Positions 1 through 64,000 of a DNA stretch of 64,000 nucleotides are shown in pieces. The position numbers and the translations under genes were made by a program. Positions within the stretch are counted from its first letter, which is position 1. Each line of letters begins with the position of its first letter. The stretch comes from a virus. The stretch covers positions 31,468-95,467 of IMG/VR virus record IMGVR_UViG_3300042516_001671. One strand, given 5' to 3'. The notes beneath the pieces are model-generated. The model saw only the letters and a program-made list of their open reading frames with translations. It was not told the DNA's origin and ran no database searches.

Positions 1-14
1 ACAGGAGAGCAACC

Positions 15-263
15 ATGACCCCCGAAGAAGAGATCCGCCGCGTATTGCACCCGGAAGCGCATGAGCGTTTGAACGATGTCTACAAACCGATGGAGTTCAA
101 CCCTCGACCACAGGCCGCTGAGCCCTGCATCGACCCCGACGAGATCGGCGGCAGGCCGTGGTATCAGGAGCAGCCAGAGCCGTGGTGGCCGTACATCTTG
201 GGTGCAGTTTGCGCCATCCTGGCGCTGGTGCTGGTGTTTGCGCCGGTGGGGGTGCTGAAATGA
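15..263 (+). CDS. Small phage membrane protein, paralog of 51606..51851
   Basis: AGGAG RBS at 3-7; C-terminal hydrophobic helix; shares IRRVLHPEAHE...PQAAEPC...PWWPYILGAV with 51606..51851. Confidence 0.8.
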   Translation: MTPEEEIRRVLHPEAHERLNDVYKPMEFNPRPQAAEPCIDPDEIGGRPWYQEQPEPWWPYILGAVCAILALVLVFAPVGVLK

Positions 264-838
264 TCTACACCACACTCAACAAAATCTTCATCCACAACCC
301 TTGTGCTGACGACTGGTCCAAACTGCTGCGCCACCTTAACAAGGGGCTGCCAGATGATGAGCCTGTCGATTTGCTGACGATCCTTGAGAGCAACGGGCTG
401 GACGATGCGCTCTGGTGTTTATGCGCGGTTGATGACTTTCAACGAGAGATACGTTTATATGCTGTCTGGTGCGCTCGGCAGGTACAAAACTTCATGCCAG
501 ATCAACGTTCGCTAGAAGCCTTGGATGTTGCAGAGCGCCACGCCAACGGGCAGGCGACGGATAAAGACCTAGCAGAAGCGAGACAAGAAGCAAGGTGCGC
601 GGCCATAGATGCAGCGCGACACGGCTACAAGCCGTATCTTCCATCGATAGACGCAGCAAATCATGCCGCTTTTCATGCAACACGAGCTGATGGGTCGATT
701 GCGGCGCGAGGCGCTGCCCGCGATGCTGCGCGTGCTTTGTTTTGGGCCGGCAAAGGCGGGTGGGATGAAATAAGAGAGTCGCAATCTGCCGAGTTCCGGA
801 GGGTGGCTGGTGTTTGCGCCGCTGGGGGTGTGAAATGA
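260..838 (+). CDS. Phage hypothetical protein (Ala-rich, Imm5-like region)
   Basis: ATGA overlap with the upstream gene gives start 260 (MIYTTLNK); motifs ILESNGLDDALW and RLYAVWCARQV...ALDVAERHANG. Confidence 0.7.
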   Translation: MIYTTLNKIFIHNPCADDWSKLLRHLNKGLPDDEPVDLLTILESNGLDDALWCLCAVDDFQREIRLYAVWCARQVQNFMPDQRSLEALDVAERHANGQATDKDLAEARQEARCAAIDAARHGYKPYLPSIDAANHAAFHATRADGSIAARGAARDAARALFWAGKGGWDEIRESQSAEFRRVAGVCAAGGVK

Positions 839-1071
839 CCAGAACACTTGCGGCAAAAGTGATAGCGGGCATACACAGCCAACGCTGGACGCTTAGCGGC
901 TATGGCGGCACTTGGGCCGGAGCCATGCGCCCGCTGGAGGAGTACGTCAAGCGCAAGGTTGAGAAAGCCGTGGCCGCTGAGCGCGAGGCCATCATCCAAG
1001 CCATGCCCGGCGGGCACAGCGTTGACCCGCAGTGGGTGTGCGACATGATCAGAGCAAGGGGGAACAAATGA
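835..1071 (+). CDS. Phage hypothetical protein (AAEREA...IRARG module)
   Basis: ATGA-coupled start at 835; ends in MIRARGNK. Confidence 0.65.
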   Translation: MTRTLAAKVIAGIHSQRWTLSGYGGTWAGAMRPLEEYVKRKVEKAVAAEREAIIQAMPGGHSVDPQWVCDMIRARGNK

Positions 1072-1199
1072 CCATCAACCCCCGAGCCTTCCTCCGCAGG
1101 TGCTTTACCTGCAACAAAGACTACCGCGACCACCCGGGCAGCAGTCTGCGGCGGAAAATTTGGAGATGTGCGGAATGCACGAAGAAAGGGACTCAATGA
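1068..1199 (+). CDS. Small CxxC...CxxC protein (43 aa, below ORF-track cutoff)
   Basis: My translation MTINPRAFLRRCFTCNKDYRDHPGSSLRRKIWRCAECTKKGTQ; ATGA overlaps at both ends. Confidence 0.6.
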   Translation: MTINPRAFLRRCFTCNKDYRDHPGSSLRRKIWRCAECTKKGTQ

Positions 1200-1864
1200 C
1201 GCCTCTCATAACTGAGTTTGTAAGGGTCACCAAGGATGCTGAACGGTGGACTTGGTTTGATGTGGGAAGCATTCCAGAACTTGTGGAGGCATTGCTTGAT
1301 GATGAATTATTTGCTATGCCATATCCACGCACCGCGTTTTGCGGCGTTGATGTGGACGGAAGTAAGTTTTGCGTGGCGCTGATTACTGGTGACAACCATG
1401 TAAGCGTAGCCGGCAGGTATGACACCGGCAAATTCCCCGCAATCATCAAGCCATTTTCTTACATAAACACCGACGAAGGGATACGCATCTACGGAGGAGA
1501 AGGCATGGAGCCTCCTCCTCGGGCGCATTACCTACCAGTCATCGCGCTCGTCAGTCGTTTCGCACAAAGCCTAAACGCTGTGACGCAAACGGCGTATTTG
1601 CCGACGCCCAAAAAGTCCCTTCTGAATGCCGCTCGTGCCGCCAAGGGGAAGCCATTGGCGTTGTTTGATTGGCACACCGTTGAGATTGCGCCCAGAAAAC
1701 CCAAGAGCGAGCCGCAGGGCGGGACCCACGCATCACCAAGATTGCATGACAGGCGCGGTCATTGGCGCATCTGTAAGGGCGGCAAAAAGGCTTGGGTCAA
1801 AGCCTGCAAGGTTGGTGACGCCAGCAAAGGCGTTGTGTTCAAGGACTATGAGGTGAAAGTATGA
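1196..1864 (+). CDS. Conserved phage hypothetical protein
   Basis: Start MTPLITEF by ATGA coupling; C-terminal GGTHASPRLHDRRGHWR...WVK motif common in phage proteins. Confidence 0.75.
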   Translation: MTPLITEFVRVTKDAERWTWFDVGSIPELVEALLDDELFAMPYPRTAFCGVDVDGSKFCVALITGDNHVSVAGRYDTGKFPAIIKPFSYINTDEGIRIYGGEGMEPPPRAHYLPVIALVSRFAQSLNAVTQTAYLPTPKKSLLNAARAAKGKPLALFDWHTVEIAPRKPKSEPQGGTHASPRLHDRRGHWRICKGGKKAWVKACKVGDASKGVVFKDYEVKV

Positions 1865-2175
1865 CCACCATGCAGATTGACCGCGCCGTGGTTGAGCAGG
1901 CGCTGGATGCGTTGGAGAGTTATGCGACGCATAGGCCGCTTCCCGGACGTTGCCCAGTCAGGGACGTTGAATACGCCCTGCGCACCGTGCTGGCAGAGCC
2001 CGAAACCTGCACATGGCAGCAAGACGGCGACAGTGATTCAGGCCTGTATGCCACATCGTGCCGCCACTACTTCAACCTTGAAGACGGCACGCCGGAAGAC
2101 AACAAGCTGGCGTGGTGCTGCTACTGCGGTAAGAAGCTGGCGCAGGAACTGATTACGGAGGACGGCGATGAGTGA
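1861..2175 (+). CDS. Phage hypothetical protein with C-terminal Cys cluster
   Basis: Coupled ORF; TSCRH...WCCYCGKK. Confidence 0.65.
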   Translation: MTTMQIDRAVVEQALDALESYATHRPLPGRCPVRDVEYALRTVLAEPETCTWQQDGDSDSGLYATSCRHYFNLEDGTPEDNKLAWCCYCGKKLAQELITEDGDE

Positions 2176-2569
2176 CTTGAGAGCCGCCGCCCAGCGGGCG
2201 CTGGAGGCGCTGGAGAACTGCTCCAGCGAGTATGGGCACAGGTGCAACCGCTGCGACAGCGAGGTTGACGAAGGAGGCAAGGTTGCTTCCGCCCTCCGCG
2301 CCGCGCTGGCGCAGCAGGATGAGCCCGACCTCTCTCGTTGCCCCCAATGCAACGGCCCCGCCGACAACGGTTTCGACCGCAGCATCCCGCCAAACCCTTA
2401 CCTTTGCACGAAGTGCATGGCCGAGCCGGTGGAGCCGGTGGTGACGCTGACCGCTCAGCGCGATGCGCTGCTGGAGGCGTTGAAGTTTGTGATCCGTGGA
2501 GTGCCCGACACATGGGAAGGCGTGCAGAAAGCTCGCGCCGCAATCAAGATGGTGGAGGGAACCAAATGA
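2168..2569 (+). CDS. Phage hypothetical protein, modular with CxxC motifs
   Basis: MSDLRAAAQRALEAL N-terminus; CNRC, CPQC, CTKC; LLEALK...ARAAI C-terminus. Confidence 0.65.
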   Translation: MSDLRAAAQRALEALENCSSEYGHRCNRCDSEVDEGGKVASALRAALAQQDEPDLSRCPQCNGPADNGFDRSIPPNPYLCTKCMAEPVEPVVTLTAQRDALLEALKFVIRGVPDTWEGVQKARAAIKMVEGTK

Positions 2570-2748
2570 TCGACGCAACAAAGATCCAATGCCTCACGAC
2601 GGCAAACTGGCTGAAAGGCTACGCATCCACACTGGACGCCGATCTACACTCGGCGCTCATCCACAGACTCAACCAAGCATCGCAACTGCTGCAACAGGTG
2701 TGGAATGAGTACGAAAGAGCGCAAGGGGAAACACATGAACCGCGATGA
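2566..2748 (+). CDS. Phage hypothetical protein
   Basis: ATGA-coupled start MIDATKIQ. Confidence 0.55.
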   Translation: MIDATKIQCLTTANWLKGYASTLDADLHSALIHRLNQASQLLQQVWNEYERAQGETHEPR

Positions 2749-3028
2749 CATTCTCCGCATGGCGCGGGAGGCTGGGTTGACCTCTGTTATAGACGCACAC
2801 CACAAAGAGTACGGAAGCGGGGCGTTCGATTTGTCGTTGTACGAAGAGGTAACGCGCTTCTCCGCTTTTGTCGCCGCTGCCGAGCGTGAGGCGTGTGCGA
2901 AGGTGTGTGAGGACATTGAAGAGGCATACCAACGCCAAGAAAGCATACGCTACCCAGCACTGAGAACAGACGCCGAAACAGGGTCTGGGGAATGCGCCGC
3001 CGCCATCCGCGCAAGGGGGATCAAATGA
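2735..3028 (+). CDS. Phage hypothetical protein (MNRDDILRMAREAG...AAEREACAK...AAAIRARG family)
   Basis: Recurrent small phage early-gene module. Confidence 0.7.
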   Translation: MNRDDILRMAREAGLTSVIDAHHKEYGSGAFDLSLYEEVTRFSAFVAAAEREACAKVCEDIEEAYQRQESIRYPALRTDAETGSGECAAAIRARGIK

Positions 3029-3387
3029 GCGACAGGGAAATGCTGGAGTTTGCCGCGAAGGCGGCGGGGCTGCGTGTTGGCTTTGAACCCGATGGAAAAG
3101 AGCGAGGCAGGCATGACCTGTACTGGAGCAACGTCCATCACCAACTCGCATGGCACGGCAAGAGTGCAGGCTCCAAATACCCGAGACCGGTCTTCTGGAA
3201 CCCCCTCGCCGACGACGGCGATGCGCTGCGGTTGGCGGTGCGGCTCAACATCCCGGTGTTCCCTTACGAAGACGAAACCAGCACCGGCACCATCGGTGTT
3301 CGCGCTAAAAACTGGGGGAGCAAGGAGGCAAACACCCGCCGCGCCATCGTCCGCGCTGCGGCAGAGATTGGGAGGAGCATGACATGA
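3025..3387 (+). CDS. Phage hypothetical protein (WNPL..DGDALRLAV...TRRAIVRAAAEIG family)
   Basis: ATGA-coupled start MSDREMLE; recognisable motifs. Confidence 0.7.
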   Translation: MSDREMLEFAAKAAGLRVGFEPDGKERGRHDLYWSNVHHQLAWHGKSAGSKYPRPVFWNPLADDGDALRLAVRLNIPVFPYEDETSTGTIGVRAKNWGSKEANTRRAIVRAAAEIGRSMT

Positions 3388-3632
3388 TAGGCTTCGGCCC
3401 CGTGCCCCTAAAACGCGAAGGCGCAATAGCGGATCCCGACGAATACACCTGGGAATGTAACCTTGACGAGTGCGCCGATTGCCGCAAGCATTACCTTGAG
3501 TGGAAACAGAAGTATCTTGAACAGGAGCGACAGCATGACCCGCGAACAACACCTCAACATCCTCATCCTGATCAGCGCCTTGGAGTCGCTGATGTTGGCG
3601 CACAAAGTGCCGTTTCCGGCGGGGCTGTCTGA
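3384..3632 (+). CDS. Phage hypothetical protein
   Basis: Coupled ORF with ECNLDECADC. Confidence 0.5.
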   Translation: MIGFGPVPLKREGAIADPDEYTWECNLDECADCRKHYLEWKQKYLEQERQHDPRTTPQHPHPDQRLGVADVGAQSAVSGGAV

Positions 3633-3684
3633 AGACCTCGATCTGGTTACAGAGGCGCTCCGGGAGGCAGTGCTGAAAGAATGA
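3535..3684 (+). CDS. Small phage hypothetical protein
   Basis: AGGAG RBS then ATG at 3535 (MTREQHL). Confidence 0.5.
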   Translation: MTREQHLNILILISALESLMLAHKVPFPAGLSEDLDLVTEALREAVLKE

Positions 3685-3730
3685 TTTTTCTCAAAATCTT
3701 GCTGCGGCGCGATTTATTAGAGGAGCATAA

Positions 3731-3964
3731 ATGAATTTAACACCATGGTTTCTTGGAAACACACATCCCATCAGGCCGGGGGTGTATCAGAGAGACTTTG
3801 GCCGTGAACGAAAATATGCCTACTGGGATGGACAGCACTGGCTATGGGGGGCTGCGACTCCAGAAAGGGCTGTTGAAACAGAAGGGTTTTCCGCCGTCCA
3901 GCTTCAGCTTGTCTCTGTTCTCTGGCGTGGACTGATGGAGGAATCAAATGACCCTGCCATATGA
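3731..3964 (+). CDS. Phage hypothetical protein, paralog of 51853..52059
   Basis: GAGGAG RBS; LTPWF...P.R.GVY.R...YW.G..W...WRG shared with 51853..52059. Confidence 0.75.
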   Translation: MNLTPWFLGNTHPIRPGVYQRDFGRERKYAYWDGQHWLWGAATPERAVETEGFSAVQLQLVSVLWRGLMEESNDPAI

Positions 3965-4157
3965 CATTGCCCGCTGCCTCGGCACCAAGAAGGCAGAATG
4001 CGAAGACTGCCTACGCAGGACTTCCCCGCCCGGCCCATGGCAATCATGGATAGCGGCCCGGTATTCCACAACCCCATGCAAATCAAGGATTGCCAGTGAG
4101 GTGCCCGAAATGTCAGAAGGAAGGAAAAAGCCCAGTCTTGGAAAGCCGCCCGCATGA
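3948..4157 (+). CDS. Small Cys-rich phage protein
   Basis: DIARC...CEDCLRR motif. Confidence 0.55.
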   Translation: MTLPYDIARCLGTKKAECEDCLRRTSPPGPWQSWIAARYSTTPCKSRIASEVPEMSEGRKKPSLGKPPA

Positions 4158-4278
4158 TGGGGATGTTTGGAGACGGCGCTACTGCAAGTTCTGTTTCAAC
4201 GTGTTTGTTTCCCGTGAAACAGCAGAGCCTGGGATGAAGATGCCCCCGGAGACTTGGTCAAAAAATAGGAAGAAATGA
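4090..4278 (+). CDS. Zinc-ribbon protein (NrdR N-terminal-like)
   Basis: CPKC...VLESR...RRRYCKFC; start uncertain. Confidence 0.65.
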   Translation: MPVRCPKCQKEGKSPVLESRPHDGDVWRRRYCKFCFNVFVSRETAEPGMKMPPETWSKNRKK

Positions 4279-4532
4279 ACAACAAGCTAAACGCCGCAGA
4301 GAGGGAGCACCTACGCAGGGTCAAGGAGCTACCCTGCGGGGTCTGCGGAGCTTCGGGCCCTTCTGATGCTCATCACATCAAGCAAGGGCTCCAGTACCTC
4401 TGCATCCCCCTATGTAGGGACTGTCATCAAGGGAGTTTCAACGGCATCCATGGACAGGCCAGGATCTGGTCTGTCCTCAAGAAGGATGAGATGACCGTCC
4501 TGAACGATGTCATTGCGCGTCTATCATCTTAA
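4275..4532 (+). CDS. Ref/DUF968-like HNH-related small nuclease
   Basis: CGVCG...DAHHI...IPLCRDCH...GIH. Confidence 0.65.
   Translation: MNNKLNAAEREHLRRVKELPCGVCGASGPSDAHHIKQGLQYLCIPLCRDCHQGSFNGIHGQARIWSVLKKDEMTVLNDVIARLSS
4512..4530 (+). repeat. 19-bp direct repeat, left copy (ATTGCGCGTCTATCATCTT)
   Basis: Identical to 6070..6088. Confidence 0.95.
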
Positions 4533-4533
4533 T

Positions 4534-6093
4534 ATGAAGTTTGGTTCTGTTTGCAGCGGTATTGAAGCCGCCAGCGTGGCATGGCACTTGTTGGGCTGGC
4601 ATGCCTCTTGGTTTAGCGAGATCGAGCCGTTCCCGTCGGCGGTGCTGGCGCATCACTACCCGGGCGCGCCCAACTTGGGGGACATGACGACGCTGCCTGA
4701 TCGCATTCTGTCGGGTGAGGTTGAGGCGCCTGACCTGTTCTGTGGGGGCACGCCGTGTCAGGCGTTCAGTGTGGCCGGCCTGCGCCGGTCGCTGGATGAT
4801 GCCCGGGGCAACCTTTCTCTTATCTTCTGCGAGATCGCCGATGCAATTGACCATGTTCGACTTGCTGGAGGAGAGCCTGCCAGCATCGTCTTCTGGGAGA
4901 ACGTGCCCGGAGTCCTCTCAACCAAGGACAACGCCTTCGGGTGCCTCCTCGCACGTCTATGCGGGGGTGATGAGCCACTGCATGCGCCCGACGGCTGGCC
5001 GGATGCGGGTTGCGTTTCTGGACCCACGAGAACAGCGGCGTGGCGCGTCTTGGATGCCCAATACTTCGGCTTGGCCCAACGACGCCGCCGCGTGTTCGTT
5101 GTCGCGAGTGCTAGAGACGGGTTCGATCCCGCCCAGGTTCTTCTTGAGTTCGAAGGCGTGCGCCGGGATTCTGCGCCGCGCCGAGAAGCGGGGGAAGGAG
5201 TTGCCCGAGGCGCTGCGCCGAGCTTTGGAATCCGTAGCGCGAACACCAGCAGCAACGGATGGGGAATCCAGCGAGAACTGACGCACACACTGGACACGGC
5301 GTCGCCTCAGATCGTGGCGCAAGCCTTTGGTGGCGGGCAGAACTGCGCTCAGACTGATGTGAGTACAACGCTGAGTGCCCATCCTGGTGGGTCAACGCTG
5401 GACTTCCAGACGGAGACGTTTGTCGCTCACACCCTGCGCGGCGAAGGCTTCGACGCCAGCGAGGACGGCACTGGGCGGGGGACGCCGCTGGTGCCGGTGG
5501 CGTTCAGCATCATGCCCATGAACAGCGGCAAGGACTACAAGGCCCGAGAGGTCGATGTGGCGCAACCGCTGATGGCTGCAGGCCCCTTTGGCGGGAATCA
5601 GGGTGGTGATTTCATTGCGCAGCCGGTGGAGCCGGTGCCTATGATCAATATGCAAGGCAGCAAAGGCAATGCAGTCGCGCAAGCTGACGGCCCGAGCTTC
5701 ACGCTCAACGCCATGCACGGCCACGATATGCACGCTGTAGCGGTGCCGGTGGCGATGCGCGAGTCTGGCCAGGGCTACTGGATGCAGGACGATATTGCCG
5801 GAACGATAGATGCCAACATGGGCATGAGCGGACACGCCAATCGGCCTGCCGTCATCAAGCAGCAAGCCATGCAAGTCCGCCGCCTCACGCCCGTTGAGTG
5901 CGAGCGGCTGCAAGGCTTCCCAGACGGCTACACCGCCATCCCCTGGCGCGGCAAGCCCGCCAGCGAGTGCCCTGACGGCCCGCGCTACAAGGCCCTGGGC
6001 AACTCTTGGGCCGTGCCGGTGGTGCGGTGGATTGGAAGACGAATTGATGATCTGTTGAAGCAAAACCTTATTGCGCGTCTATCATCTTCTTGA
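4534..6093 (+). CDS. C5 cytosine DNA methyltransferase with long variable region
   Basis: Motif I FGSVCSGIEA, IV GGTPCQAFS, VI WENVPG, VIII QRRRRVF, IX RRLTPVECERLQGFP, X GNSWAVPV; ATG at 4534. Confidence 0.93.
   Translation: MKFGSVCSGIEAASVAWHLLGWHASWFSEIEPFPSAVLAHHYPGAPNLGDMTTLPDRILSGEVEAPDLFCGGTPCQAFSVAGLRRSLDDARGNLSLIFCEIADAIDHVRLAGGEPASIVFWENVPGVLSTKDNAFGCLLARLCGGDEPLHAPDGWPDAGCVSGPTRTAAWRVLDAQYFGLAQRRRRVFVVASARDGFDPAQVLLEFEGVRRDSAPRREAGEGVARGAAPSFGIRSANTSSNGWGIQRELTHTLDTASPQIVAQAFGGGQNCAQTDVSTTLSAHPGGSTLDFQTETFVAHTLRGEGFDASEDGTGRGTPLVPVAFSIMPMNSGKDYKAREVDVAQPLMAAGPFGGNQGGDFIAQPVEPVPMINMQGSKGNAVAQADGPSFTLNAMHGHDMHAVAVPVAMRESGQGYWMQDDIAGTIDANMGMSGHANRPAVIKQQAMQVRRLTPVECERLQGFPDGYTAIPWRGKPASECPDGPRYKALGNSWAVPVVRWIGRRIDDLLKQNLIARLSSS
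4841..5281 (+). CDS. Nested alternate-frame ORF resembling the M.EcoHK31I beta polypeptide
   Basis: +1 frame inside the MTase; CSLSRVLETGSIPPRFFLSSKACAGILRRAEKRGKELPEALRRAL. Confidence 0.7.
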   Translation: MQLTMFDLLEESLPASSSGRTCPESSQPRTTPSGASSHVYAGVMSHCMRPTAGRMRVAFLDPREQRRGASWMPNTSAWPNDAAACSLSRVLETGSIPPRFFLSSKACAGILRRAEKRGKELPEALRRALESVARTPAATDGESSEN

Positions 6094-9000
6094 TCTCTTG
6101 GATGTTGGAGGCTAGGTTGTTCTCCAACTCCGTGATGTTGGCGATGATGTCCTTCTTTCCCTCTGCATCCATGGTGGAGGCGCGGACAAAGTTCTTCATC
6201 TCCCGGTACTGCTTCATGGACTTTTCCAGATCCAGGACAAAGTCCTTCGTGGCGAGGAGACCCATGTTCTCCTGCATGAACTCTCCCCATTCCTGGGGTT
6301 TCATGTTCCTCTCCAGGAGGTTGGCCGTCCGGACAGCCTCGTCTACAGAGTTCTTCAACTCGTAGTACGCGGTGACTTGTCCTCGCGCCAGAGGATCCAC
6401 AGCAAACCGCCGGATGACGGGCATCTGTTCAAACCGCTTTGCTGCCTTGGGGGCATCGGTATTCATGTCATAGATGGCATCGAACAGATCCATCATGTAT
6501 CCACCGATGGTTCCCGTATAGCCTCTGATCATCTCGTCAATCTTGACCGGAGACAGTTGGAGTGCCGTGGGTAGATCCTTGGTTGCTCCGCCGATCAGTT
6601 CTCCAATCCGGGATGTGCCGGGCGCGATCTGGTAAGCCGGGTTTACATCTTCCAGTCCCTGAGAGACGATAGGCCGTCCGGTGAAGAACGAGTAGTTCGT
6701 CACGGATTCAATGAGAGGAAGGGCTGTCTGGGGGATCGGGTTAAACGACAAGGTGCTGGTCAACTGCCTTGTCATGGACTTCAGGAAGTCCTTCCCGGTG
6801 TCGTCCCCAAAGCTGTACTCCAGGATCCGCTCAGGGATCACCTTGAACAGGACGCCGATTTCAAAGGGGATAGGGATCTTGACATCACCCAAGATCCAGT
6901 AGTTGTCCCGCGTTTCCTGCTCTTGTCTCTTCCACTCATCATCTTCGGAGGCAAGCATCCAGTACATCGTGGACAGGGCTGCAATGGTCATGCCCCGGAT
7001 GAAGAAGCTCTTCTGGATCTCCTTGGCGTTTGCTTCCGTGCCCCTCCCAAATGCCGCCCGGTACAGAACATCAAGGCCCTGCATCCGCGCATTCAAGAAC
7101 GGCACTGCTGCGGTCAGAACCCGAACCATGGGGTTGTTGCCCTTCCGGTTGAAGTTCATCACCTCCACCGCCCGGAACAGAGCTTCCGCCTCATTGCCCG
7201 TCTCAGCAAGGGTCTTCTTGTAGACCTCCATACGAGTTGCTGCGTCAGAGGCCGTCGTTCCCTTTTCAAGGGCATCCCAAAGAGAGACAAAGGGGCGGGC
7301 CAACTGCTCTGCTGGCGTATAAACACCCGCTTCCTTGCGAAGGGCCCGGTCAAACCTTTGTGCGCTGATCTCTACCCCTTGGGAGTAGTCATAGCCACCG
7401 ATCACCCCAGAGTTGAGAAGTGCCGCGTATTCGGGGTTCTGCCCTCTTAGGGCCTTGGTGAAGTTTGTCAGGGTATCCACCATGGGTGTCATCTTGACCC
7501 CGGAAGACACCCAGGCAGACATCGAGTCCCGCATCATGTTGGCAAGCATGAAGGCAGGATCCTTTGTGACCAAGTTCCGCAGCAGGTTTGCCGGCCCGGC
7601 CAGCAGGCCGATGAACGGCAGATCCCCCAGGTTCAGACTCTTCATGGCTTCCACGAAGAGAGGATCCTTGGTGGCGTAATATGAAGTTAGTCCATTTTCC
7701 AGAACTTTAATCACATTTGGAGCAGAAGAGGCATAGTTCAGCCTATTGGCTTGTCCAATAAGCACAGCAGTGTTTACAGCCCTCTGTGCTGCGACGTTTT
7801 TCATCCCCGCTTCAATGGAATATTGGACGTTCCGAACCACGGTCTCCAGGAATTCTCCAATCTTTAATTCTGACTCTTTAAGTTTCTTCGGTGCGCGGAC
7901 CCCTGACAAGGATGCAAAGATCTGGGGCCCGACAGTCTCCTCCCCTTCTACCTGCCGATAGAAGGGGATGTAGTCCGAATACTTGACAAACTCCTTGGCC
8001 GCTTCTTCAGAGAGAACCCCGGTGTCCTTCAGATATTTAACCAGACCATTGTTGAACTTGATCCATTCATCATGGATGTCTTTGAACTCAGGATGATCCT
8101 TGAGGATCTGCGCGGCAGTAGCACGATCTGCCGGCGTGATGATCCCGGTTTCTCTACCCTGTCCGTACAAACGGATGCCCCTGTTTATAGCGGCCCAGGT
8201 CTGGTACTTCTGGTAGATGAACGGATCGTTGTACTTCGCCAGCGGGGCGAAGATGGCAATCGGCCCCTTGACCGTGTTGTTGTTGTTGACGATCTTGGTG
8301 TGACCGTTTACATACACAGGGATGCCGCCAACACCGTCATGCACCCCCATGGCCCCGGCCAGAACACCGGCACTCAGATCAGACATGAGCGCAGCGCCAT
8401 GAGAACTTGCATCTGCAAGCAGAGGAGCGCCGCCCATCAGGCGGACAAGCTCTTTGTCGTACTCGCTCAGACGGTTGTACCGATCCAGGAAAGCCGCCCG
8501 GAAGGACGATGCAGACTTCGGGGCAATGGCCTCGGTAATCCGCTTGATGAAGGACTTCTCTTCCCGTGGGGTGGTGATCTGATCAACCCGGGCACGGGTG
8601 ACAGGATCTGTCGTATCACGCAGGCTTGCCTTGATGCTCGGATCTACAGGATCAAACTTTCCAACGTTGCCGATGGCAGATTTGATCTGGGTAGGATTGA
8701 AAGCAACAATCTCCGTCAGCTTTCCATCCCGGTACTGCATGAGACCGTCATAGCCCTGAGAAAGGGCTCGGTTCATCACTTGTTTTCCGATGTAGCCCTT
8801 CTCTTCATAAGCCTTCTCCACCATGGCCTCGGCCTTGTCCTGCTTCATGCCAAGCTGGACAAGAGCCATGATCATCGGGTCTTCGTTGCCTTTGTGTTTC
8901 AACAGCAAAGGTTTTTGCAGAGACACATACAGCGGCATTACATTGGGCGACTCGCCCTCTGCGTAATACGAAGCAAAACTTGCGCTTGGGGTCGTGTAAA

Positions 9001-12000
9001 TGCCAGCACCAAGGGCGCCTTCTTTAGATACCCGGGCCGTAGTGCCGTAGTCAGTATCAACACCACGGTAAACAACCAAAGGCCTTCCATCATCATCAAC
9101 AACGGCACTATCCTTGAACCACCTCCAGAAGTTCTTGGTTCCTTCTTCAGTGGGGTAGATAGGCTTGTTGGTGCTGCTGGTGGTGGGACGTTCAGTACCG
9201 TCTACGTTGACAGTGTCACGCAGGCTGGGCTTGGCAATCGGGATGATCTTCTTGCCGGCCTTGATCTTCTCTTGGTCTCGGATGACAACGGTGTCTCCGT
9301 CCCTCTCCCGGTCGTAATCGACAAAGAACCCATCGTGCCGTAGTGCGGCGTCTTCTGGCCTGCCCGTCCTGTCCTTGTTGGTCAGGCCGATGATCATGCC
9401 CTTGTTGAAGAGGTTGCCCTTCTGGCCGGGCCGAGGATCCAGGAACCGGGCGTCGTAGTTGTCGCCGTTCCAGACCTGGAACTTGTCCCCGGTCTTCTCG
9501 TCCAGCACAAAGTCGGGCATGTCCCGCTTGCTTGTAAACGCCATCGCCACGTTGAACCCATTGTTCAAACGCTTGATCATGGCGTCCCAGTTGGATCCGA
9601 CACCAACCGTCTTTCCTTCAACAACCTGAGCCGCGCCGTCAGAGCTATAGGTCAGGTGGTGGTTGTCAGCAATCGGGCCCGGCGTTGCCAGCTTGGTGTA
9701 GTCATAGAACCGGACGCCAGGGAACCCCTCAATGAACGGCTTGAGCATCTTCGGCGGGAAGTCGCTCGTCACGTTCAGACGTATAGCAGGTGTGTAAACC
9801 TGCTTCTTAACGCGACTTTTTTCTCCGTTCTCTTCCGTGATGACCTCAAAGCCCTTGTCGCTCTTGGCCCAGGATTCAAACTTCTTGATCTCGTCGTAGA
9901 GGACGATGCCGAACTCTTCCGGGTGCATCACCAGAGCTTCGGTCTTGAGATACTGAGACAGCCTGGGGCCGGCGCGGAACGGACCATCACCGCCGTAAAG
10001 CTGGTTCTGACCGCTGGTCTCACCCAGGCACAGACCCTCACACCGGGCCGACTGCGGGCAGGTAGACAGGTTGCGCTCGTTGATCTTCTGGGCGCTGGCA
10101 AGCCCAAGCCCCAGAGACGCCACGCTGTTCTGGATGTCTTCCGGAAGCTGGTACTCGTTCAAGCGGGTCTTCTGCAGCTTCCCGTTTTCACCAAGGAGGG
10201 TGCCGACGTTGTGCTCGTCCTTGAGCACCTGCCGGGCCTGGGCGAGCTTGGCACGCTGATCTGCCGGCGAGAGTTGCTTGTACGCAGAGATGGCAGACTC
10301 AAGGCCCTTGCCGATGTCACCAATCGTCGTGGTCTTGGCGATAGCCTCGCTGCGCGGCTTGTAGAGCGTGAACAGCTTGGTCATCTTCATCTTCTCGGCG
10401 AAGGCATTGCCCTCTGCCAGTTGGATGAAGAAGTCCTTCCGGCCATCCGAATGCTCCATGTCGAACTGGAGCATCTCCGGCGGCACCTGAACCATCACGT
10501 TGGCTTCAATCGGACCCTGATCGATGTTGCCAGCCCTGGTCCGGACAGCAGCAGGATTGGACTCGTTGGTCAGGTAGATCCGGTTGGACGTTGGGCTGGT
10601 CGCCTTGAGTCTCTTGGTCTTGGCGACTTCCCGGGCGGACAGATTGCTGGTCGGGAAGTACAGGGTGACCGTGCCATTCGCGTTGAGCGGCACGTTCAGA
10701 ACAGGATGGTTCTCCTTGCCCTTGGCAAGCTCTTTCTCCCCATACGGGGCTTTGATGGAGAGCTTGGGCGTTTCAACAGGCGCCTCGATCTGCCCCGCCG
10801 AGGTGTAGGGAAGAATGCCGTTCTGCTCTTCGTACTTCTCGGCGTCCTTCTCTTCCTGTGCAGTGTCTTTCCAAGAATCGGGCTCGATGGGGCCGGCACG
10901 AAGCTCGCCCCGCTCGGCCTTCTTGAATATCCGCTCTGCATCAAGCGCGGCACCAAATGCCTCCTTGATAGCCTGGAAGAAGTTCTGGATCTTCTTCAGC
11001 AGAGCCTGGAGCATCCCAGCAGGAGCCTTGGTGGCGCTGAAATCGGCAAAGGCATCAGCGATAGCCTCCTCCAGCATCGCCTCTTCGTCGCCGCCGTAGA
11101 ACTTCATGTAGGCGTCGTACCGGGACATCTGCCCTTCTTGCAGAGGCTGTCTGTTTACATTCTTCTTCTTCAGGTACTGATCGACCCACTTCTCCTTGGC
11201 CTGCCTCTCCAAAGACTTCCACTGCGCCGGGGAGAAGAAGCCAAGCTCCTTCATGGCATGGATTGCTTCATGCCTCAGAGCAACGACAGGATCTGTCGCA
11301 TCAAGTGCCAGACTGAGAACCTTGGAGGCGTACTCCCCCTCGGCCTTCATGTCGGCAACCAACCGGAGACCCACATCCTTCAGGCCATACCGGGTCAGGA
11401 TCCTCTGAAGAGCCTTGCCAAGTGCATCAATCTTGGCCTCAACATCCTTGGGAAGTTCCTTGGGCTCAGCTTCCCGGACAGAGGGCTTCTCTTCCGGCTT
11501 CTCTGCAGGCTCCATCTCCTTGCGGATCTCTTGCACAAGCTCAGGAGAGCTTGACCAGTTATCCCAGGACGCTTTCTGCTGACGGAGTTCCTTCTCCCGC
11601 TTCTTGAGTGCCTCGGGATCCTTGATGTCGATCCCTTCCTTCTTGGCGATCTCCGGGCGCCTGCTGGCGCCAGAGATGGCAGCAAGCCTCTGCGCAATCT
11701 GGTTCTGCTTGAGAGTGGCGATCTTCGCCATCTCCTCAGCTTCCTTCATGGCGGAGTCATCAAACCCAAAGAGGTCACCACCCTCTAGCGCAGGACGGCC
11801 CTTGGAGATCTCCTGTACCGCCTTGATGATGTTTACAGCAGCAAGAGGGCTCTTCCCCTCCTGGATGGCCTTTATGCCGACTGCTTGGAGTCGGGAGTCT
11901 CCGGGGGCGGCGTTGGCGATTGCGGCTGCGCCTGCGTCAGGGATGACATCGGCACGATGCGCCGCAACAAGCTCGGGACTTCCTTTGGTTGCGATGGCGA

Positions 12001-13963
12001 AGCCTTGCTTTCCCGGAGCCCGCGCCAGAAGACCTCTTGCGTCGGCATCTGCTTCTGGGATTCCTGCATTTTCAAAGTAGGCGACATAGTCCTTGACCTT
12101 CCCCTGTTGGTCCCGAATGTTCAACTCGGCATCCAGCATCGCTGCCTGTTTGGCATCGAAACCAGTAGCCTCTTCATGGATCTGGGCAGGGATGGTTTGT
12201 TCTCCACTGCGCTGGGCAAGATCCAACCTATGCCGCCCGGAGATCACCTCCATGCGGCCATCGTTTCGCTTCCAGACCTGGATGGGCGCGACACCGCGCC
12301 GGTCAAACGTGCCGCCCAGGGCCTCAACAACACCCTTGGCATCAGCATCCGACTTGAACTGAGGAACGTCTTTCGACAGCATCAACTCAGCAAGGGGCAA
12401 CTCAATGACGGGATAGCCAGCGACCGCGTGCTGCTCTGACGCTTGCTCGGCCTTCGCCTCATCCGCCGCGGCTTGCTCTTCTTCTTTGGTCTCAGCCTGG
12501 GCCGGCTTGGTCTCGGTGGGCTTGGCCTGCTCAGGGATCTCGGTGGCTGGCTTCTCTGCCGTTTCAACGGGAGTGAGCGGCAGCGTTGTCGGCGCAGCGC
12601 CTTCTGCAGGCTGTGTAGCCGTTTGTGTAACGAGATCGGGCGGGACAGTCTTCTCTCGGGGAACCCGCTGCGCCAGGATGGATTGAAGCGTGGATGCCCG
12701 CTGCTCCGGCGGCAGGTTCATGGCATACGCCCTCACCTGATCCAGAGTGCCGACTGATCCATCGGGAAGGCGGAAGACATCCTCTCCCTCCGGGGCCGTT
12801 GAAACAACAGGCTCAGTGGGGGCGGCGGGCGGCGTCACCGGGGCAAGAGGCTGTTCTGCACGCCGAGCGGCGTCGATCTCCCGGCTCATCCTACGGGCGA
12901 AAGCAGAGTCGGACTCACCCTCTTGTTGACCCGGCAAACGCTCCACACCAGTGCGAGGAACAGCAAGTCCACCACCCAGGATGGCCCCGGCAGCACCTTC
13001 CATTGCGCCAGCACCAAAGACATTCCTGAACAGAGGAACATCAAAGCCTTCACTCCTCAAGGCTATGTTCTGGGCAAGTTGAGACTGTCCAGCTTGTGCG
13101 AACTCAGGAGCGCCTTCTTGAAGAGCGCCAAGACCGACGCGGGACAGCAGGCCCCTCTCGGCATCTCGAAGAGCTTGCTGCTCTGCAACATCCTTGACAG
13201 CACCTCTGCTCAGCATGGACGTCAGAGGACGTTCAATGCCCATACCGCCAGCAATTGCCCCCAACCCACCGGCAGCAACCATGGACGGAAGATTGGAACT
13301 TGCATAGGACTGAGCCTCTAGAGCCTTGGCCCGAGCGATCTCATCGGAGGCGCCCTTCTCCTTGTAAGCCTGCTCGACAGCCTCGTAGATGGAGCCCTTG
13401 ACCTCACCAACCCCCATGGCCGCGCCGACAGCAGGCATGGCAACAGCACCGGCACGGGCCACACCAAGAGCAGCCCCAACAGGGCCAGAAGCAAGACCAG
13501 CAATGATTACCGGCGCGGTAGACCCAAGAGCCTGGGCCAGCGTATCTACAGGGGCGGTGGCTAGAGCCCGAAGACCAGCACCAACCTGAGCAAGGACACC
13601 CTTGTCTTCTGCCTCCTTGAGGATCTCTGCAACCCTTCTCTGGTCATTCTTTGCCTGAGAAGACAGAAGATCTGCCAGCCAAGTATCGGCAGACTTGAGT
13701 GCCTCTGATGCCGAAGATCCCGCCCCGAAGAGGTCGGCCAGCATCCTGATGCCACCAACACCGCCCCGGACAACCTGAAGGGGAACATCGAGGATCTGCC
13801 GAAGAACGCCGCTCTGTTCTGGCTGAGGGGCCGGAGGAGCAGTGATGGCCTGTCGTCCAACTTGAGATTGGACATATTGAATGATCTGGTCTTGTGTTGC
13901 TCCCTCCGGGGCAGTAACACGATACCGATTGCCATCAGGAGCAGTGACTTCGTAAGTCGGCAT
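6068..13963 (-). CDS. Large polyvalent (probably injected) protein: ParB-like, HExxH peptidase-like, GP88-like, ART-like and LPD38-like domains
   Basis: 2631 aa; VISGRHRL, RHEAIH...EEAIADAF, CPQSARCEGLC/RLNVTSD/FYDYTK, VVDDDGRPLVVYRG...GIYT...GYDG...EIVAFNPTQIKSAIGN, KIPIPFEIGVLFKVIPER. Confidence 0.88.
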   Translation of the reverse strand: MPTYEVTAPDGNRYRVTAPEGATQDQIIQYVQSQVGRQAITAPPAPQPEQSGVLRQILDVPLQVVRGGVGGIRMLADLFGAGSSASEALKSADTWLADLLSSQAKNDQRRVAEILKEAEDKGVLAQVGAGLRALATAPVDTLAQALGSTAPVIIAGLASGPVGAALGVARAGAVAMPAVGAAMGVGEVKGSIYEAVEQAYKEKGASDEIARAKALEAQSYASSNLPSMVAAGGLGAIAGGMGIERPLTSMLSRGAVKDVAEQQALRDAERGLLSRVGLGALQEGAPEFAQAGQSQLAQNIALRSEGFDVPLFRNVFGAGAMEGAAGAILGGGLAVPRTGVERLPGQQEGESDSAFARRMSREIDAARRAEQPLAPVTPPAAPTEPVVSTAPEGEDVFRLPDGSVGTLDQVRAYAMNLPPEQRASTLQSILAQRVPREKTVPPDLVTQTATQPAEGAAPTTLPLTPVETAEKPATEIPEQAKPTETKPAQAETKEEEQAAADEAKAEQASEQHAVAGYPVIELPLAELMLSKDVPQFKSDADAKGVVEALGGTFDRRGVAPIQVWKRNDGRMEVISGRHRLDLAQRSGEQTIPAQIHEEATGFDAKQAAMLDAELNIRDQQGKVKDYVAYFENAGIPEADADARGLLARAPGKQGFAIATKGSPELVAAHRADVIPDAGAAAIANAAPGDSRLQAVGIKAIQEGKSPLAAVNIIKAVQEISKGRPALEGGDLFGFDDSAMKEAEEMAKIATLKQNQIAQRLAAISGASRRPEIAKKEGIDIKDPEALKKREKELRQQKASWDNWSSSPELVQEIRKEMEPAEKPEEKPSVREAEPKELPKDVEAKIDALGKALQRILTRYGLKDVGLRLVADMKAEGEYASKVLSLALDATDPVVALRHEAIHAMKELGFFSPAQWKSLERQAKEKWVDQYLKKKNVNRQPLQEGQMSRYDAYMKFYGGDEEAMLEEAIADAFADFSATKAPAGMLQALLKKIQNFFQAIKEAFGAALDAERIFKKAERGELRAGPIEPDSWKDTAQEEKDAEKYEEQNGILPYTSAGQIEAPVETPKLSIKAPYGEKELAKGKENHPVLNVPLNANGTVTLYFPTSNLSAREVAKTKRLKATSPTSNRIYLTNESNPAAVRTRAGNIDQGPIEANVMVQVPPEMLQFDMEHSDGRKDFFIQLAEGNAFAEKMKMTKLFTLYKPRSEAIAKTTTIGDIGKGLESAISAYKQLSPADQRAKLAQARQVLKDEHNVGTLLGENGKLQKTRLNEYQLPEDIQNSVASLGLGLASAQKINERNLSTCPQSARCEGLCLGETSGQNQLYGGDGPFRAGPRLSQYLKTEALVMHPEEFGIVLYDEIKKFESWAKSDKGFEVITEENGEKSRVKKQVYTPAIRLNVTSDFPPKMLKPFIEGFPGVRFYDYTKLATPGPIADNHHLTYSSDGAAQVVEGKTVGVGSNWDAMIKRLNNGFNVAMAFTSKRDMPDFVLDEKTGDKFQVWNGDNYDARFLDPRPGQKGNLFNKGMIIGLTNKDRTGRPEDAALRHDGFFVDYDRERDGDTVVIRDQEKIKAGKKIIPIAKPSLRDTVNVDGTERPTTSSTNKPIYPTEEGTKNFWRWFKDSAVVDDDGRPLVVYRGVDTDYGTTARVSKEGALGAGIYTTPSASFASYYAEGESPNVMPLYVSLQKPLLLKHKGNEDPMIMALVQLGMKQDKAEAMVEKAYEEKGYIGKQVMNRALSQGYDGLMQYRDGKLTEIVAFNPTQIKSAIGNVGKFDPVDPSIKASLRDTTDPVTRARVDQITTPREEKSFIKRITEAIAPKSASSFRAAFLDRYNRLSEYDKELVRLMGGAPLLADASSHGAALMSDLSAGVLAGAMGVHDGVGGIPVYVNGHTKIVNNNNTVKGPIAIFAPLAKYNDPFIYQKYQTWAAINRGIRLYGQGRETGIITPADRATAAQILKDHPEFKDIHDEWIKFNNGLVKYLKDTGVLSEEAAKEFVKYSDYIPFYRQVEGEETVGPQIFASLSGVRAPKKLKESELKIGEFLETVVRNVQYSIEAGMKNVAAQRAVNTAVLIGQANRLNYASSAPNVIKVLENGLTSYYATKDPLFVEAMKSLNLGDLPFIGLLAGPANLLRNLVTKDPAFMLANMMRDSMSAWVSSGVKMTPMVDTLTNFTKALRGQNPEYAALLNSGVIGGYDYSQGVEISAQRFDRALRKEAGVYTPAEQLARPFVSLWDALEKGTTASDAATRMEVYKKTLAETGNEAEALFRAVEVMNFNRKGNNPMVRVLTAAVPFLNARMQGLDVLYRAAFGRGTEANAKEIQKSFFIRGMTIAALSTMYWMLASEDDEWKRQEQETRDNYWILGDVKIPIPFEIGVLFKVIPERILEYSFGDDTGKDFLKSMTRQLTSTLSFNPIPQTALPLIESVTNYSFFTGRPIVSQGLEDVNPAYQIAPGTSRIGELIGGATKDLPTALQLSPVKIDEMIRGYTGTIGGYMMDLFDAIYDMNTDAPKAAKRFEQMPVIRRFAVDPLARGQVTAYYELKNSVDEAVRTANLLERNMKPQEWGEFMQENMGLLATKDFVLDLEKSMKQYREMKNFVRASTMDAEGKKDIIANITELENNLASNIQEIKKMIDAQ
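6070..6088 (+). repeat. 19-bp direct repeat, right copy
   Basis: Identical to 4512..4530. Confidence 0.95.
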
Positions 13964-13965
13964 GG

Positions 13966-15612
13966 TTATTCCTGGCCGGGCGTTTTAACTTTTTCAATAC
14001 TCCATCCTGCGGTGTTTACAGAGGATGGCATGGGAACACCTGCCTCTTGGCTCATTCTGGAAATGGCAGCATCAAGATTGCGGATTTCCTGGCTGTTTTT
14101 GAAAGACGTTTCAAAATCTTGTTGCATTTTTTCCCAAGCATCAGTCTTTTCTTTTGGTGCGTTGGGTGCGGAAGCGGCCATTTGAGCCAGTTTGACTGGA
14201 GTGCTGTTTAACCAATCCGCCCTTGCTTTTTGATACGTTTTGTTCCGGTTGTCCAGTGCTACGGTCAACCTCTGCAGACCGATCATTTCTCGCCCTTGTG
14301 CCGCGGAATCTCTTGAGGCCCTTGCCGCCGATTCCCGAGCTTTAACATCTTGAAGCCTAGTATCGATCTCGGCTTGCGTCTGCCGCATTCTGACGTTGTT
14401 ATCGGCAATCTTCTGATCCGTCTCCCGCTTCAGATCTGCGTCACGGTTTTGGATGGCATACTTCCTCTGTTCTTCCAAAAACTCAGACTCTTGATACTGA
14501 GAATTGAGAAGACGAACCTTCTCGTTGAGAACAGAGATGCCCTCTTCTGCCTTCTCGGCCCTAGCTCTCCTGCCAGCAAGAATAGAGGATAGGCCCCCGG
14601 CCAGGGAGCCCATCGTCTTGCCGCGCTGAGGATTGATGCTTGCCGCAAGTGAAAGCAGGGCTTCAGGATCATCAATCAACGGACGCCGGGCAGCATCAAT
14701 CCTTCCTTGAAGTTGCCTGATTCCTTCTGAACGAATCTTCTCCGCGTCCTGTTGAGACCGTTGAAGCCTTCCCGCTGAGAGTTGTTCCATGCGCTGCCGC
14801 GCAGCCAACACCTCTGGAGAGATGGCCGCCCCCTCTTGGACGATTCGATTTCGTTCTTCTTCCGCTCTTTCAAGTCTTTGAGAGTAGGGCGAAAGACCTG
14901 TTGGAGCCTCTGCCGCAGGCGAAGTTGCGGCGGGCGGAGTAAAGATCGAGGTAAGCGGCGTCACGCCGGTCGCAGAGCGTGCGGCGGGCGGAGATGACGA
15001 AGCGGCGGTGCGGGCAGGTGTTTGAGCAGCAGACCGCCCTTGCGCCAACCATGGATGCTGCTGCAGCATCCGTTGCACTGCAGGCTCAGACCCGGATGCT
15101 TGAACAAATTCAAATTGCTGGCGAATCCTTTGGCGCCGAGCCTCTTCAACTCGCGCAGCATCTTCTTGGTCAGTGACACGTGAGCCGCCAAAGCTAGGAT
15201 CAAGCTGAGCAACGATGTCCCCGTCAAGATCGCCAACCTCCCCGCCAGGGGCATAAGACTTCATCTCCCCACCAGAAGCAGCCATGACAGCCATGACCTG
15301 ATCTGCCACTGGAGGCGTTTGTTGCGCCGCAGCATTCTGGGCTTGAGCTTGTTGGCCCATGGCTCCTTGTTGTAGAGCCTTGGCCTTCATCGCATCGGCA
15401 TAAGCAGAAGCAACAGCCCACTTGGGCCGCATGTCATTTGGGTCGTTGTAGATCCTGATCAGGTCTTCTGCTGGGATCTGTTTCAACGCCCTGGTGTATG
15501 CAACAGGGTTTCGCCCTTGTTGTGCAGGAAGGGCTGTAAACGCCCCTGCTTGGCCGGGCATGGCAGGTTTGTTTCCGCCTTGGATAAGGGATTGAAGACC
15601 TGCCATGATCAT
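13966..15612 (-). CDS. Putative internal virion/DNA-injection protein
   Basis: Gln/Ala-rich coiled coil; position upstream of the polyvalent gene. Confidence 0.7.
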   Translation of the reverse strand: MIMAGLQSLIQGGNKPAMPGQAGAFTALPAQQGRNPVAYTRALKQIPAEDLIRIYNDPNDMRPKWAVASAYADAMKAKALQQGAMGQQAQAQNAAAQQTPPVADQVMAVMAASGGEMKSYAPGGEVGDLDGDIVAQLDPSFGGSRVTDQEDAARVEEARRQRIRQQFEFVQASGSEPAVQRMLQQHPWLAQGRSAAQTPARTAASSSPPAARSATGVTPLTSIFTPPAATSPAAEAPTGLSPYSQRLERAEEERNRIVQEGAAISPEVLAARQRMEQLSAGRLQRSQQDAEKIRSEGIRQLQGRIDAARRPLIDDPEALLSLAASINPQRGKTMGSLAGGLSSILAGRRARAEKAEEGISVLNEKVRLLNSQYQESEFLEEQRKYAIQNRDADLKRETDQKIADNNVRMRQTQAEIDTRLQDVKARESAARASRDSAAQGREMIGLQRLTVALDNRNKTYQKARADWLNSTPVKLAQMAASAPNAPKEKTDAWEKMQQDFETSFKNSQEIRNLDAAISRMSQEAGVPMPSSVNTAGWSIEKVKTPGQE

Positions 15613-16460
15613 CCCGTCGTGGTGTTGGACTGGTTCCCGAACAGCATCTGATACAGAGCCAGCCCGCCGATGCCGCCTTGGGTCAGCGCCCCCAGCAAGG
15701 AGTCGCCTTCACTGTACTTCGGAGCTTCAAGCGGGAGGCCCTGCAAGAGGCTCTGCATGTACGTCGCCTGCTGGTAGGGATACTTCAGAGACTCCTGGAA
15801 CTGCTGGTAGCCAAAGTCCAACGGCTGTTGAGCGATGGCCCGCTCTTTCTCGCCCGCAGCCATTTGCTGCTGGAGTGCATCCAGCCCGAACTTGGCGCCG
15901 TACTGCTGCGCCTGCTCGCCGTACTGTTGGGATTTCAGCCCAAGCTCAGACTCGGCAAGACGTTGTTTCTGGGCCTGATCAAACGCAGCCTGCAATCCCT
16001 TGATGTTGATGTCCGAGATCTGTTGACCCAGGTTGCGCTGCCGCTCCGCCTCCATGATCGCCTGTCGGCTACCGCCGTAGGCGCCCGCTTGAGCAAGCCG
16101 CGCCTGCTCCGATTGGCGGCTGATGTCAGCCTGCCTGCGGGCTTCCCGTGCAGCGATGTCAGTGACATTACTCGTATACGGGTTCATGTAGTCTTGAACA
16201 GAACCCAGAGCGCCAAGACCCGTGTTGAACTGCGTTGGGTTGTACGTGCCCAGGTTCTGAAATCCTGTAAACGCGTTCTTTAGCGCATCAGGCGTTGCAG
16301 CAAACCGATCACCTGTAAACGGCTGGTAGGCTTGATTGGCCGCGCCCCATCCTTTGGACAACATGTCCTGAACATAGGGTCCGAAGCTGGCAGAGAGCGT
16401 GGACTGACCCGGGGTGATCGCCGGGCTGGTCGTGCCGGTAGTTGTGGTGACATCCATCAC
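15609..16460 (-). CDS. Putative DNA-injection (pilot) protein
   Basis: YMNPY...QAGAYGGSRQAIMEAE...YPYQQ motifs; hydrophobic Gly-rich C-terminus. Confidence 0.7.
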   Translation of the reverse strand: MMDVTTTTGTTSPAITPGQSTLSASFGPYVQDMLSKGWGAANQAYQPFTGDRFAATPDALKNAFTGFQNLGTYNPTQFNTGLGALGSVQDYMNPYTSNVTDIAAREARRQADISRQSEQARLAQAGAYGGSRQAIMEAERQRNLGQQISDINIKGLQAAFDQAQKQRLAESELGLKSQQYGEQAQQYGAKFGLDALQQQMAAGEKERAIAQQPLDFGYQQFQESLKYPYQQATYMQSLLQGLPLEAPKYSEGDSLLGALTQGGIGGLALYQMLFGNQSNTTTG

Positions 16461-17209
16461 GCTCTCCTTTGAAGCTGGTTCATCAGCGCGTAGAGTGCCT
16501 TGGCGCCGCCTGCTTGGTTGACTGCACGCTTGGGCACGTAGGCTTCTCCGTTGGACACCCTGGCCGGGGTGTTCCCATCGATTGTCGCAGGGATGTGGTC
16601 GCTTGTGCCAGTCCCCGGGCCCACAATCGGTCGAGCGCCGGGAAGCATTTGAGCAATACCCCTTGGGCCCCCAGCGCCGTCCACCGCCCGCTTGGTCATC
16701 ACGAAGCCGCCATCCTCCATGCGAAGAGGGTTCTTGTGGGTGCCTGTGACAGCACCGCCATGGGCATAGGCGTGCATAAGACCGCCTTGGGCAGCGTACT
16801 GAGCGATGGGCCCGTACTTCCCCTGCACCATGGTGCGGTTCGTCGGAGTGGGAGATGCCACCTGGGTATAACCGCCGCCCGAAGGACTGGCGCGGTTCAG
16901 TGCCCCAAGAAGCGCCATCAGACCCACTGTGCCGCCCATCCCGACGCCGGATCTCATCAGGCTGTTGAACGCCTGCATGGACGGGTTTGAGAGAAACGCC
17001 CTGAGAGGGTCAAGGGCGCTGGCTTGATATGACCCCGCTGCTGTGGGATTGTTGGCACCAGATACGCCGGGGCCTTCTTGCGCGGCGGTTTCTGACATAC
17101 CGCTGAGCCACGTATAGGCCGGAGGAATGTCGTACCCCAATGCGGCGTTTACATCCGCATCAGACACACCGGGCAAGTAATAATCTTCAGCGGTGTAATA
17201 ATCATCCAT
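16457..17209 (-). CDS. Virion-associated protein with GPGTGTSDxIPA motif
   Basis: GGAGG RBS before ATG 17209; GPGTGTSDHIPA...RVSNGEAYVP. Confidence 0.7.
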   Translation of the reverse strand: MDDYYTAEDYYLPGVSDADVNAALGYDIPPAYTWLSGMSETAAQEGPGVSGANNPTAAGSYQASALDPLRAFLSNPSMQAFNSLMRSGVGMGGTVGLMALLGALNRASPSGGGYTQVASPTPTNRTMVQGKYGPIAQYAAQGGLMHAYAHGGAVTGTHKNPLRMEDGGFVMTKRAVDGAGGPRGIAQMLPGARPIVGPGTGTSDHIPATIDGNTPARVSNGEAYVPKRAVNQAGGAKALYALMNQLQRRA

Positions 17210-17210
17210 A

Positions 17211-19880
17211 TCATCCTCCGTAGGGCAATCCATAGGGCGACATTCTCAGCCCTGCTTGAACATCTGCAATGTTGGGCCGATCCTGTTCTTGCTTCTTCTG
17301 CTGATTCATCATTGCCATCAGCGCGAATAAGCCCTGTAGGTCTCCCATTGGCGAGCGGGTGGGCGCGGGTGGGCGCGGCGCCGGAGCGGGTGCTGGGGCT
17401 GGTGCCGGCGCAGGAGCGGGCGCAGGAGCAGGCGACGGGGCCGCGATGACATTCCCCGCGTAGTCCACGATGTTGCCCGTGGAGGACTCAAGTCCTTGAT
17501 CTGCGCCGCCAGGGACGATAGCACCAGGGACGCCATTCAGTTGCTCCAACAGGTCAAAAATTTCCTGCCCATAGTCCCCTTCGGTAGCAGCAGTATCTAG
17601 CGTCAGCGTGCCGCCGTAGGTTGGGTCAAAGACGCTTTCTTGCGTTAGGTCGTAACCTTCATCCACGCTTCCGACGCCACCCTCTGGCGGCAAAGTAGGA
17701 AGAATCTCTTCCAGGATTTGCTCCCACTCGTCCTTTGCTGGTAAACCAGTATCAATGACAGGTCGTTGGGTCGCGACATCTTCATCAATGTACTTGAAGA
17801 TGTCATCAAGCGACGGGGGAGGCGGCTCAACAGGAAGTGGTTCCGCAAAGGTCGGCTCTGCAGGAGGCTGCTCAACAACCGGTAATTCAACAAACGGCGG
17901 CTCTACAGGCGGTGGCTCAACAAACGGTGGTTCGGTAAGAAATGGCTCCTCAAACTCAGGAAAAAAGGGCGGCGGCTCAACAGGCGGTGGTTCTGTAAGA
18001 AGAGGCTCTTCAAACTCGGGGAAAATGGGTGGCGGCTCAGCAAGAGGCGGCTCAGCAGGAGCGGGTTCGGTAAGGGGCGGCTCCTCAAACTCGGGGAAAA
18101 GGGGTGGTTCTGCAACAGGCAGCTCTACAGGAGGCGGCTCTGTAAAAAGCGGTTCTTCAAACTCCGGGAATAGCGGCGTCTCTTCAAAGAACGGAGGCTC
18201 AACAGGAGGCGGCTCTACGGGCTCAGGCTCAACAGGCGCCAAGTCGTAAATATTGGGCGTGAAGTATTCCGGCTCGGGCTCGAAGAACGGCGGCGCTGTG
18301 ACCTCTACCGGGGGCTCATCAGACGGAGGTGCTTCTGTTGCTTCGCTGGGTGTCGTGATGTACGGCTCAACGAATTCATCCTTCGGCTGTTGAGTTTCTG
18401 GAGTGAAGATGTCGGGCTCTGCTGGCTCTGTGGGCAGCGTGACCGGCGGATTGATGTTCAGCAGTTCTTCTGCAAGATCTTCAATCGTTCTTTCAGTCTC
18501 AAAATCCCCGCTAAAAACATCTCCTTCACCGCCTGTAAACGCGTCTTCTTCAGACACAACATCGCGTGACGGCTGAACTACATCCAGGGCCCGTGAAGGA
18601 TCTCTGTATGCCTGATCAATAACGGCTTGCTGTTGATTTTCTTCAAGCTGTTGGACAAAGTCAGTAGCCGCCGTGAGCGCCTTCATCGGGTCGATCTTGC
18701 CGGAGGTGCCAAGCTCAACAGCCCCCCGAACAACGCTTGACGGCAGACCCAAAGTCTCACTAGCAGACCCAATAGCGGAGCCTGTCAAACTACCCACGAC
18801 AGCGTCGCCAAAGTCCTGCTTGCCGCTAAGCTCCCCCATGATGCCGCTGGTGATGGCACGCTCTGCAGCTTTCTCCAATGGGCCAAGGGATTCAGGCACA
18901 AGGCCGCTAACAACACTGGACACACCTGTGCCGGCCAAGGGCAAAACGCCTGCCTTGGCTACATCGCCCAGGTCACCGCCAGTGATTGCGGACAAGCCCG
19001 CATTCACAATGCCCTTACCTACCGCAGCCGTTACTGCAGCTTCCGAGACCCCCAATGCGCCTGCAATGCCCTTGGCTGCTTCAGCAGGAAGAAGCGCATT
19101 GCCAAGGGATGAGATTGCCTCTCCCCCGTAGCCAGGGATACCGACGACGGTTGTGGCTACCGGCAGCACAAAGTCCTTAAAGAAGGACTTGATGTCGTCG
19201 TCGTCGCCCGTCTTGGTCTGCGCAACAACCTCTCCAGACGGCAGTTTGAATCCCGTGTAGTTGTTGTAGTTATGGAAATTGCTGCGCTTGGAAACAAAGT
19301 CGTAGCCCTCTGCCCGCTTTTGGTCTACGAACTGCTGCAGTGCCCTTGTGGGATTGCCCTGCATGAAGCCGCCTTCACTATCGTAGCCGACTTCAAACAT
19401 TTGCCCCTTGAACCCAAGCTGCGGCGCAACTTGAGCCCAACGGCTGTAATCTACCGGGCCCTGAGACGGCACGCCTCCTTCGTCAGTCTGAACGTAGTCA
19501 GGAACCCATTCGGAGTAGATCTTTGACGCGGGCTCGTATGCTTGCGTAAACGGCAGTACCGCAGACTCCCAAGAGCCAAACGCTTTCTTGCTGAAAAACG
19601 GAGATGCCTTTTCAAAGCCTTCCAGCACCTTCATTGCATAGCCAAGGCGCTCCTGATCTGATGCCTTGGAAACATCCTCTGGGACGCTGTCGGCTGCGTC
19701 GGTGTAGTCACGAATGACGCGCTGCCCTGAGCCCTTGACATTGGTTCCCCAAGCGTCAAGAACCTTGTCAACCGCTGACTTGACCTTGGGGTCAACCACG
19801 CTGCGCTGCGCCATCAAGGCAGCCGGCATAACCGGCCCGAAGGAGTAGTCGATTGCGGAGTTATCAGGAGCTGTTGTCAT
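17211..19880 (-). CDS. Putative injection protein with Pro/Glu-rich repeats
   Basis: 889 aa; N-terminal segment homologous to 57479..59224; PEFEEP/EPP repeats and a (PA)n tract. Confidence 0.75.
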   Translation of the reverse strand: MTTAPDNSAIDYSFGPVMPAALMAQRSVVDPKVKSAVDKVLDAWGTNVKGSGQRVIRDYTDAADSVPEDVSKASDQERLGYAMKVLEGFEKASPFFSKKAFGSWESAVLPFTQAYEPASKIYSEWVPDYVQTDEGGVPSQGPVDYSRWAQVAPQLGFKGQMFEVGYDSEGGFMQGNPTRALQQFVDQKRAEGYDFVSKRSNFHNYNNYTGFKLPSGEVVAQTKTGDDDDIKSFFKDFVLPVATTVVGIPGYGGEAISSLGNALLPAEAAKGIAGALGVSEAAVTAAVGKGIVNAGLSAITGGDLGDVAKAGVLPLAGTGVSSVVSGLVPESLGPLEKAAERAITSGIMGELSGKQDFGDAVVGSLTGSAIGSASETLGLPSSVVRGAVELGTSGKIDPMKALTAATDFVQQLEENQQQAVIDQAYRDPSRALDVVQPSRDVVSEEDAFTGGEGDVFSGDFETERTIEDLAEELLNINPPVTLPTEPAEPDIFTPETQQPKDEFVEPYITTPSEATEAPPSDEPPVEVTAPPFFEPEPEYFTPNIYDLAPVEPEPVEPPPVEPPFFEETPLFPEFEEPLFTEPPPVELPVAEPPLFPEFEEPPLTEPAPAEPPLAEPPPIFPEFEEPLLTEPPPVEPPPFFPEFEEPFLTEPPFVEPPPVEPPFVELPVVEQPPAEPTFAEPLPVEPPPPSLDDIFKYIDEDVATQRPVIDTGLPAKDEWEQILEEILPTLPPEGGVGSVDEGYDLTQESVFDPTYGGTLTLDTAATEGDYGQEIFDLLEQLNGVPGAIVPGGADQGLESSTGNIVDYAGNVIAAPSPAPAPAPAPAPAPAPAPAPRPPAPTRSPMGDLQGLFALMAMMNQQKKQEQDRPNIADVQAGLRMSPYGLPYGG

Positions 19881-21226
19881 GTCAGATCCCAGAACGCCAT
19901 CGTGCCGATGGCATCATGCGTGCCGCTCAGTGCGCGAACCGCGATGGTGTAGGTATCGCTTACCCCCGCCAGAGTGGCGCCAAGCTGCAGATCCCAGTTG
20001 TAGTCGGCGCCATTGGCGATTGGTGCAGACGATTGCGTTGATGCCACGACATAGCTTGAGAAGATGATCGTGCCCCCGGTCAGGGCAGTGGCCGACAGGT
20101 CTTGCTCCACATTAGCCGATGGGGACGCTGCCCAAGAGGCGCCGGTCAAGGTGGCATTCTTGATCATCGCCACTTCAAACGTGACGGTTGAGGTCGCGGT
20201 TGGCAGCACCGAGTACCCGTCCGGGATCACAACCGCCCCCGTTCGTCCAGAAGCCAGCCTGATAGACATCAGAGGCACAAAGTTGACACCAATGTTGGTG
20301 TTGGCCGTCGTCATGCGGACAACGTCAGTAGCCACTCGCTTCTCATAGCCACCCTCAGAAATCACCGTGGAGCAGATCTGCTTGAGCGTAGCCGCAGTGC
20401 TGACCCCAGTGTTGGTGATCTCGTACCTGACCGGCAGGATTGCCGTGGTCATGTAAACGCTGGTCAGGTTGTTGGCGTTTTGGAACGTGTGGCAGATGAT
20501 GACCTGACCGTTGATGACAAACCCAGCCCGGACGGAGCCAACACCAAGCCACTCGAAGTCTTCCCAGAAGATCTGCGCCTTGGTCAAGTCAAGCGTGAAG
20601 CCCGAGTCTCCGGTGCCATTGAGCTTGTCGCCGTTCCAATCGGCCTGGGCCACGCGGGTGTCCACCGCCACCCCCGTGACATACGTCCTGCGGACGATGT
20701 ACACCGTGGTGCCGTCGCGCTCCAGGAACACCCCGTTTTCGGTGTTGAAGTAACCAATACGGATGCGTTGGTTCTCGTTTGCCGTGGGCATCACGAAGGT
20801 GTTCAGCACCAGCAGGCTTTTCCCAGGCTGGTAAGAGAATGACCGATACGTCTGGCGCACAACCTCCGAGCCGCTGCTCGTGGTGACGTTTAACTCAACC
20901 GTGCTGGAGTTGGCGCTGTAGGTCACATTGCCGCCCGTAGCGGTGCTCTCACTGAACAGGTCGTTCTTGGCGTAGCGGTTCTGGCTGTCGAACAGTGTGA
21001 AAGGCTGGCTGAAGCGAGCGCGTCCAAACGCATCCAGCGCGGAGCCGTAGAAATTAACCGCCACTGGGGATGCGCTCACAATCTGCTCCAGGAGGTTGTC
21101 AAGCTGGTTGAAGTAAATCCGCAGAACGCTCAGCAGCTTGTCGAAGTACTGCGGATCGTAGGTGCGCGAGGCGACCGGCAGTGCCGGAGCCTTGAACCGC
21201 TTGATGATGTTGGCCCAGATACTCAC
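19877..21226 (-). CDS. Virion structural protein
   Basis: APALP...YD...LRIYFNQLD N-terminus; DAFGRARFSQPFTLFDS beta-rich domain. Confidence 0.75.
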   Translation of the reverse strand: MSIWANIIKRFKAPALPVASRTYDPQYFDKLLSVLRIYFNQLDNLLEQIVSASPVAVNFYGSALDAFGRARFSQPFTLFDSQNRYAKNDLFSESTATGGNVTYSANSSTVELNVTTSSGSEVVRQTYRSFSYQPGKSLLVLNTFVMPTANENQRIRIGYFNTENGVFLERDGTTVYIVRRTYVTGVAVDTRVAQADWNGDKLNGTGDSGFTLDLTKAQIFWEDFEWLGVGSVRAGFVINGQVIICHTFQNANNLTSVYMTTAILPVRYEITNTGVSTAATLKQICSTVISEGGYEKRVATDVVRMTTANTNIGVNFVPLMSIRLASGRTGAVVIPDGYSVLPTATSTVTFEVAMIKNATLTGASWAASPSANVEQDLSATALTGGTIIFSSYVVASTQSSAPIANGADYNWDLQLGATLAGVSDTYTIAVRALSGTHDAIGTMAFWDLT

Positions 21227-23376
21227 GATTTGCGCCCGTCAGGACGAAGATCGATCCGGAACTTGCCCAACTGCCACTGCACGCCCAGCGAGTTTGAACG
21301 CGCCTTGACCGCCATCTGCCTGCCGCGCACGCGGATGTACAGGTTGCCCTGGTAGGGTGTGATGGTGCCTGAGAAGCGCTCGACGCCGTTGTTGGCGTCA
21401 CGCTGGATCGTGCGCTCGTTGTTGAGTGCCACCGACATGTTGGCCGAAGGCGCCACGTTCGTCACCCCCCGCGTGTACCCGGAGCCCGAGTTCTGCAGGG
21501 GCAGGAGCGACATATTCAGGGACTGGTTCTCAACCGCTGTGGTAGACCCTGCAAAAGTCACATCAGGCAGCATCCGCGTGACAAAGCCAAAGTTGTGGCC
21601 GTCGTCAATGTCGAATTCGGAGGAAACGATGTAGGAGTCAATAGCCACTGGAGGATTCACCGACCCGTCGTCACAACCGATCTCGTGGTACAGCAGTTGA
21701 TAGTTGTAGTCCGCTGCTACGGGGATGTTGGAAAAGACACTGGCGTCGTTCCAAGCCGTCCGAGCCATGCTGCCGTAGTACCAGATCTTTTCAGCGTAGT
21801 TGTAGACGGCGTAGCGGTCAACCGTAGTTGAGGAAGCGGAGCAGTAGAACCACCACACTTCACTGAACTGCTCAACGGTGGACGCAAAGACCTGAAGGTT
21901 TTGGCCTTGATTGAAGTCGTCAAAGATGAACTTGCGGATGTCGCACTGAAGCGTGCTCGTGCGCCCGTCGAAGACGTAGAACTTCTCGTCGCCCATCCAG
22001 TACACCACGCCCGCCGCCACAGCCCAGGCGCGGTCACTGACGATGGTGACGTTGTCAGCAAGGATCTGCGAGCCCCAGACGATGGGCGGGCCGAGGTACT
22101 GCAGGGAGTACAGCGCCGTGTCCGTCCAGACCAGGATCTCCTGACGCGTTTGCGCCACGGCAGCGATTGCCGAGCCCCGAGACAGCGTCAGACTTCCCGC
22201 CTGCCCCGTAGCGGCGGGGGTCCAGTTGGCGGCGCTTTCCTGATCCGACCAGCGAATCAGCATGGGGTTGAGCGTGGTCGAGCCATAGTCCGTCGTGCCG
22301 AAGGCTAGGACGAAGCGCGAGGCGTCGGAGACAAGCCGGAAGAGCGCCGCAGACGGCGTGTCGCTGGCGCCGGGCAGGGTGGAGATGTCTACACCACGGT
22401 TCGTGAATCCCGCTGAAGAGTCCCAGTAATAGATCCCGCCGCCCTTGGGGCCGTAGATTAGATCCTCACCGAAGTTGGCGTGGTTCCACAGCCCGATCTG
22501 CAGGGGGTTGCCGAAAGTGAACGCCCCGCCCCCGCCCCAGCTACCGCTGCCCCAGCCGCCCCCGCCCCAGCCCGTGCTTGTCGTACTGGTAACCTGTTGG
22601 AGTTCCGACCCAGCGCTGACTTGGTAGTTAGACACTACCCCTGCACCACCTGAAGCACTAGAGGTAGCGTTGGTGGACGCTTGGATGAAATACGTAGCTA
22701 CGTTCTCAGCGCCAAGCTGCGCGCCCGCAGGGATGTCGCTCGTAAACGCACTGCTGAGCGTGTACACGCCCGCCCCGCCCGTACCAGTGATTGTGCGCGT
22801 CTCACCGTTGTAATCCAGCGAAGCACCGGAAACAATGATCCCTGGAGAGTTGACTGCACTGACAGTCAACGTAGTGCCGCTGGATGAGCAAGTGATCAGC
22901 GTGACGTTCGAGAGGATTTGATACTCGGAAGTACCGCCGACACCTGCGGTATTGAGGTTTATGCCACCAATAGTCCCGGGGGACGTAAAGGTGACGTAGG
23001 AACCCACCGTGAGCAGTCCGTTGACGAACGTCCCGACACCGGTAGAGGTGTCAACCACGGCGACATACGGGAAGCCGTTATAGGTGTTGAGAGACGTCAG
23101 CGCCCCAGTGACTCGGATCGGCGTGATGTCGTAGTACTGCCCGTAGTACACGTAGTACTTCAGGTGCGTGCCAAGGCCCAGGTAGATGTTCCAAGGCCAC
23201 AGGGCACGACAGACACCCAGGAAGGTATCGTTGTTGAGTTGTTGCCAGCCGCCGATCTTCTCCGGTTGCCCGGAGCGAAAACGCACTTTGTCGCACTCGT
23301 ACCATCCGCCTTCTGCGGAGTAGCGGGTGTTTTCCCGGAAGATCCCGGGACGAAGTTGTAGCGTCTTCAGGGGCAT
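21223..23376 (-). CDS. Tail hub / DNA stabilization protein (P22 gp10 / tail tubular B-like)
   Basis: Beta-propeller-type motifs IRWSDQE, YWMG...FYVFDG, FSEVWWFY; ends RIDLRPDGRK. Confidence 0.75.
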   Translation of the reverse strand: MPLKTLQLRPGIFRENTRYSAEGGWYECDKVRFRSGQPEKIGGWQQLNNDTFLGVCRALWPWNIYLGLGTHLKYYVYYGQYYDITPIRVTGALTSLNTYNGFPYVAVVDTSTGVGTFVNGLLTVGSYVTFTSPGTIGGINLNTAGVGGTSEYQILSNVTLITCSSSGTTLTVSAVNSPGIIVSGASLDYNGETRTITGTGGAGVYTLSSAFTSDIPAGAQLGAENVATYFIQASTNATSSASGGAGVVSNYQVSAGSELQQVTSTTSTGWGGGGWGSGSWGGGGAFTFGNPLQIGLWNHANFGEDLIYGPKGGGIYYWDSSAGFTNRGVDISTLPGASDTPSAALFRLVSDASRFVLAFGTTDYGSTTLNPMLIRWSDQESAANWTPAATGQAGSLTLSRGSAIAAVAQTRQEILVWTDTALYSLQYLGPPIVWGSQILADNVTIVSDRAWAVAAGVVYWMGDEKFYVFDGRTSTLQCDIRKFIFDDFNQGQNLQVFASTVEQFSEVWWFYCSASSTTVDRYAVYNYAEKIWYYGSMARTAWNDASVFSNIPVAADYNYQLLYHEIGCDDGSVNPPVAIDSYIVSSEFDIDDGHNFGFVTRMLPDVTFAGSTTAVENQSLNMSLLPLQNSGSGYTRGVTNVAPSANMSVALNNERTIQRDANNGVERFSGTITPYQGNLYIRVRGRQMAVKARSNSLGVQWQLGKFRIDLRPDGRKS

Positions 23377-23380
23377 AGCA

Positions 23381-23908
23381 TTACCTCAAGAACAGCGTCC
23401 GCTCATCACGGCGGCGCTTGACGAGGCCCGGAAGTTCTTTGCCGCCACCTTTGGTCCACTGCATGAACGCATCAGCAGCCCCTTCAATATCACCGCGATT
23501 GGCCTTCATGCGGATCTGACTGCGCTGGAGGTTGCCTAGCCCTGCATTGAACGCAAAACTGACCAAAGCGTCGAACCGGCCTTGATGACCAGCACAGCCG
23601 GGAACCAGACGAAGAACGCCTCGTTCAAAAGCAGCGACATCCATCGAGAATAGTCTCTCGATCTCTTCCTTGGACCAGACACGGTTGTCCTCCGGCTTGA
23701 GCGGGTACTCCCGACGGATCATCGGGATGTCCTGCGTGGTCTTGTCAGGCGGACGCACCATGGGTAGGCGAATCTGATCCTGATACAGAACATGCCCGTA
23801 CCCAATGGTCCAGATGTGCGCAGGGCACAGGTAGGGCCGCGTGCGGTAGCCCTCGTACCTGTGCATGAGATCTGCGCCAACCGGGCTCAGTTTCACTTCT
23901 TGCTCCAC
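23381..23908 (-). CDS. Endolysin, GH24 lysozyme
   Basis: EG...PYLCPAHIWTIGYGH (E-x8-C-x5-T), FDALVSFAFNAG, LPGLVKRRRDE. Confidence 0.93.
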   Translation of the reverse strand: MEQEVKLSPVGADLMHRYEGYRTRPYLCPAHIWTIGYGHVLYQDQIRLPMVRPPDKTTQDIPMIRREYPLKPEDNRVWSKEEIERLFSMDVAAFERGVLRLVPGCAGHQGRFDALVSFAFNAGLGNLQRSQIRMKANRGDIEGAADAFMQWTKGGGKELPGLVKRRRDERTLFLR

Positions 23909-24396
23909 TGCCGACTCCCGAACCAGAAGCTGATGATGCCGCTTAACATCACCATTTCATCTTCGCTAAAGATGATGGCCGTCACGCGGATCAGGTCATC
24001 AACACTCTGGATCAGGCCAGGATGCTTCCAGACATAGAGCGTCAGGGCTGCGTTGATCAACACAAGCTCGATGATGAAGATGTAGGTGACCGTGGGGCGC
24101 ACCGTCCCAACGTAGTTCGCCACCCACCGGCTGGCACGATCCAAGACCTTCTCGTCGTGCTGCAGCGCAGCCTGGGTCATCTGCGCCTCAGTCTGCATCG
24201 CAACCTGCTCGGTGCGGATCTCCTCCATCTTGGCCTGGGCGGCATAGCCCTGGGCGGCAAGCTGAAGCTCGCGCTCCGTCTGGAGCCGCGCCATTGCGAT
24301 CTCGTGCTTCTGGTCGGACTTGTTCTGGAAGAACTCCAGCAGTTTTGGCAGACCGCTGATCAGGAGGCCACCGAGGGTGGAGAGCAGGCTGAGCAT
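23893..24396 (-). CDS. Holin-like protein (GTA 3TM holin type)
   Basis: VRPTVTY and IISFWFGSR motifs, TM segments, adjacent to the lysozyme. Confidence 0.75.
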   Translation of the reverse strand: MLSLLSTLGGLLISGLPKLLEFFQNKSDQKHEIAMARLQTERELQLAAQGYAAQAKMEEIRTEQVAMQTEAQMTQAALQHDEKVLDRASRWVANYVGTVRPTVTYIFIIELVLINAALTLYVWKHPGLIQSVDDLIRVTAIIFSEDEMVMLSGIISFWFGSRQWSKK

Positions 24397-24398
24397 GA

Positions 24399-24809
24399 TT
24401 ACCCCTTGGTCGTGATGACATCATCACCGCGCTGGACAGTGACCTTGTCGCCTTCCACATTGACCTTCATAGACGGCTCATGCCGCTCAGGCTTGTCCAG
24501 CCGGTCGATCAGTTCCTTGATGATGGTGATCTCGGGCTTCTCTTCCTTCTTGGTCTCGTTGACGATGCCGTTGACCATCTGTATTAAAGCCATGGTGGCG
24601 GTTGCCACAAGCCCAATGACGGCAGGCAGCGCCTCGGTATTTAGGAAGGCCGACGACACCACGCCCACGAGGACCAGCAGAAAGATCCAGATGATGGCCG
24701 TCTTTCCGATGGCCTTGGCCGCGACCTCTTTTGCTGTGGCTTGAGCCTCTAGGCGCTGAAGTTCTACAGCAGCCTGTGCCTTCAAGGTTTTCAGATCAAT
24801 TGGTTCCAT
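24399..24809 (-). CDS. Two-TM membrane protein of the lysis region
   Basis: Start MEPIDL at 24809; two hydrophobic helices. Confidence 0.65.
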   Translation of the reverse strand: MEPIDLKTLKAQAAVELQRLEAQATAKEVAAKAIGKTAIIWIFLLVLVGVVSSAFLNTEALPAVIGLVATATMALIQMVNGIVNETKKEEKPEITIIKELIDRLDKPERHEPSMKVNVEGDKVTVQRGDDVITTKG

Positions 24810-25081
24810 CACAACATCCTGGGTTCCCGGAAGGCTCGTGCCGGGATCACGGAAACATCCCCGTCGAGCCATGCGATTTGAACAGAGTCGGCGCTCAGAA
24901 TCCAGCAGCCCGGCACGCGAATCTTTTCCTTGATAAACAAAGCCCATCGAGCCGCGCCAACGCATGGTCCCGGCTCCCGATGAAGCTCAACACGGACCTC
25001 CCCGTCCCAGGCTTCAGCGATTACATCGCCTGCCGCGCTGCCTGCGAGCAGCAAGCTGAGCAAGGCGACGAGATAGCGCAT
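24809..25081 (-). CDS. Small secreted two-Cys protein, paralog of 52792..53064
   Basis: Signal peptide MRYLVALLSLLLAGSAAG; GPC...GCW...IAW.DG. Confidence 0.7.
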   Translation of the reverse strand: MRYLVALLSLLLAGSAAGDVIAEAWDGEVRVELHREPGPCVGAARWALFIKEKIRVPGCWILSADSVQIAWLDGDVSVIPARAFREPRML

Positions 25082-25085
25082 GACG

Positions 25086-25187
25086 TTATCCTTTACCCTC
25101 GGCAAACACGTTCACAAATACCGTACCGTCTTCCAACGCTTCTATCTCATGCCATTCGTTGGCGGCAAGGGTGGTGATCGGTGCCAT
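25086..25187 (-). pseudogene. Probable truncated cupin-like gene remnant (33 aa)
   Basis: MAPITTLAANEWHEIEALEDGTVFVNVFAEGKG resembles only the C-terminal cupin motif. Confidence 0.4.
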
Positions 25188-25188
25188 G

Positions 25189-25491
25189 CTACTCCTCCAA
25201 TTTCTGTCGCAACGCATCCAACACAAACGTCGCCTTGCGCTGTTCCAGTCGCTCTGTCAAAAGCGTGCGCTCCAGTTTGTCCTTGAACTGCAAGTCCGAC
25301 AGCAACTGAATTTCCTCAAACGACCACTGCTCAATGAGCGAGACCGGCTCCGCTGCACGGTGCGGCAATAGGCGCTCGGGCCAATGCGGCAGCAGGGCAA
25401 TCATGGCCGTGTAGTTGTCGATGTTGATCTGGTAGTGCGCGATTTCATCCTCGCGCTGCTTGATAGCTTCGGTGAGTTGTTCTTGGTTCAT
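25189..25491 (-). CDS. Helical protein, possible tail-fibre chaperone
   Basis: Coiled-coil character; directly follows the propeller gene. Confidence 0.6.
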   Translation of the reverse strand: MNQEQLTEAIKQREDEIAHYQINIDNYTAMIALLPHWPERLLPHRAAEPVSLIEQWSFEEIQLLSDLQFKDKLERTLLTERLEQRKATFVLDALRQKLEE

Positions 25492-26504
25492 ATCGTTCTC
25501 CAGGTTACGCCTTTACCATTTCCGGCAGGCAAAGTTGACGGGTTTGTATATTTAGTACCAAAACCTGCGCTCCAAGGATAAACAGAAATAAATGGTGTAG
25601 TGGTGTGAGCCACTGCAATGTCAGCACCTGATGAAGAAAATGCTACGCCCAAACCATTTCCCGTAGGTAAAGTGGCTGGATTGGAGTATTTGGTTCCAAA
25701 ACCCGAACTCCAAACCCAGGCGGAAATACGAGGTGACGTATCATGAGCAATAGCTATGTCTGCGCCTGATGGAGAAAATGCTATACCATTTCCGGTCCCA
25801 GTAGCCAAAGTTGACGGGTTTGTGTATTTAGTACCAAAACCTGAACTCCAGGGGTATACGGTAATATATGGATTATTGTTGTGAGTAACGGCTATATCCG
25901 CTCCAGAAGGAGAAAATGCTACGCCATAACACTCACCCGTAGGTAAAGTGGCTGGGTTTGCATACTTTGTTCCAAAGCCCGAACTCCAAGGATAAACGGA
26001 TATCCATGGTGTTGAACCAAAATGGCCTACTGCAATGTCCGCACCCGAGGGAGAAAATGCTACGCCCAAACCAGTTCCGGCAGGTGACGTGGCTGGGTTT
26101 GCGTATTTGGTGCCAAATCCAGAACTCCAAGGATAAACAGAAATAAATGGTGTAGTGGTGTGAGCCACTGCAATGTCAGCACCTGATGGAGAAAATGCCA
26201 CCCCATTTCCAGTTCCGGTAGGTAACGTGGCTGGATCGGCGTATTTTGTGCCAAAGCCTGCGCTCCATGGGTAAACGGAGATAAAGGGTGTAGTGTCGTG
26301 AGCCACTGCAATGTCCGCACCCGAGGGAGAAAATGCTACGCCCAAACCAGTTCCGGCAGGTAACGTGGCTGGATCGGAGTATTTGGTTCCAAACCCGCCA
26401 CTCCATGGGTAAACGGAAATAAAGGGTGAAGTGGCGTGAGCCACTGCAATATACGCAGTAGCAATAAATGCGCTTTCCCTTATTGCACGCGCAGCAAAAG
26501 TCAT
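25488..26504 (-). CDS. Seven-bladed beta-propeller repeat protein
   Basis: About seven near-identical 46-aa (138-bp) repeats IAVAH.TTPFISVYPWS.GFGTKY.NPATLP.G.G.GVAFSPSGAD. Confidence 0.85.
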   Translation of the reverse strand: MTFAARAIRESAFIATAYIAVAHATSPFISVYPWSGGFGTKYSDPATLPAGTGLGVAFSPSGADIAVAHDTTPFISVYPWSAGFGTKYADPATLPTGTGNGVAFSPSGADIAVAHTTTPFISVYPWSSGFGTKYANPATSPAGTGLGVAFSPSGADIAVGHFGSTPWISVYPWSSGFGTKYANPATLPTGECYGVAFSPSGADIAVTHNNNPYITVYPWSSGFGTKYTNPSTLATGTGNGIAFSPSGADIAIAHDTSPRISAWVWSSGFGTKYSNPATLPTGNGLGVAFSSSGADIAVAHTTTPFISVYPWSAGFGTKYTNPSTLPAGNGKGVTWRTI

Positions 26505-28021
26505 GCAAACCCCTTGGACAACGAGGCGTACCAGAAACCCGTGGAACTCAGGTATGTGGCGACCAACAAATCAACCGAATTTGCCGCTGTGCTAAGCGTC
26601 CCCGCAAGGCCCCCCGGCCACTTAAAGCTTGTCGGCCATGTCATTGTACGGCTGCCTGTCGCATCCTGAGTAATGAACCAGTTGATGGTCTGGCCGTTCC
26701 GTGGGTTGCTGATGGTCGGTGCGGTCGTGACGTTGGCGGTGAATGTGGTGGCAAACACATTGGACAAAGCACAATCCACCGTCATGGCCGTTGCGCTAAA
26801 TGTCACTGTGACCGGCGTAGTCTGGGCACCTCCGGTAAACGTAGTCGCGCCTAAAGTTGGCGCTGTTGCCAGCACAATGCTGCCCGAACCTGTTACGTTT
26901 TGACCCAGCGCCGTTGCTACGCCGGTTCCAAATGAGGTAATGCCCGTGCCGCCGCTGGCTACAGCCAAAGTCCCTGCAACGCTCACCGCGCCGTTTGTGG
27001 CTGTGCTAGGGGTTAGCCCGGTCGAACCAAAGCTGATTGTGGTGACGCCGCTTGCGGCAGGGGCCGTGCTCTGCCAAGTAGTGCCATTGCTGGTCAGGAT
27101 ATTGCCCGCTGTCCCAGGAGCTACCACTTGAAGCGCCGAGGTGCCGTTGCCTAGCAGGACGTTGTTCGCCGTCAGAGAAACTGCGCCTGTGCCGCCGTTG
27201 GCTACAGGCAGAGTGCCGGAGACATGTGTGGCGAGGCCCACTTTGCCCCAGGACGGAGCGACACCAATACCACCAGAGATCAAAACATTGCCCGTGGCTA
27301 CATCGGCCAGCTTGGCAAGCGAGGTAGTGGTGTCTGCGTAGAGAAGATCCCCGACCGCGTAGCTGGTCTGTCCAGTGCCCCCCCGGGCCGCAGGCAATGT
27401 TCCAGTTGTGCCAGCATCAATCGGCAAACCCGTCGCATTTGTCAACGTCACTGCCGAAGGCGTGCCAAGATTGGGCGTGACAAGGATTGGAGACGTCGCC
27501 AGCACGTTGTTTCCCGTGCCGGTATTTGTGACGCTGACGATCTGCTTGTTCGCATCCAGTGCCAGTGCCGTCGATGCCGTCAGGGCAGTAAGAGTCACAT
27601 TGCCCGAAGCCGTCAGGTCCACCACCGCCCCGAGCGTGACGAAGTCCGACCCGTTCCACGCCACCACCGCCATGCGCCCTGCGGGCACCACCACACCCGT
27701 CGTAGGGCCCACGCCGACGATCTTGACCCCGAAGCCCCCAGTGGTGCCGTTGATGACCACGTATGCCTTGCTGGACGCCGGAGCCGTGATGGTGCGCTGC
27801 GCAGCCCGGGAGCCCGTGCAGTTGAGGATCATCTGCCTCGCCTGATCCGTCACCCCATTGGCTGTCGTCAACGTGACGTCAGCGTCGGTGGATAGGGTCG
27901 TCGTCCCAGCAATCGCCTGATCCGTCAGGTCGATCATCCCGTTGCTGACGGTGGACCCCCAGCCCGTATCCCCCAGGCCAGGGTTAGAGAGGCGGAGGTT
28001 GGTGGTGAAGCTGGTTGGCAT
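26501..28021 (-). CDS. Tail fibre protein
   Basis: LPVANGGTG-type repeats; C-terminal ITQDATGSRTMTWP. Confidence 0.8.
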   Translation of the reverse strand: MPTSFTTNLRLSNPGLGDTGWGSTVSNGMIDLTDQAIAGTTTLSTDADVTLTTANGVTDQARQMILNCTGSRAAQRTITAPASSKAYVVINGTTGGFGVKIVGVGPTTGVVVPAGRMAVVAWNGSDFVTLGAVVDLTASGNVTLTALTASTALALDANKQIVSVTNTGTGNNVLATSPILVTPNLGTPSAVTLTNATGLPIDAGTTGTLPAARGGTGQTSYAVGDLLYADTTTSLAKLADVATGNVLISGGIGVAPSWGKVGLATHVSGTLPVANGGTGAVSLTANNVLLGNGTSALQVVAPGTAGNILTSNGTTWQSTAPAASGVTTISFGSTGLTPSTATNGAVSVAGTLAVASGGTGITSFGTGVATALGQNVTGSGSIVLATAPTLGATTFTGGAQTTPVTVTFSATAMTVDCALSNVFATTFTANVTTAPTISNPRNGQTINWFITQDATGSRTMTWPTSFKWPGGLAGTLSTAANSVDLLVATYLSSTGFWYASLSKGFA

Positions 28022-28030
28022 AGGCGCCTC

Positions 28031-31000
28031 TCAAGTTTGAATCTGAACCCAGCCAGGGTTTTGAAAATCGTTGATGTCGGTCCAGTTTGGAACCTGCGTC
28101 GTCACCACGTTCTGCCAGCCGGGGCTCTGCGTTGAGTTCACTTCGACCCAGCCCGGAGCCTGCGCGTTCTGGACATTCTGCCAGTTCGGACTCTGGCTGT
28201 CATCTATTGGGTTCCAGAGGTAGCCGCCGACCACAAGGTCAGCAATCGTCCCGGAAGCACTGAAGGAGACGTTGAAGATCGACCCGGCTGCATCAACAGC
28301 ATCAAGACCCGAGGCAAGCTCACTGAGCGAGACGTTGAAGATTGACGCCGCTACAGAAGGCGTGTCCAAGACCGAGGCCGTTTCGCTGACCGAGGAGACA
28401 AAGATCACCAGGGCACTAAGCGCATCCGTGCCTGTTGCAAGCTCTGAGACCGCCGTGGCAAAGATCATCTGCGCGGCCAGCGCGTCGGCTGCTGTGGCCG
28501 TGTCAGAGAAGGACGCTGGGAGTACCAAGGAGGCCGCAGGAGCGTCTGAAAGCGTTGCAGCATCACTCAGGGACACGCCGAAGGTTGAAGCGGCCACAGC
28601 GGGCGTATCCTGGCCCGTTGCAAGCTCAGAGACCGACGGATTAAAGATGGATGCGGCCACCGCGAACGCATCTAGGCCGCTCGCAAGCTCGGACACTGCC
28701 GTGGCAAATACCATTTGAGCGGATAGCGCATCTGAGCCCGTTGCCGTGTCGGAGAAGGCTACCGGGAAGATCGACGCGGCGGACAGCGCGTCGGAGCCCG
28801 TGGCGGTGTCGGAGAAGGATGGGTTAAACGTTGATGCGGCAACCGCCGGCACATCAGAGGCTGTGACGGTGTCGGAGAACAGCCCCTGCATTACAAGGAC
28901 GGCTGAAGCTGTGTCGGCCCCCGTAGCCGATTCAAAAACCGCTGCTGGGGCCGTCAGCAAAGCGACAGCGGTGTCTTGGCCGGCAGCGAGTTCGCTGACA
29001 AGAGCCCCGAAGGTAGAGGCCGCAACAGCAACCGCATCTGAGCCCGTGGACGTTTCGGCTATGGCAGCACTAAAGACAGCGATTGCAGCAAGCGCGTCTG
29101 CGCCCGTGGCAGATTCAAAAATGTCTCTCGTGTAAATCAGGCTTCCGGCAATGCTGTCTGACGCTGTGACGGTGTCAGAGAAATCACAGCTATACAGCAG
29201 CCCGCCCAAAATGGTATCCGAGGCAGTGGCGGTATCGGAAACAGATGCGTTTAACGTGAGCGTGGTGGCAGCGGCATCCGAGCCTGTTGCTGTGTCAGAG
29301 AAAGAGACATTGAATGTTGTACCGCCCGGGGCGGCAAAGATCCAGCCCAGCGAGCCGTTGTTGGTTGAGTTCGCCCCGGCGTACCATGTGCTGTCAAGGT
29401 TATAGGCACGAACCCCAGTGATAGTCAGATAGTCAACGCTGGCAGCCTGCCCGCCGCCCGTGAAGACCAGCGTTCCAGGAGAGGAAGCTGATGTTCCTTG
29501 GACGGTGAGGATGTTGCCAGCAGTGCCAGAGGCAGTCCACGATGTTGTAATGCGCTGGGTGGTGGTGCCAATGTTAATGGTGTTGGCACCGGCGGCAGTG
29601 CTGCTGATAATCTTGAAGGTGTTGTTGCCACTGATGGTGAGCGTGCCGTTGCCGCCTTGGTTCAGGGTGATGTTGGTGTAGGCTATGTCGCCGCCAGCGA
29701 AGGTCTTGGCAGATGCTGAGGTGAGGCTGATGGTGCCGGTGCCGGTGACGGTGAGGTTGGTGGGGGTGGCTGTGAATACAGCGCCAGAACCAGCAAAAGT
29801 CCAAGTACCAGAACCAAAAGCAAGGGTTCTTATATTCTGAGAAGTAGAATCAAAATTTGAACCGCTTGTTGTGGTGAAGTTATATGTGTTAGCGTCTAGT
29901 GTCCCAGCAGAAAGTGTCAGATTAGCTCCGGTTGAAGTGACAAATGCATCTTGCAAAGTAACCGATCCGCTTGGGCTGTTAATTGTAAATCCCTGTGTGA
30001 AAGTCCTGCCGGCATTTGTAATAGTCTGACCACCGCGCCCAGCAAACGTAATCGTTCCCGTACCAGTCAGCGTCGTCCCTGTACCGTTGACCCAGTTTCC
30101 ATAAATAGCAGGCGTCGTAGACCCTGTCGCCAGCGTCATCGTATTCGTCGTCCTAGCCGACATGTCGATGGTGCCGATGTTGTAGGACTGGTTGATGGTG
30201 ACAGTGGCGCCGCTGTTCAGCCCTGTGGCTTCAAAGAAGCAGGTGTCCTGCGCCAATGGGAAGTTGTTTACAGCAGGTGCATCACCACTGTTGAGCGCCC
30301 AGCCTGTCGCAGACCAATTGCCGCCAGCAGCAAGGTTCCAATACTTGTGGGCAGCGGCTGTAAACGTGATGCCGCTGTTGCCCTTGCAGTCGCCAATGCG
30401 CGTACCGGAGGCTGGCGCAGCAGCACCAGCGATGGTGATGTCGCGGAAGTCAACGTCGGTCATTGACAAGGCGTTAGCCGTAATGGTGCGGGTGGTGCCG
30501 ATGGTGTCGCTGCGGCAGAAGTGCCGCATGGTGGCGTTGGTGCCTGCGGAGAAGGTGAGTGTGCCTGTGACGGTTTGGTTGGCGGATAAAATAACAGGTC
30601 TGCACCCGCTAGCAGTTAACCCAGAAAAAGACAGGTTGTTAAAACTGTTTGTGCCGTTAATAGTTCTGTCAACTGGATTGGTTTGAGTAAAACTAACGTT
30701 GTAAAAGGTCTGATTGTTGCCGGAAAAGTTGGGGCCAATTGCAGATATATTTATTTGCGAAGTTCCTGCCGTGACGGTGAGATTGGCTCGGCTCGTTTCG
30801 GTTGTACCAAAATTGATTGGCGTAGACCCAGATAGAGTAGCCGTCCCTGCACCAAAATCAATTGTTCTGGAATTTGCGCTACTAGAACTTATTGACAACC
30901 CTGTATAGTTGTAATTTGCAAAACTGAACGTTCCGTTGGTAACGGTTATTCCATTTGATGCTCCTGTATCCAATGCAGAACCCAAGCTCCACGAGCAATC

Positions 31001-34000
31001 TACGCCATTGACGGTAATGGAAGATGCCAGCGCAACCCCGTTCGTCGTAAACGTCAGCCCGGTGGAATTGCTCGACAGCGTCATCGCCCCCGTATACGTC
31101 CGAGTCAGCCCCGTCGCGGGCAGCGTCACATTGCCATGGATACCGTCCATTGCCGTAGAACCCGCCAACGTCACATTCCCCGACGCCGGTCCAGCAATGG
31201 TCAACGCCTTCATCCTGATGCCGCCTGTAACAGCGTTCACTGTGGCTGTGTAGGCTGTCCCATTGCTGCCTGAATCAAACACAACATCATCGTGGCTGCG
31301 CGGCACAGAAGCTCCGCTGCCTGTTCCAGATGTCGTAGACCAGCGTGCTGTGTCGCTCCAGTTGCCTGTGCCACCAACCCAATAGCGCGTGCTGTCAGCA
31401 GGCTTGGCTGTGCGATAGACAGGCGCTGCGGCCGTGCCGGTGCTGTTGGCACCAGCGTAGAACTCACCAGGGCTTGTGGCAGCAAAGCCAATGCTTCCCA
31501 TAGCAAGGTAGTCAATGCCGCTGGTGCAGGCTCCTGCGAGGATGTGGGAGGTTCCAGTGCCGGTCAGAGTGACGACGTTTCCAGCAGTGCCAGTCACTGT
31601 CCACTTGCCGAAAATCTGGATGGTAGAGCCTAGAGCAATGGTGTGCGCTACGGTCTTAGTGCTGGCGAGTTCGGTGAATTGATTGTTGCCGGTTATGGTT
31701 GTAGTTGATATGCCGGTTGCACCGCCAATAGTGAGTTTGTTATAGGAAAAGCTCTCGCCTGCAAACTGCCTGGAATTTGTAGACGTACTAGAGAGAACAA
31801 TATCTGCTGTATCTTTATAAAAAGTTATTCCTGAAATTCTCCACACATTAGTCTCTTGGCTGGAATAGGTGAGTGTCCAAGTACCTGAACCCATTCTCAC
31901 AACCAGACTCGTGTCTCCACTTGCCTGAAAGGCTCCAATCGTTACATTGTAAGTTTTTGCGTTAAATTGTCCGTATAAAACCCTAAAAAGCACGCCACTA
32001 GTGAATGCGTCTTCTAACTCTATGTTCGCCCTTATAGAGTTAATTTGTACTGGAATCGGTATAGAGACTCCGTTGGTTTTAATATAGTTTGTTGCGTCGT
32101 ATGAGGAAATGTTTATAGTATTTGAATTACTGGTAATTGTTACACCTGAACCAAAGCGTAAATTTTTGAAGATATTAAATGTGATACTTACCGTTAGTGT
32201 CATAGCGGTTGTTCTAGAACCCATTTCTAGTGTTCCCAACCTAAACACGGCACTTGTAGAAACAGTGCCTGCTGAACCGGCGTCATCAAATACGGCAGTG
32301 TCTTGTGCTAATGGAAAATTATTTACATTCGGCGTACCACCACTGGAGGTTGCCCATCCCGTAGAGAAGAAAGTCTGTGTGCCGGCCAGATTCCAGTAAA
32401 GTGTTTTCGAAGCCGGGAAAACAATACCAGCGTTGTTTCCGCAATCCCCCGCGTTTGATGGGGCGGTATTGATGGCGGCTCCGGTCAGGTTAATCCCTTC
32501 AAAATCACAGTTATCGGCAAGCAGTGTATTGACAGACAGGTTGCACCTGTTGTTTGTAATATGTGGATTAACGTTTCTTATGGCATATCGGTTTCGAAGA
32601 CTTGTACCAACAACCTGAAACGTCCCTGTAATGGTGGCGTCCCCAGTAAAGTTTATCAGGTTTGTTCCGTCAACTCCCGGTGCCCTTAGTGTAAGGTTGG
32701 CAATTGTGCCGACATTTGTAAACGCGACAGATCTATTAGAAACCGAGGACGCGGCCGCGTTCGCTGTTATGTTATAAAACGTGAGCGGCAGACCACAGGT
32801 TATAGACAAGTTGGGGTCTTGCGGCAATACAATATTTGACGTTCCGGCATTAAATGTCAAGTTTGTGCTTGTATTAAAGGAGATGCCAACAGTCCCTGAT
32901 AAGGTAAAGGTGCTCGACCCAAGCGTGATCGTCCTGACGTTGCTGTTGTTGGACGACAACGAACTAGCAGTGACGTTGTAGTTCTTGGTGTCGAACGTGC
33001 CGTTGGTGACGGTGAGTGCGCCTGTGCCCGTATTTAAGGCGTCGGCTAATTCGACCGATCCACCATAGGTATCGATGATCAAATCCTGAGCAAACGCTTT
33101 TCCGGCGCTTGTAATCGTCTGAGTGTTCCGTCCGGAAAAGGTCAGAGAACTTGAATACGTCCTTGTAACGCTACTTCCAAACTTCCAATCCCCGTAAACC
33201 GTATATGCCGTTGATCCCGCCAGCGTCATCGCATTTGTCCGCGTAGACATATCAATGGTGCCGAGAGACGGAAGAGCCGAGTCCAGCGTCACCGTAGCCG
33301 ACGTATTCAGACCAGTGTTACCAATGACAGCCGTGTCCTGAGCAAGCGGGAAGTTGTCTGTACTGACCCCGCCACCGGACGACGCAGCCCAAGCGTTTGC
33401 AGACCAGTTTCCACCTGCGGCAAGGTTCCAATAGACGGATTTAGGCGTGTCAAAGGTGATGCCTCTGCATCCCCTGAGGTCGCCTATCCTGGTGCCGCTG
33501 ATGGGCGCTGCTGTGCCGATGACGTAGATGTCTCTGAAGTCTGCGTCGGTCAGGCTTGGGGCGCTGTTGATGGTGAGGGTTTGGGCGATGCCATAGAGGT
33601 CGCCACGGAACCAGACGCGGCGGTTGCCTGCGGTGCCTGTGGTGGATAGGGTGCCGTTGATGGTTTGACGGGATCTGAAAGATATGGTGCGAACGCCAGC
33701 AGATGCCGGCCCAGTGACGGTTAAGTTATTGAAAATGTTAGCACCAAGAATTACACTTACTATTGCGCCTGTTCCTGTAAATGAAAAATTATTAAATGTT
33801 AACCCTGTTTGAATAACAATGTCACAAAAAGCTGAGGACGTTGTACATACAATAACTGAAGTCCCGGCATTAAATGTAAGATTTGTTTGTACTGATATAC
33901 TTATTGGAACAGAGCCTTGAAGTGTTACTGTGCTTCCATTCAAACTTATTGTTCTTGTATTTGCATTGCTGGACGAAAGTGCTCCTGCCGTAACAGAATA

Positions 34001-34453
34001 ATTGCTTGCTGATGTCGTGAACGTTCCCTGCGTGACGGTCAGCGTGTTGCTGCCAATATTCAGCGCATCCCCAAGCGTCACAGTGATGCCGCTGCCGCTA
34101 ATGGTCACAGAACCAAGCGTCTTGCCTGCGCTGGTCAGCGTGCCTGTAGCGTTGAACGTGGTAGTACCGGCATAGGTCAGCGTCATGCCAGCGACAAGCG
34201 TCAGAGAGCCTGAGATCGTCAGCGCAGGCGTGGCCGTCCCAGCCAGCGTGGCGGTATAGCCGGTACAGTTGATGGACTTGGCAACGCGGGAACCGGAGAT
34301 GGTGCAGGTTAACGATGTGCCGTCAAAGAACACATCGTCTGCCGCCGTAGGCACAGCAGCACCACCGGCCCCACCTACCGTAGCCGCCCACTTGGTGCCT
34401 GCTGTACCGTCCCAAACGTCGGTTGCAAGGCCGCGCCAGAAGCGATCTGCCAC
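28031..34453 (-). CDS. Giant repeat-rich tail fibre / adhesin-like virion protein
   Basis: 2140 aa, Thr/Gly/Ser-rich; five YW...W...P...D modules; C-terminal SDTATGSD-type repeats. Confidence 0.85.
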   Translation of the reverse strand: MADRFWRGLATDVWDGTAGTKWAATVGGAGGAAVPTAADDVFFDGTSLTCTISGSRVAKSINCTGYTATLAGTATPALTISGSLTLVAGMTLTYAGTTTFNATGTLTSAGKTLGSVTISGSGITVTLGDALNIGSNTLTVTQGTFTTSASNYSVTAGALSSSNANTRTISLNGSTVTLQGSVPISISVQTNLTFNAGTSVIVCTTSSAFCDIVIQTGLTFNNFSFTGTGAIVSVILGANIFNNLTVTGPASAGVRTISFRSRQTINGTLSTTGTAGNRRVWFRGDLYGIAQTLTINSAPSLTDADFRDIYVIGTAAPISGTRIGDLRGCRGITFDTPKSVYWNLAAGGNWSANAWAASSGGGVSTDNFPLAQDTAVIGNTGLNTSATVTLDSALPSLGTIDMSTRTNAMTLAGSTAYTVYGDWKFGSSVTRTYSSSLTFSGRNTQTITSAGKAFAQDLIIDTYGGSVELADALNTGTGALTVTNGTFDTKNYNVTASSLSSNNSNVRTITLGSSTFTLSGTVGISFNTSTNLTFNAGTSNIVLPQDPNLSITCGLPLTFYNITANAAASSVSNRSVAFTNVGTIANLTLRAPGVDGTNLINFTGDATITGTFQVVGTSLRNRYAIRNVNPHITNNRCNLSVNTLLADNCDFEGINLTGAAINTAPSNAGDCGNNAGIVFPASKTLYWNLAGTQTFFSTGWATSSGGTPNVNNFPLAQDTAVFDDAGSAGTVSTSAVFRLGTLEMGSRTTAMTLTVSITFNIFKNLRFGSGVTITSNSNTINISSYDATNYIKTNGVSIPIPVQINSIRANIELEDAFTSGVLFRVLYGQFNAKTYNVTIGAFQASGDTSLVVRMGSGTWTLTYSSQETNVWRISGITFYKDTADIVLSSTSTNSRQFAGESFSYNKLTIGGATGISTTTITGNNQFTELASTKTVAHTIALGSTIQIFGKWTVTGTAGNVVTLTGTGTSHILAGACTSGIDYLAMGSIGFAATSPGEFYAGANSTGTAAAPVYRTAKPADSTRYWVGGTGNWSDTARWSTTSGTGSGASVPRSHDDVVFDSGSNGTAYTATVNAVTGGIRMKALTIAGPASGNVTLAGSTAMDGIHGNVTLPATGLTRTYTGAMTLSSNSTGLTFTTNGVALASSITVNGVDCSWSLGSALDTGASNGITVTNGTFSFANYNYTGLSISSSSANSRTIDFGAGTATLSGSTPINFGTTETSRANLTVTAGTSQINISAIGPNFSGNNQTFYNVSFTQTNPVDRTINGTNSFNNLSFSGLTASGCRPVILSANQTVTGTLTFSAGTNATMRHFCRSDTIGTTRTITANALSMTDVDFRDITIAGAAAPASGTRIGDCKGNSGITFTAAAHKYWNLAAGGNWSATGWALNSGDAPAVNNFPLAQDTCFFEATGLNSGATVTINQSYNIGTIDMSARTTNTMTLATGSTTPAIYGNWVNGTGTTLTGTGTITFAGRGGQTITNAGRTFTQGFTINSPSGSVTLQDAFVTSTGANLTLSAGTLDANTYNFTTTSGSNFDSTSQNIRTLAFGSGTWTFAGSGAVFTATPTNLTVTGTGTISLTSASAKTFAGGDIAYTNITLNQGGNGTLTISGNNTFKIISSTAAGANTINIGTTTQRITTSWTASGTAGNILTVQGTSASSPGTLVFTGGGQAASVDYLTITGVRAYNLDSTWYAGANSTNNGSLGWIFAAPGGTTFNVSFSDTATGSDAAATTLTLNASVSDTATASDTILGGLLYSCDFSDTVTASDSIAGSLIYTRDIFESATGADALAAIAVFSAAIAETSTGSDAVAVAASTFGALVSELAAGQDTAVALLTAPAAVFESATGADTASAVLVMQGLFSDTVTASDVPAVAASTFNPSFSDTATGSDALSAASIFPVAFSDTATGSDALSAQMVFATAVSELASGLDAFAVAASIFNPSVSELATGQDTPAVAASTFGVSLSDAATLSDAPAASLVLPASFSDTATAADALAAQMIFATAVSELATGTDALSALVIFVSSVSETASVLDTPSVAASIFNVSLSELASGLDAVDAAGSIFNVSFSASGTIADLVVGGYLWNPIDDSQSPNWQNVQNAQAPGWVEVNSTQSPGWQNVVTTQVPNWTDINDFQNPGWVQIQT

Positions 34454-34456
34454 CGT

Positions 34457-34735
34457 TTACACCTTGTAATACCAGACGCCCTCAACCTCAACGAGCTTGG
34501 CGCCGCTCGGAGGAACACCTTCCAGCTTCTGGTAGGTTTCGCCAGCAATGTCCAGCGTGGGCGTCTCAGGCTCTACAGGCGGGGCCGTAACGACAGCAAT
34601 CCAGTTGTCCCGCCGCTGCTCCTTCATGGCTTGGATCTCATCCTCCGTGAAGGCGTGATCATCCGGCAGATGCAAGGCATCCCGAAACACCCCGTGAGGG
34701 GTGTCAAACTCGAAGTCAATCTTGATCATGATCAA
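34457..34735 (-). CDS. Phage hypothetical protein (fibre-associated)
   Basis: Compact ORF in the operon. Confidence 0.7.
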   Translation of the reverse strand: MIMIKIDFEFDTPHGVFRDALHLPDDHAFTEDEIQAMKEQRRDNWIAVVTAPPVEPETPTLDIAGETYQKLEGVPPSGAKLVEVEGVWYYKV

Positions 34736-35160
34736 GCCAGCGTGAAGATTGCCCCAGGCGTGGTGTTCGAGAACTTGACGGTGAACGTCTCGCCGTCAGC
34801 CAGTGTGATGCTGCTGCCGTAGTCCCACCAAGCCACCAGCGCGTCTAGCGGAGACGTGGCGGAATCGTTGTAAAGCACAACGTAACGGAACGGGCCAACG
34901 CTGCCGCCGGACGCCGTAAACACCACCTCGGTGCCGTTTACCGTTGTGGTGCCGCTTGTTTCCGACAAAGAAATTGTCGTTGCCGTGCCGCCAGTGGTAT
35001 AGCCGTTGGTGCCGCTGATTTGTGTAATGTCGGCCAACACGGTGTTTGATGCTATTGGCGCAGAGTTGCTCAAGGCAACTTTAAACGTGTTTGCGCCAAA
35101 ATCATGGACACCTTCGACAAGCTGCTCAGAAAAGTCGTTAAACTTGTTGTACGACGCCAT
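34732..35160 (-). CDS. Virion structural protein
   Basis: AAGGA RBS; FKVALSN...GYTTGG...RYVVLYND...DYGSSITLADGETF. Confidence 0.75.
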   Translation of the reverse strand: MASYNKFNDFSEQLVEGVHDFGANTFKVALSNSAPIASNTVLADITQISGTNGYTTGGTATTISLSETSGTTTVNGTEVVFTASGGSVGPFRYVVLYNDSATSPLDALVAWWDYGSSITLADGETFTVKFSNTTPGAIFTLA

Positions 35161-35169
35161 GATATTCCT

Positions 35170-35532
35170 TTAAGCCAAAAACTTTAGCTTGTACAGGGTG
35201 CTGTAAAACAGCGCCAGTATCTCGTCGATGATGTTCTGCAGCGGCGTGCATTCCTTGTTCACCACTTTGAACCTGTCTTCCTCGATGGATTTCACCATGT
35301 CTTCGAGGAACTCGATGACGTTGTTCGTCTTGGTCGCGGACTGCAGCGCAATCGGGCCGATCAGGCCGTATTTGCCTTGGTACGCCTCGGCAAACGTGTC
35401 GGCCAGTTCGATTACCTCGGTGTAGAACTCGTTCAGCGCCTGATGCTTGGCGTACGAGCGGGTGTTCAGGTGCACCGAGTGCGCGACGTCGCGCGACAGG
35501 AACAGGCGGCCGATGAACACTTCGCACGTCAT
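35170..35532 (-). CDS. Ferritin/Dps-like four-helix protein (DUF5856-like)
   Basis: HSVHLNTRSYAKHQALNEFY...D.FAEAYQG.YG...TLYKLKFL. Confidence 0.75.
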   Translation of the reverse strand: MTCEVFIGRLFLSRDVAHSVHLNTRSYAKHQALNEFYTEVIELADTFAEAYQGKYGLIGPIALQSATKTNNVIEFLEDMVKSIEEDRFKVVNKECTPLQNIIDEILALFYSTLYKLKFLA

Positions 35533-37640
35533 ACGGGCACTCCCTCAATCGGCGCAGCGCCGCGCATCCCGCCACCCATGTCGCCGATGCCGGGCGTGGA
35601 CACATCCCGCAGGGTCTGCATGACCACCTCTTGCACCTGCTCTGGCGTCATGCCGGCCTGCAGCGCGGCGAGGCGGCGCGTCTCGGCCTCGTACGCCTTG
35701 ACCTCGGCGTCGGCCTCGGCCTTGAACGTGTCGATCTGCAGTTTCTGCGCTTCCATGGACTGGGTGACATTCTGCAGCATCTGCTGCATGGTCTGCATCT
35801 CTTGCATCATCACTTGGATCTGCTTGTTCGCAGCCTGCAGCGCCGGGTCGTCCTGGTCTTCCAGCAGCTTCGGGTCGATGGTCTTGCGCAGGCGGGCGGC
35901 AAGCTCCTCGGCGCCCGGCCAGTCCATGTTCTTCACGAACAGGTCGCCGGCCACGGCCCACAACTGCGGCGAGCCCTGCAGAATCTGCGACATGGCGTCC
36001 ATTGCCTCCTGCCGCTTGGTCAGGTACGACGGGCCGGTGGTCACCACGACGTCGTACTTGCCGACGCTTGGGTTGTAGATCTTCTCAATCACCACGCCGG
36101 CCTGATCCCGCACCTCGCGCACCGGCTCGGGCTGCATCGGGTCAATGCGGGCCATCTTGGTCTCGCCGTCGACGCCGATGATCCGGGCGATGCGCTGCGT
36201 GTCGTAGATCTTTGGGATCAGGTCCACGATCTGCCGCGTGCTGTACCGAATGGCCCGCGCCAGGTTGTCCACGAAGTGGTACGTGCCCGTGTCACCCTGC
36301 CGCTCACGGGCCAGGATGGCTCGGCCGCTGCGCTCGTTGCTGGTGGCGCCGATGCTGCTGTCGTACTGCCCGGTGGTGGCCTTGATGTCGTCCGCAGCGC
36401 CCATCTTGGCTGCAATCAGGCCCTGCTGGGCCATGGGCGGCTGCGCACGCTGCGGCAGCGGCAGGATGGAGCCGTTGCCGTCAGTGACGTCGGGGTTGAC
36501 CTCCAGGTAGGGCCAGTTCTGCGTGTTGGCGGTCTTCCACTGGGTTTCGTAGCCCTCGAACTGCCCGCCGTAGCCGATGAACGGGGCCTTGGGCGCCAGC
36601 GCAAGCATCTCGGCTTCCTGCGACACCCAGTAGTTGTACATGCGCTGCGCGTCCTTGGCGTTGCGCACCAGCCCGCTCACCAGAATCTGGCCATCGACCT
36701 CGAATTCGTTGCCGATCACCCGGATCACAGGAATCCACCGGCCCGCCCAGTCCTGCTCTTCGAGGATCTCGTAGCCGTTGGTCTTCATCCACTTGACCTG
36801 CGGCACCTGAGCCATGCGCGAGCGCACCGGCATCAGGCCCATGGCCTGCATCTGCCGGTCTTCGGGCTCACCTTCCTGCAGCGTGACGTTGCCCGGGTAC
36901 AGGTTGAGCTTGACGCGCTTGTACTCGACGCAGAAGTACTCCGCAATCCGCACCGTGTTCTGCGTCACCCACTGCGCGGTGGCCGAGTCGCCAGTGCCCT
37001 GATCCATCAGCGCGGTGATCGGCGTGGCGTCGGGGAACAGGCGCTCGTACTCGTCGCGCGTCATGTCCTGCGTGATGAAGCACCACTTGGCATCCGACCC
37101 GCAGGGGTCTTGGATGGTCGGGTCCATGTACACGCTGAACGAGTTGCGGATGCGCTCGATCTTGATGTCCTGATCAAACGTGTTCTCGTCGCAATACTCC
37201 GTCAGCAGGCGCCAGTAGCCCTCGCCAAACGTGACCTGGTTCTCGCAGGCGGTGTCGTAAGCGACGTCCGCGTCGGACATGTACTCAATGTGCCGCACCA
37301 CGCCGTCGTAGATCTCGGCAACCTGCGGGTCAGCGCGGTCGTCGGCAGGAATGACCTTGCCACTGGGCCGGTTCTGGCGCTGGTCGTTGGTAACCTGGCG
37401 CACGTGCTGCGGCAGTTTGTTGATCGTCAGGCAGGGCCTGGCGTTGATCGTCTGCCCCTGCACGTTGCCGCGGGTGGCCAGCACGTTGCTCGGCCACTGC
37501 CAGTTGTTGTCCGGGCTGCCGGCCATGAACCGCAGATCGTCAAGCTCGTCATTGCGCGACGAACTCAGTGCGCCGAGCGCCATCTGCAGGCGCTCCCGCA
37601 TGGTGGCTAAGGCGTCGTTTTTGGCTGATTTACGGGCCAT
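35529..37640 (-). CDS. Portal protein, P22-like
   Basis: 703 aa; RPCLTINKL, GLVRNAKDAQRMYNYW, Gln-rich C-terminal barrel helix; follows the terminase. Confidence 0.92.
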   Translation of the reverse strand: MARKSAKNDALATMRERLQMALGALSSSRNDELDDLRFMAGSPDNNWQWPSNVLATRGNVQGQTINARPCLTINKLPQHVRQVTNDQRQNRPSGKVIPADDRADPQVAEIYDGVVRHIEYMSDADVAYDTACENQVTFGEGYWRLLTEYCDENTFDQDIKIERIRNSFSVYMDPTIQDPCGSDAKWCFITQDMTRDEYERLFPDATPITALMDQGTGDSATAQWVTQNTVRIAEYFCVEYKRVKLNLYPGNVTLQEGEPEDRQMQAMGLMPVRSRMAQVPQVKWMKTNGYEILEEQDWAGRWIPVIRVIGNEFEVDGQILVSGLVRNAKDAQRMYNYWVSQEAEMLALAPKAPFIGYGGQFEGYETQWKTANTQNWPYLEVNPDVTDGNGSILPLPQRAQPPMAQQGLIAAKMGAADDIKATTGQYDSSIGATSNERSGRAILARERQGDTGTYHFVDNLARAIRYSTRQIVDLIPKIYDTQRIARIIGVDGETKMARIDPMQPEPVREVRDQAGVVIEKIYNPSVGKYDVVVTTGPSYLTKRQEAMDAMSQILQGSPQLWAVAGDLFVKNMDWPGAEELAARLRKTIDPKLLEDQDDPALQAANKQIQVMMQEMQTMQQMLQNVTQSMEAQKLQIDTFKAEADAEVKAYEAETRRLAALQAGMTPEQVQEVVMQTLRDVSTPGIGDMGGGMRGAAPIEGVPV

Positions 37641-37663
37641 GGCGGGGTAGGGTCACCGATGCG

Positions 37664-37810
37664 TTATTTCTTGCCCTTGGCGGGCGCCTTGGCGGCTCGC
37701 TGCGTGCTGTACGCTACCGCGACCGCCTGCTTCTGCGGCTTGCCGTGGGCCATTTCGGTCTTGACGTTCTTGCGAAACGCCTCTTTGGACGCGGATTTCA
37801 CCAGAGGCAT
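37664..37810 (-). CDS. Small basic phage protein
   Basis: MPLVKSASKEAFRKNV...KQAVAVAY. Confidence 0.75.
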   Translation of the reverse strand: MPLVKSASKEAFRKNVKTEMAHGKPQKQAVAVAYSTQRAAKAPAKGKK

Positions 37811-37811
37811 A

Positions 37812-37970
37812 TCATTTCCCCTTCGGTTTGGCCGTCTTGGCCGACTCGCGGAACGCCTTGGCGGTGGGCGCGCCCGCAGCGCCCGGTTTGCGCATTTTCT
37901 CACCGCTGCCGGCAGCAATTCGCTCGCGTTTGGCGTTGATGTTGGCGTAGAGGCCGGGTTTTTGCGGCAT
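37812..37970 (-). CDS. Small basic phage protein (52 aa, below ORF-track cutoff)
   Basis: My translation MPQKPGLYANINAKRERIAAGSGEKMRKPG... Confidence 0.75.
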   Translation of the reverse strand: MPQKPGLYANINAKRERIAAGSGEKMRKPGAAGAPTAKAFRESAKTAKPKGK

Positions 37971-37972
37971 GA

Positions 37973-38227
37973 TCAGCACTTCCAGCGTTTAAGAGCAGCC
38001 TTGGCTCGCTCGCCGTTCTCGGCCTTTGCGGCGACGCCGCCCATGCGGGCGCAAAACGACTTTTTACGCGCGGCGTCCGCCTCAGTCTTCGGATTCGGCG
38101 CCGGCGCCTTCAGATTACTGCCGGTCTCGCGGTTATACCGCTCCCGGCCCTTGGCCGTCAGGCCAGCGCCCTGCTTCGTGGGCAGCTTTTCGCCCCGACC
38201 AACGCTCAGAGACACCGATTTCGCCAT
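37973..38227 (-). CDS. Small basic phage protein (DUF6321-like)
   Basis: GLTAKGR...RKKSFCARM...ALKRWKC. Confidence 0.75.
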   Translation of the reverse strand: MAKSVSLSVGRGEKLPTKQGAGLTAKGRERYNRETGSNLKAPAPNPKTEADAARKKSFCARMGGVAAKAENGERAKAALKRWKC

Positions 38228-38236
38228 GTTCAGCCC

Positions 38237-39766
38237 TCAGTGAGCCATCCAACCTGCCGTCTGCGAACCGGCGTGAGCCGTCACCACCCGGTGCTGGCTG
38301 CGGGGATTGTACTCCCTGTGAGCCACCGGGAACGCAAACGTCACCGCCAGTGCGTCGGCGGCGTCAGGCGAGGCCAAACCGCGGGCCTTCATCTGCTCCT
38401 TCGTCTCCAGCGCAATCGCGCCCGACGAGTTCGGCTTTGTGCGCGGGCCGCACAGGTCTTTCTTCAGGTTCCTGTCGTCCTTCAGAGACGCCGTGCGCAG
38501 CCACTGCTTCATCGCGCCCCATATCTCTGCCCGCTTGTTCTGGTACGCCTTCTGATCCTTGGCCTTCCAGCCGAAATTCACGCCGCGCACCTTATACCGC
38601 TGCTCCAGCAGTCTGTCCAGCACGCCCGCGCCCAGCCCGCCCTCGTCGATCACCGTCAGCGCCGGCTGAAAATCCTCCATGGCCTCGATCACGTGCCCGA
38701 CCACGGTCATCGTGTCGTCGCCACGGAACCGCCGCACTTCCAGCAGGTCACGGCCCTTCCTGATCACGATGATCGTCGCGTCCGCCCCAAACCGCGCCGG
38801 GTCCACGCCGATCACCACAGGCGCGTCCGGGTCGCGCATCGGGGGCCGCTTCGCGGCTTCTTCCACCAGCCCCAGCGGGATGAACTGATATTCGTCCGCG
38901 CCGGGGAACTCGCCGTACACCTCGACCATCGCCTGCGGCGAGTCCTCGCCGTATTCGTCGATGATCGTCTGGTACACGCCCTTGTCGGTGTCCTCCACCG
39001 TTCTGGCGTCAATGTTCTGCGTGTTCCAGAACGCCCGCTTGGCATTAAAACACTCGAAAAAATACCCCGAATTCCGGCGCGGGTTACTGAACGCACACCA
39101 GAATCGGTGTGGAGTGTTCTCGGTAAAAAATCCGGCTGCCACAGACCAAATCGAGTCCGGGATACCGCTGGCTTCGTCAAACACCACCATCATGCCGTCG
39201 TCGTTGTGCGCGCCAGCGTACGCATCGGGGTTTTCTTCGCTCCAGAGCTTCCCCTCCGCGCCCCAGTAACGCGTGCCCTTCTTCAGGTCGCGCTCCACCA
39301 GTTCGGTGAGCCACTTCGCCGGCACGATGCGCGTGGCGCTGATCTCGAACCAGTGCGAGTTCATCAGCATCGCCAGCCACTTCGTGATCTCGGCCCAAGT
39401 CACGCTTCTGAGCTGCGCCTCGGAGTTCGCTGACACGATCACGCTCGCCCCGATCCGCGTCGAGAGCATCCACAGCACCAGCCAACTGACCAGCGCCGAC
39501 TTCCCGATCCCGCGCCCCGAGGCCACCGCTAGGCGGAATACCTCGTACATATCCCGCGTGCCGTTCGCCTCGATGTGGGTTTTTATCTTCCGCAGAATAT
39601 CCCGCTGCCATTTACGCGGGCCAGTGCGCTTTTCCAGCGGCGTGCCTTTTTCCCCCCAGGGAAACACAAACATTACAAACGCCTCGGGGTCGTCGCGGAG
39701 CTTCGCGCTCCACAGGCGACTCATCAGGGCCTGTTCTTCCTGCGGGGTGTATTTCGTCGTTTGCAC
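38237..39766 (-). CDS. terL: Terminase large subunit
   Basis: Walker A SGRGIGKS, Walker B VVFDEASG, nuclease GVDPARFGAD and SPDAADAL. Confidence 0.95.
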   Translation of the reverse strand: MQTTKYTPQEEQALMSRLWSAKLRDDPEAFVMFVFPWGEKGTPLEKRTGPRKWQRDILRKIKTHIEANGTRDMYEVFRLAVASGRGIGKSALVSWLVLWMLSTRIGASVIVSANSEAQLRSVTWAEITKWLAMLMNSHWFEISATRIVPAKWLTELVERDLKKGTRYWGAEGKLWSEENPDAYAGAHNDDGMMVVFDEASGIPDSIWSVAAGFFTENTPHRFWCAFSNPRRNSGYFFECFNAKRAFWNTQNIDARTVEDTDKGVYQTIIDEYGEDSPQAMVEVYGEFPGADEYQFIPLGLVEEAAKRPPMRDPDAPVVIGVDPARFGADATIIVIRKGRDLLEVRRFRGDDTMTVVGHVIEAMEDFQPALTVIDEGGLGAGVLDRLLEQRYKVRGVNFGWKAKDQKAYQNKRAEIWGAMKQWLRTASLKDDRNLKKDLCGPRTKPNSSGAIALETKEQMKARGLASPDAADALAVTFAFPVAHREYNPRSQHRVVTAHAGSQTAGWMAH

Positions 39767-39778
39767 GCAGTTCCTCGG

Positions 39779-40279
39779 TTATACCGGGCCGTCGACCATT
39801 TCCGGCAACGCCGTTACCGGCAGCGCCGTTACCGGCAAACCACGCGCCAGCGGCTTCACAATCTCTACCGCATCCTCAATCGCCTGCGCGGCCTTCACGC
39901 GCTTCTCGGCCATTTCCAGCGCCGCAGTAATCGAAATCGACTGCGTTACGTCTACCTGGACCTGCTGTTTCGCCACCCAATCGTGCCTGTGCCTCAGAAA
40001 CTCCAGCGCCGCCTTCGAATCCCCGTTCGCTGCCGCCTCGTACAGCGTGCGCGACATCGTCATCTCACTATCAGCACGGCCCTTCATCTCCGCCAATTCC
40101 GCAATCGGGTCCATCAGCTTCAGCCGAGCCAACTCCACCGGCAACATACCCGCAGCCAGCGCCAGCGCATCACCACGCAATCCCAGCTTCGCATTCTCGT
40201 AAATGCGCTCCAGGGCGTCAGGCGTGGCTTTCAGCTCTCTGGCAGTGACGGGTAGGTCGCGGAAGACGGAGAGGTGCAT
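39779..40279 (-). CDS. terS: Terminase small subunit (putative)
   Basis: Immediately upstream of terL; helical, GDSKAALEFL; start uncertain. Confidence 0.7.
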   Translation of the reverse strand: MHLSVFRDLPVTARELKATPDALERIYENAKLGLRGDALALAAGMLPVELARLKLMDPIAELAEMKGRADSEMTMSRTLYEAAANGDSKAALEFLRHRHDWVAKQQVQVDVTQSISITAALEMAEKRVKAAQAIEDAVEIVKPLARGLPVTALPVTALPEMVDGPV

Positions 40280-40571
40280 GGGGCGCGATGATAGCCGATT
40301 GCCAGCAGGAATGAAACCGAGCAACGCTCGCCTCTGCGATTGCCGGCAGCGTGAACAGCGCCAGCCGTCAGCGGCGGCGAACTTGGTGGCGTTTGGCGCC
40401 AAGGCCAAATTTGGGGCGTGGGAAAGTTTATGCAAAAAAAATTGGCTGTGGGGCAGGGGCTTAACGCTGCGAACAATAAAAATTTGGTCTGGGGGGTCCG
40501 TACCATTTCACTCCAAGCCAAGGCCCTACCCGGGGCCTCGATTCTCCGCACCCTCATCATCCACCCCCCAA

Positions 40572-40663
40572 TGATCAGCACACTGACGATCCTTGAGCTG
40601 ATGATCAGCACGCACTTGGTCAGCACACTGACGATTAGCGCACTCACTGTCAGTACACGCACT
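40572..40663. repeat. Degenerate ~15-bp repeats (TCAGCACACTGAC-like, 5 copies)
   Basis: gtcagcacactgacg / attagcgcactcact / gtcagtacacgcact in tandem, plus two copies upstream. Confidence 0.75.
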
Positions 40664-40796
40664 ATGCTGCAGCGCAACACCGAACCGGCAGGGCGTGCCG
40701 GGAGGCTGGACGCGGTCGCATGCAAGTCCTCGCCGACCTGCGATGCCCAAGGGTATTAGTGGCATGAGCATCCTTGCGCCGACTTGAGATGCCCAT

Positions 40797-40940
40797 GGGT
40801 ATTGGGGGTATCGGGGCATACCCCTCGGCCAATACCCCTCGATACCCCTCGATACCCCTCATACCCCTCCCCTTTTATTTAGCTCAACCCCCACGAACTT
40901 TGCTAACTTATCTTCTATTCTGAGGGGTATTAGGGGTATT
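40797..40940. repeat. ATACCCCTC iteron-like repeats around an AT-rich tract (putative origin)
   Basis: Direct copies at 40818, 40832, 40842, 40852, 40861; inverted copies at 40922 and 40932; AT-rich 40872-40920. Confidence 0.7.
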
Positions 40941-41167
40941 CAGAGGAGCGCATGGGTCTGTCGCAGGGGTACAACCGGCACCACGCAGGGGTTTTCATAG
41001 GAGAGCCCCGAGGGGTACACGCTGACGGGCTCGGGTTAGGGAAAGCACCTACCGTTCCTGACTGTTGCTGTAAGTTTCGCGTCAGGAATGCCGCCGATGA
41101 TGCGTGTGTGGCGCCGATGGTCGGTGCTGCTGCTGCCGGCGGGTCCGGCAGATCCGAGGAGTAGACG

Positions 41168-41440
41168 ATGCACCACCCAGCCTTCCCTGCTATCGACATC
41201 CCGCCGCACCTGTTCTCTTACGGGTTCACGACGCACGACGTCTATCACCACGATGCGTGTGTGCGCCTGACGCGTGGCCAGCTGTCCCTGTGGGTTGACC
41301 ACGAAGACCCCGAGAAGCGCGACGGTGAAGGCGCGCGATTCACGATTCACCCGCACGACGAAGATCTGCAGTGTGCTGGTGTCTGGTACGAATTCGACGA
41401 TTTGCCTGCGCTGTTGGCGTATTTGGATACGCTGGTCTGA
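41168..41440 (+). CDS. Phage hypothetical protein
   Basis: GAGGAG RBS; LWVDHEDPEKRD...RF. Confidence 0.7.
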   Translation: MHHPAFPAIDIPPHLFSYGFTTHDVYHHDACVRLTRGQLSLWVDHEDPEKRDGEGARFTIHPHDEDLQCAGVWYEFDDLPALLAYLDTLV

Positions 41441-41484
41441 CGAATAACCCCGGGTTTACGGGCTCGATAAATAGGAGCGAGAAG

Positions 41485-42249
41485 ATGACGACGACGAAGA
41501 ACCCCTACCGCGCGCAGCTGCGCGCTGCCGGCTTGGTGTACAGGCCAATCCTCGGAGAGGCGAGTGCTAAGACAGTGAAGGGTCAGCGTATTGGCTATCT
41601 CACTGGCATATGCTACCTAGTGCCCGACGAAAAGCTCTGCCCGCTCGCGAAGCTTGCCGGTTGCATGGCTGGTTGCCTGCGCACTGCCGGCCGTGGTGCT
41701 TTCGATAGCGTGCAAGCTGCGCGCGCAGCGAAGACCGCGTTTTTCCGCGAGCATCGGCAGGCTTTCATGCTTTCGCTTGCTGCCGATGTTTGGTCGTTGG
41801 CTCGGCGCGCCGAGCGCATGGGGATGCTGCCGTTGGTGCGGCCGAACGGCACCAGCGATATCCCGTTCGAGAATATCCCGGTCGTTGACGGGAAAACGAT
41901 ATTTCAGTTGTTCCCTGATGTACAGTTTTACGATTACACGAAGCATCCTAGCCGGAATTTGTCCGGAAAGACTGCGGATAACTACGATCTGACATACTCG
42001 TTTTCTGCCGTGACGCCGAAGCCTATCAGCATTAAGGGCCTGCAGAATCCCGCGAATCGGCGCACGGCTGTCGTGTTCGATCGTCGCGAGAATATCCCCG
42101 AGTCATTCCGGGGCTGGCCTGTCGTTGACGGGGACGATACCGATGTTCGGCACATCGAACCCGCGCGTGTCGTTGTTGCGCTCTATGCGAAGGGTCGCGC
42201 GCGCTCCGATATGTCCGGGTTCGTTCAGCGTAAGGGACGGGACTATTAA
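41485..42249 (+). CDS. GP88-like protein with three-Cys cluster
   Basis: AGGAG RBS; CPLAKLAGCMAGC, RPNGTSD, FYDYTK, NYDLTYS, VDGDDTDVR, LYAKG. Confidence 0.82.
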   Translation: MTTTKNPYRAQLRAAGLVYRPILGEASAKTVKGQRIGYLTGICYLVPDEKLCPLAKLAGCMAGCLRTAGRGAFDSVQAARAAKTAFFREHRQAFMLSLAADVWSLARRAERMGMLPLVRPNGTSDIPFENIPVVDGKTIFQLFPDVQFYDYTKHPSRNLSGKTADNYDLTYSFSAVTPKPISIKGLQNPANRRTAVVFDRRENIPESFRGWPVVDGDDTDVRHIEPARVVVALYAKGRARSDMSGFVQRKGRDY

Positions 42250-42656
42250 TCGTAGGTTTACGGGTCGCGTGCCGGCCCGTATGCGTGCGATTCTCGCGCG
42301 ACGAAAGCCCTGCGTAAGCCAGCCCACCGACACTCAACACGCCCGGATTCCCTGGGCTCACTGGAGACCCTGCGATGCACGACATCCCCCTCACCGTTGC
42401 CGACGTGTTCGGCGCCCTGGCCATCGGCGCCGCGTTCGGCGTGCTGCTCTGGGCTTTCCCGTGGTGACGCTCCCCGGCCACGCGCCCGACGGCCAGCGGC
42501 GCGCCACAGCGCCCGCGTGCTGGCCTTTCGGCACCGTGACACCACCCGACCCCCGGTCGGCGCCTGTAGCGCCGATTGCGGGGCTTCCCGAGACCCTGAC
42601 GCCTGCCGAGCTGCGCGAGCTGCCGGCGGGGTTGTTCTGACGATGGAGAAACGACG

Positions 42657-42851
42657 ATGCGCCTGATCCTGACCCTGCCGGCCGATTGTGCCGGCGCCGA
42701 TGCCGCCGCGTTCTCGCAGGATGGCGAGTTGCTCGCCTGTGGCGCGCGCGAACACTGCGAGGACGTTGCGATGCAGGCCGCCGGCCTGTACTGCTGGATC
42801 GACCGCGGGCGCGCTGTCATTCGGCGCGATTTTGAAAACCGGGAGGCATGA
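42657..42851 (+). CDS. Phage hypothetical protein
   Basis: GGAGA RBS; coupled to the next ORF. Confidence 0.55.
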   Translation: MRLILTLPADCAGADAAAFSQDGELLACGAREHCEDVAMQAAGLYCWIDRGRAVIRRDFENREA

Positions 42852-43129
42852 TGCCCCTCGTGTTACGTAACTGTGATCCCGACCCCGAGCAGCTAGCCCG
42901 GGGCCTAGAAGCCGCTCACGCAGTCCTGTCGGCTGCCGGCATTACCGCGCACGCCGCCTGGCTGCAATCTGGCTATCACGTGGCCTGGACAGATGCCCTG
43001 GCTATGCAGGCCTGGTATCGGGCCGAGGATGCCTGCGTGCGGGCCGCGTTCGGCTCTTGGCGCGGCGCGCCGCTTGCGGTGGCGATGGAATGGGAGGCAG
43101 ACCCCCCGGGCGCGGAGGGCGAGCGATGA
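42848..43129 (+). CDS. Phage hypothetical protein
   Basis: GGAGG RBS, ATGA overlap. Confidence 0.55.
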   Translation: MMPLVLRNCDPDPEQLARGLEAAHAVLSAAGITAHAAWLQSGYHVAWTDALAMQAWYRAEDACVRAAFGSWRGAPLAVAMEWEADPPGAEGER

Positions 43130-43195
43130 TCTGGGCCGCCATAGCCTTCCTGCTGGCGCTTGCGCTGGCCCTGCTGCTCGACCTATAATCGGCGC

Positions 43196-43291
43196 GCCCG
43201 CTGCGGCGGGCTTTCGCTGTTGTCTCCTCCTGCCGGGCACCCTGCCGGCTTGCTCCCCGGGTCGAGCGTCACGCTCCCCGGGGATTTTTTT
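43196..43291 (+). ncRNA. Putative ~95-nt small RNA with exposed anti-SD (GUUGUCUCCUCCU)
   Basis: TTGCGC (43160) - 18 bp - TATAAT (43184); three hairpins ending in a T-run. Confidence 0.5.
43256..43291 (+). terminator. Intrinsic terminator
   Basis: CCCGGG..GAGCG-TCA-CGCTC-CCCGGG followed by A and a T-run. Confidence 0.75.
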
Positions 43292-43299
43292 AGTCCGGC

Positions 43300-45630
43300 T
43301 TAGCCCGCTTTGAAGTTGTAGACCTTCGCATGCGGCATCAGGGTTTCCAGCATGCGGCGGATTTCGCTGCGGTTGCTCTGGTAGCGTTCCAGCGTGTCTA
43401 GCGAACAGAGGATGTGCCGCTTCTGCGCCAGTTCGTTCGTCTTGACCTTCCCCAGATCAAGCCAGCCCGCATGCCCAGCCGCCACATACAGGCTCTGAAT
43501 GTTGATCTTGTGATCCTGCATGCCCTGCTGAAGCTCGTCTACCACCGGCTGCCACGGTCCCATGATCGCACCGGGCCGGAACACGCCGACCCTGTTGCGC
43601 ATCGCCTCGGCCAATAGAGCCTCACCTGCAGACAGGCCGCCCTCCATCATCACGGTTTTGGCGTCCGTCACTGGCGGCCGATCCCCCGGCGAGAAATTCG
43701 ATACGTCCCTTGCGCGTAACCAGTGCGCAACATGATCTAGTCCGCCGCCCTGATACCACTGCCAGAGGGCGCGAGCCTCCTGCTGCGACAATATGCCGGC
43801 TTCTGACCACAACACCATCCATCTGCGGTCATCTGCCGATAACGACAGGGATACTCGCTCGTTGCTGAAACCCAGCACCGACAGTCTGTTGACTGCCGGG
43901 TAGGGGTGGCGGCCTTTCTCGTTGACGCTGAAGGTCTCCGGCGGCGCGGCCAGCAAGGGCTTCAGTTTGTTTTCCAGCGCCCGCCTGTCCTGCAATTGCG
44001 GCTCGCGCAGTTCGTTTAGGACGAGGACTTCGCTGAGAACGTAATAATTGAATGCTGACTGTATTTCCTCGGTCGTGACGGTTTTCACATTCTGGCCTGT
44101 CGGCCCGCCGATTGCGTGCAGGAATGGCATCCAAAGAGTATCCTTGCCGCTACCCTGCCGGCCTCCGTGCAGGATGCCGTGATTGATTTTCACGCCGGGA
44201 TGCTGGACTTTGAACGCCATCCAGTCCAGGCAGTGTCGGCGCTCCTCTGCGTCCGGTATCATGCGCTCTACGTGCCCCAACCACGGGCCTACGTCGCCGG
44301 GCACGCCCTGCGGCCTGCCGTCGCGCCAAGTGTTTCCGAATTGCTCTCCGTCGTAGCCCACGAAAAGCCCGTTCCCGGGCGCGTAGATCATGCCGGCCAG
44401 CGTGCGCGCGCCCATCGCAATCCGGTTCTCGTCGTAGCTGGTGCTGGCCGTCACGCGGGCATGCAGTCCGTTTGCGCCAGCGTGGATACTGTGCATTTTG
44501 TGGTGCCGGAATGCCGCGTCGAATGACTTGCGCTCCACCAGTTTTCTGCGGTGCAGGTCGAAGAAATCCGCGCTACTGAGCAGAAACGCAAACCGCTTGT
44601 ACCAATCGGGCGGCTCCAGCGTGCCGATCTCGTCGCTATCTGGCGGCGTCGGGTCCGCTGCCGGCTGCGCCTCGGGCTTCGCTGCGGGGGTCGGCTCAGG
44701 CGCTGGCGCCTGCAGCCATAGCGACACTCTCTGAGCGATCCAGGCCCGCGCGTCGGACCACCGCGCCCACCCGCTATCGGCGCAGTCCCAGCCGTCAGGC
44801 TGGCCTGTGGGGTCGATGATTTTGACCTCTGCCGCCAGCGGCTGCAGGATGGCCGCCAAGCGCTGCATAGCCTCGATGCCGGCAGTGTCAGCGTCAGGCC
44901 ACAGGAGGATTTTCCGGCCCCGGAGGGTCTGCCAGTTCGCTCTGCTGAGAGCCTGCGCGCCACCGGGCCAGGTCACGGCGACGTAAGGCGAGCCCGCCAA
45001 TGCTGCCGCCGCGTCTGCGGCTTTCTCGCCCTCGACCACCAGCACCGGATCGTCGGGGCGGGCCTCCAGTTCCTGCAGCCTGTAAAGCGGGCGCGGGACC
45101 GGCCACTGGCCCATGCCCCAGCCGTCGTGCGCGAAAGTCCAGGGCACGATCTGCTTGCGGCTGTCGGGCGGGTCGTATCTGGCGACGTACCCGAGCACGT
45201 CGCCGTCGCCGTTGAAGTACGTCCAGCGCGCTGACGGCGCGCCGTGGATCGGGTGAATGCAGTCGCAGTCCGCCGCCTCGCTGGGCACCGGCACGATGAC
45301 CTGCCGCTGCGGTTTCGCTGGGCGCGGCTTGGCAGGCACGCTGCTGGCGGGCGCGTCGTCGCTGAGTTCGCGGTACGCCTCGCCCATGGTGATCTCGTGG
45401 ATGGCAGCGTACAGGCTGATGAGATCCCCGCCGCGTTCGCTGGTGGCGAAGTCGGCCCACCGGCCCGACAGTAGGTTTACGCCGCATGAGTCGCCCTCGC
45501 CGCCTGCTAGATCACCGCACACCCACTCATGGCCCCGCCTGCGCCCGCCTGCGAGCCACTGCGGGACGAGGGTTTCCGCGCTGATAAGCAGGCGCTGTGC
45601 GAGGGCTGAGAAGTCGAGTTTCGTTGTCAT
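43300..45630 (-). CDS. Primase-helicase (Toprim + DUF5906/SF3-like P-loop)
   Basis: VVEGEKAAD, LWPDAD, GWDCAD; Walker A GRQGSGKDT; LVLNE. Confidence 0.88.
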   Translation of the reverse strand: MTTKLDFSALAQRLLISAETLVPQWLAGGRRRGHEWVCGDLAGGEGDSCGVNLLSGRWADFATSERGGDLISLYAAIHEITMGEAYRELSDDAPASSVPAKPRPAKPQRQVIVPVPSEAADCDCIHPIHGAPSARWTYFNGDGDVLGYVARYDPPDSRKQIVPWTFAHDGWGMGQWPVPRPLYRLQELEARPDDPVLVVEGEKAADAAAALAGSPYVAVTWPGGAQALSRANWQTLRGRKILLWPDADTAGIEAMQRLAAILQPLAAEVKIIDPTGQPDGWDCADSGWARWSDARAWIAQRVSLWLQAPAPEPTPAAKPEAQPAADPTPPDSDEIGTLEPPDWYKRFAFLLSSADFFDLHRRKLVERKSFDAAFRHHKMHSIHAGANGLHARVTASTSYDENRIAMGARTLAGMIYAPGNGLFVGYDGEQFGNTWRDGRPQGVPGDVGPWLGHVERMIPDAEERRHCLDWMAFKVQHPGVKINHGILHGGRQGSGKDTLWMPFLHAIGGPTGQNVKTVTTEEIQSAFNYYVLSEVLVLNELREPQLQDRRALENKLKPLLAAPPETFSVNEKGRHPYPAVNRLSVLGFSNERVSLSLSADDRRWMVLWSEAGILSQQEARALWQWYQGGGLDHVAHWLRARDVSNFSPGDRPPVTDAKTVMMEGGLSAGEALLAEAMRNRVGVFRPGAIMGPWQPVVDELQQGMQDHKINIQSLYVAAGHAGWLDLGKVKTNELAQKRHILCSLDTLERYQSNRSEIRRMLETLMPHAKVYNFKAG

Positions 45631-46223
45631 GCTGTCCCCCACTGATCAGCCATCGCTGCGGCTATGCCGGCGTATGTTGTGCTGCGGATCTTCCAGCGAT
45701 CCGGGCTCGGGCCGAGGCGGTTCTGTCCGCTGTCGGTCTGGTTGCCCCAGCGCTTCCGTCCGTTGACGATGCGCGGTTCTACGATCTGCGTCGGCCGCAA
45801 TGGCGGCAAATTCTGCAACCACAGGCAGGTTTTCTTCGACGCATCGTGCCCGAACATCCACGGCTGGATGATCTGCTCAGGCTTTTTAATCCATGTGCTG
45901 ATCATGCTCACCGGGTTCTCGATGGCAATGCGCGGGATTGGCGCGTCCATCAATATGTGAACAAACATCAACGCGTTGTGGGTCAGTTGCTCATCGCGCA
46001 ACCCGCGCCGCGTCCAGTGCATGCCACTGACACTCAGGTACGTGCAGGGCGGGTGCGCGATCATCAGATCCCAGCCGTCGTCCAGCACATCGCACACGTC
46101 GCCTTGATAATGCGGCCCCGGCGCATCTGTCGGCAGCAAATCACACGACATCGCATCGTGCCCGCGTGCGCGGAAAGCATCGCGCACGGTGCCGCTGTAT
46201 TCGCAGGCTACAAGTACTCTCAT
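45627..46223 (-). CDS. Short C5-methyltransferase-like protein
   Basis: MRVLVACEYSG, IAHPPCTYL, IENP; start 46223. Confidence 0.8.
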   Translation of the reverse strand: MRVLVACEYSGTVRDAFRARGHDAMSCDLLPTDAPGPHYQGDVCDVLDDGWDLMIAHPPCTYLSVSGMHWTRRGLRDEQLTHNALMFVHILMDAPIPRIAIENPVSMISTWIKKPEQIIQPWMFGHDASKKTCLWLQNLPPLRPTQIVEPRIVNGRKRWGNQTDSGQNRLGPSPDRWKIRSTTYAGIAAAMADQWGTA

Positions 46224-46696
46224 GCATCCCCCAACAGCCTGACGGCATCGTCCACACTGCGGCATACGCCCGCTACGCCGCCGGCCTGCCGGATCGTCTG
46301 CAGGAATTCCTCCTGTCCAGGCCGCATGCGCCCAGTGCGCGACTTGACCTCTATGGCCAGCGTGCGGCCGTCTTTCAGGACGCCCATGATGTCCGACATG
46401 CCGCGCGCGGTGTTGGCGCGGATGTACCGCGTCGAGCCGTCCCTGTTGCGCTCCGCGAAGGTGCCGCTGTTCTGTCGCCAGCACTGCGCCACGCGAGGGT
46501 GCCGCTTCAACAACTGCATGATCGCCCGCAGGATGTCGGCCTCGCTCGGCTCCGTGCTAGGTTTCGCTGCGGCGCGTTTTTTCGGCTCTGGCGGGATGTC
46601 GATCTGCCGCACCGGCTTTCCCGACAGGGCTGCGTACAGCGCCTCGGATTTCTGATTGGCGAGCATGATCTCGCGCAGCGTGCGGCGGCCTCTCAT
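46220..46696 (-). CDS. VRR-NUC family nuclease
   Basis: E...GMSDI...AIEVK...GRMRPGQ. Confidence 0.85.
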   Translation of the reverse strand: MRGRRTLREIMLANQKSEALYAALSGKPVRQIDIPPEPKKRAAAKPSTEPSEADILRAIMQLLKRHPRVAQCWRQNSGTFAERNRDGSTRYIRANTARGMSDIMGVLKDGRTLAIEVKSRTGRMRPGQEEFLQTIRQAGGVAGVCRSVDDAVRLLGDA

Positions 46697-47007
46697 CGCT
46701 TCGCCTCCTGCGCGCACCGCGCCGCATACGCCCACACCGACGCCGCTTGCTCATGCGCCTTCAGCTTGTGCTGCACCAACGGCCTGATGGCCAACTTCGG
46801 CGGCGGCGGAGCACCGGCAATCACCCACACCCAAGTGTGCTCATTGATGCGGCGTTTCTGCAGCCTGCCCTGCACGCGCAGCTTTCTCAGATGCTGCGCC
46901 GCAGTGTCCTGCTTGCAGCCCAGGTGCGCCGCCACTTGCTCACGCAGCACCGGCTGATGCGCCTGCACGAAAGCCAGAACCGCCAGTTTTTCGTCGCTGA
47001 GAATCAT
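46693..47007 (-). CDS. Winged-HTH protein, paralog of 47430..47705
   Basis: REQVAAHLGCKQDTAAQHLRKL; SVWAYA. Confidence 0.7.
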   Translation of the reverse strand: MILSDEKLAVLAFVQAHQPVLREQVAAHLGCKQDTAAQHLRKLRVQGRLQKRRINEHTWVWVIAGAPPPPKLAIRPLVQHKLKAHEQAASVWAYAARCAQEAKR

Positions 47008-47210
47008 TCGACTGGCCTCCACGGAACCATCTTCGTACGCAGCTTCGCCTCCGCAGCACGGATCAGAAACCGCGCCTGCGTTTCCGTCACGCCAGGCAGC
47101 GCGGCCTTGAACCATAGGCGCCCGATTTCGTCGTCCGTCAGGCTGACGTGCCGGCACTTGTCCAGCAGGGCGAGCGTGCCCGCGGGGGCGACTTCCCAGT
47201 CTGAGGTCAT
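47004..47210 (-). CDS. Phage hypothetical protein
   Basis: ATGA coupled; LTDDEI...RAAEAKL. Confidence 0.6.
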   Translation of the reverse strand: MTSDWEVAPAGTLALLDKCRHVSLTDDEIGRLWFKAALPGVTETQARFLIRAAEAKLRTKMVPWRPVE

Positions 47211-47440
47211 TTCTTCGCCCCCCTCTTGGCTTCCGGCCAAGCCCACCAAATCCTGCGCTGCACATCGGCAGGCGCCGCCATCGCAGCCATCTCGGCAGCT
47301 TCCTCGGCGGAAAACCACGGGGTCGCGACGAGAGACCACTTTGAGCCGTCCCACCAGCGGTGAAACCGACCCGTGCGGGCCACGCTGGCGCGATACCACC
47401 CAACTGCGGGCGGCGGGCCGGGGTTCCATTCAACGTCCAT
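47207..47440 (-). CDS. Trp-rich phage hypothetical protein
   Basis: GPPPAVGWY...RWWDGSKWS. Confidence 0.65.
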   Translation of the reverse strand: MDVEWNPGPPPAVGWYRASVARTGRFHRWWDGSKWSLVATPWFSAEEAAEMAAMAAPADVQRRIWWAWPEAKRGAKK

Positions 47441-47705
47441 GCTGCAACCTCATTGCATAGTCCCACACTGACGGGCACTGCTCAATCGCCCGCATAACGG
47501 GCGCCGAAGGGCGCTGCACCGGCACCCAGCGAGCGTGCCGCCCCAAGCCCACGGCCTGGATGAGCCCGTGATTTTTGAGCGCCCACAAGTGCTGCTGCGC
47601 CGTGGCTGGCTTGCATCGCATGATGCTACGAATCGTTGCCAAGGCGGCTGGCTTGTGGGCGCAGACGGCATCGTATGCCTCCTGCTGGCGTGGGGTTAGG
47701 TTCAT
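47430..47705 (-). CDS. Winged-HTH protein (LexA-N-like)
   Basis: MNLTPRQQEAY...TAQQHLWALK..GLI; first gene of the leftward operon. Confidence 0.7.
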   Translation of the reverse strand: MNLTPRQQEAYDAVCAHKPAALATIRSIMRCKPATAQQHLWALKNHGLIQAVGLGRHARWVPVQRPSAPVMRAIEQCPSVWDYAMRLQHGR

Positions 47706-47778
47706 GGGCCGCGATCATAGGCCCGCACCGCCCGACGCGTCCATATCCCGACTAATCCGCACGGGTATACGATGCTGC

Positions 47779-47806
47779 TTGACGTTCCCCGATGCTCGGC
47801 TATGAT
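47779..47806 (+). promoter_or_regulatory. Sigma70-like promoter of the rightward early operon
   Basis: TTGACG - 16 bp - TATGAT in the divergent intergenic gap. Confidence 0.6.
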
Positions 47807-47848
47807 GCCCTTGCGTTGCGGCGCATCCCGCAGATAACAGGAGCGACA

Positions 47849-48244
47849 GTGAACATCAGCAACATCCCCGGCCCCGGCGACACCGCCACCTGGCCATCGT
47901 ACCCCGCCGGCTTCGACGGCGACAACCCGTGGCTCGCGGACGCCCGCGATCACCTGCTGGCCTGCGTGGACGATTGGGCTCTGTGGTTGGCCGACTGCGA
48001 GGGCTGGCCCGGTGAGAGCCTGGCCGCAAACGTGGATCACTGCGGCGAGGACATGACCCGCGTCAACACCGTGACCCTGTTCGCCGTCGTGCTTGCCGGC
48101 ACCAGCGAGCAGTGCCTGCGGGCGCGGCATGAGCTGCGCGAGCGGTTCGTCAAGGCGAAGCAGGCCCGCATCGCGGAACTGGCCGAGGACATGATCCGGG
48201 CCGAGGCGGATTCGTGGGAATCGCGGAATGCGGGGGAGTTCTGA
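47849..48244 (+). CDS. Phage hypothetical protein
   Basis: AGGAG RBS then GTG at 47849. Confidence 0.65.
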   Translation: MNISNIPGPGDTATWPSYPAGFDGDNPWLADARDHLLACVDDWALWLADCEGWPGESLAANVDHCGEDMTRVNTVTLFAVVLAGTSEQCLRARHELRERFVKAKQARIAELAEDMIRAEADSWESRNAGEF

Positions 48245-48245
48245 C

Positions 48246-48452
48246 ATGAAGACCACCGCAATCAGCACCCTGACCGCTGCCGACGTCGCATTCGTGCTGG
48301 AGGTGCTGCAGCAGGCGCAAGACATGTCGCCCACTGCCGACGCTTACGACATCGGCATTCTTCGCGCCCGCGCCTTCGCCGCCGCCTCTAGGCTGCGCAT
48401 CCACAGCGGCATTGAGAGTGTCATTGTGCCAATCAAGGAGGAAGCATCGTGA
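48246..48452 (+). CDS. Phage hypothetical protein
   Basis: GGAG RBS; ATG at 48246. Confidence 0.6.
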   Translation: MKTTAISTLTAADVAFVLEVLQQAQDMSPTADAYDIGILRARAFAAASRLRIHSGIESVIVPIKEEAS

Positions 48453-49084
48453 TCCTCGAAACCGCAGACCAACGTTCCGACGACTGGTACGCCGCCCGCT
48501 GCGGCAAGGCCACCGCCAGCAGGTTCAAGGACGTCATGGCCCGCCTCAAGAACGGCGCACCCGCCGCCGACCGCCAGCGTTACCTGACGGAACTGGTGGT
48601 CGAGCGCCTCACCGGCCAGCCGGTGCCGGCATACGAGAACGCCGCCATGCGCTGGGGCACGGAGCAGGAAGCCGCTGCCCGGGCCGCATACGAGCGGCGC
48701 ACGGGCGTGGCGGTGGAGGAGACGGGCTTCGTCGCCCACGACACCCTGTACGCAGGCTGCAGCCCGGACGGCCTGGTGGACTGGGACGGGCTGATCGAGA
48801 TCAAGTGCCCGTTCAACAGCGCCGTCCACATCGACACGCTGCTCAACGGCATGCCGGCAGAGCACGTGCCGCAGGTGCAGGGTCAGATGTGGATTACCGG
48901 CCGGCAGTGGTGCGATTTCGTGAGCTTCGATCCCCGCATGCCTGAGCCGCTGCAACTGCACGTCCAGCGCATCAACCGTGACCCGGCGTATGTTGCCGAC
49001 CTCGAGCGCCAGGTCACGGAGTTCCTTGCCGAGGTCGGCGCACAAGTCGAGGCGCTGCGGCGCCTTGCGGAAAGCAGGAAATGA
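48449..49084 (+). CDS. YqaJ / lambda-exonuclease family protein
   Basis: QRSDDWYAARCG..TAS, CSPDGL...IEIKCP, QVQGQMW. Confidence 0.92.
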   Translation: MILETADQRSDDWYAARCGKATASRFKDVMARLKNGAPAADRQRYLTELVVERLTGQPVPAYENAAMRWGTEQEAAARAAYERRTGVAVEETGFVAHDTLYAGCSPDGLVDWDGLIEIKCPFNSAVHIDTLLNGMPAEHVPQVQGQMWITGRQWCDFVSFDPRMPEPLQLHVQRINRDPAYVADLERQVTEFLAEVGAQVEALRRLAESRK

Positions 49085-49338
49085 CTCAGGAAAAGCAGAA
49101 GCGCCCCTACACGCGCAAGATGAAGGTCTACATCGTCACGGATCGTGACGGAAACGAGCGTCTGGTGCGGGCCTACACCTCGGCCGATGCGCTGCGCCAT
49201 GTCACGCCCACGTTCAACGTGACGCCCGCCGATCAGGACGACATCATCTCGCTGATGGCCTCGGGCGTGGCGGTGGAAACCGCGGGCATCCAGGAGCAGG
49301 AACTGCCGGCAGGTGAAGCCGCGGGCCTGAGCGACTAA
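49081..49338 (+). CDS. Phage hypothetical protein
   Basis: RLVRA....ALRHV. Confidence 0.7.
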   Translation: MTQEKQKRPYTRKMKVYIVTDRDGNERLVRAYTSADALRHVTPTFNVTPADQDDIISLMASGVAVETAGIQEQELPAGEAAGLSD

Positions 49339-49373
49339 ACCACAGGGGCGGTACGCCGCCCCGGAGAACAACC

Positions 49374-50099
49374 ATGACAGCACTTGTCCCCGTAGACCAG
49401 ATCGAGCGCATGGCGCTCGCGGTCGCCAAATCCGGCCTGTTCGGCGTCAAGACGCCCGACCAAGCGATGGCCCTCATGCTGGTGGCGCAGGCGGAAGGCA
49501 TGCACCCCGCGATTGCCGCCCGCGATTACCACGTTATCAATGGCCGCCCAACGCTGCGCGCCGACGCCATGCTGGCCCGTTTCCAGCAGGCCGGCGGCAA
49601 AGTGGAGTGGGGCGAGTACACCGACCGCAAGGTCGTCGGCACGTTCACCCACCCGCAGGGCGGCAGTGTCCGCATTGAGTGGACGACGGACATGGCCGTC
49701 AGCGCCGGCCTGACGCGCAACCCGACGTGGAAGTCCTACCCCCGGCAGATGCTGCGGGCGCGGTGCATCAGCGAAGGCATCCGCACCATCTACCCCGGCG
49801 TGGCCATCGGCACCTACACGCCAGAGGAGGCCGAGGACATGGCCCCGCGCCCAGCCCGCGACATGGGCGCTGTCGAAGAGGTGGCCCCGCCGCCGCCGCC
49901 GGCAGTGGACGTGGAAGCTCTGGTGCGCGACATTGACGGCGCCGCCACGCTGGAGTTTCTGGAACTGCTGCGCCCGCAGATGCGCCAGGTGCCGAAAGGC
50001 CCCGACCGCGACCGCGTGGTGGCCGCAGTGCAGCGCCGTGCAGAGGAGATCCGCGCTGAGCAGGCGCCCGCGCCCGAGGCGGAAGGGGGTGCGTTGTGA
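49374..50099 (+). CDS. Single-strand annealing recombinase (RecT-like)
   Basis: HVINGRP...WKSYPRQML.AR...YTPEE; near the exonuclease. Confidence 0.78.
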   Translation: MTALVPVDQIERMALAVAKSGLFGVKTPDQAMALMLVAQAEGMHPAIAARDYHVINGRPTLRADAMLARFQQAGGKVEWGEYTDRKVVGTFTHPQGGSVRIEWTTDMAVSAGLTRNPTWKSYPRQMLRARCISEGIRTIYPGVAIGTYTPEEAEDMAPRPARDMGAVEEVAPPPPPAVDVEALVRDIDGAATLEFLELLRPQMRQVPKGPDRDRVVAAVQRRAEEIRAEQAPAPEAEGGAL

Positions 50100-50311
50100 G
50101 TGCCGCCAGCCAACCCCCCGATCAGCACCTGATCACCCCCGCCCAATTGGGCATCCGCTGGGGCCTGAGCCTGCACACGCTCAGTCAGTGGCGGGCCAAT
50201 AACAGCGGGCCGGCTTACCTGCGCCTCGGTGACGGCGAGCGGCCGCGCATCAGGTATCGGCTGGTGGACGTGCAGGAATACGAGCGCCGGCAACTGGAGA
50301 ACCGGCAGTAA
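50096..50311 (+). CDS. Excisionase/AlpA-like HTH protein
   Basis: ITPAQLGIRWGLSLHTLSQWR...GPAY...IRY. Confidence 0.8.
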   Translation: MSAASQPPDQHLITPAQLGIRWGLSLHTLSQWRANNSGPAYLRLGDGERPRIRYRLVDVQEYERRQLENRQ

Positions 50312-50316
50312 TACGT

Positions 50317-50590
50317 AATACACGGCACGGCGAGGCAGGGCACGGCACGGCCAGGCGAGGCAGGGCATGGCACGGCTCGGCAACGCACGGCATGGCAGGG
50401 CGAGGTACATGGCACGGCGTGGCGTGGCCAGGCATGGCGCAGCCAGGCACGGCGAGGCAAGGTACGCGGCTTGGCAAGGCCCGGCGTGGCGTGGCAAGGC
50501 ACGGCAAGGCAAGGTACATGGCTTGGCAGGGCAAGGCTCGGCAGGGCAAGGCTTGGCGCGGCAAGGCAGGGCAATTTCTGCCCGAATTTG
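50317..50590 (+). repeat. Segmented GGC-NN pentamer array; candidate guide-RNA array
   Basis: 46 pentamers in blocks of 16/10/9/11 (50324-50403, 50411-50460, 50468-50512, 50520-50574), separated by GGTACAT, GGTACGC, GGTACAT; small GGGCA/TGCCC hairpin at the 3' end. Confidence 0.9.
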
Positions 50591-50618
50591 AGTGTTTTTC
50601 AACCAATGGAGTACAGTG

Positions 50619-51197
50619 ATGAAACTGATCGACATCGAAATTCGCGGCATTCAACCGCTTCTCATGCACCGTTTTGCGGAGGACGCGGAGACGGCCAGCA
50701 GCAGCAAGGCGCGCGGCATCGTGCAGGACAGGGGCACGCCCCGCGAACAGGCCGAGAAGGTTGCCTACCGGCATCCTGACGGCACGTTCTACATCTCGGC
50801 GTTCGCCATTCCCAACGCTATCGGCGCGGCCGGCGCGAGCTACAAGATGCCCGGTTCGCGCAAAAGCATGCGGTTCATTGTGCCCAGCGCAATCCGCATC
50901 TTTGAGCCCACCATCACGGTGATGAACGGCGCAGGCCCTGCCAAGGATTTCGAGGTGGACTCGCGCCCGGTGACGATCCCCGCCACCAAAGGCCGCGTCA
51001 TGCGCCACCGCCCGCGCTTTGACTGCTGGGGCCTGCAGTTCAGCATCGGTGTGGACGACACGTTGATGAAAGTCAGCGACGCGCAGATGCTGCTGGAGCA
51101 GGCCGGCCTGAGCATTGGCATCGGGGATTTTCGTCCTGAGAAGCGCGGCCCGTTTGGCACGTTCCGCGTGACCCGTTTTGAGGAGCTCGCAGAATGA
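50619..51197 (+). CDS. Solitary RAMP/Cas7-like protein (192 aa)
   Basis: GGAG RBS at 50608; N-terminal IEIRGIQPLLMH strand, FYISAFAIPNAI, C-terminal Gly-rich loop AGLSIGIGDFRPEKRGPFGTFRV. Confidence 0.75.
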   Translation: MKLIDIEIRGIQPLLMHRFAEDAETASSSKARGIVQDRGTPREQAEKVAYRHPDGTFYISAFAIPNAIGAAGASYKMPGSRKSMRFIVPSAIRIFEPTITVMNGAGPAKDFEVDSRPVTIPATKGRVMRHRPRFDCWGLQFSIGVDDTLMKVSDAQMLLEQAGLSIGIGDFRPEKRGPFGTFRVTRFEELAE

Positions 51198-51391
51198 GCG
51201 CCGCCCGCGAATTCCTCGCGGGCCTGTTCCGCCCCGCGTCGCCCGAGGTTCTGGCAGCGCGTGAGCTGGACGAGGCCCGCCGGCAGTTGCTGGCCGCAGA
51301 GTCCGCTGCGGAATACGCGGACGCGATGTGCGCTTACCACCGTTCGCGGATTGAGCGGTTGCAGCGGTATTTGAAAGGAGAGCAGGAATGA
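51194..51391 (+). CDS. Phage hypothetical coiled-coil protein
   Basis: ATGA coupled to the RAMP-like gene. Confidence 0.7.
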   Translation: MSAAREFLAGLFRPASPEVLAARELDEARRQLLAAESAAEYADAMCAYHRSRIERLQRYLKGEQE

Positions 51392-51609
51392 AAGACACCG
51401 GAGGACCGGCGTTTCCCGTGAAGACGGCGATGCTCGATTGCACGCAGACCGGCATGACCCTGCGCGACTACTTTGCGGCGAAGGTGATGGAAGGGATTTG
51501 GACAAACAGTGAGATTCTTGCGACTTTGAAACGCGGGCAAGAGTCGAAAGAAATTGCTATGTTAGCCTATGAGCAGGCCGACGCCATGCTGAAAGCGAGG
51601 CAACCATGA
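51388..51609 (+). CDS. Conserved small phage protein (GGPAFP...GMTLRDYFAA...ADAML)
   Basis: Widespread phage motif set. Confidence 0.8.
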   Translation: MKDTGGPAFPVKTAMLDCTQTGMTLRDYFAAKVMEGIWTNSEILATLKRGQESKEIAMLAYEQADAMLKARQP

Positions 51610-51851
51610 CCACCGAAGACAAAATCCGCCGAGTGCTGCACCCCGAGGCGCACGAACCCATGCCGTACAACCCGCGCCTGGGGGTGGGCTGGGACCAGCA
51701 GGGCAGGCATCCGCAGGCTGCGGAGCCGTGCGTCGATCTTGATGAACTGGGCGTGCGGTTGCCCGAGCCCGATCCGTGGTGGCCCTACATCCTGGGCGCA
51801 GTGGCGGGACTGCTGGCGCTGGTGCTGGTGTTTGCGCCGTTGGGGAGGTGA
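51606..51851 (+). CDS. Small membrane protein, paralog of 15..263
   Basis: Direct sequence similarity to 15..263. Confidence 0.8.
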   Translation: MTTEDKIRRVLHPEAHEPMPYNPRLGVGWDQQGRHPQAAEPCVDLDELGVRLPEPDPWWPYILGAVAGLLALVLVFAPLGR

Positions 51852-51852
51852 G

Positions 51853-52059
51853 ATGAAACTCACACCATGGTTCCCCGGCAGCGTCAAGCCGGTGCGGGTT
51901 GGCGTGTACGAGCGAGAGTACGGAAACGGCTGGCATAGCTACAACTACTGGAACGGCAAGGCATGGTCCAGCCCAAGCCCGGTTCCCAAAGGAGCTGAGA
52001 TTTTCAAATCCTTTCGCAGTGCGTACCAAAACGTCCGTTGGCGCGGGGTGATGAAATGA
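51853..52059 (+). CDS. Phage hypothetical protein, paralog of 3731..3964
   Basis: GGAGG RBS; MKLTPWFPG. Confidence 0.75.
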   Translation: MKLTPWFPGSVKPVRVGVYEREYGNGWHSYNYWNGKAWSSPSPVPKGAEIFKSFRSAYQNVRWRGVMK

Positions 52060-52099
52060 ACGACCTACGAACCGCCGCCGCCATCCGCGCCCGCACCCC

Positions 52100-52321
52100 A
52101 TGAAATGCCCCATCTGCAGCACCTGGGCCATCAGGCTGGAAACGCGCAGCAATGCTACGCACAACACCGTTCGCCGCCGCTACGAATGCGGCTACACGCA
52201 CCGATTCAGCAGCGTCGAGCGCGTGGTGGCGTCCGTCAGTACGACCAGATCGTCGGCTCCTGCCGCAGATCAAGGTGCAGAAACCGACCCGCACCCTTCT
52301 GCTGGACGCCGATCCCCGTGA
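52100..52321 (+). CDS. Zinc-ribbon protein (NrdR N-terminal-like)
   Basis: MKCPIC...LETR...RRRYEC...HRFSSVE. Confidence 0.7.
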   Translation: MKCPICSTWAIRLETRSNATHNTVRRRYECGYTHRFSSVERVVASVSTTRSSAPAADQGAETDPHPSAGRRSP

Positions 52322-52598
52322 ACCCGAGCCCGAGCGCCAGGCGCAGCAGATCAACGGCGTCGCCGTCCTGCACCCCGAGGTCTGCCGCCAAGCCGGTGGC
52401 GTGCATCCCGGGGTGCGCCTTGGCTTTCTCGATGGGGTGGTCGGGGCACCGATAGCCGCTTGTCACGCGCAGGGGCTTGCCGTACTGGTGACGCAGCGCC
52501 TGCAGCTTCTCCATGAACTCGGGCTGCATCTGCTGCCGGCCGCAGTGGCGGCAGCGGAATTCGGCTTCGGTGAAGTTGGGGTAACGCGACCAGTCCAT
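52236..52598 (-). CDS. Endolysin, peptidase M15A
   Basis: NF...EF.C, VTSGYRC..H, H..G.AAD, FLHLD. Confidence 0.9.
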   Translation of the reverse strand: MDWSRYPNFTEAEFRCRHCGRQQMQPEFMEKLQALRHQYGKPLRVTSGYRCPDHPIEKAKAHPGMHATGLAADLGVQDGDAVDLLRLALGLGFTGIGVQQKGAGRFLHLDLRQEPTIWSY

Positions 52599-52611
52599 GC
52601 CGATCAGCCTG

Positions 52612-52782
52612 TTACTGCTGCTTGCGCTTATCCCACACGCTCCAGCCCACGCCCGCCGCGGCCGCAGCGCCGCCGACGATGGCGTTCACGGTGTCGCCGT
52701 CCACGCCCCACTTGACGGCAAAGCCGCCGGCAATCGCCGTCAGGATGTGACGCACCAGCGCCTGAATGATCATCGCGTTCAT
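52612..52782 (-). CDS. Small two-TM holin-like protein (56 aa)
   Basis: My translation MNAMIIQALVRHILTAIAGG...GVGWSVWDKRKQQ. Confidence 0.7.
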   Translation of the reverse strand: MNAMIIQALVRHILTAIAGGFAVKWGVDGDTVNAIVGGAAAAAGVGWSVWDKRKQQ

Positions 52783-52791
52783 TGGGTACTC

Positions 52792-53064
52792 CTACAGGGG
52801 CCGTGGTTCCTTGAAGGCCGACGCGGGCACGGCCCAACAGCCCCCGTCAAACCACGCTATCGTAACCCGGCCGTCAGGGCGCAGCGTCCAGCAGCCAGAC
52901 AGGCGCTCGCGGCCCTTGTACAGCAACGCCCACAGCGCACCCCGCTGGCACGGGCCAGCCTCGTCGTGCAGTTCAAGGCGCTCGTCATTTGCCACGATTT
53001 CCGCCACCACAGCGGCCTGCGCCGGCAGCGCCAGCAGCAGAGCCAGTGTGGCGGCTCGGGTCAC
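52792..53064 (-). CDS. Small secreted two-Cys protein, paralog of 24809..25081
   Basis: GTG start; signal peptide; GPC...GCW. Confidence 0.7.
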   Translation of the reverse strand: MTRAATLALLLALPAQAAVVAEIVANDERLELHDEAGPCQRGALWALLYKGRERLSGCWTLRPDGRVTIAWFDGGCWAVPASAFKEPRPL

Positions 53065-53267
53065 TTGCTGCCCCAGTGCGTAGCCACCCACGACACGGCA
53101 CCGCCCAGCATGGATGCGATGGTCATGCCGGCCCACAGGCCACCCTTGGACTTGTTGGCCATCTCCAGCAGCGTGCGAATGTCAGTCTGCATGGCCGTCA
53201 CCTGGTTGCGTAGCGACGTGACCTCGGCTTCCAAGCGGCCGAATTCTCGGGGGTCGATCTCGGTCAT
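53061..53267 (-). CDS. Coiled coil + TM protein of the lysis region
   Basis: IDPREFGRLEAEV...ANKSKGG + TM. Confidence 0.7.
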   Translation of the reverse strand: MTEIDPREFGRLEAEVTSLRNQVTAMQTDIRTLLEMANKSKGGLWAGMTIASMLGGAVSWVATHWGSK

Positions 53268-56110
53268 GGTACTGCGAGGGCGTTGGTGGATTGGGGAGCG
53301 AGAGTGTTGGAGCGTGACGGCTCGGCGCCGGAAATTCTGACGGCCTGAGCCCCAGCGCGGCTGATGATTCCAGGCCCCTTGGCTTGCGCCGTGGCCCGCA
53401 TCTGCGCCCTTTCTAGCGCAGCAATCGCGGCATCCGGGTCTTTGTACATGAGCGTGACCAGTTCTGCGGCAGCGCGGCGGTTGATTCGTCCTTCAAGGTT
53501 GACCCAAGTATTGCGGGCAACAGTTGCTGCGCGGCTGAGAAGCTGCGGAAACTTGCGCGCAGACACTGCACCCTGCTCAGCGGCCTCCGTGGCAAGCTCG
53601 GAAACATCGGGCGCTGCTGTGGCGCGGCCTTGCCTTGACAAAGCCGCCGCAGCCTCTGCGCGCTTGATGTCCTTGGCCACCAGCGACAGGTCGGTCAATT
53701 GCTGCGGCGTGAAGCCTTGCGTGCGCGTGAACACGACGCCCTGCACATCCTTTCCAAACACCTGCAGACTCTTGGCTTGCTTGGCAACTTCTTGACCAAA
53801 CTGCGCTTGTTGCAGCAAATCATCATAGGTGCCCTTGCCCAAAGCAATACGGGCTGTGGCGGCGTTCTTGGTCAAGAACGACACCGCAGCATCTGCATCA
53901 CCAGCCTTCAGCGGCGCAAGCGCCCTATCTGCAACCTCGCGGGCCAGCGCAGCTTGAGCGTCCGAGCCAATTCTGCGGCGCACCATGTCCATGTTGCCGG
54001 GGCTCTGCAGCGCATAGTCCACCACCTCACCTGCAGTGCGCTTGCCCACCTCTTTGCCAATAGACTCAATCCGCTTGAACGCGCCCGCAGCCTTGCCAGC
54101 GTCGGCTTGCACTTGCGTCAGTCGTTGGCGCAGGTCGCCGCCAACCATGTCAATCTGACGGCCGTACTTTTGCAGGAAGTTCGCTGCCGCATCGGGGCGA
54201 ACAACCTTTGTGGCAGGGTCAACAATTTCGCGCCGGAACAGGTCTTCAATGCCTTGCGCCAGTGATTGCCTTGCCGTCGGGTCGTGGCCAATGGCCGCCA
54301 GTAGATCGCGGGCGCCGGTTTCAGTCTGCAACACGGTCTTGGCGATGTTTTCGTCAGCCAAAAGCGGCGTCCTGCTACCGCCCTCGCGGTACAACTTGCT
54401 GGCGGTGCCGGTGTAAAACCGTTCGGCAACTTGGGTGGCGTGCGCCTGCTTGGCCGCAATGTAGGCAGCTTTGGCCTCGTCGCTCAGGCCGCTTTTTGCA
54501 ATCGCTGCATCCAACTCGGCGCGCATCTTGTTGATGTTGGCGCGGGCAATGTTGGAGGCAGAGTCTGTGGAGCCCTTCAGCGCGGCGTAGTCGATGTTCA
54601 GGGCCTGCCCGAGCGCGGAGGCTTGCTCCAAAGTGACGTTTGGCGGCAGCGGCTCAGGCTGCTGAACCATGATGCGCTTGGACACTTCGCCCCGGCCCAA
54701 AGGCGCAGGCGGCGCGACCTTGGCCCCGTATAGTTGCAACACTTTGGCGGTTTCGGGCGCAAGACCTTTGAGTTCCTGTAGGGGCTGGTCGCGCAGAACC
54801 CCAGCACGCTCCACAACTCCCGCAAACGGAATCACCGGCTCACCGCCGGCAAGCTGAAACGCCTTGGTATATTGCGCAGTAACGCGCCCGCGCGCCTGCT
54901 GAAGTTGCCCCTCTACCGCATCAGACAAAACGCCGCCGATGCGAATTTGCGACACATCCGGCAACGCGCTGGCAACAGCCGTCTGCGCGTCTGCGGCCTC
55001 TTTGCGCGCCTGCGCCAGGCCCTGCATCAGTTGATCACGCACGGCCCGCAGTTGCACTTGAGCCTCTGGGCGCAACGCGCCGGCCTGCTGTTGCAACTGC
55101 TGCTCAACCCGCTGAAGCTGACCCTGCAGTGCCCCAACGCGCTCCTGCGCCGCAGCGTAAATTTGCCGGTTCGCTTCAGGCGAAGAAGACGCCAAGCGCG
55201 TTTCCATTGCCGCTATCGTTGGCGTGGCTGCGCCGCCTTCGACCAAACGCTCAGTCAGCGTCGGCCGGAAGCCCGGCGTCGTTTCCATTCCCTGCGTTGC
55301 GCGCAAGGCATTGATGGCCTGCTGCGCGTCGCCGCCCAACGCGCCCAGCATGGCGTTTCTGGCGGTGCTGGATGGGTCAAATAGCGGCTGAATGGCCGCG
55401 CGGTTGATGCCGCTCGCCGCGGCTTTGATTGGCCCAAGGACAGCCGGCAACCCGGCGCCAAGCATCATTGATGTTGCCGTGTCTTCGGGGCTTATCAGCG
55501 CGCCGCTAGCGCCACCAACTGCTGCGCCGCCACCAAGCCGCGCTGCTGCACCACTCAGCGCCGTGGGCGCCGCTGTGGGCGTCATGCCGCCAAACTTCAG
55601 CGCCTCAACAATAGGCACTCCTGCGCCCATAGCTCGCGCCCCGCCGGCCATGGCGGGGCCGACGCCCATGGTGCCGGCAACTTCGCCAACAAGCTTGCCG
55701 CCACGGAACGCCAGGCTTTCTGGATCGGCTCCAACCAAAGACTGCAGGCCGGCAGAAATGTCTTGCCCGCGCTGCGCTACGCGGGGCAAAAACGTGGCTG
55801 CCGGCGCGCCGCCCATAGACTCGGGCATTGCCGTTCTGCTGGCCTCAACCAACACCGAGCCGATAGACCCCGCGCCGCGCACTGCGCCGGCAGGAATGTC
55901 AACCAAGGGGTTGCTGCGCGGCCCCGGAAGCTGTTCTGGCGGAACGGGATACGGCCCAGCGCCCGGGATCTGCCCCGGGGGCGCTGCGGGCGCGGTTTGT
56001 TGCGGCGCCGCAATCTGGCGGGCATAGGTTGCCAAGTCGGAATCCGACAACGGACGTGCGGATTCAATGTCGTAGGTCTTGCCGCCGATTTCGAGCGTGT
56101 ACTTGGGCAT
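53264..56110 (-). CDS. Large DNA-injection protein
   Basis: 948 aa, Ala-rich, Gly/Ala hydrophobic N-terminal segments; last of three injection-type genes. Confidence 0.75.
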   Translation of the reverse strand: MPKYTLEIGGKTYDIESARPLSDSDLATYARQIAAPQQTAPAAPPGQIPGAGPYPVPPEQLPGPRSNPLVDIPAGAVRGAGSIGSVLVEASRTAMPESMGGAPAATFLPRVAQRGQDISAGLQSLVGADPESLAFRGGKLVGEVAGTMGVGPAMAGGARAMGAGVPIVEALKFGGMTPTAAPTALSGAAARLGGGAAVGGASGALISPEDTATSMMLGAGLPAVLGPIKAAASGINRAAIQPLFDPSSTARNAMLGALGGDAQQAINALRATQGMETTPGFRPTLTERLVEGGAATPTIAAMETRLASSSPEANRQIYAAAQERVGALQGQLQRVEQQLQQQAGALRPEAQVQLRAVRDQLMQGLAQARKEAADAQTAVASALPDVSQIRIGGVLSDAVEGQLQQARGRVTAQYTKAFQLAGGEPVIPFAGVVERAGVLRDQPLQELKGLAPETAKVLQLYGAKVAPPAPLGRGEVSKRIMVQQPEPLPPNVTLEQASALGQALNIDYAALKGSTDSASNIARANINKMRAELDAAIAKSGLSDEAKAAYIAAKQAHATQVAERFYTGTASKLYREGGSRTPLLADENIAKTVLQTETGARDLLAAIGHDPTARQSLAQGIEDLFRREIVDPATKVVRPDAAANFLQKYGRQIDMVGGDLRQRLTQVQADAGKAAGAFKRIESIGKEVGKRTAGEVVDYALQSPGNMDMVRRRIGSDAQAALAREVADRALAPLKAGDADAAVSFLTKNAATARIALGKGTYDDLLQQAQFGQEVAKQAKSLQVFGKDVQGVVFTRTQGFTPQQLTDLSLVAKDIKRAEAAAALSRQGRATAAPDVSELATEAAEQGAVSARKFPQLLSRAATVARNTWVNLEGRINRRAAAELVTLMYKDPDAAIAALERAQMRATAQAKGPGIISRAGAQAVRISGAEPSRSNTLAPQSTNALAVP

Positions 56111-57477
56111 TACGGCCTCTCAGTCACGAAGACTCCGGGGGCGATTTCTCGGCGAGCGCCGCCAGTGCGAGCAGGCGCCGCAGCGCCCGGGCGCGTCGCG
56201 GCAGCGGGAGCCGCAGCAGGGGCGGCGGCGCCGGGAGATGATTGCCGCCCAGTTGCCGCGTCTTCTCGTTCCTGTTGGCCGCGAACAGAAGCAATGACCT
56301 GATCGAGTCTTCCGAGCGTTTCGCGCACAGTCTGAATTGATTGGCCAACATTTGTCATAGCATCCAACCAGTTTTGCAACTCTCGGTTGGAGTCCATGGT
56401 CTTGGACGATGCGCCAGTGATTGCGGCGATGTGCCGAATCAATCTGAATTTTGAGTTTGCAATGTTGTCGCGCAGGGTTTGCGCCTGCGTTCCAATTGCT
56501 CGCTCTGCTGTTTGGCCAACACCAGTGGCGCGGGCCGCAGCAATGACGTTTTCGCCGGCAGTTCGCCCGGTGCTAACCATGGCTTTCTGCTTTTCTAGAT
56601 CCTCGTAATAACCGAGAACCGTAGCCAATTCTTCAGAAAGCGTTTGCCTTGCGTTGCCCTGTTCTTCAAGACGTTGCTGTTGCAGGGCCGTCAAAGGGCG
56701 AGGCGCTGCGCCGCTAGGTGCGCCACCCGCTCCCCCGCCGGTTTTTTCTGGCGCAAGCAGCCACTTTTTGTCCACAGTGTCGTACAAGGTGCCGCCGACC
56801 GTAATGTAGCGATTACGTCCTTGCGGGGCTGGGGCAGCGGGCGCAGCAGCCCCCGTTGCTGCCGGCGCCTCTGCCGCAGCAGGCATATCAACGTACGCCC
56901 CGGTTTGTGTGTCAAACATGCGCCCTTGGCCCGCAGAAATGTACCTCTGGGCGCCAGTGCGCTCTTTGAACCGCTCCGCAGGCGCCAGCACCTGAGTCCG
57001 CAGCCATTCGCCAAACTGCGCGGGATCATCCGGCACGCCGGCCATGGCCTGCTCGGGAGTAGTGAAGCGCCCAATGGCCTTGGACACCAACGGATCTTGG
57101 AACCCCAGCGCCAACACGCCGCGGGCCTGTTGCGCATTTTGAGTGCGGCCGAGGGCGCTCATAAATTGCCCCATGGCGGCCTCAACTTCTTTTTGCTGCA
57201 CGCCCCGCGTTTGCGCCGCAACCTGCTGGCCGTATTGGATCTGCTGCATTGCCCGCGCACCGGGTGCGCCAAACTGAGCCAGCCCTTCAGGGGCTCCACC
57301 GCCGCGCACGTACTCAGCAAGCGCGTTCTCCTGCTCGCGGGACGCCCGCGCTGCCTGCAGCGCCTCCATCTGATTCGCCGCCTGCGCCGCCTGCAGCAGC
57401 ATATTCACCCTGTCGGGCGACTTGAACTGGATGGGCTGGAACGTAGCCTGGCGGATGATGCTGGTGTCGAGTGGCAT
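56110..57477 (-). CDS. DNA-injection protein (middle)
   Basis: GGAGG RBS before ATG 57477. Confidence 0.7.
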   Translation of the reverse strand: MPLDTSIIRQATFQPIQFKSPDRVNMLLQAAQAANQMEALQAARASREQENALAEYVRGGGAPEGLAQFGAPGARAMQQIQYGQQVAAQTRGVQQKEVEAAMGQFMSALGRTQNAQQARGVLALGFQDPLVSKAIGRFTTPEQAMAGVPDDPAQFGEWLRTQVLAPAERFKERTGAQRYISAGQGRMFDTQTGAYVDMPAAAEAPAATGAAAPAAPAPQGRNRYITVGGTLYDTVDKKWLLAPEKTGGGAGGAPSGAAPRPLTALQQQRLEEQGNARQTLSEELATVLGYYEDLEKQKAMVSTGRTAGENVIAAARATGVGQTAERAIGTQAQTLRDNIANSKFRLIRHIAAITGASSKTMDSNRELQNWLDAMTNVGQSIQTVRETLGRLDQVIASVRGQQEREDAATGRQSSPGAAAPAAAPAAATRPGAAAPARTGGARREIAPGVFVTERP

Positions 57478-57478
57478 A

Positions 57479-59224
57479 TCAGCCTCCAACGCGGCCGAAG
57501 ATGTCGCGGAACAGTTGCTCTTGCTGCCTGCCGCGAGTGTAATCGCCAACGGCGCCCGCGACGCCTGCCAGCGCGTTCCCGTAGGACGACATGCGCCCGA
57601 TGCGCCCTTGCGCCAACGCGTTCGCCTGCTGCAGCCCCAGTTCGCCCGCCTGTGAGGCATAGTTCTGCCCCGCAGTGCCCGCTTGCGTCGTGGCCGTCTG
57701 CCCCAGCCCTGCGATGTTCGCCAGCCGGTTGTAGGCGTTCCCGTACTCCTGCGAGGCCAGATCCTGCGCGTACCGCTGGCCCGCCTTCAGCGCCCCGCCA
57801 GACAGCATGTTGCCCCGGGCGGCCTGCACGCGCTCCAGCGCCTTCATGCCCTCCCCCAGACGGAATGCGTAGCCAGGCTCGGGGAGGACTTCACCGCGGG
57901 TGAGCTTGCCGAGGGCGTTGACGCCGGCCTCGTAGTAGGGCTTGCCAAGCTCCAGCGACTTCTCGTACATCTCCCGCTGAAGCTGCAGAGCCCTATCCGC
58001 CGCCGCCGCCTGCGTCTCTGCGGCTTTTTCTGCGGCGTTTGCCCCGGCGATCCCGCCCACCACGTTGCTCACGCCGCTGACGATGGCCGCGCCTGCGGGG
58101 CTGGCCACGAAGTCGATGGCTTTGTCGAGGAATGGGATGCCGGTCATGGCAGCGCCCGCGCCCGTAGCCAGAGCCGCCGTAGTTGAGCCCATGGCCGAGC
58201 CGAGGGCGCCTGGTGTCGTGCCGGCTTGCAGGGAGCCGCCAAGGGCCTGCAATGCTGCACCGCCACCAGTTGCTCCGGCAGCCGCAGGGGCCAGCGCAGC
58301 CATGCCCGCGTCCACACCCATGCCGGCAGCAAACGCCGGGTCAACCGGCACGCCAGCCAACGCTTCAATGCCCGTCAGCGCGTTCAAGCCGCCGCCCGCG
58401 CCCGCGCCCGCAGTCAAATACGGCTCGCCGGCAAACGTGATGGGCTGCAACTGCGTCATGGGACTCAGTTGCATGGCGTTTGCCGCATCGGTCAACTGCG
58501 CGGCGGGGGTTGTCACGGAGGCCACCGGTTCCGCAAGCGTGTTGAGCGTTACGTCGGAATACGGGTAGTTTTTGATTGGGTGAAATTGCTCTCCAAACAG
58601 GCCCGTCTCTGTCCCGGGCGCCATTGAAACGTCCGTGTACATTGCGCCCGCGCCTTCGGCACCAAGCGCCGGTGGCTGGCTGACCTGCCCCATCGTCCCC
58701 GTAGGAATGTTCGCCAGCTCGGCCGCACTCAACTGCCCGCCGCCAGACAGTGCGTTGGTCAGCCCCTCCAGACGAGGCCCAAGGAAGTTCACCGCGCCAT
58801 AGGCGGCAAACGACGGCAAGACAAACTCTTTGAAAAACTCGCCGAACCCCGCAGCCTTTACTGGCCGCTGAGCGACAACTTCACCTGTCGGAGTTTTCAG
58901 GCCAACGGTCTGGTTGTCTTTGTCAATCTGGTCGCCCTTGGTGACAAAGTCGTAGCCTTCGGCCTTCTTTTGAGCGATGAACTGCTCAAATTCAGGCGCC
59001 GGCACGTTGACAAGACCGCCGCCGCCCTCGCCCGGGTCGGACGAAATGACTTGCGTTTCAAACGGGCCGCTGTAGCCAAGCGAGCGAGCTACGCTCTGCC
59101 AAAGCTCAGGCGTCTGCAGGCCGCGAATGGTGCTGGTGTACGGGTTTTCTTCGCCAAATTCACCTTGGTAGGTGAACTGATTGAAGTACGGGTCAGACGC
59201 CGAAATCCACTGAGGCTTTGCCAT
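57479..59224 (-). CDS. DNA-injection pilot protein (P22 gp7-like C-terminus)
   Basis: PGYAFRLGEG...AARG...SGGALKA..RYAQDLASQEY; N-terminus shared with 17211..19880. Confidence 0.75.
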   Translation of the reverse strand: MAKPQWISASDPYFNQFTYQGEFGEENPYTSTIRGLQTPELWQSVARSLGYSGPFETQVISSDPGEGGGGLVNVPAPEFEQFIAQKKAEGYDFVTKGDQIDKDNQTVGLKTPTGEVVAQRPVKAAGFGEFFKEFVLPSFAAYGAVNFLGPRLEGLTNALSGGGQLSAAELANIPTGTMGQVSQPPALGAEGAGAMYTDVSMAPGTETGLFGEQFHPIKNYPYSDVTLNTLAEPVASVTTPAAQLTDAANAMQLSPMTQLQPITFAGEPYLTAGAGAGGGLNALTGIEALAGVPVDPAFAAGMGVDAGMAALAPAAAGATGGGAALQALGGSLQAGTTPGALGSAMGSTTAALATGAGAAMTGIPFLDKAIDFVASPAGAAIVSGVSNVVGGIAGANAAEKAAETQAAAADRALQLQREMYEKSLELGKPYYEAGVNALGKLTRGEVLPEPGYAFRLGEGMKALERVQAARGNMLSGGALKAGQRYAQDLASQEYGNAYNRLANIAGLGQTATTQAGTAGQNYASQAGELGLQQANALAQGRIGRMSSYGNALAGVAGAVGDYTRGRQQEQLFRDIFGRVGG

Positions 59225-59228
59225 GTTC

Positions 59229-60482
59229 TTACCCAATCCGCCAGTTGGTGCCGTCACTGAACACGGGCACGACGTTCGCCCCGCCGCCGGCCACAATCGA
59301 ATGGAACGTCGTCGCGTTGGCGTCCGTCACCACGGCCCGGGCGCCTGCGCCGGCAGTGGCTGCGGCAACCAGTGCGGCCACCGTCTGCGTGCCGTTGTTG
59401 ATCCACTTCAGGCCGGCAGTCAGCGTCAGGCCAGGCACGCGCATCGAGGTGACGCTCGCGTTGCCCAGCGTAATCTCGTTGCTGACGCCTGCCGCAGAGA
59501 CGTCGGCATCGTAGCCCAGCACTAGGTTGTTGCTGCCAGTGGTCAGCGCATCACCAGCCTGAAAGCCCAGGGCCACGTTGTTTGCGCCAGAGGTCAACGC
59601 CCCCAGCGCCGATGCGCCCACCGCCGTGTTGTTGCTGGTGGTGGCCGCATCCAGCGCAGTCCACCCGACGGCAACGTTGTACGCACCCGTGACCACCAGC
59701 AGCGCCGCATCCTTGCCAACCGCAGTGTTGCCGGTGCCACTGGTGTTTGCCCCCAGTGCTGAGCGGCCTACGGCCACGGCATCGTTGCCGGTGTAGGCGT
59801 CCAGAGCGTTTGCACCCACGGCCGTGTTGTCGGAGCCGCTGGAGCTGGCGAACAGCGCGTCGTATCCAACGGCCACGTTGTATTGGCCGGCGTCGTTGTA
59901 GGCGGCTCTATACCCGATTGCCGTTCCATAAGCGTTGGAGCCGGCGTACATCGCTTGGCTGCCGATTGCTGTTGCGTAGCCAGCGCCGGACCCACTGTAA
60001 AGAGCAAGCGCGCCTACAGCAGTGTTGTTTGGTGCGGCGCTCAGGCCGTACGCCGCGTCATATCCAACTGCAGTGTTGTTGATTGCGCTGCCGCTGCTCA
60101 AATTTGCCAGCGCAGAGTCCCCGACTGCAATGTTGGATGTAAGGCCGCCAAAACCCTTGCCAACAGCAACGGCAACTTCTTTTGCTAGCTCATAGCTGGC
60201 AAAAATGTTGTCGTCGGTCTTGATCGTGACGCCGAGGGACGTTTCCAGCACGAACTTGTACGACGATCCTTCTGTCAGCCAGATCTGCGCGGGCGTGCGG
60301 CCGGCGCTGTCCAGCACGATGGGGTTGGCGTTGGCCGTGCCGCCGCTGCTGCTGGTGTACGTGGCAATCGGCGTCGTGGTGCCGGCAGAGTACGTGTAGA
60401 CCAAACCCCCGGCCAGCGGATTGCCGTTGTTGTCGAAGAACTGCGCTCCGGCGCCAGCGTAGGGGGAAAGCGAAACGCTCAT
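59229..60482 (-). CDS. Tail spike/fibre with NTAVG repeats
   Basis: QFFDNNGNPLAGG...NPIVLDSAGR anchor domain; 14-aa xNTAVGxxA repeats. Confidence 0.82.
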   Translation of the reverse strand: MSVSLSPYAGAGAQFFDNNGNPLAGGLVYTYSAGTTTPIATYTSSSGGTANANPIVLDSAGRTPAQIWLTEGSSYKFVLETSLGVTIKTDDNIFASYELAKEVAVAVGKGFGGLTSNIAVGDSALANLSSGSAINNTAVGYDAAYGLSAAPNNTAVGALALYSGSGAGYATAIGSQAMYAGSNAYGTAIGYRAAYNDAGQYNVAVGYDALFASSSGSDNTAVGANALDAYTGNDAVAVGRSALGANTSGTGNTAVGKDAALLVVTGAYNVAVGWTALDAATTSNNTAVGASALGALTSGANNVALGFQAGDALTTGSNNLVLGYDADVSAAGVSNEITLGNASVTSMRVPGLTLTAGLKWINNGTQTVAALVAAATAGAGARAVVTDANATTFHSIVAGGGANVVPVFSDGTNWRIG

Positions 60483-60489
60483 GGTGCTC

Positions 60490-61452
60490 TCACTGTTGAA
60501 TCTGGCTCACCGCCAGCACGACGGCAGGGGCTGCTGGGGCAAACGCAGTGGCAGCGACATTATCCACCGTGATGGCCGTATCGTCTGCGGCAAACATGAT
60601 CTCGATGCGATCATTAGCCGCCAGCGAGAAAAACTCGCTCATGGACACGGCGGTGTACCCGTTGTTGATGTTGATCGTCACCAGCCTGGCAGAGTTGGCG
60701 ACGTCCGTGCCGTTCTTACGGAACCACAGCCAAACCGTCTTGGCGTTGCTGTTGCTGCTGCTGATCTGGACGGTGGCGTCAAACTGGTACAGGCCCGACT
60801 GCACCACCACAATGCGCGACGCAGGCGAGCCGATGCTGATGCCCTCGGCAACCTCGGTGTTGTCAAACGTCAGCGCGTAGGCCGTGTTTGTCAGCGCGGG
60901 AGTCTGATCCGTCGTCTTGGTGAACTCGCCGTAATACTTCTGCTGTTCAATTGTCGGCCGCACGAAGATCACGCCGTCAGTGGCGCTTTTGATCAGCACT
61001 GCCGCCAGCGGGATCACGTTGTCAGGCGCCGTGGGCTTGACGTTGGTAAACGCGCCCGCCACCGTGGGGTTGGCGTACAGAATGTCGCCCACGTTGAACG
61101 CACTGGTGTCGATGCCCGTTACCGGCCCCCAGACGCTGCACAGGCCCGTGGCGCCGCTGTCGGGAATGGTTTCGTCCAGCACGCCAAGGATGTACAACGA
61201 AGGCGTGGAGCCGTTCGCCAAGTACGCAGCCACAGACAGTAGGTTCGCCGCGCCGACGCCGGCAAAGCCCACCACAGTGCCTTTGGGCAGGGTTGCGCCA
61301 GTGGAGTTCTGCACCAGCGTGAACGTCTCTCTGCTGGCCTGGCCGATGCTGTCTTGCAGCAGCGAGAAGAACCGGAACCACGCGCGGGTGGTCAGCGCCT
61401 CGCGGTCCACCAGTGGGTCGCGGCTGGCAGGGACGCGGGGCAGCGTTTGCAT
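60490..61452 (-). CDS. Virion structural protein (tail-associated)
   Basis: TRAWFRFF N-terminus; C-terminal beta-sandwich GLYQFDATVQ. Confidence 0.75.
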   Translation of the reverse strand: MQTLPRVPASRDPLVDREALTTRAWFRFFSLLQDSIGQASRETFTLVQNSTGATLPKGTVVGFAGVGAANLLSVAAYLANGSTPSLYILGVLDETIPDSGATGLCSVWGPVTGIDTSAFNVGDILYANPTVAGAFTNVKPTAPDNVIPLAAVLIKSATDGVIFVRPTIEQQKYYGEFTKTTDQTPALTNTAYALTFDNTEVAEGISIGSPASRIVVVQSGLYQFDATVQISSSNSNAKTVWLWFRKNGTDVANSARLVTININNGYTAVSMSEFFSLAANDRIEIMFAADDTAITVDNVAATAFAPAAPAVVLAVSQIQQ

Positions 61453-61453
61453 G

Positions 61454-63187
61454 TCAGGCGCTCGTCGGCGTCGCCGTCAGTTCAGCGCCCATGATGGCAA
61501 TCTTCACCGGGTCGCTGCCGCTGACCTCGTACACGCGATCCCGCAGCTTGGTGGTCATGCCCAAACGCCGCCAGATCACGCGCTTGCCGTACTCACCAAT
61601 ATTGCCCATGCTAGCCCAGTGCTCGTTGCTCCACGTATGGCCGCCGTCGTCAGACCAGCGCAGCATGACCTGAGCCTCAAGAGACGTTTGTTTGAGATAT
61701 GCAGAGTACAGTTGAAAATTCTCAACCATCGTGTACAGCATAGAATTTTCTATGTACTGTACCCACTCTTGCCACAAATCTTCTGGATATGGTTGGTAGG
61801 CAGGAAGAGTTTCGTTGATTAAATAATCGTCAGCAATTAGGTAGTCTCTAAAATTGATTATTCCGTCATTGTTAATGTCACCAAGCATTCTTCCGTTAAA
61901 CACGGTTTTAAACAAGGTGTTGCCCGGCTCTGTGTCTGAACTGGCTTGAAAAATTCCGTTGTATAGATTGGTGCGCTGGATAACGTACAGATTCTTTTGA
62001 TTGCTCGGTCCCGTTTCGCAATCAAGTTGCAATGAATGTTGCGCTGTTCGTTTGAGGCTATTTTGGCCCGTGGGCAACGCCCTCCAAGAGCGCAGCCATC
62101 GTTGTGGGTTTGAGAAATCTTTGTACCAATTTAGGTCAAAAGTAAATAGGCAATTTTCTGTATTGTCTCCAAGCACAATTTGGCCGGCAAAGTTGGCTTG
62201 CGTTCCCGCTCTGTGTTTGGTAAATTGTCCGTTTTCCCAAAATGCCCTTTCGTGCCACGCTCCAGTTGACGCGTCAAAAACCCACGTTGCGTTGGCCCCG
62301 GGAAAAGTCAACGCATAAAACGAGTGCCCGTCCTGCTGATAGGTAAACGCAATCGCATCGTCAACAAAATTGTACGTTTGAATTTGCCATTCAACGGCAT
62401 GTGTGCTAACGCGAACAGCGTTGTACCCGTTATTGCGATAAACAATTCCGTTGCCGCGAGCGTCCGAGCCAAGCCAAAAAACGCTGTTGTCCAGCTTGGC
62501 CACGCTGTACGGGGCAAGGCAGCCCGTTTCCATGAACGCGCCCTGAATGCGCTCCAGCGGAAAGTCTGCGGCGCCAGCGTTGTACCAGACCTCGATGGTG
62601 TTGTTACCGAACAGCCAGACCTCGCGGTGGTCGACCATCAGCGAGACGATGTTGTCCGGGTTGCCTTCGGCGCTGGCAAAGTCCAGCGGGTCTACCGCGC
62701 TTCCGTCATTGAGCGACGTCACCCAGAACCTCTGGCTGTTGGGCTCGTTGAACACAAAGTACCCGTCCAGATAGCCCACCGTCACCGCGCCCGGAAAGTC
62801 GGGGTCTGTGACCTGCGCAAACACGCCCGTGCTGGAGTTGTAGATGAAGGCATCCGGGTTGCAGGCCACGAACAGTTGCGTGCCGTTGTCTGACATGCTT
62901 ACTTGGCCGCTGCCAGTAATTGCCCCCAAGTACGTTGTGTTAAAAAGCTCGTCCGACTTGTACAGACTTCCGCCAGAAGCAATGTACAAATTTGTTCCGA
63001 ACTTCCAAAGCCCGCGTATTGGCCCACTTCCAACCGTGCGAATAAGCCTTGATCCAGGGCACCGCTGGAGAAAAGCGGGCTCCTTGCCGCCGTCGGGCAC
63101 AACCTCGGGAAACAGGTTGACCATGCGGCTGTCCGCAGCATTGACGCTGCGAGCCACATACGACGAGCCAAGAATTGGCGTCTTCAC
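61454..63187 (-). CDS. Tail hub / DNA stabilization protein (P22 gp10-like)
   Basis: NLFPE, YLDGYF, FASAEGNPD, MLRWSDDGGHTWS...IGEY...WRRLG. Confidence 0.9.
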   Translation of the reverse strand: MKTPILGSSYVARSVNAADSRMVNLFPEVVPDGGKEPAFLQRCPGSRLIRTVGSGPIRGLWKFGTNLYIASGGSLYKSDELFNTTYLGAITGSGQVSMSDNGTQLFVACNPDAFIYNSSTGVFAQVTDPDFPGAVTVGYLDGYFVFNEPNSQRFWVTSLNDGSAVDPLDFASAEGNPDNIVSLMVDHREVWLFGNNTIEVWYNAGAADFPLERIQGAFMETGCLAPYSVAKLDNSVFWLGSDARGNGIVYRNNGYNAVRVSTHAVEWQIQTYNFVDDAIAFTYQQDGHSFYALTFPGANATWVFDASTGAWHERAFWENGQFTKHRAGTQANFAGQIVLGDNTENCLFTFDLNWYKDFSNPQRWLRSWRALPTGQNSLKRTAQHSLQLDCETGPSNQKNLYVIQRTNLYNGIFQASSDTEPGNTLFKTVFNGRMLGDINNDGIINFRDYLIADDYLINETLPAYQPYPEDLWQEWVQYIENSMLYTMVENFQLYSAYLKQTSLEAQVMLRWSDDGGHTWSNEHWASMGNIGEYGKRVIWRRLGMTTKLRDRVYEVSGSDPVKIAIMGAELTATPTSA

Positions 63188-63189
63188 GA

Positions 63190-63906
63190 TCAGTAATTCC
63201 CCGTGAAGATATTGAACCGCTGATTGCGCCGACCCATGATGTTGTACGGCATGGCCAGCAGGTCATCGGGGTTGTTGATGCGCTTCAGATCGCGCTTGGA
63301 CGACATGGCGATGCGCTGCACCGTGGGCGGGGCCTCGACGCCGAACTCGGCAGCGATCTCGCACGCAAGGTTGTACTTGAAGCACCGCAGGTAGCCCGGG
63401 GGGAACGCGAGCGTGGTGTTCAGCAGCGCGGGCTGCGCCAGTTCCTGCACGCTGACCAAGTGCCATTCCAGCGGCTTGGTAGGCACCGGGTACAGCGCCA
63501 TGGTGATGTCGGGGTGCGTGTTGTTCACCCACATCATCTGCGGGTAGGTGGACGTCACCGTCTTCAGCGCAATGTTGTTGTACTGGTCCTGGTTGATGAA
63601 GTACACCCCGAACGACACGCCGCTTTCGGTGTCGCGGAAGTACGACGAGGTGTCCAGTTGCACCGGCCGCGTGCCGACGAAATTACCAGTCGGCCCCAGT
63701 GTGCGGATGGCGTCGCCTGCGGGCCAAGTGAACACTTGATCCTGCGTGGAGTACACGGCCAGGCGCTCAGTGCTCCATGAGTCGAGCATCTGGTTCAGAG
63801 CCGCCAGCGCGTCCTGCGAGGTGGCGGCAGAGGGCGTTTCGCCCTCGGCAAGCTGGCCGATCAGCCGCAGTGCGGCGTTGATCTGGTCACCGGCTGTGGT
63901 GGACAT
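63190..63906 (-). CDS. Head-tail adaptor (P22 gp4-like)
   Basis: I..ALR.IG....GETP...AL..LN.MLDSW; YNLA.E.A.EFG. Confidence 0.8.
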   Translation of the reverse strand: MSTTAGDQINAALRLIGQLAEGETPSAATSQDALAALNQMLDSWSTERLAVYSTQDQVFTWPAGDAIRTLGPTGNFVGTRPVQLDTSSYFRDTESGVSFGVYFINQDQYNNIALKTVTSTYPQMMWVNNTHPDITMALYPVPTKPLEWHLVSVQELAQPALLNTTLAFPPGYLRCFKYNLACEIAAEFGVEAPPTVQRIAMSSKRDLKRINNPDDLLAMPYNIMGRRNQRFNIFTGNY

Positions 63907-64000
63907 CGGCAGACTCCCGTCGCCGCCTGCGCACGATCAGATCATTGACGGCAACAGGTGGCGTATCTTGCCCCGGAGTATACCTCTCCCACCCGTTTTG
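63887..64000 (-). CDS. Partial small phage protein (runs off the window end)
   Basis: ...QNGWERYTP...VRRRRR; stop overlaps the adaptor start. Confidence 0.5.
   Translation of the reverse strand, partial: QNGWERYTPGQDTPPVAVNDLIVRRRRRESADVHHSR

What the first reader, a model, noticed from the sequence alone, without database searches (positions are those of the whole stretch)
50317..51197. Candidate non-CRISPR RNA-guided system: GGC-NN pentamer array plus a solitary RAMP/Cas7-like gene
Seen: a ~260-bp intergenic array of invariant GGC triplets alternating with variable dinucleotides (46 units, only two degenerate: CGC at 50384, AGC at 50441). It ends 44 bp before a 192-aa gene with its own RBS, inside the recombination/early operon. 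Established: RAMP proteins (Cas7/Csm3/Cmr) have an N-terminal strand ending in a 'PL.' motif, a '(Y/F)IP..s.k..i' helix and a C-terminal Gly-rich loop, and they polymerise along RNA with a fixed nucleotide period. This protein shows counterparts of all three (IRGIQPLLMH; FYISAFAIPNAI; GIGDFRPEKRGPFGTFRV). No cas1/2/3/5/6/10 or repeat-spacer array is present. Inference: one subunit binds each 5-nt unit, gripping GGC and displaying NN, so the information lies in the dinucleotide string and specifies a non-contiguous target. With no nuclease partner it would probably act by binding or repression, e.g. against competing phages. I recall a recent report of phage systems of this design ('VIPR', GGY/NN repeats); that recollection is unverified.
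Basis: partly seen in the sequence, partly recalled or inferred. Interest (0 to 1): 0.96.

Follow-up and report, generated by a model that had tools for sequence, protein, structure and literature searches.

The report
Phage VIPR guide array and protein
This uncultured 95-kb phage carries a genuine example of the recently described VIPR system (a lone Cas7-like protein plus guide RNAs made of GGC-NN five-letter repeats), and two of its four guides spell, codon by codon, conserved motifs in the replication genes of a family of resident prophages, so it most likely silences rival phages.

Summary
Window 50322-50574 is a same-strand array of 46 GGC-NN pentamers. Three GGTAC borders split it into four guide blocks. 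It ends 44 nt before a 192-aa gene (50619-51197).

In 85 of 87 related loci from several phyla, a GGY-NN array lies beside the gene on the same strand. Sister phages with near-identical flanks carry different guide sets.

Under the published 1-nt-skip rule:
- Guide 2 matches 112 viral or proviral contigs exactly, in frame, in an AAA_24 (Sak4-like) ATPase gene. Six control patterns gave 0-3 hits each.
- Guide 3 independently hits the helicase gene about 3.3 kb away in the same elements, in 53 loci and under skip 1 only.
- There is no self-target.
- Guides 1 and 4 have no target yet.

This is a VIPR system, a class published as preprints in 2026, so it is a new member of a known kind. This scan has already noted VIPR-type loci on other DNA many times (325 notes, at least 258 genomes). 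Transcription, processing and repression are inferred, not shown.

The parts
50317..50321 (+). Degenerate copy (AATAC) of the GGTAC border that precedes the first guide in sister phages
   Evidence: Sister loci read GTGGTACRT at the aligned place just before their first unit.
50322..50403 (+). Guide block 1: a leading NN plus 16 GGC-NN units (one degenerate, CGC at 50384). No target found.
   Evidence: Target scans were negative or at chance level.
50404..50408 (+). GGTAC border 1 (causes a 2-nt register shift)
   Evidence: Of 30 two-nt inter-block gaps in the family, 27 follow GGTAC.
50409..50460 (+). Guide block 2: a leading AT plus 10 units (one degenerate, AGC at 50441). It matches 21 of 22 informative bases in the AAA_24 ATPase gene of proviruses.
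   Evidence: There are 112 exact pattern hits. They lie in frame on the peptide T-V-V-Q-I-A-H-T-D, and the skipped bases vary. The leading AT matches the preceding ATG in 56 of 56 distinct contexts. The match appears under skip 1 only, and 0 of 200 shuffled guides reach it.
50461..50465 (+). GGTAC border 2
   Evidence: Target complementarity of guide 2 stops here.
50466..50512 (+). Guide block 3: a leading GC plus 9 units. Its first 8 dinucleotides match the SF2 helicase gene of the same proviruses. The last two AA units do not pair.
   Evidence: 53 loci match at 15/16 or better and 12 match exactly, under skip 1 only. The shuffled null has mean 0.03 and maximum 6.
50513..50517 (+). GGTAC border 3
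50518..50574 (+). Guide block 4: a leading AT plus 11 units. No target found.
   Evidence: The two hits found are at chance level. There are no sites in the target loci.
50569..50618 (+). 3' tail after the last guide. A small hairpin (5-bp stem 50569-50573 with 50579-50583) is followed by a T-rich stretch. Much of the tail sequence is shared with the 91%-identity sister phages.
   Evidence: The fold energy is not better than that of shuffles (z -0.21), so the structure is weakly supported.
50608..50611 (+). GGAG ribosome-binding site of vipr, 7 nt before the ATG
   Evidence: Read directly
50619..51197 (+). vipr gene (192 aa plus stop): a Cas7-like RAMP and homolog of SUSP1 Vipr
   Evidence: It matches PHROG phrog_4652 (function unknown) at E 4e-21.
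50096..50311 (+). 71-aa HTH_17/excisionase-like gene directly upstream. It is a possible accessory (vap-like) DNA-binding protein, with weak support.
   Evidence: The Pfam HTH_17 hit (E 0.0045) is below the cut-off, and phrog_66 is at E 6e-4. About 12 of the 54 nearest upstream ORFs scanned have an HTH hit, so this is not a universal partner.

Best explanation
This is a VIPR (Viral Interference Programmable Repeat) system in a complete 95-kb uncultured phage.

The proposed mechanism has three steps.
1. The array at 50322-50574 is transcribed with the early recombination operon. It is cut or delimited at the GGUAC borders into four vrRNAs of 10 to 17 informative dinucleotides.
2. Vipr protomers (gene 50619-51197) polymerise one per pentamer. 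They hold each GGC through the conserved H17, thumb R131 and G-loop D170/F171/R172, and they present the NN pairs.
3. The filament binds double-stranded DNA that reads NN-x-NN-x, which is the 1-nt-skip rule, and blocks transcription.

Guide 2 is aimed at the AAA_24 (Sak4-like) ATPase gene. Guide 3 is aimed at the SF2 helicase gene of the same early replication operon. That operon belongs to a widespread family of proviruses that carry a large serine recombinase. The likely role is to silence replication of a resident or rival temperate phage during infection.

Shown here: protein homology and fold, array anatomy, gene-array linkage, guide turnover between sister phages, two statistically supported natural targets, and no self-target.

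Inferred from the published SUSP1 work: transcription, processing, filament assembly, DNA binding and repression.
For: Protein
- The single sequence hits the solved chain 36pp_D, 'SUSP1 Vipr protein', at E 5.8e-07.
- The 40-sequence family profile hits the same chain at E 9.3e-12 over residues 1-183.
- hhalign against the Felixounavirus Vipr homolog gives 98.2% probability and E 3.8e-14.
- The RNA-contact residues reported in 10.64898/2026.04.26.720927 align as H17 to H17, R138 to R131, and D177/W178/R179 to D170/F171/R172. R131, D170, F171 and R172 are invariant and H17 is nearly invariant in alignment A1.

Array
- It holds 46 GGC-NN units in four blocks and far exceeds chance.
- 85 of 87 related loci have same-strand arrays next to the gene, and almost none are on the other strand.
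- Over 3399 units, G1, G2 and Y3 are conserved while N4 and N5 carry 1.93 and 1.98 bits.
- Sister phages whose flanks are 95-100% identical carry different sets of blocks.
- As a positive control, the same detector finds arrays on both sides of the vipr operon in Felixounavirus Alf5, as published for SUSP1.

Targets
- The guide 2 pattern gives 112 exact hits in IMG/VR. Six other patterns of similar information content gave 0, 2, 1, 3, 2 and 2 hits.
- All 112 hits are in frame in an AAA_24 gene (PF13479, E 1e-53).
- The skipped bases vary at wobble positions. There are 91 distinct gene sequences with a median of 80% nt identity.
- The held-out leading AT matches in 56 of 56 contexts, and nothing matches beyond either GGTAC.
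- In whole proviruses the score is 21/22 under skip 1, against 14-17 under skip 0, 2 or 3. None of 200 shuffled guides reaches it.
- Guide 3 hits 53 of the loci that had been selected only by guide 2, under skip 1 only. The shuffled null has mean 0.03.
- The target element carries a large serine recombinase, AAA_24, DUF669, a helicase and Prim-Pol. Five long target records are classed as provirus.
- Target GC is 0.586 against 0.595 for the phage.
- A phage with the identical vipr and array, and a target contig, come from the same sample, 3300046001.
- The phage has no self-target and no AAA_24 gene.
Against: - No expression data exist.
- No sigma-70-like promoter or terminator flanks the array.
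- Guides 1 and 4 have no identified target.
- The 112 guide 2 hits are not independent, because they come from one gene subfamily.
- The host of the phage and of the target proviruses is unknown, so coexistence in one cell is inferred only from GC content and one shared sample.
- No conserved accessory (vap) gene was found.
- Only the last guide has anything like a 3' tail, and its fold is no better than that of shuffles. The published type II vrRNAs have a structured tail.
Confidence: 0.85

Rival explanations
1. It is a genuine VIPR locus, but the two 'targets' are not what it acts on. The matches to the AAA_24 and helicase genes could be leftovers of how the guides arose, for example copied from such genes. 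Alternatively the real role could be regulation of host or own genes, or decoy or anti-VIPR functions.
For: Only two of the four guides have matches. Guide 3 pairs over 8 of its 10 dinucleotides. The L014 sister variant of guide 2 has no target. The host is unknown. A later check on another VIPR finding in this scan found that a 'guides aimed at conserved motifs' claim partly fell.
Against: Two different guides from one array converge on one operon of one element family. They do so only under skip 1, with the skipped bases at wobble positions, and far above the shuffled nulls. The ends of complementarity coincide with the GGTAC borders. The pattern mirrors the experimentally supported prophage targeting of the P. 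fulva clade (10.64898/2026.04.26.720920).
Confidence: 0.1
2. The array is a single long vrRNA of about 46 units, or a few long ones. The GGTAC sites are tolerated irregularities rather than borders between four separate guides.
For: No processing data exist. No promoter or terminator lies between blocks. Some relatives have in-register runs of 40-60 units.
Against: Complementarity of guide 2 ends exactly at GGTAC on both sides. Blocks are gained, lost and reshuffled as units between sister phages, and each ends in GGTAC. The 2-nt shift breaks the 5-nt register that a one-protomer-per-pentamer filament needs. Block sizes of 10 to 17 are close to the published 9-16 repeats per vrRNA.
Confidence: 0.1
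3. The repeat acts at the DNA level and is unrelated to the neighbouring gene. It could be iterons, binding sites for a DNA-binding protein, a recombination hot spot, or a hypervariable microsatellite.
For: It sits in a recombination/replication module next to an HTH gene. No RNA evidence is available.
Against: Across several phyla the array sits next to the vipr gene on the gene's own strand, either upstream or downstream, in 85 of 87 loci. The protein is homologous to one solved in complex with exactly this kind of RNA (10.64898/2026.04.26.720927). A 5-nt period cannot encode protein. The NN strings spell codon-phased motifs of foreign genes.
Confidence: 0.02

Closest known systems
Type II VIPR of Escherichia phage SUSP1 (Vipr + vap1 + vrRNAs; bioRxiv 10.64898/2026.04.26.720920 and .720927; PDB 36pp)
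   Same: The Vipr protein is homologous over its full length, and the GGY-contact residues are conserved. Both have GGY-NN pentamer guides of about 9-16 units on the gene's strand. Both are phage-encoded and lack cas genes. Natural targets fit the 1-nt-skip rule, with skipped bases at wobble positions.
   Different: Protein identity is only about 26%. Here there is one upstream array and nothing downstream. The guides are separated by GGTAC plus a 2-nt shift, not by a roughly 40-nt pseudoknotted tail. Y3 is C throughout, whereas T predominates in the Felixounavirus control. No vap1-like gene follows vipr. The targets are proviruses, not a phage satellite.
'Staggered' tail-less vrRNA arrays mentioned in the discovery paper (fig. 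S18 legend)
   Same: [quoted passage not shown]
   Different: Only the legend is held. It speaks of a 1-nt overlap and does not mention GGTAC. I could not establish whether this clade is the one shown there.
Pseudomonas fulva prophage VIPR clade (same paper)
   Same: The guides converge on resident prophages and their early or regulatory genes, and there is no self-targeting.
   Different: The host group is different and unknown. The targets here are replication genes (AAA_24 and a helicase), not lysis-lysogeny regulators. This carrier is a 95-kb viral record classed as linear, not as a provirus.
CRISPR class 1 backbone subunits (Csm3/Cmr4/Cas7, type VII Cas7, Cas7-11)
   Different: The genome has no repeat-spacer array and no cas1, and no other cas family turned up in the genes examined. 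The period is 5 nt with 2 informative bases, not 6 nt with 5. The Pfam RAMPs model does not detect the protein.

Membership tests
VIPR system | A Vipr protein: a minimal single-RRM RAMP with thumb and G-loop, homologous to characterised Vipr | tested here: met
VIPR system | Tandem GGY-NN (YNNGG) pentamer repeats beside vipr, on its strand | tested here: met
   There are 46 units at 50324-50574, ending 44 nt upstream of the gene. 85 of 87 homologous loci show the same linkage.
VIPR system | GGY conserved and NN hypervariable between related systems | tested here: met
   Entropy is 0.24, 0.09 and 1.02 bits for G1, G2 and Y3 against 1.93 and 1.98 bits for N4 and N5. The GGY values are partly forced by the detector. 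The NN values are not. Sister phages with 95-100% identical flanks have different guide sets.
VIPR system | vrRNAs of about 9-16 repeats, each capped by a conserved 3' tail | tested here: inconclusive
   Block sizes of 10-17 informative dinucleotides fit. Between blocks, however, there is only GGTAC plus 2 nt. Only the last block has a short hairpin tail, and its fold is no better than that of shuffles. More distant relatives in the same protein family do have 20-55-nt conserved tails.
VIPR system | Targets follow the 1-nt-skip (NNx) rule and lie in competing mobile elements | tested here: met
   Guide 2 matches 21/22 in the AAA_24 gene of 112 viral or proviral contigs. Guide 3 matches at 15/16 or better in the helicase gene of 53 of the same loci. 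Both match under skip 1 only and far above shuffled nulls. No targets were found for guides 1 and 4.
VIPR system | No self-targeting of the carrier genome | tested here: met
   The best self matches under skip 1 are 62-72% of informative bases, below the papers' 80% threshold.
VIPR system | An accessory vap gene in an operon with vipr | tested here: inconclusive
   At BLASTP level no neighbour is conserved in more than 11 of 62 distinct loci. By Pfam the nearest upstream genes vary: DUF3310, HTH_17, HTH_59, ERF, RecT and AAA_24. Here a weak HTH_17-like gene lies upstream. The paper says loci 'typically' have a vap.
VIPR system | Viral or proviral location without cas genes or a CRISPR array | tested here: met
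   The carrier is a complete 95,467-bp IMG/VR virus record. It has no Cas1, no Pfam RAMPs hit and no CRISPR-like repeats.
VIPR system | vrRNAs are expressed, co-purify with Vipr, and the RNP represses transcription of targets | not testable with these tools
These features need bench work.
CRISPR-Cas (class 1) | A repeat-spacer array plus adaptation (cas1/cas2) and multi-subunit effector genes | tested here: not met
   There is no CRISPR-like array and no Cas1. The Vipr is the only RAMP in the genome, and Pfam RAMPs gives no hit. The protein shares the Cas7 fold, but the locus is not a CRISPR-Cas system.

The most novel reading that the evidence does not exclude
In this clade the structured vrRNA tail may have been replaced by a minimal border, GGUAC plus a 2-nt register shift. 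This border would both end one Vipr filament and start the next guide. Guide cassettes delimited by it are swapped, duplicated and fused between sister phages. That would be a tail-less array architecture with recombination-driven repertoire turnover. Guide choice appears to favour motifs built from amino acids whose first two codon letters are fixed, which synonymous change cannot escape. It could differ from anything yet characterised for VIPR, unless it is the paper's 'staggered' array.
Probability: 0.3. Interest if true: 0.55.

Novelty: new member of a known kind. Interest (0 to 1): 0.45.

Why it matters
- It confirms that the VIPR class extends to a very large and so far unnamed protein family. 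More than 1500 clusters at 90% identity were found, almost all annotated as hypothetical. The family is carried by environmental phages of several bacterial phyla.
- It gives a worked natural example outside enterobacteria and Pseudomonas. Two guides from one array are aimed at wobble-proof motifs in two replication genes of one provirus family.
- This supports the idea that VIPR serves phage-against-phage competition.
- It offers a very compact array, 7 nt between guides, that could be useful for multiplexed programmable repression if the border signal is enough for processing.
- It does not open a new class of system.

Tried and rejected
Target searches that gave only chance hits
- Guide 1, units 1-9, gave 0 hits in viral contigs. 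It gave 8 hits in metagenomes, and all failed the held-out units at 4/14 or fewer.
- Guide 1, units 6-14, gave 3 hits in 30-35% GC contigs, with 2/14 held-out bases matched.
- Guide 4 gave 2 hits in AT-rich sequence context, with 1/4 and 2/4 held-out bases matched.
- A guide shared by sister phages gave 1 hit, in a 41% GC jumbo-phage contig.
- The full 9-unit pattern of guide 3 gave 2 AT-rich hits. Its real target appeared only after I dropped the terminal AA AA units and added the leading GC.
- The L014 variant of guide 2 gave 2 unrelated hits.
- Guide 1 has no site with 3 or fewer mismatches in five whole proviruses.

Other scans
- All 266 family guides were scanned against the local 0.6 Mb. 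No skip rule stood out.
- 251 guides were scanned against the target loci. One guide, from L074, reached 17-18/20 at a site 966 nt upstream of the AAA_24 site in 20 contigs of one narrow lineage. That many guides over 1.7 Mb can produce this by chance, so I did not use it.
- The neighbour search found no conserved vap.
- The tail fold is no better than that of shuffles.
- The promoter and terminator scan found nothing near the array.

Host
- Cultured relatives of the target AAA_24 gene are Synechococcus and Rhizobium phages. Those of the phage exonuclease are Xanthomonas, Paracoccus and Sphingopyxis phages. These disagree, so the host stays unknown.

Tools not available
- The supplements of the discovery paper are not held, so the VIPR type (I-VII) of this clade could not be assigned.

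Full report
**1. What is there**

Between the stop codon of a small HTH gene (50311) and the ATG at 50619 lies a run of GGC-NN pentamers on the plus strand. The first GGC is at 50324 and the last unit ends at 50574.

The register is not continuous. At 50404, 50461 and 50513 a GGTAC is followed by two extra bases, and this divides the array into blocks of 16, 10, 9 and 11 units.

The array is not a chance feature. The interval 50312-50618 holds 49 in-register units, against a mean of 0.07 and a maximum of 6 in 2000 shuffles. The whole 95-kb genome contains no other array on either strand.

The gene at 50619-51197 encodes 192 residues, and a GGAG lies 7 nt before its ATG. Upstream on the same strand are three genes: a RecE/YqaJ-like exonuclease (phrog_149, E 4e-47), a RecT-like annealing protein (phrog_561, E 1e-31) and the HTH gene. 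The window is part of a virus record of 95,467 bases that CheckV rates as complete.

**2. The protein**

Pfam finds nothing. PHROGs places it in phrog_4652, a family of unknown function. Against the sequences of solved structures, the single protein hits chain 36pp_D, deposited as 'SUSP1 Vipr protein', at E 5.8e-07.

A search of 5.8 billion proteins returned more than 1500 clusters, nearly all unnamed. A 40-sequence alignment of these (A1) gave three results:
- The profile hits the same chain at E 9.3e-12 over residues 1-183.
- hhalign against the Felixounavirus Alf5 homolog gives 98.2% probability.
- The AlphaFold model has mean pLDDT 83.

The cryo-EM paper (10.64898/2026.04.26.720927) names the residues that hold the GGY bases: H17, R138, D177, W178 and R179. 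In the alignments they correspond to H17, R131, D170, F171 and R172. R131, D170, F171 and R172 are invariant and H17 is nearly invariant in the family. The helix-1 residues of the pyrimidine pocket differ (F62/A63 here against E71/M72). K33 of SUSP1 falls in an alignment gap and cannot be mapped.

**3. Linkage of gene and array**

I gathered 6 loci from bacterial MAGs (Opitutaceae, Phycisphaerae, Hyphomicrobium and others) and 80 loci from IMG/VR, at 42-100% protein identity. Together with the window's own locus that makes 87. Of these, 85 have GGY-NN blocks beside the gene on its own strand, upstream, downstream or both, and the opposite strand is almost empty. The two exceptions are a locus cut at the gene's end and one with a divergent upstream array (L059).

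Over 3399 units from non-identical blocks, positions 4 and 5 carry 1.93 and 1.98 bits.

Eleven sister loci (91% protein identity to the window) share flanks at 95-100% identity yet carry several different arrays. These differ in the number and content of blocks, and single blocks recur in different orders.

The same detector finds arrays on both sides of the two-gene vipr operon in Felixounavirus Alf5. This matches the published SUSP1 layout and serves as a positive control.

**4. Literature**

Three preprints are held.
- The discovery paper (10.64898/2026.04.26.720920) describes several things: Vipr, an ancestral RAMP; vrRNAs of 9-16 YNNGG repeats with a 3' tail; the 1-nt-skip rule; transcriptional repression; targets in satellites and prophages; and seven types, including 'staggered' tail-less arrays.
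- The structural paper shows one protomer per repeat and the gapped R-loop.
- The third paper (10.64898/2026.10.15.759431) shows that codon-phased targeting blocks escape by synonymous mutation.

**5. Architecture of this clade**

In the window's clade (at least 85% identity), every block ends in A-rich units followed by GGTAC and two bases, and the leader ends in GTGGTACRT. In the window that leader copy has decayed to AATAC. Of 30 two-base gaps in the family, 27 follow GGTAC.

The last two dinucleotides of a block come from the set AA, AT, AG, GA in 91% of cases, against 42% for inner units.

More distant relatives in the same protein family separate their guides by conserved tails of 20-55 nt. 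The GGTAC border is therefore a reduced form. After the last block comes a small hairpin and a T-rich stretch, much of it shared with the 91% group, but its fold energy is ordinary. No promoter-like or terminator-like site flanks the array, so co-transcription with the operon is the simplest assumption.

**6. Targets**

There is no self-target under skip 1. The best scores are 62-72% of informative bases.

Exact NNx patterns of nine units (about 18 specified bases) were scanned in IMG/VR. Six of them gave 0-3 hits: two from guide 1, one from guide 3, one from guide 4, one from a guide shared by sister phages, and one from the L014 variant of guide 2. All these hits lay in AT-rich or unrelated contexts, and wherever held-out units existed they failed them. 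A metagenome scan for guide 1 gave 8 hits, and all failed the held-out units.

Guide 2 behaved differently:
- It gave 112 hits.
- All lie in frame on the peptide T-V-V-Q-I-A-H-T-D of a roughly 260-aa AAA_24 protein (PF13479, E 1e-53).
- The skipped bases vary as synonymous third positions.
- The genes comprise 91 distinct sequences with a median of 80% nt identity. The site is in their most conserved block.
- Every amino acid in the motif has fixed first and second codon letters.

A held-out prediction was then tested. If the two bases after GGTAC are the first dinucleotide of the next guide, the codon before the site should begin with AT. It is ATG in 56 of 56 distinct contexts, and nothing matches beyond GGTAC on either side. 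Guide 2 therefore has 11 dinucleotides and matches 21 of 22 bases.

In three whole proviruses this score appears only under skip 1, against 14-17 under skip 0, 2 or 3. None of 200 shuffled guides reaches it.

Guide 3 provides an independent test:
- Its first eight dinucleotides, including its leading GC, match a homologous site in all three proviruses.
- Among the 112 loci, which had been selected only by guide 2, it hits 53 at 15/16 or better and 12 exactly. This happens under skip 1 only. The shuffled null has mean 0.03 and maximum 6.
- The site is 3.1-3.8 kb downstream of the AAA_24 site, on the other strand. It lies in the Helicase_C part of an SF2 helicase gene (peptide V-L-T-T-G-F-N), again with the skipped bases at wobble positions. 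The 15/16 class is explained by Leu CTN versus TTR codons.
- Its two terminal AA units do not pair.

The target element carries five features: a large serine recombinase, a sigma-70-region-2-like gene, AAA_24, DUF669, the helicase and a Prim-Pol primase. IMG/VR classes the five long target records as proviruses. Their GC (0.56-0.59) is close to the phage's 0.595. One target contig and one contig with the identical vipr and array come from the same sample, 3300046001.

The phage itself has no AAA_24 homolog. The target loci carry no vipr and no array. No target was found for guides 1 and 4.

**7. Interpretation**

The locus meets the defining features of VIPR that can be tested on sequence:
- the protein and the array;
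- hypervariable NN strings;
- a viral location without cas genes;
- no self-targeting;
- natural targets that obey the 1-nt-skip rule.

Two features are inconclusive: a structured 3' tail on each vrRNA, and a vap gene. Expression, RNP formation and repression cannot be tested here.

The most likely function is RNA-guided silencing of the replication operon of a resident or competing temperate phage. The rivals are coincidental or historical matches, one long vrRNA, and a DNA-level repeat. Each is much less likely, for the reasons given under rival explanations.

**8. Novelty**

The class was described in 2026. This scan has already noted VIPR-type loci 325 times in at least 258 genomes, and another reader flagged the four-block structure of this same stretch. 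This is a new member of a known kind.

What it adds is a clean natural target pair in an environmental phage and a very compact GGTAC-delimited array. That array may or may not be the 'staggered' type of the discovery paper.

Noticed in passing
L014:2793-2999 (sister phage, 98% Vipr identity): A 68-aa ORF is inserted between the array and vipr. By eye it looks like an AlpA/HTH_17-type small DNA-binding protein. In this locus the last block ends in GGTAC rather than the usual tail.
   Followed up: partly
L059:2798-2912: This is the only locus where the pentamer array (23 units) lies on the strand opposite to vipr, upstream of the gene and oriented away from it.
   Followed up: no
L036, L037, L074, L064: Some relatives have in-register runs of 40-60 units with no visible border or tail. 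Either several guides are fused, or a border signal exists that my detector does not see.
   Followed up: no
L052, L064, L069, L086, L033, L004: Different subclades of the same protein family each have their own conserved inter-guide tail of 20-55 nt. Some are clear hairpins (L086, L033). This would be good material for covariation analysis of vrRNA tails.
   Followed up: no
window 50324-50574 versus L099 (Felixounavirus Alf5): Outside the GGTAC borders, Y3 is C in every unit of the window array. In the Felixounavirus arrays it is mostly T. The helix-1 residues of the pyrimidine pocket also differ (F62/A63 versus E71/M72). This could reflect genome GC content or a real pocket preference.
   Followed up: no
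L106, L111, L128 and 17 other target loci, 966 nt upstream of the guide 2 site: A guide from the distant VIPR locus L074 matches 17-18 of 20 informative bases at one homologous site in 20 closely related target contigs, under skip 1 only. This is within chance for the number of guides tried, but worth rechecking with a full search.
   Followed up: partly
window 51388-51609: A 73-aa gene two genes downstream of vipr matches phrog_2201 (unknown function, E 6e-22), with a weak hit to a transcription-regulator PHROG. Whether it travels with vipr was not examined.
   Followed up: no
window 50411-50460 versus L014 block 3; window 50468-50574 versus L014 block 4: The sister phage L014 carries a one-unit-shorter version of guide 2. 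It also carries a block that looks like a fusion of the start of guide 3 with the end of guide 4. This suggests unequal recombination between the repeats. The shortened guide 2 has lost its target match.
   Followed up: partly

Follow-up and report, generated by a model that had tools for sequence, protein, structure and literature searches.

A candidate four-guide VIPR array beside a Vipr homologue in an uncultured phage with a P22-like portal

The pentamer array and the adjoining Cas7-like gene

The window, by which we mean the whole 64,000-nucleotide stretch of DNA that was analysed (positions 31,468 to 95,467 of IMG/VR virus record IMGVR_UViG_3300042516_001671), belongs to a phage with a P22-like portal, the nearest portal relatives of which are uncultured spring phages. 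Within the early region of this phage, an array of GGCNN pentamers lies downstream of recombination genes and directly upstream of a gene for a small protein of the RAMP type. The locus comprises the following features.

48449-49084: YqaJ exonuclease gene, upstream of the array.
49374-50099: RecT gene, upstream of the array.
50096-50311, + strand: HTH_17 or excisionase-like gene (71 aa), directly 5' of the array, with weak matches.
50317-50323, + strand: degenerate leading junction AATACAC; relatives carry GGTACNN there.
50322-50408, + strand: predicted vrRNA 1, made of AC, 16 repeats (one of them degenerate) and a closing GGTAC.
50384 and 50441, + strand: degenerate repeats CGCAC (block 1) and AGCCA (block 2).
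50404, 50461 and 50513, + strand: internal junctions GGTACAT, GGTACGC and GGTACAT, each consisting of GGTAC and two further nucleotides.
50409-50465, + strand: predicted vrRNA 2, made of AT, 10 repeats (one of them degenerate) and a closing GGTAC.
50466-50517, + strand: predicted vrRNA 3, made of GC, 9 repeats and a closing GGTAC.
50518-50574, + strand: predicted vrRNA 4, made of AT and 11 repeats, closed by the terminal hairpin without a GGTAC.
50569-50583, + strand: terminal stem-loop GGGCA-ATTTC-TGCCC, which ends the array about 35 bases 5' of the vipr start.
50619-51197, + strand: vipr (192 aa), directly downstream of the array; Cas7-like RAMP, phrog_4652 (function unknown).
51194-51609, + strand: two small genes (65 aa and 73 aa) 3' of vipr, the 73-aa one matching phrog_2201.

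The pentamer periodicity of the tract is far beyond chance. Parsed from 50324, the tract (50324-50574) consists of 47 five-base units, 45 of which are GGCNN and two degenerate. The window contains 26 runs of four GGCNN units in succession, all of them within the tract, against an expectation of 0.09 from shuffles. Tandem Repeats Finder returned periods of 5, 10, 15 and 52 on the tract, and the whole 95-kb virus record contains no second GGCNN array elsewhere. The three internal junctions, all of which conform to GGCRRGGCRAGGTACRY, delimit four blocks of 16, 10, 9 and 11 repeats. The hairpin that closes the last block has a counterpart in relatives, which carry a GGGC-AATTTC-GCCC hairpin at the equivalent position; a consensus promoter and terminator scan made no terminator call on it. 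At the opposite end, the window reads TACGT AATACAC GGC where relatives read ..CGT, then GGTACAT or GGTACGT, then GGC, and the last two bases (AC) of AATACAC would be the first dinucleotide of guide 1. The first-pass annotation of this DNA had let the first block begin after a TACAC at 50319, which we find to be the tail of this degenerate leading junction. Its division into four blocks is the same as ours, its strings of NN dinucleotides being identical letter for letter, and the hairpin is also as it had described.

The gene directly 5' of the array matches Pfam HTH_17 weakly (E 0.0045, below the cut-off) and phrog_66, likewise weakly. Of 86 related loci, 18 retain it in this position, all of them in the close clade, and it is possibly a vipr-accessory (vap-like) gene. 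No conserved vap gene was recognisable across the 86 related loci, and the two small genes at 51194-51609 adjoin vipr only in the closest relatives among them. A 115-bp stretch of these small genes (51375-51489) is 92% identical to positions 30966-31078 of the virus record (G000), just upstream of the window. Elsewhere in the window we noted genes for a C-5 cytosine DNA methyltransferase (4507-6093) and a Toprim/DUF5906 primase-like protein (43300-45642), as well as two very long minus-strand open reading frames at 6068-13963 and 28031-34453 (2631 aa and 2140 aa). The G+C content is 54-59% in window positions 1-36000 and 62-66% in 36001-60000, and falls again after 60 kb; in addition, a 476-bp direct repeat (96.8% identical) connects G000 1-476 with 65722-66197, 65.7 kb apart. 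Because of the jump in G+C and this direct repeat, the 95-kb record may be a composite, either of two elements or through an assembly join.

Judged by its homology and its predicted structure, the protein encoded at 50619-51197 is a Vipr with a Cas7/Csm3-like fold. A single-sequence phmmer search matched it to the 'SUSP1 Vipr protein' (PDB 36pp_D) at an E-value of 5.8e-7, and a 41-sequence profile matched the same entry at 6.3e-14, covering 1-183 of the profile's 190 positions. The residues named as contacting GGY in SUSP1 Vipr, H17, R138, D177, W178 and R179 (bioRxiv 10.64898/2026.04.26.720927), correspond here to H17, R131, D170, F171 and R172, respectively, the change of W178 to F171 retaining the aromatic character. 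R131, D170, F171 and R172 never vary among the 41 homologues, at least 90% of which also have H17. An alignment-based AlphaFold model reached a pLDDT of 86 (a single-sequence model, with a pLDDT of 30, was discarded), and its best Foldseek matches in the PDB were Csm3, type VII Cas7 and Cas7-11, at E-values of 1e-4 to 1e-5. By analogy with SUSP1, the Vipr encoded here would bind GGY motifs and present the NN dinucleotides. With an E-value threshold of 1e-5, we collected 1508 homologues of this family.

In VIPR systems, a small ancestral RAMP protein (Vipr), minimal in having an RRM core, a G-loop and a thumb, is paired with vrRNAs in which 9-16 GGY/NN repeats are followed by a 3' tail. One Vipr protomer occupies each repeat and sequesters the GGY, and the NN dinucleotides pair with DNA, skipping every third base; natural targets are competing phages and satellites, where the skip often falls on the wobble position (bioRxiv 10.64898/2026.04.26.720920, 10.64898/2026.04.26.720927 and 10.64898/2026.10.15.759431). 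All four blocks of the window's tract fall within the published range of 9-16 repeats. Because a Vipr gene adjoins it, we read the tract as a VIPR vrRNA array, and we consider it very likely that tract and vipr together form a four-guide array of a phage-encoded VIPR system. The first-pass annotation, which had interpreted the tract as an array of four guide-like units, was essentially right; systems of this kind were already published in 2026, and the locus is a further example.

Targets of the guides

Guide 2 reads AT AC GT GT CA AT GC CA AC GA, followed by AA AC. Searched with one base skipped after each dinucleotide, its units 1-9 matched 102 metagenome contigs exactly, 92 of them in one homologous gene and in one frame, and 112 IMG/VR contigs, all of them in the same Sak4-like gene. 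The matches in this gene lie in frame, with the skipped base at the codon wobble position, and share the peptide context LNALRDDRGM-TVVQIAHTD-IKRFDSPEHD. The first 10 dinucleotides of guide 2 align with ATG ACx GTx GTx CAx ATx GCx CAx ACx GAx, the codons of M-TVVQIAHTD, and the predicted target site at a one-base skip is ATGACCGTGGTGCAGATCGCGCACACCGAC. Among 56 distinct 33-mers from the family matches, all NN positions are fixed and all skip positions are variable. The upstream dinucleotide AT, which lay outside the search pattern, matches as well, giving 10 perfect units and 22/24 matching positions at 203 sites. The match sets in with the dinucleotide that follows GGTAC and fades in the last two repeats ahead of the next GGTAC; the matching AT suggests that a guide runs from the dinucleotide after one GGTAC through its own closing GGTAC. 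Full-length guide 2 (10 units, one-base skip) had no match in IMG/VR because its unit 10 is AA and the target has AT at this place, and the 20-base pattern was not found among the genomes searched (401 sampled from one phylum).

The matched gene encodes an AAA_24 protein (E 4e-54) of the Sak4-like phrog_124, and its nearest cultured relative is only 59% identical. It lies in a module of a temperate phage together with a serine integrase, SSB, a Cas4-type exonuclease, a helicase and a primase. From the sequence match, we predict that guide 2 targets the M-TVVQIAHTD motif of the Sak4-like AAA_24 ATPase in a family of uncultured temperate phages.

We weighed this prediction against coincidence, that is, a chance 18-base gapped match that is multiplied by the abundance of one gene family, with the real targets lying elsewhere. 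Since the matches are homologous, the more than 200 of them count as about one independent event. Guides 1, 3 and 4 and 140 guides of relatives gave nothing above chance at the target-family loci, and the L023 version of guide 2 is one repeat shorter and would be out of register. Against coincidence, the pattern read backwards returned no match at all, and five other 18-base one-skip patterns returned 0-3 matches each, all in AT-rich contigs. Moreover, the AT that nobody had selected for matches too, a 1-in-16 event, and the degenerate repeat AGCCA keeps the matching CA. The target contigs have a GC content of 52-70%, like the window's phage; IMG sample 3300046001 contains both a phage contig with an identical Vipr and a target contig; and no AAA_24 gene was found in the record of the window's phage. 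The chance bound for a family-motif match, which we put at about 0.5% per pattern as a rough upper assumption and not as a computed value, is lowered 16-fold, by estimate, through the unselected AT. Taking both sides together, we regard a coincidental match as unlikely and retain the Sak4-like gene as the predicted target of guide 2.

The large collections were scanned with a one-base skip, and other skips were applied to the window, the related loci and the loci fetched with the skip-1 pattern. With skips of 0-3, we found no self-target in the window for any of the four guides, the same outcome as that of the by-eye inspection reported in the first-pass annotation. No self-target reached 80% of NN positions either: the best sites in the 95-kb record match at 62-72%, equal to shuffled guides. 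The four guides gave nothing above chance against 698 kb of related loci (skips of 0-2), and 129 guides of relatives scored highly against related loci only where the loci had been fetched with the same patterns, which is circular. For guide 1, neither units 1-9 in IMG/VR nor units 2-11 in metagenomes had any match. IMG/VR contained two matches to full guide 3, two to units 1-9 of guide 4 and three to units 6-14 of guide 1; these lie in contigs of 30-41% GC and do not extend beyond the pattern, and we read them as chance.

One further contig, L176 (metagenome contig Ga0233360_1000114; 47% GC, phage-like), carries two guide matches, at 1550-1576 and 10961-10986. One is a 17/18 in-frame one-skip match to guide 3 that scored above 200 of 200 shuffles, the other an exact 18/18 match to units 1-9 of guide 2 that lies outside the frame of the long open reading frame. 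The contig may represent a further target element, or the matches may be coincidental.

Two expectations raised before this analysis can be set beside these results. The idea that recognition with one skipped base would follow codon periodicity and tolerate synonymous mutations agrees with what we found for unit 2, which fits a coding motif in more than 200 contigs with its skip on the wobble position. The idea that the four cores address four targets is supported for guide 2, with its match in the Sak4-like gene; for guides 1, 3 and 4, nothing rose above chance. Database searches with gapped patterns had also been suggested; they were productive for unit 2 at a one-base skip, with no match to the reversed pattern, and remained at chance level for units 1, 3 and 4.

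Related arrays and the junctions between guides

GGYNN arrays are present on the vipr strand in all 86 related loci, either upstream or downstream of vipr, and their in-phase repeat runs peak at 10-13. For the comparison of junctions we used 12 arrays from phages with a Vipr that is 85-100% identical. GGTAC is invariant at all 38 distinct junctions of these arrays, whereas the two bases that follow it vary (AT 15, GT 8, GC 6, TT 4, AG 2, TA 2, AC 1); the two repeats that precede it are mostly GGCAA GGCA(A/T). The arrays are composed of 27 distinct blocks, mostly of 8-15 repeats, which are swapped between them as modules in the manner of CRISPR spacers. The NN dinucleotides differ among related arrays while GGC is retained, and the 5' half of vrRNA 3 is common to the L023 array. 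The first-pass annotation had proposed a fixed heptamer as punctuation. Its GGTAC part holds, being invariant at junctions while the blocks vary, and this conservation lends sequence support to the suggestion of a conserved handle or processing site; the next two bases do not belong to the punctuation and appear to act as the first dinucleotide of the next guide.

The array of L017, the Vipr of which is 100% identical, is the same except for repeat 14 of guide 1 (GGCAT in the window and TGCGA in L017; L017 about 190-205, window 50389-50393), which suggests that the 3' part of this long guide is drifting. In L026 and L035, the arrays upstream of vipr contain stub blocks of four repeats (GGCAC GGCAA GGCAA GGCAT) and two repeats (GGCAA GGCAA), respectively, between GGTAC junctions. 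These stubs look like bare handle repeats that remained after the loss of a guide.

The separators between guides are different in other clades of this Vipr family. L075 and L093 carry GGTTC followed by two nucleotides, a sister variant of GGTAC+NN. In more distant clades the separators are tails of 20-30 nucleotides that are AT-rich or form hairpins: the guides of L058 are separated by a hairpin tail of about 30 nucleotides, GGTTTCTCTGGCGAGAAATTTTTAT, and those of L011, L013 and L014 by tails of about 20 nucleotides of the GGTTTCAA(T/G)TTTC type.

Among cultured phages, records of Mycobacterium and Gordonia phages and of cyanophages gave blastn matches to the array itself. A 3.25-kb query bearing the array matched 27 Mycobacterium and 8 Gordonia phage records, and the Mycobacterium records among the matches listed aligned at the array. 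In Mycobacterium phage Donkeykong (L009, NC_051648.1), gene 48, annotated as 'hypothetical protein', overlies a GGCNN array with 4-base slips (2418-3517) and is probably not a coding sequence; gp49, encoded by the gene that follows, is homologous to Vipr (hhalign probability 97.5%, E 7e-12, GDWRP loop). In cyanophage Cy-LDV1 (L010, BK059895.1; 1817-3420), g34 codes for a homologue of Vipr (hhalign probability 95.8%), and two GGCNN arrays flank g33, which is not Vipr-like, just 5' of an excisionase gene and near bet and exonuclease genes. The 4-base units in the tracts of Donkeykong and Cy-LDV1 rule out a conserved reading frame.

The comparison also bears on the partition into four guides. The array might be a VIPR array and yet form one long vrRNA, or be partitioned in some other way, with GGTAC+2 as register slips that have no role in processing. 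The tails of 20-30 bases in other clades show that a real separator can be far larger than this junction, and the stubs of L035 and L026 show that junctions can stand close together. However, GGTAC remains invariant while the blocks on both sides of it are exchanged as modules, and blocks of 8-15 repeats agree with the published 9-16. The match of guide 2 starts right after one GGTAC and weakens just before the next, and a shift of register by two bases would break a filament with one protomer per five bases. A partition other than the four guides is quite unlikely on this evidence.

A DNA-level element (an origin with iterons, a protein-binding array, a G-quadruplex or an R-loop tract) or an encoded repeat protein would be consistent with a G-skewed tract in an early recombination region with all six frames open, and with the coding sequence annotated in GenBank over the equivalent tract of Donkeykong, but it is very improbable, since the array accompanies a Vipr homologue on the same strand throughout the 86 loci, length differences among related arrays come in multiples of 5 and 7 bases and units of 4 bases occur in other phages, which leaves no conserved frame, the GGY/NN pattern is accounted for by the published biochemistry, and scans for Rfam families and for promoter- or terminator-like sites gave no match. 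The Vipr homology and the non-triplet length variation also led us to reject several further readings that we had considered: a pentapeptide-repeat open reading frame, an array of Chi or primase sites, an array bound by Xis, a TRAP-like RNA-binding site, and a tract that forms R-loops or G-quadruplexes.

Proposed function and comparison with known systems

Following the published VIPR work, the four-guide array would function as follows. The tract would be transcribed from the + strand, probably as the leader of the vipr message, and processed at GGTAC. In the resulting ribonucleoprotein, one Vipr protomer would bind each GGY motif and present the NN dinucleotide, and the dinucleotides would pair with double-stranded DNA, skipping every third base and silencing transcription of the target. 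Each guide would have a dinucleotide without GGY first and GGTAC last, and for this reason neighbouring guides would be two bases out of register. The last two or three repeats (GGCRR GGCRA GGTAC) may constitute a conserved 3' handle that takes the place of a structured tail. Guide 2 would block the replication and recombination operon of a competitor from similar habitats, and would tolerate synonymous variation in it.

Concerning the junctions, we tentatively raise the possibility that GGTAC+NN is the punctuation of a tail-less array, in which a register shift of two bases and two or three handle repeats would suffice, with neither structured tail nor ribozyme. The shift would end one Vipr filament and start the next, and the exposed UAC-NN linker would be trimmed by host RNases. 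If this is true, and if such arrays are distinct from the 'staggered' ones discussed below, they would represent an undescribed vrRNA architecture and processing logic.

The locus would extend VIPR, known from two type II systems of enterobacterial and Pseudomonas phages, to an uncultured P22-like phage of freshwater type, and its compact array with minimal punctuation makes an easy test case for processing rules. In addition, it points to a specific natural target, the invariant M-TVVQIAHTD of a Sak4-like ATPase from a predicted rival family of temperate phages. There, the skipped base absorbs all synonymous variation that we observed, so that 56 sequence variants are matched by one guide; this illustrates, independently and by computation alone, the escape-proof, codon-periodic targeting that has been reported for SUSP1. 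The Vipr family is large, and its homologues adjoin GGCNN tracts in the mycobacteriophage and cyanophage records that we checked, with at least one array, that of Donkeykong, probably misannotated as a gene.

Seven types of VIPR and several array architectures, including 'staggered arrays', have been named, and the characterised type II exemplars come from Escherichia phage SUSP1 and a Pseudomonas fulva prophage (bioRxiv 10.64898/2026.04.26.720920, 10.64898/2026.04.26.720927 and 10.64898/2026.10.15.759431). The locus resembles these systems in having a small Cas7-like Vipr gene beside + strand GGY/NN pentamers, in the 9-16 repeats per guide and in being encoded by a phage. It further shares with them a one-base-skip code that falls on the wobble position, a predicted target in a competing mobile element and the lack of a self-target. 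Its Vipr is only distantly similar to that of SUSP1 (profile E 6e-14) and has F in place of W178. In contrast to type II VIPR, the pseudoknotted 3' tail of about 40 nucleotides is absent here, and the guides abut via GGTAC and two bases. The predicted target also differs, being a Sak4-like recombination ATPase, whereas the exemplars are directed at a satellite recombinase or a lysis-lysogeny regulator.

None of the three VIPR preprints mentions the GGTAC motif. In 'staggered arrays', as the legend of fig. S18 in the same preprint describes them, each vrRNA has 1 nt in common with its neighbour, its end marking where the next begins. In the array described here, ..GG-T-AC and C-AT-GG.., taken in the YNNGG register, likewise have exactly one C in common, and going by that legend the GGTAC-joined array may be an instance of the 'staggered' architecture.

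Finally, the system proposed here resembles Class 1 CRISPR-Cas in the RAMP filament on a guide RNA, in the periodic flipping of bases and in the modular guides that are shuffled among relatives. It differs from CRISPR in its neighbours, which are YqaJ, RecT, the HTH gene, Vipr and small open reading frames, with no cas1, cas2 or other cas genes nearby. Instead of direct repeats of 23-50 nt and contiguous spacers, the array has a repeat unit of 5 nt, and scaffold and guide information alternate in steps of 5 nt on a phage-borne element.
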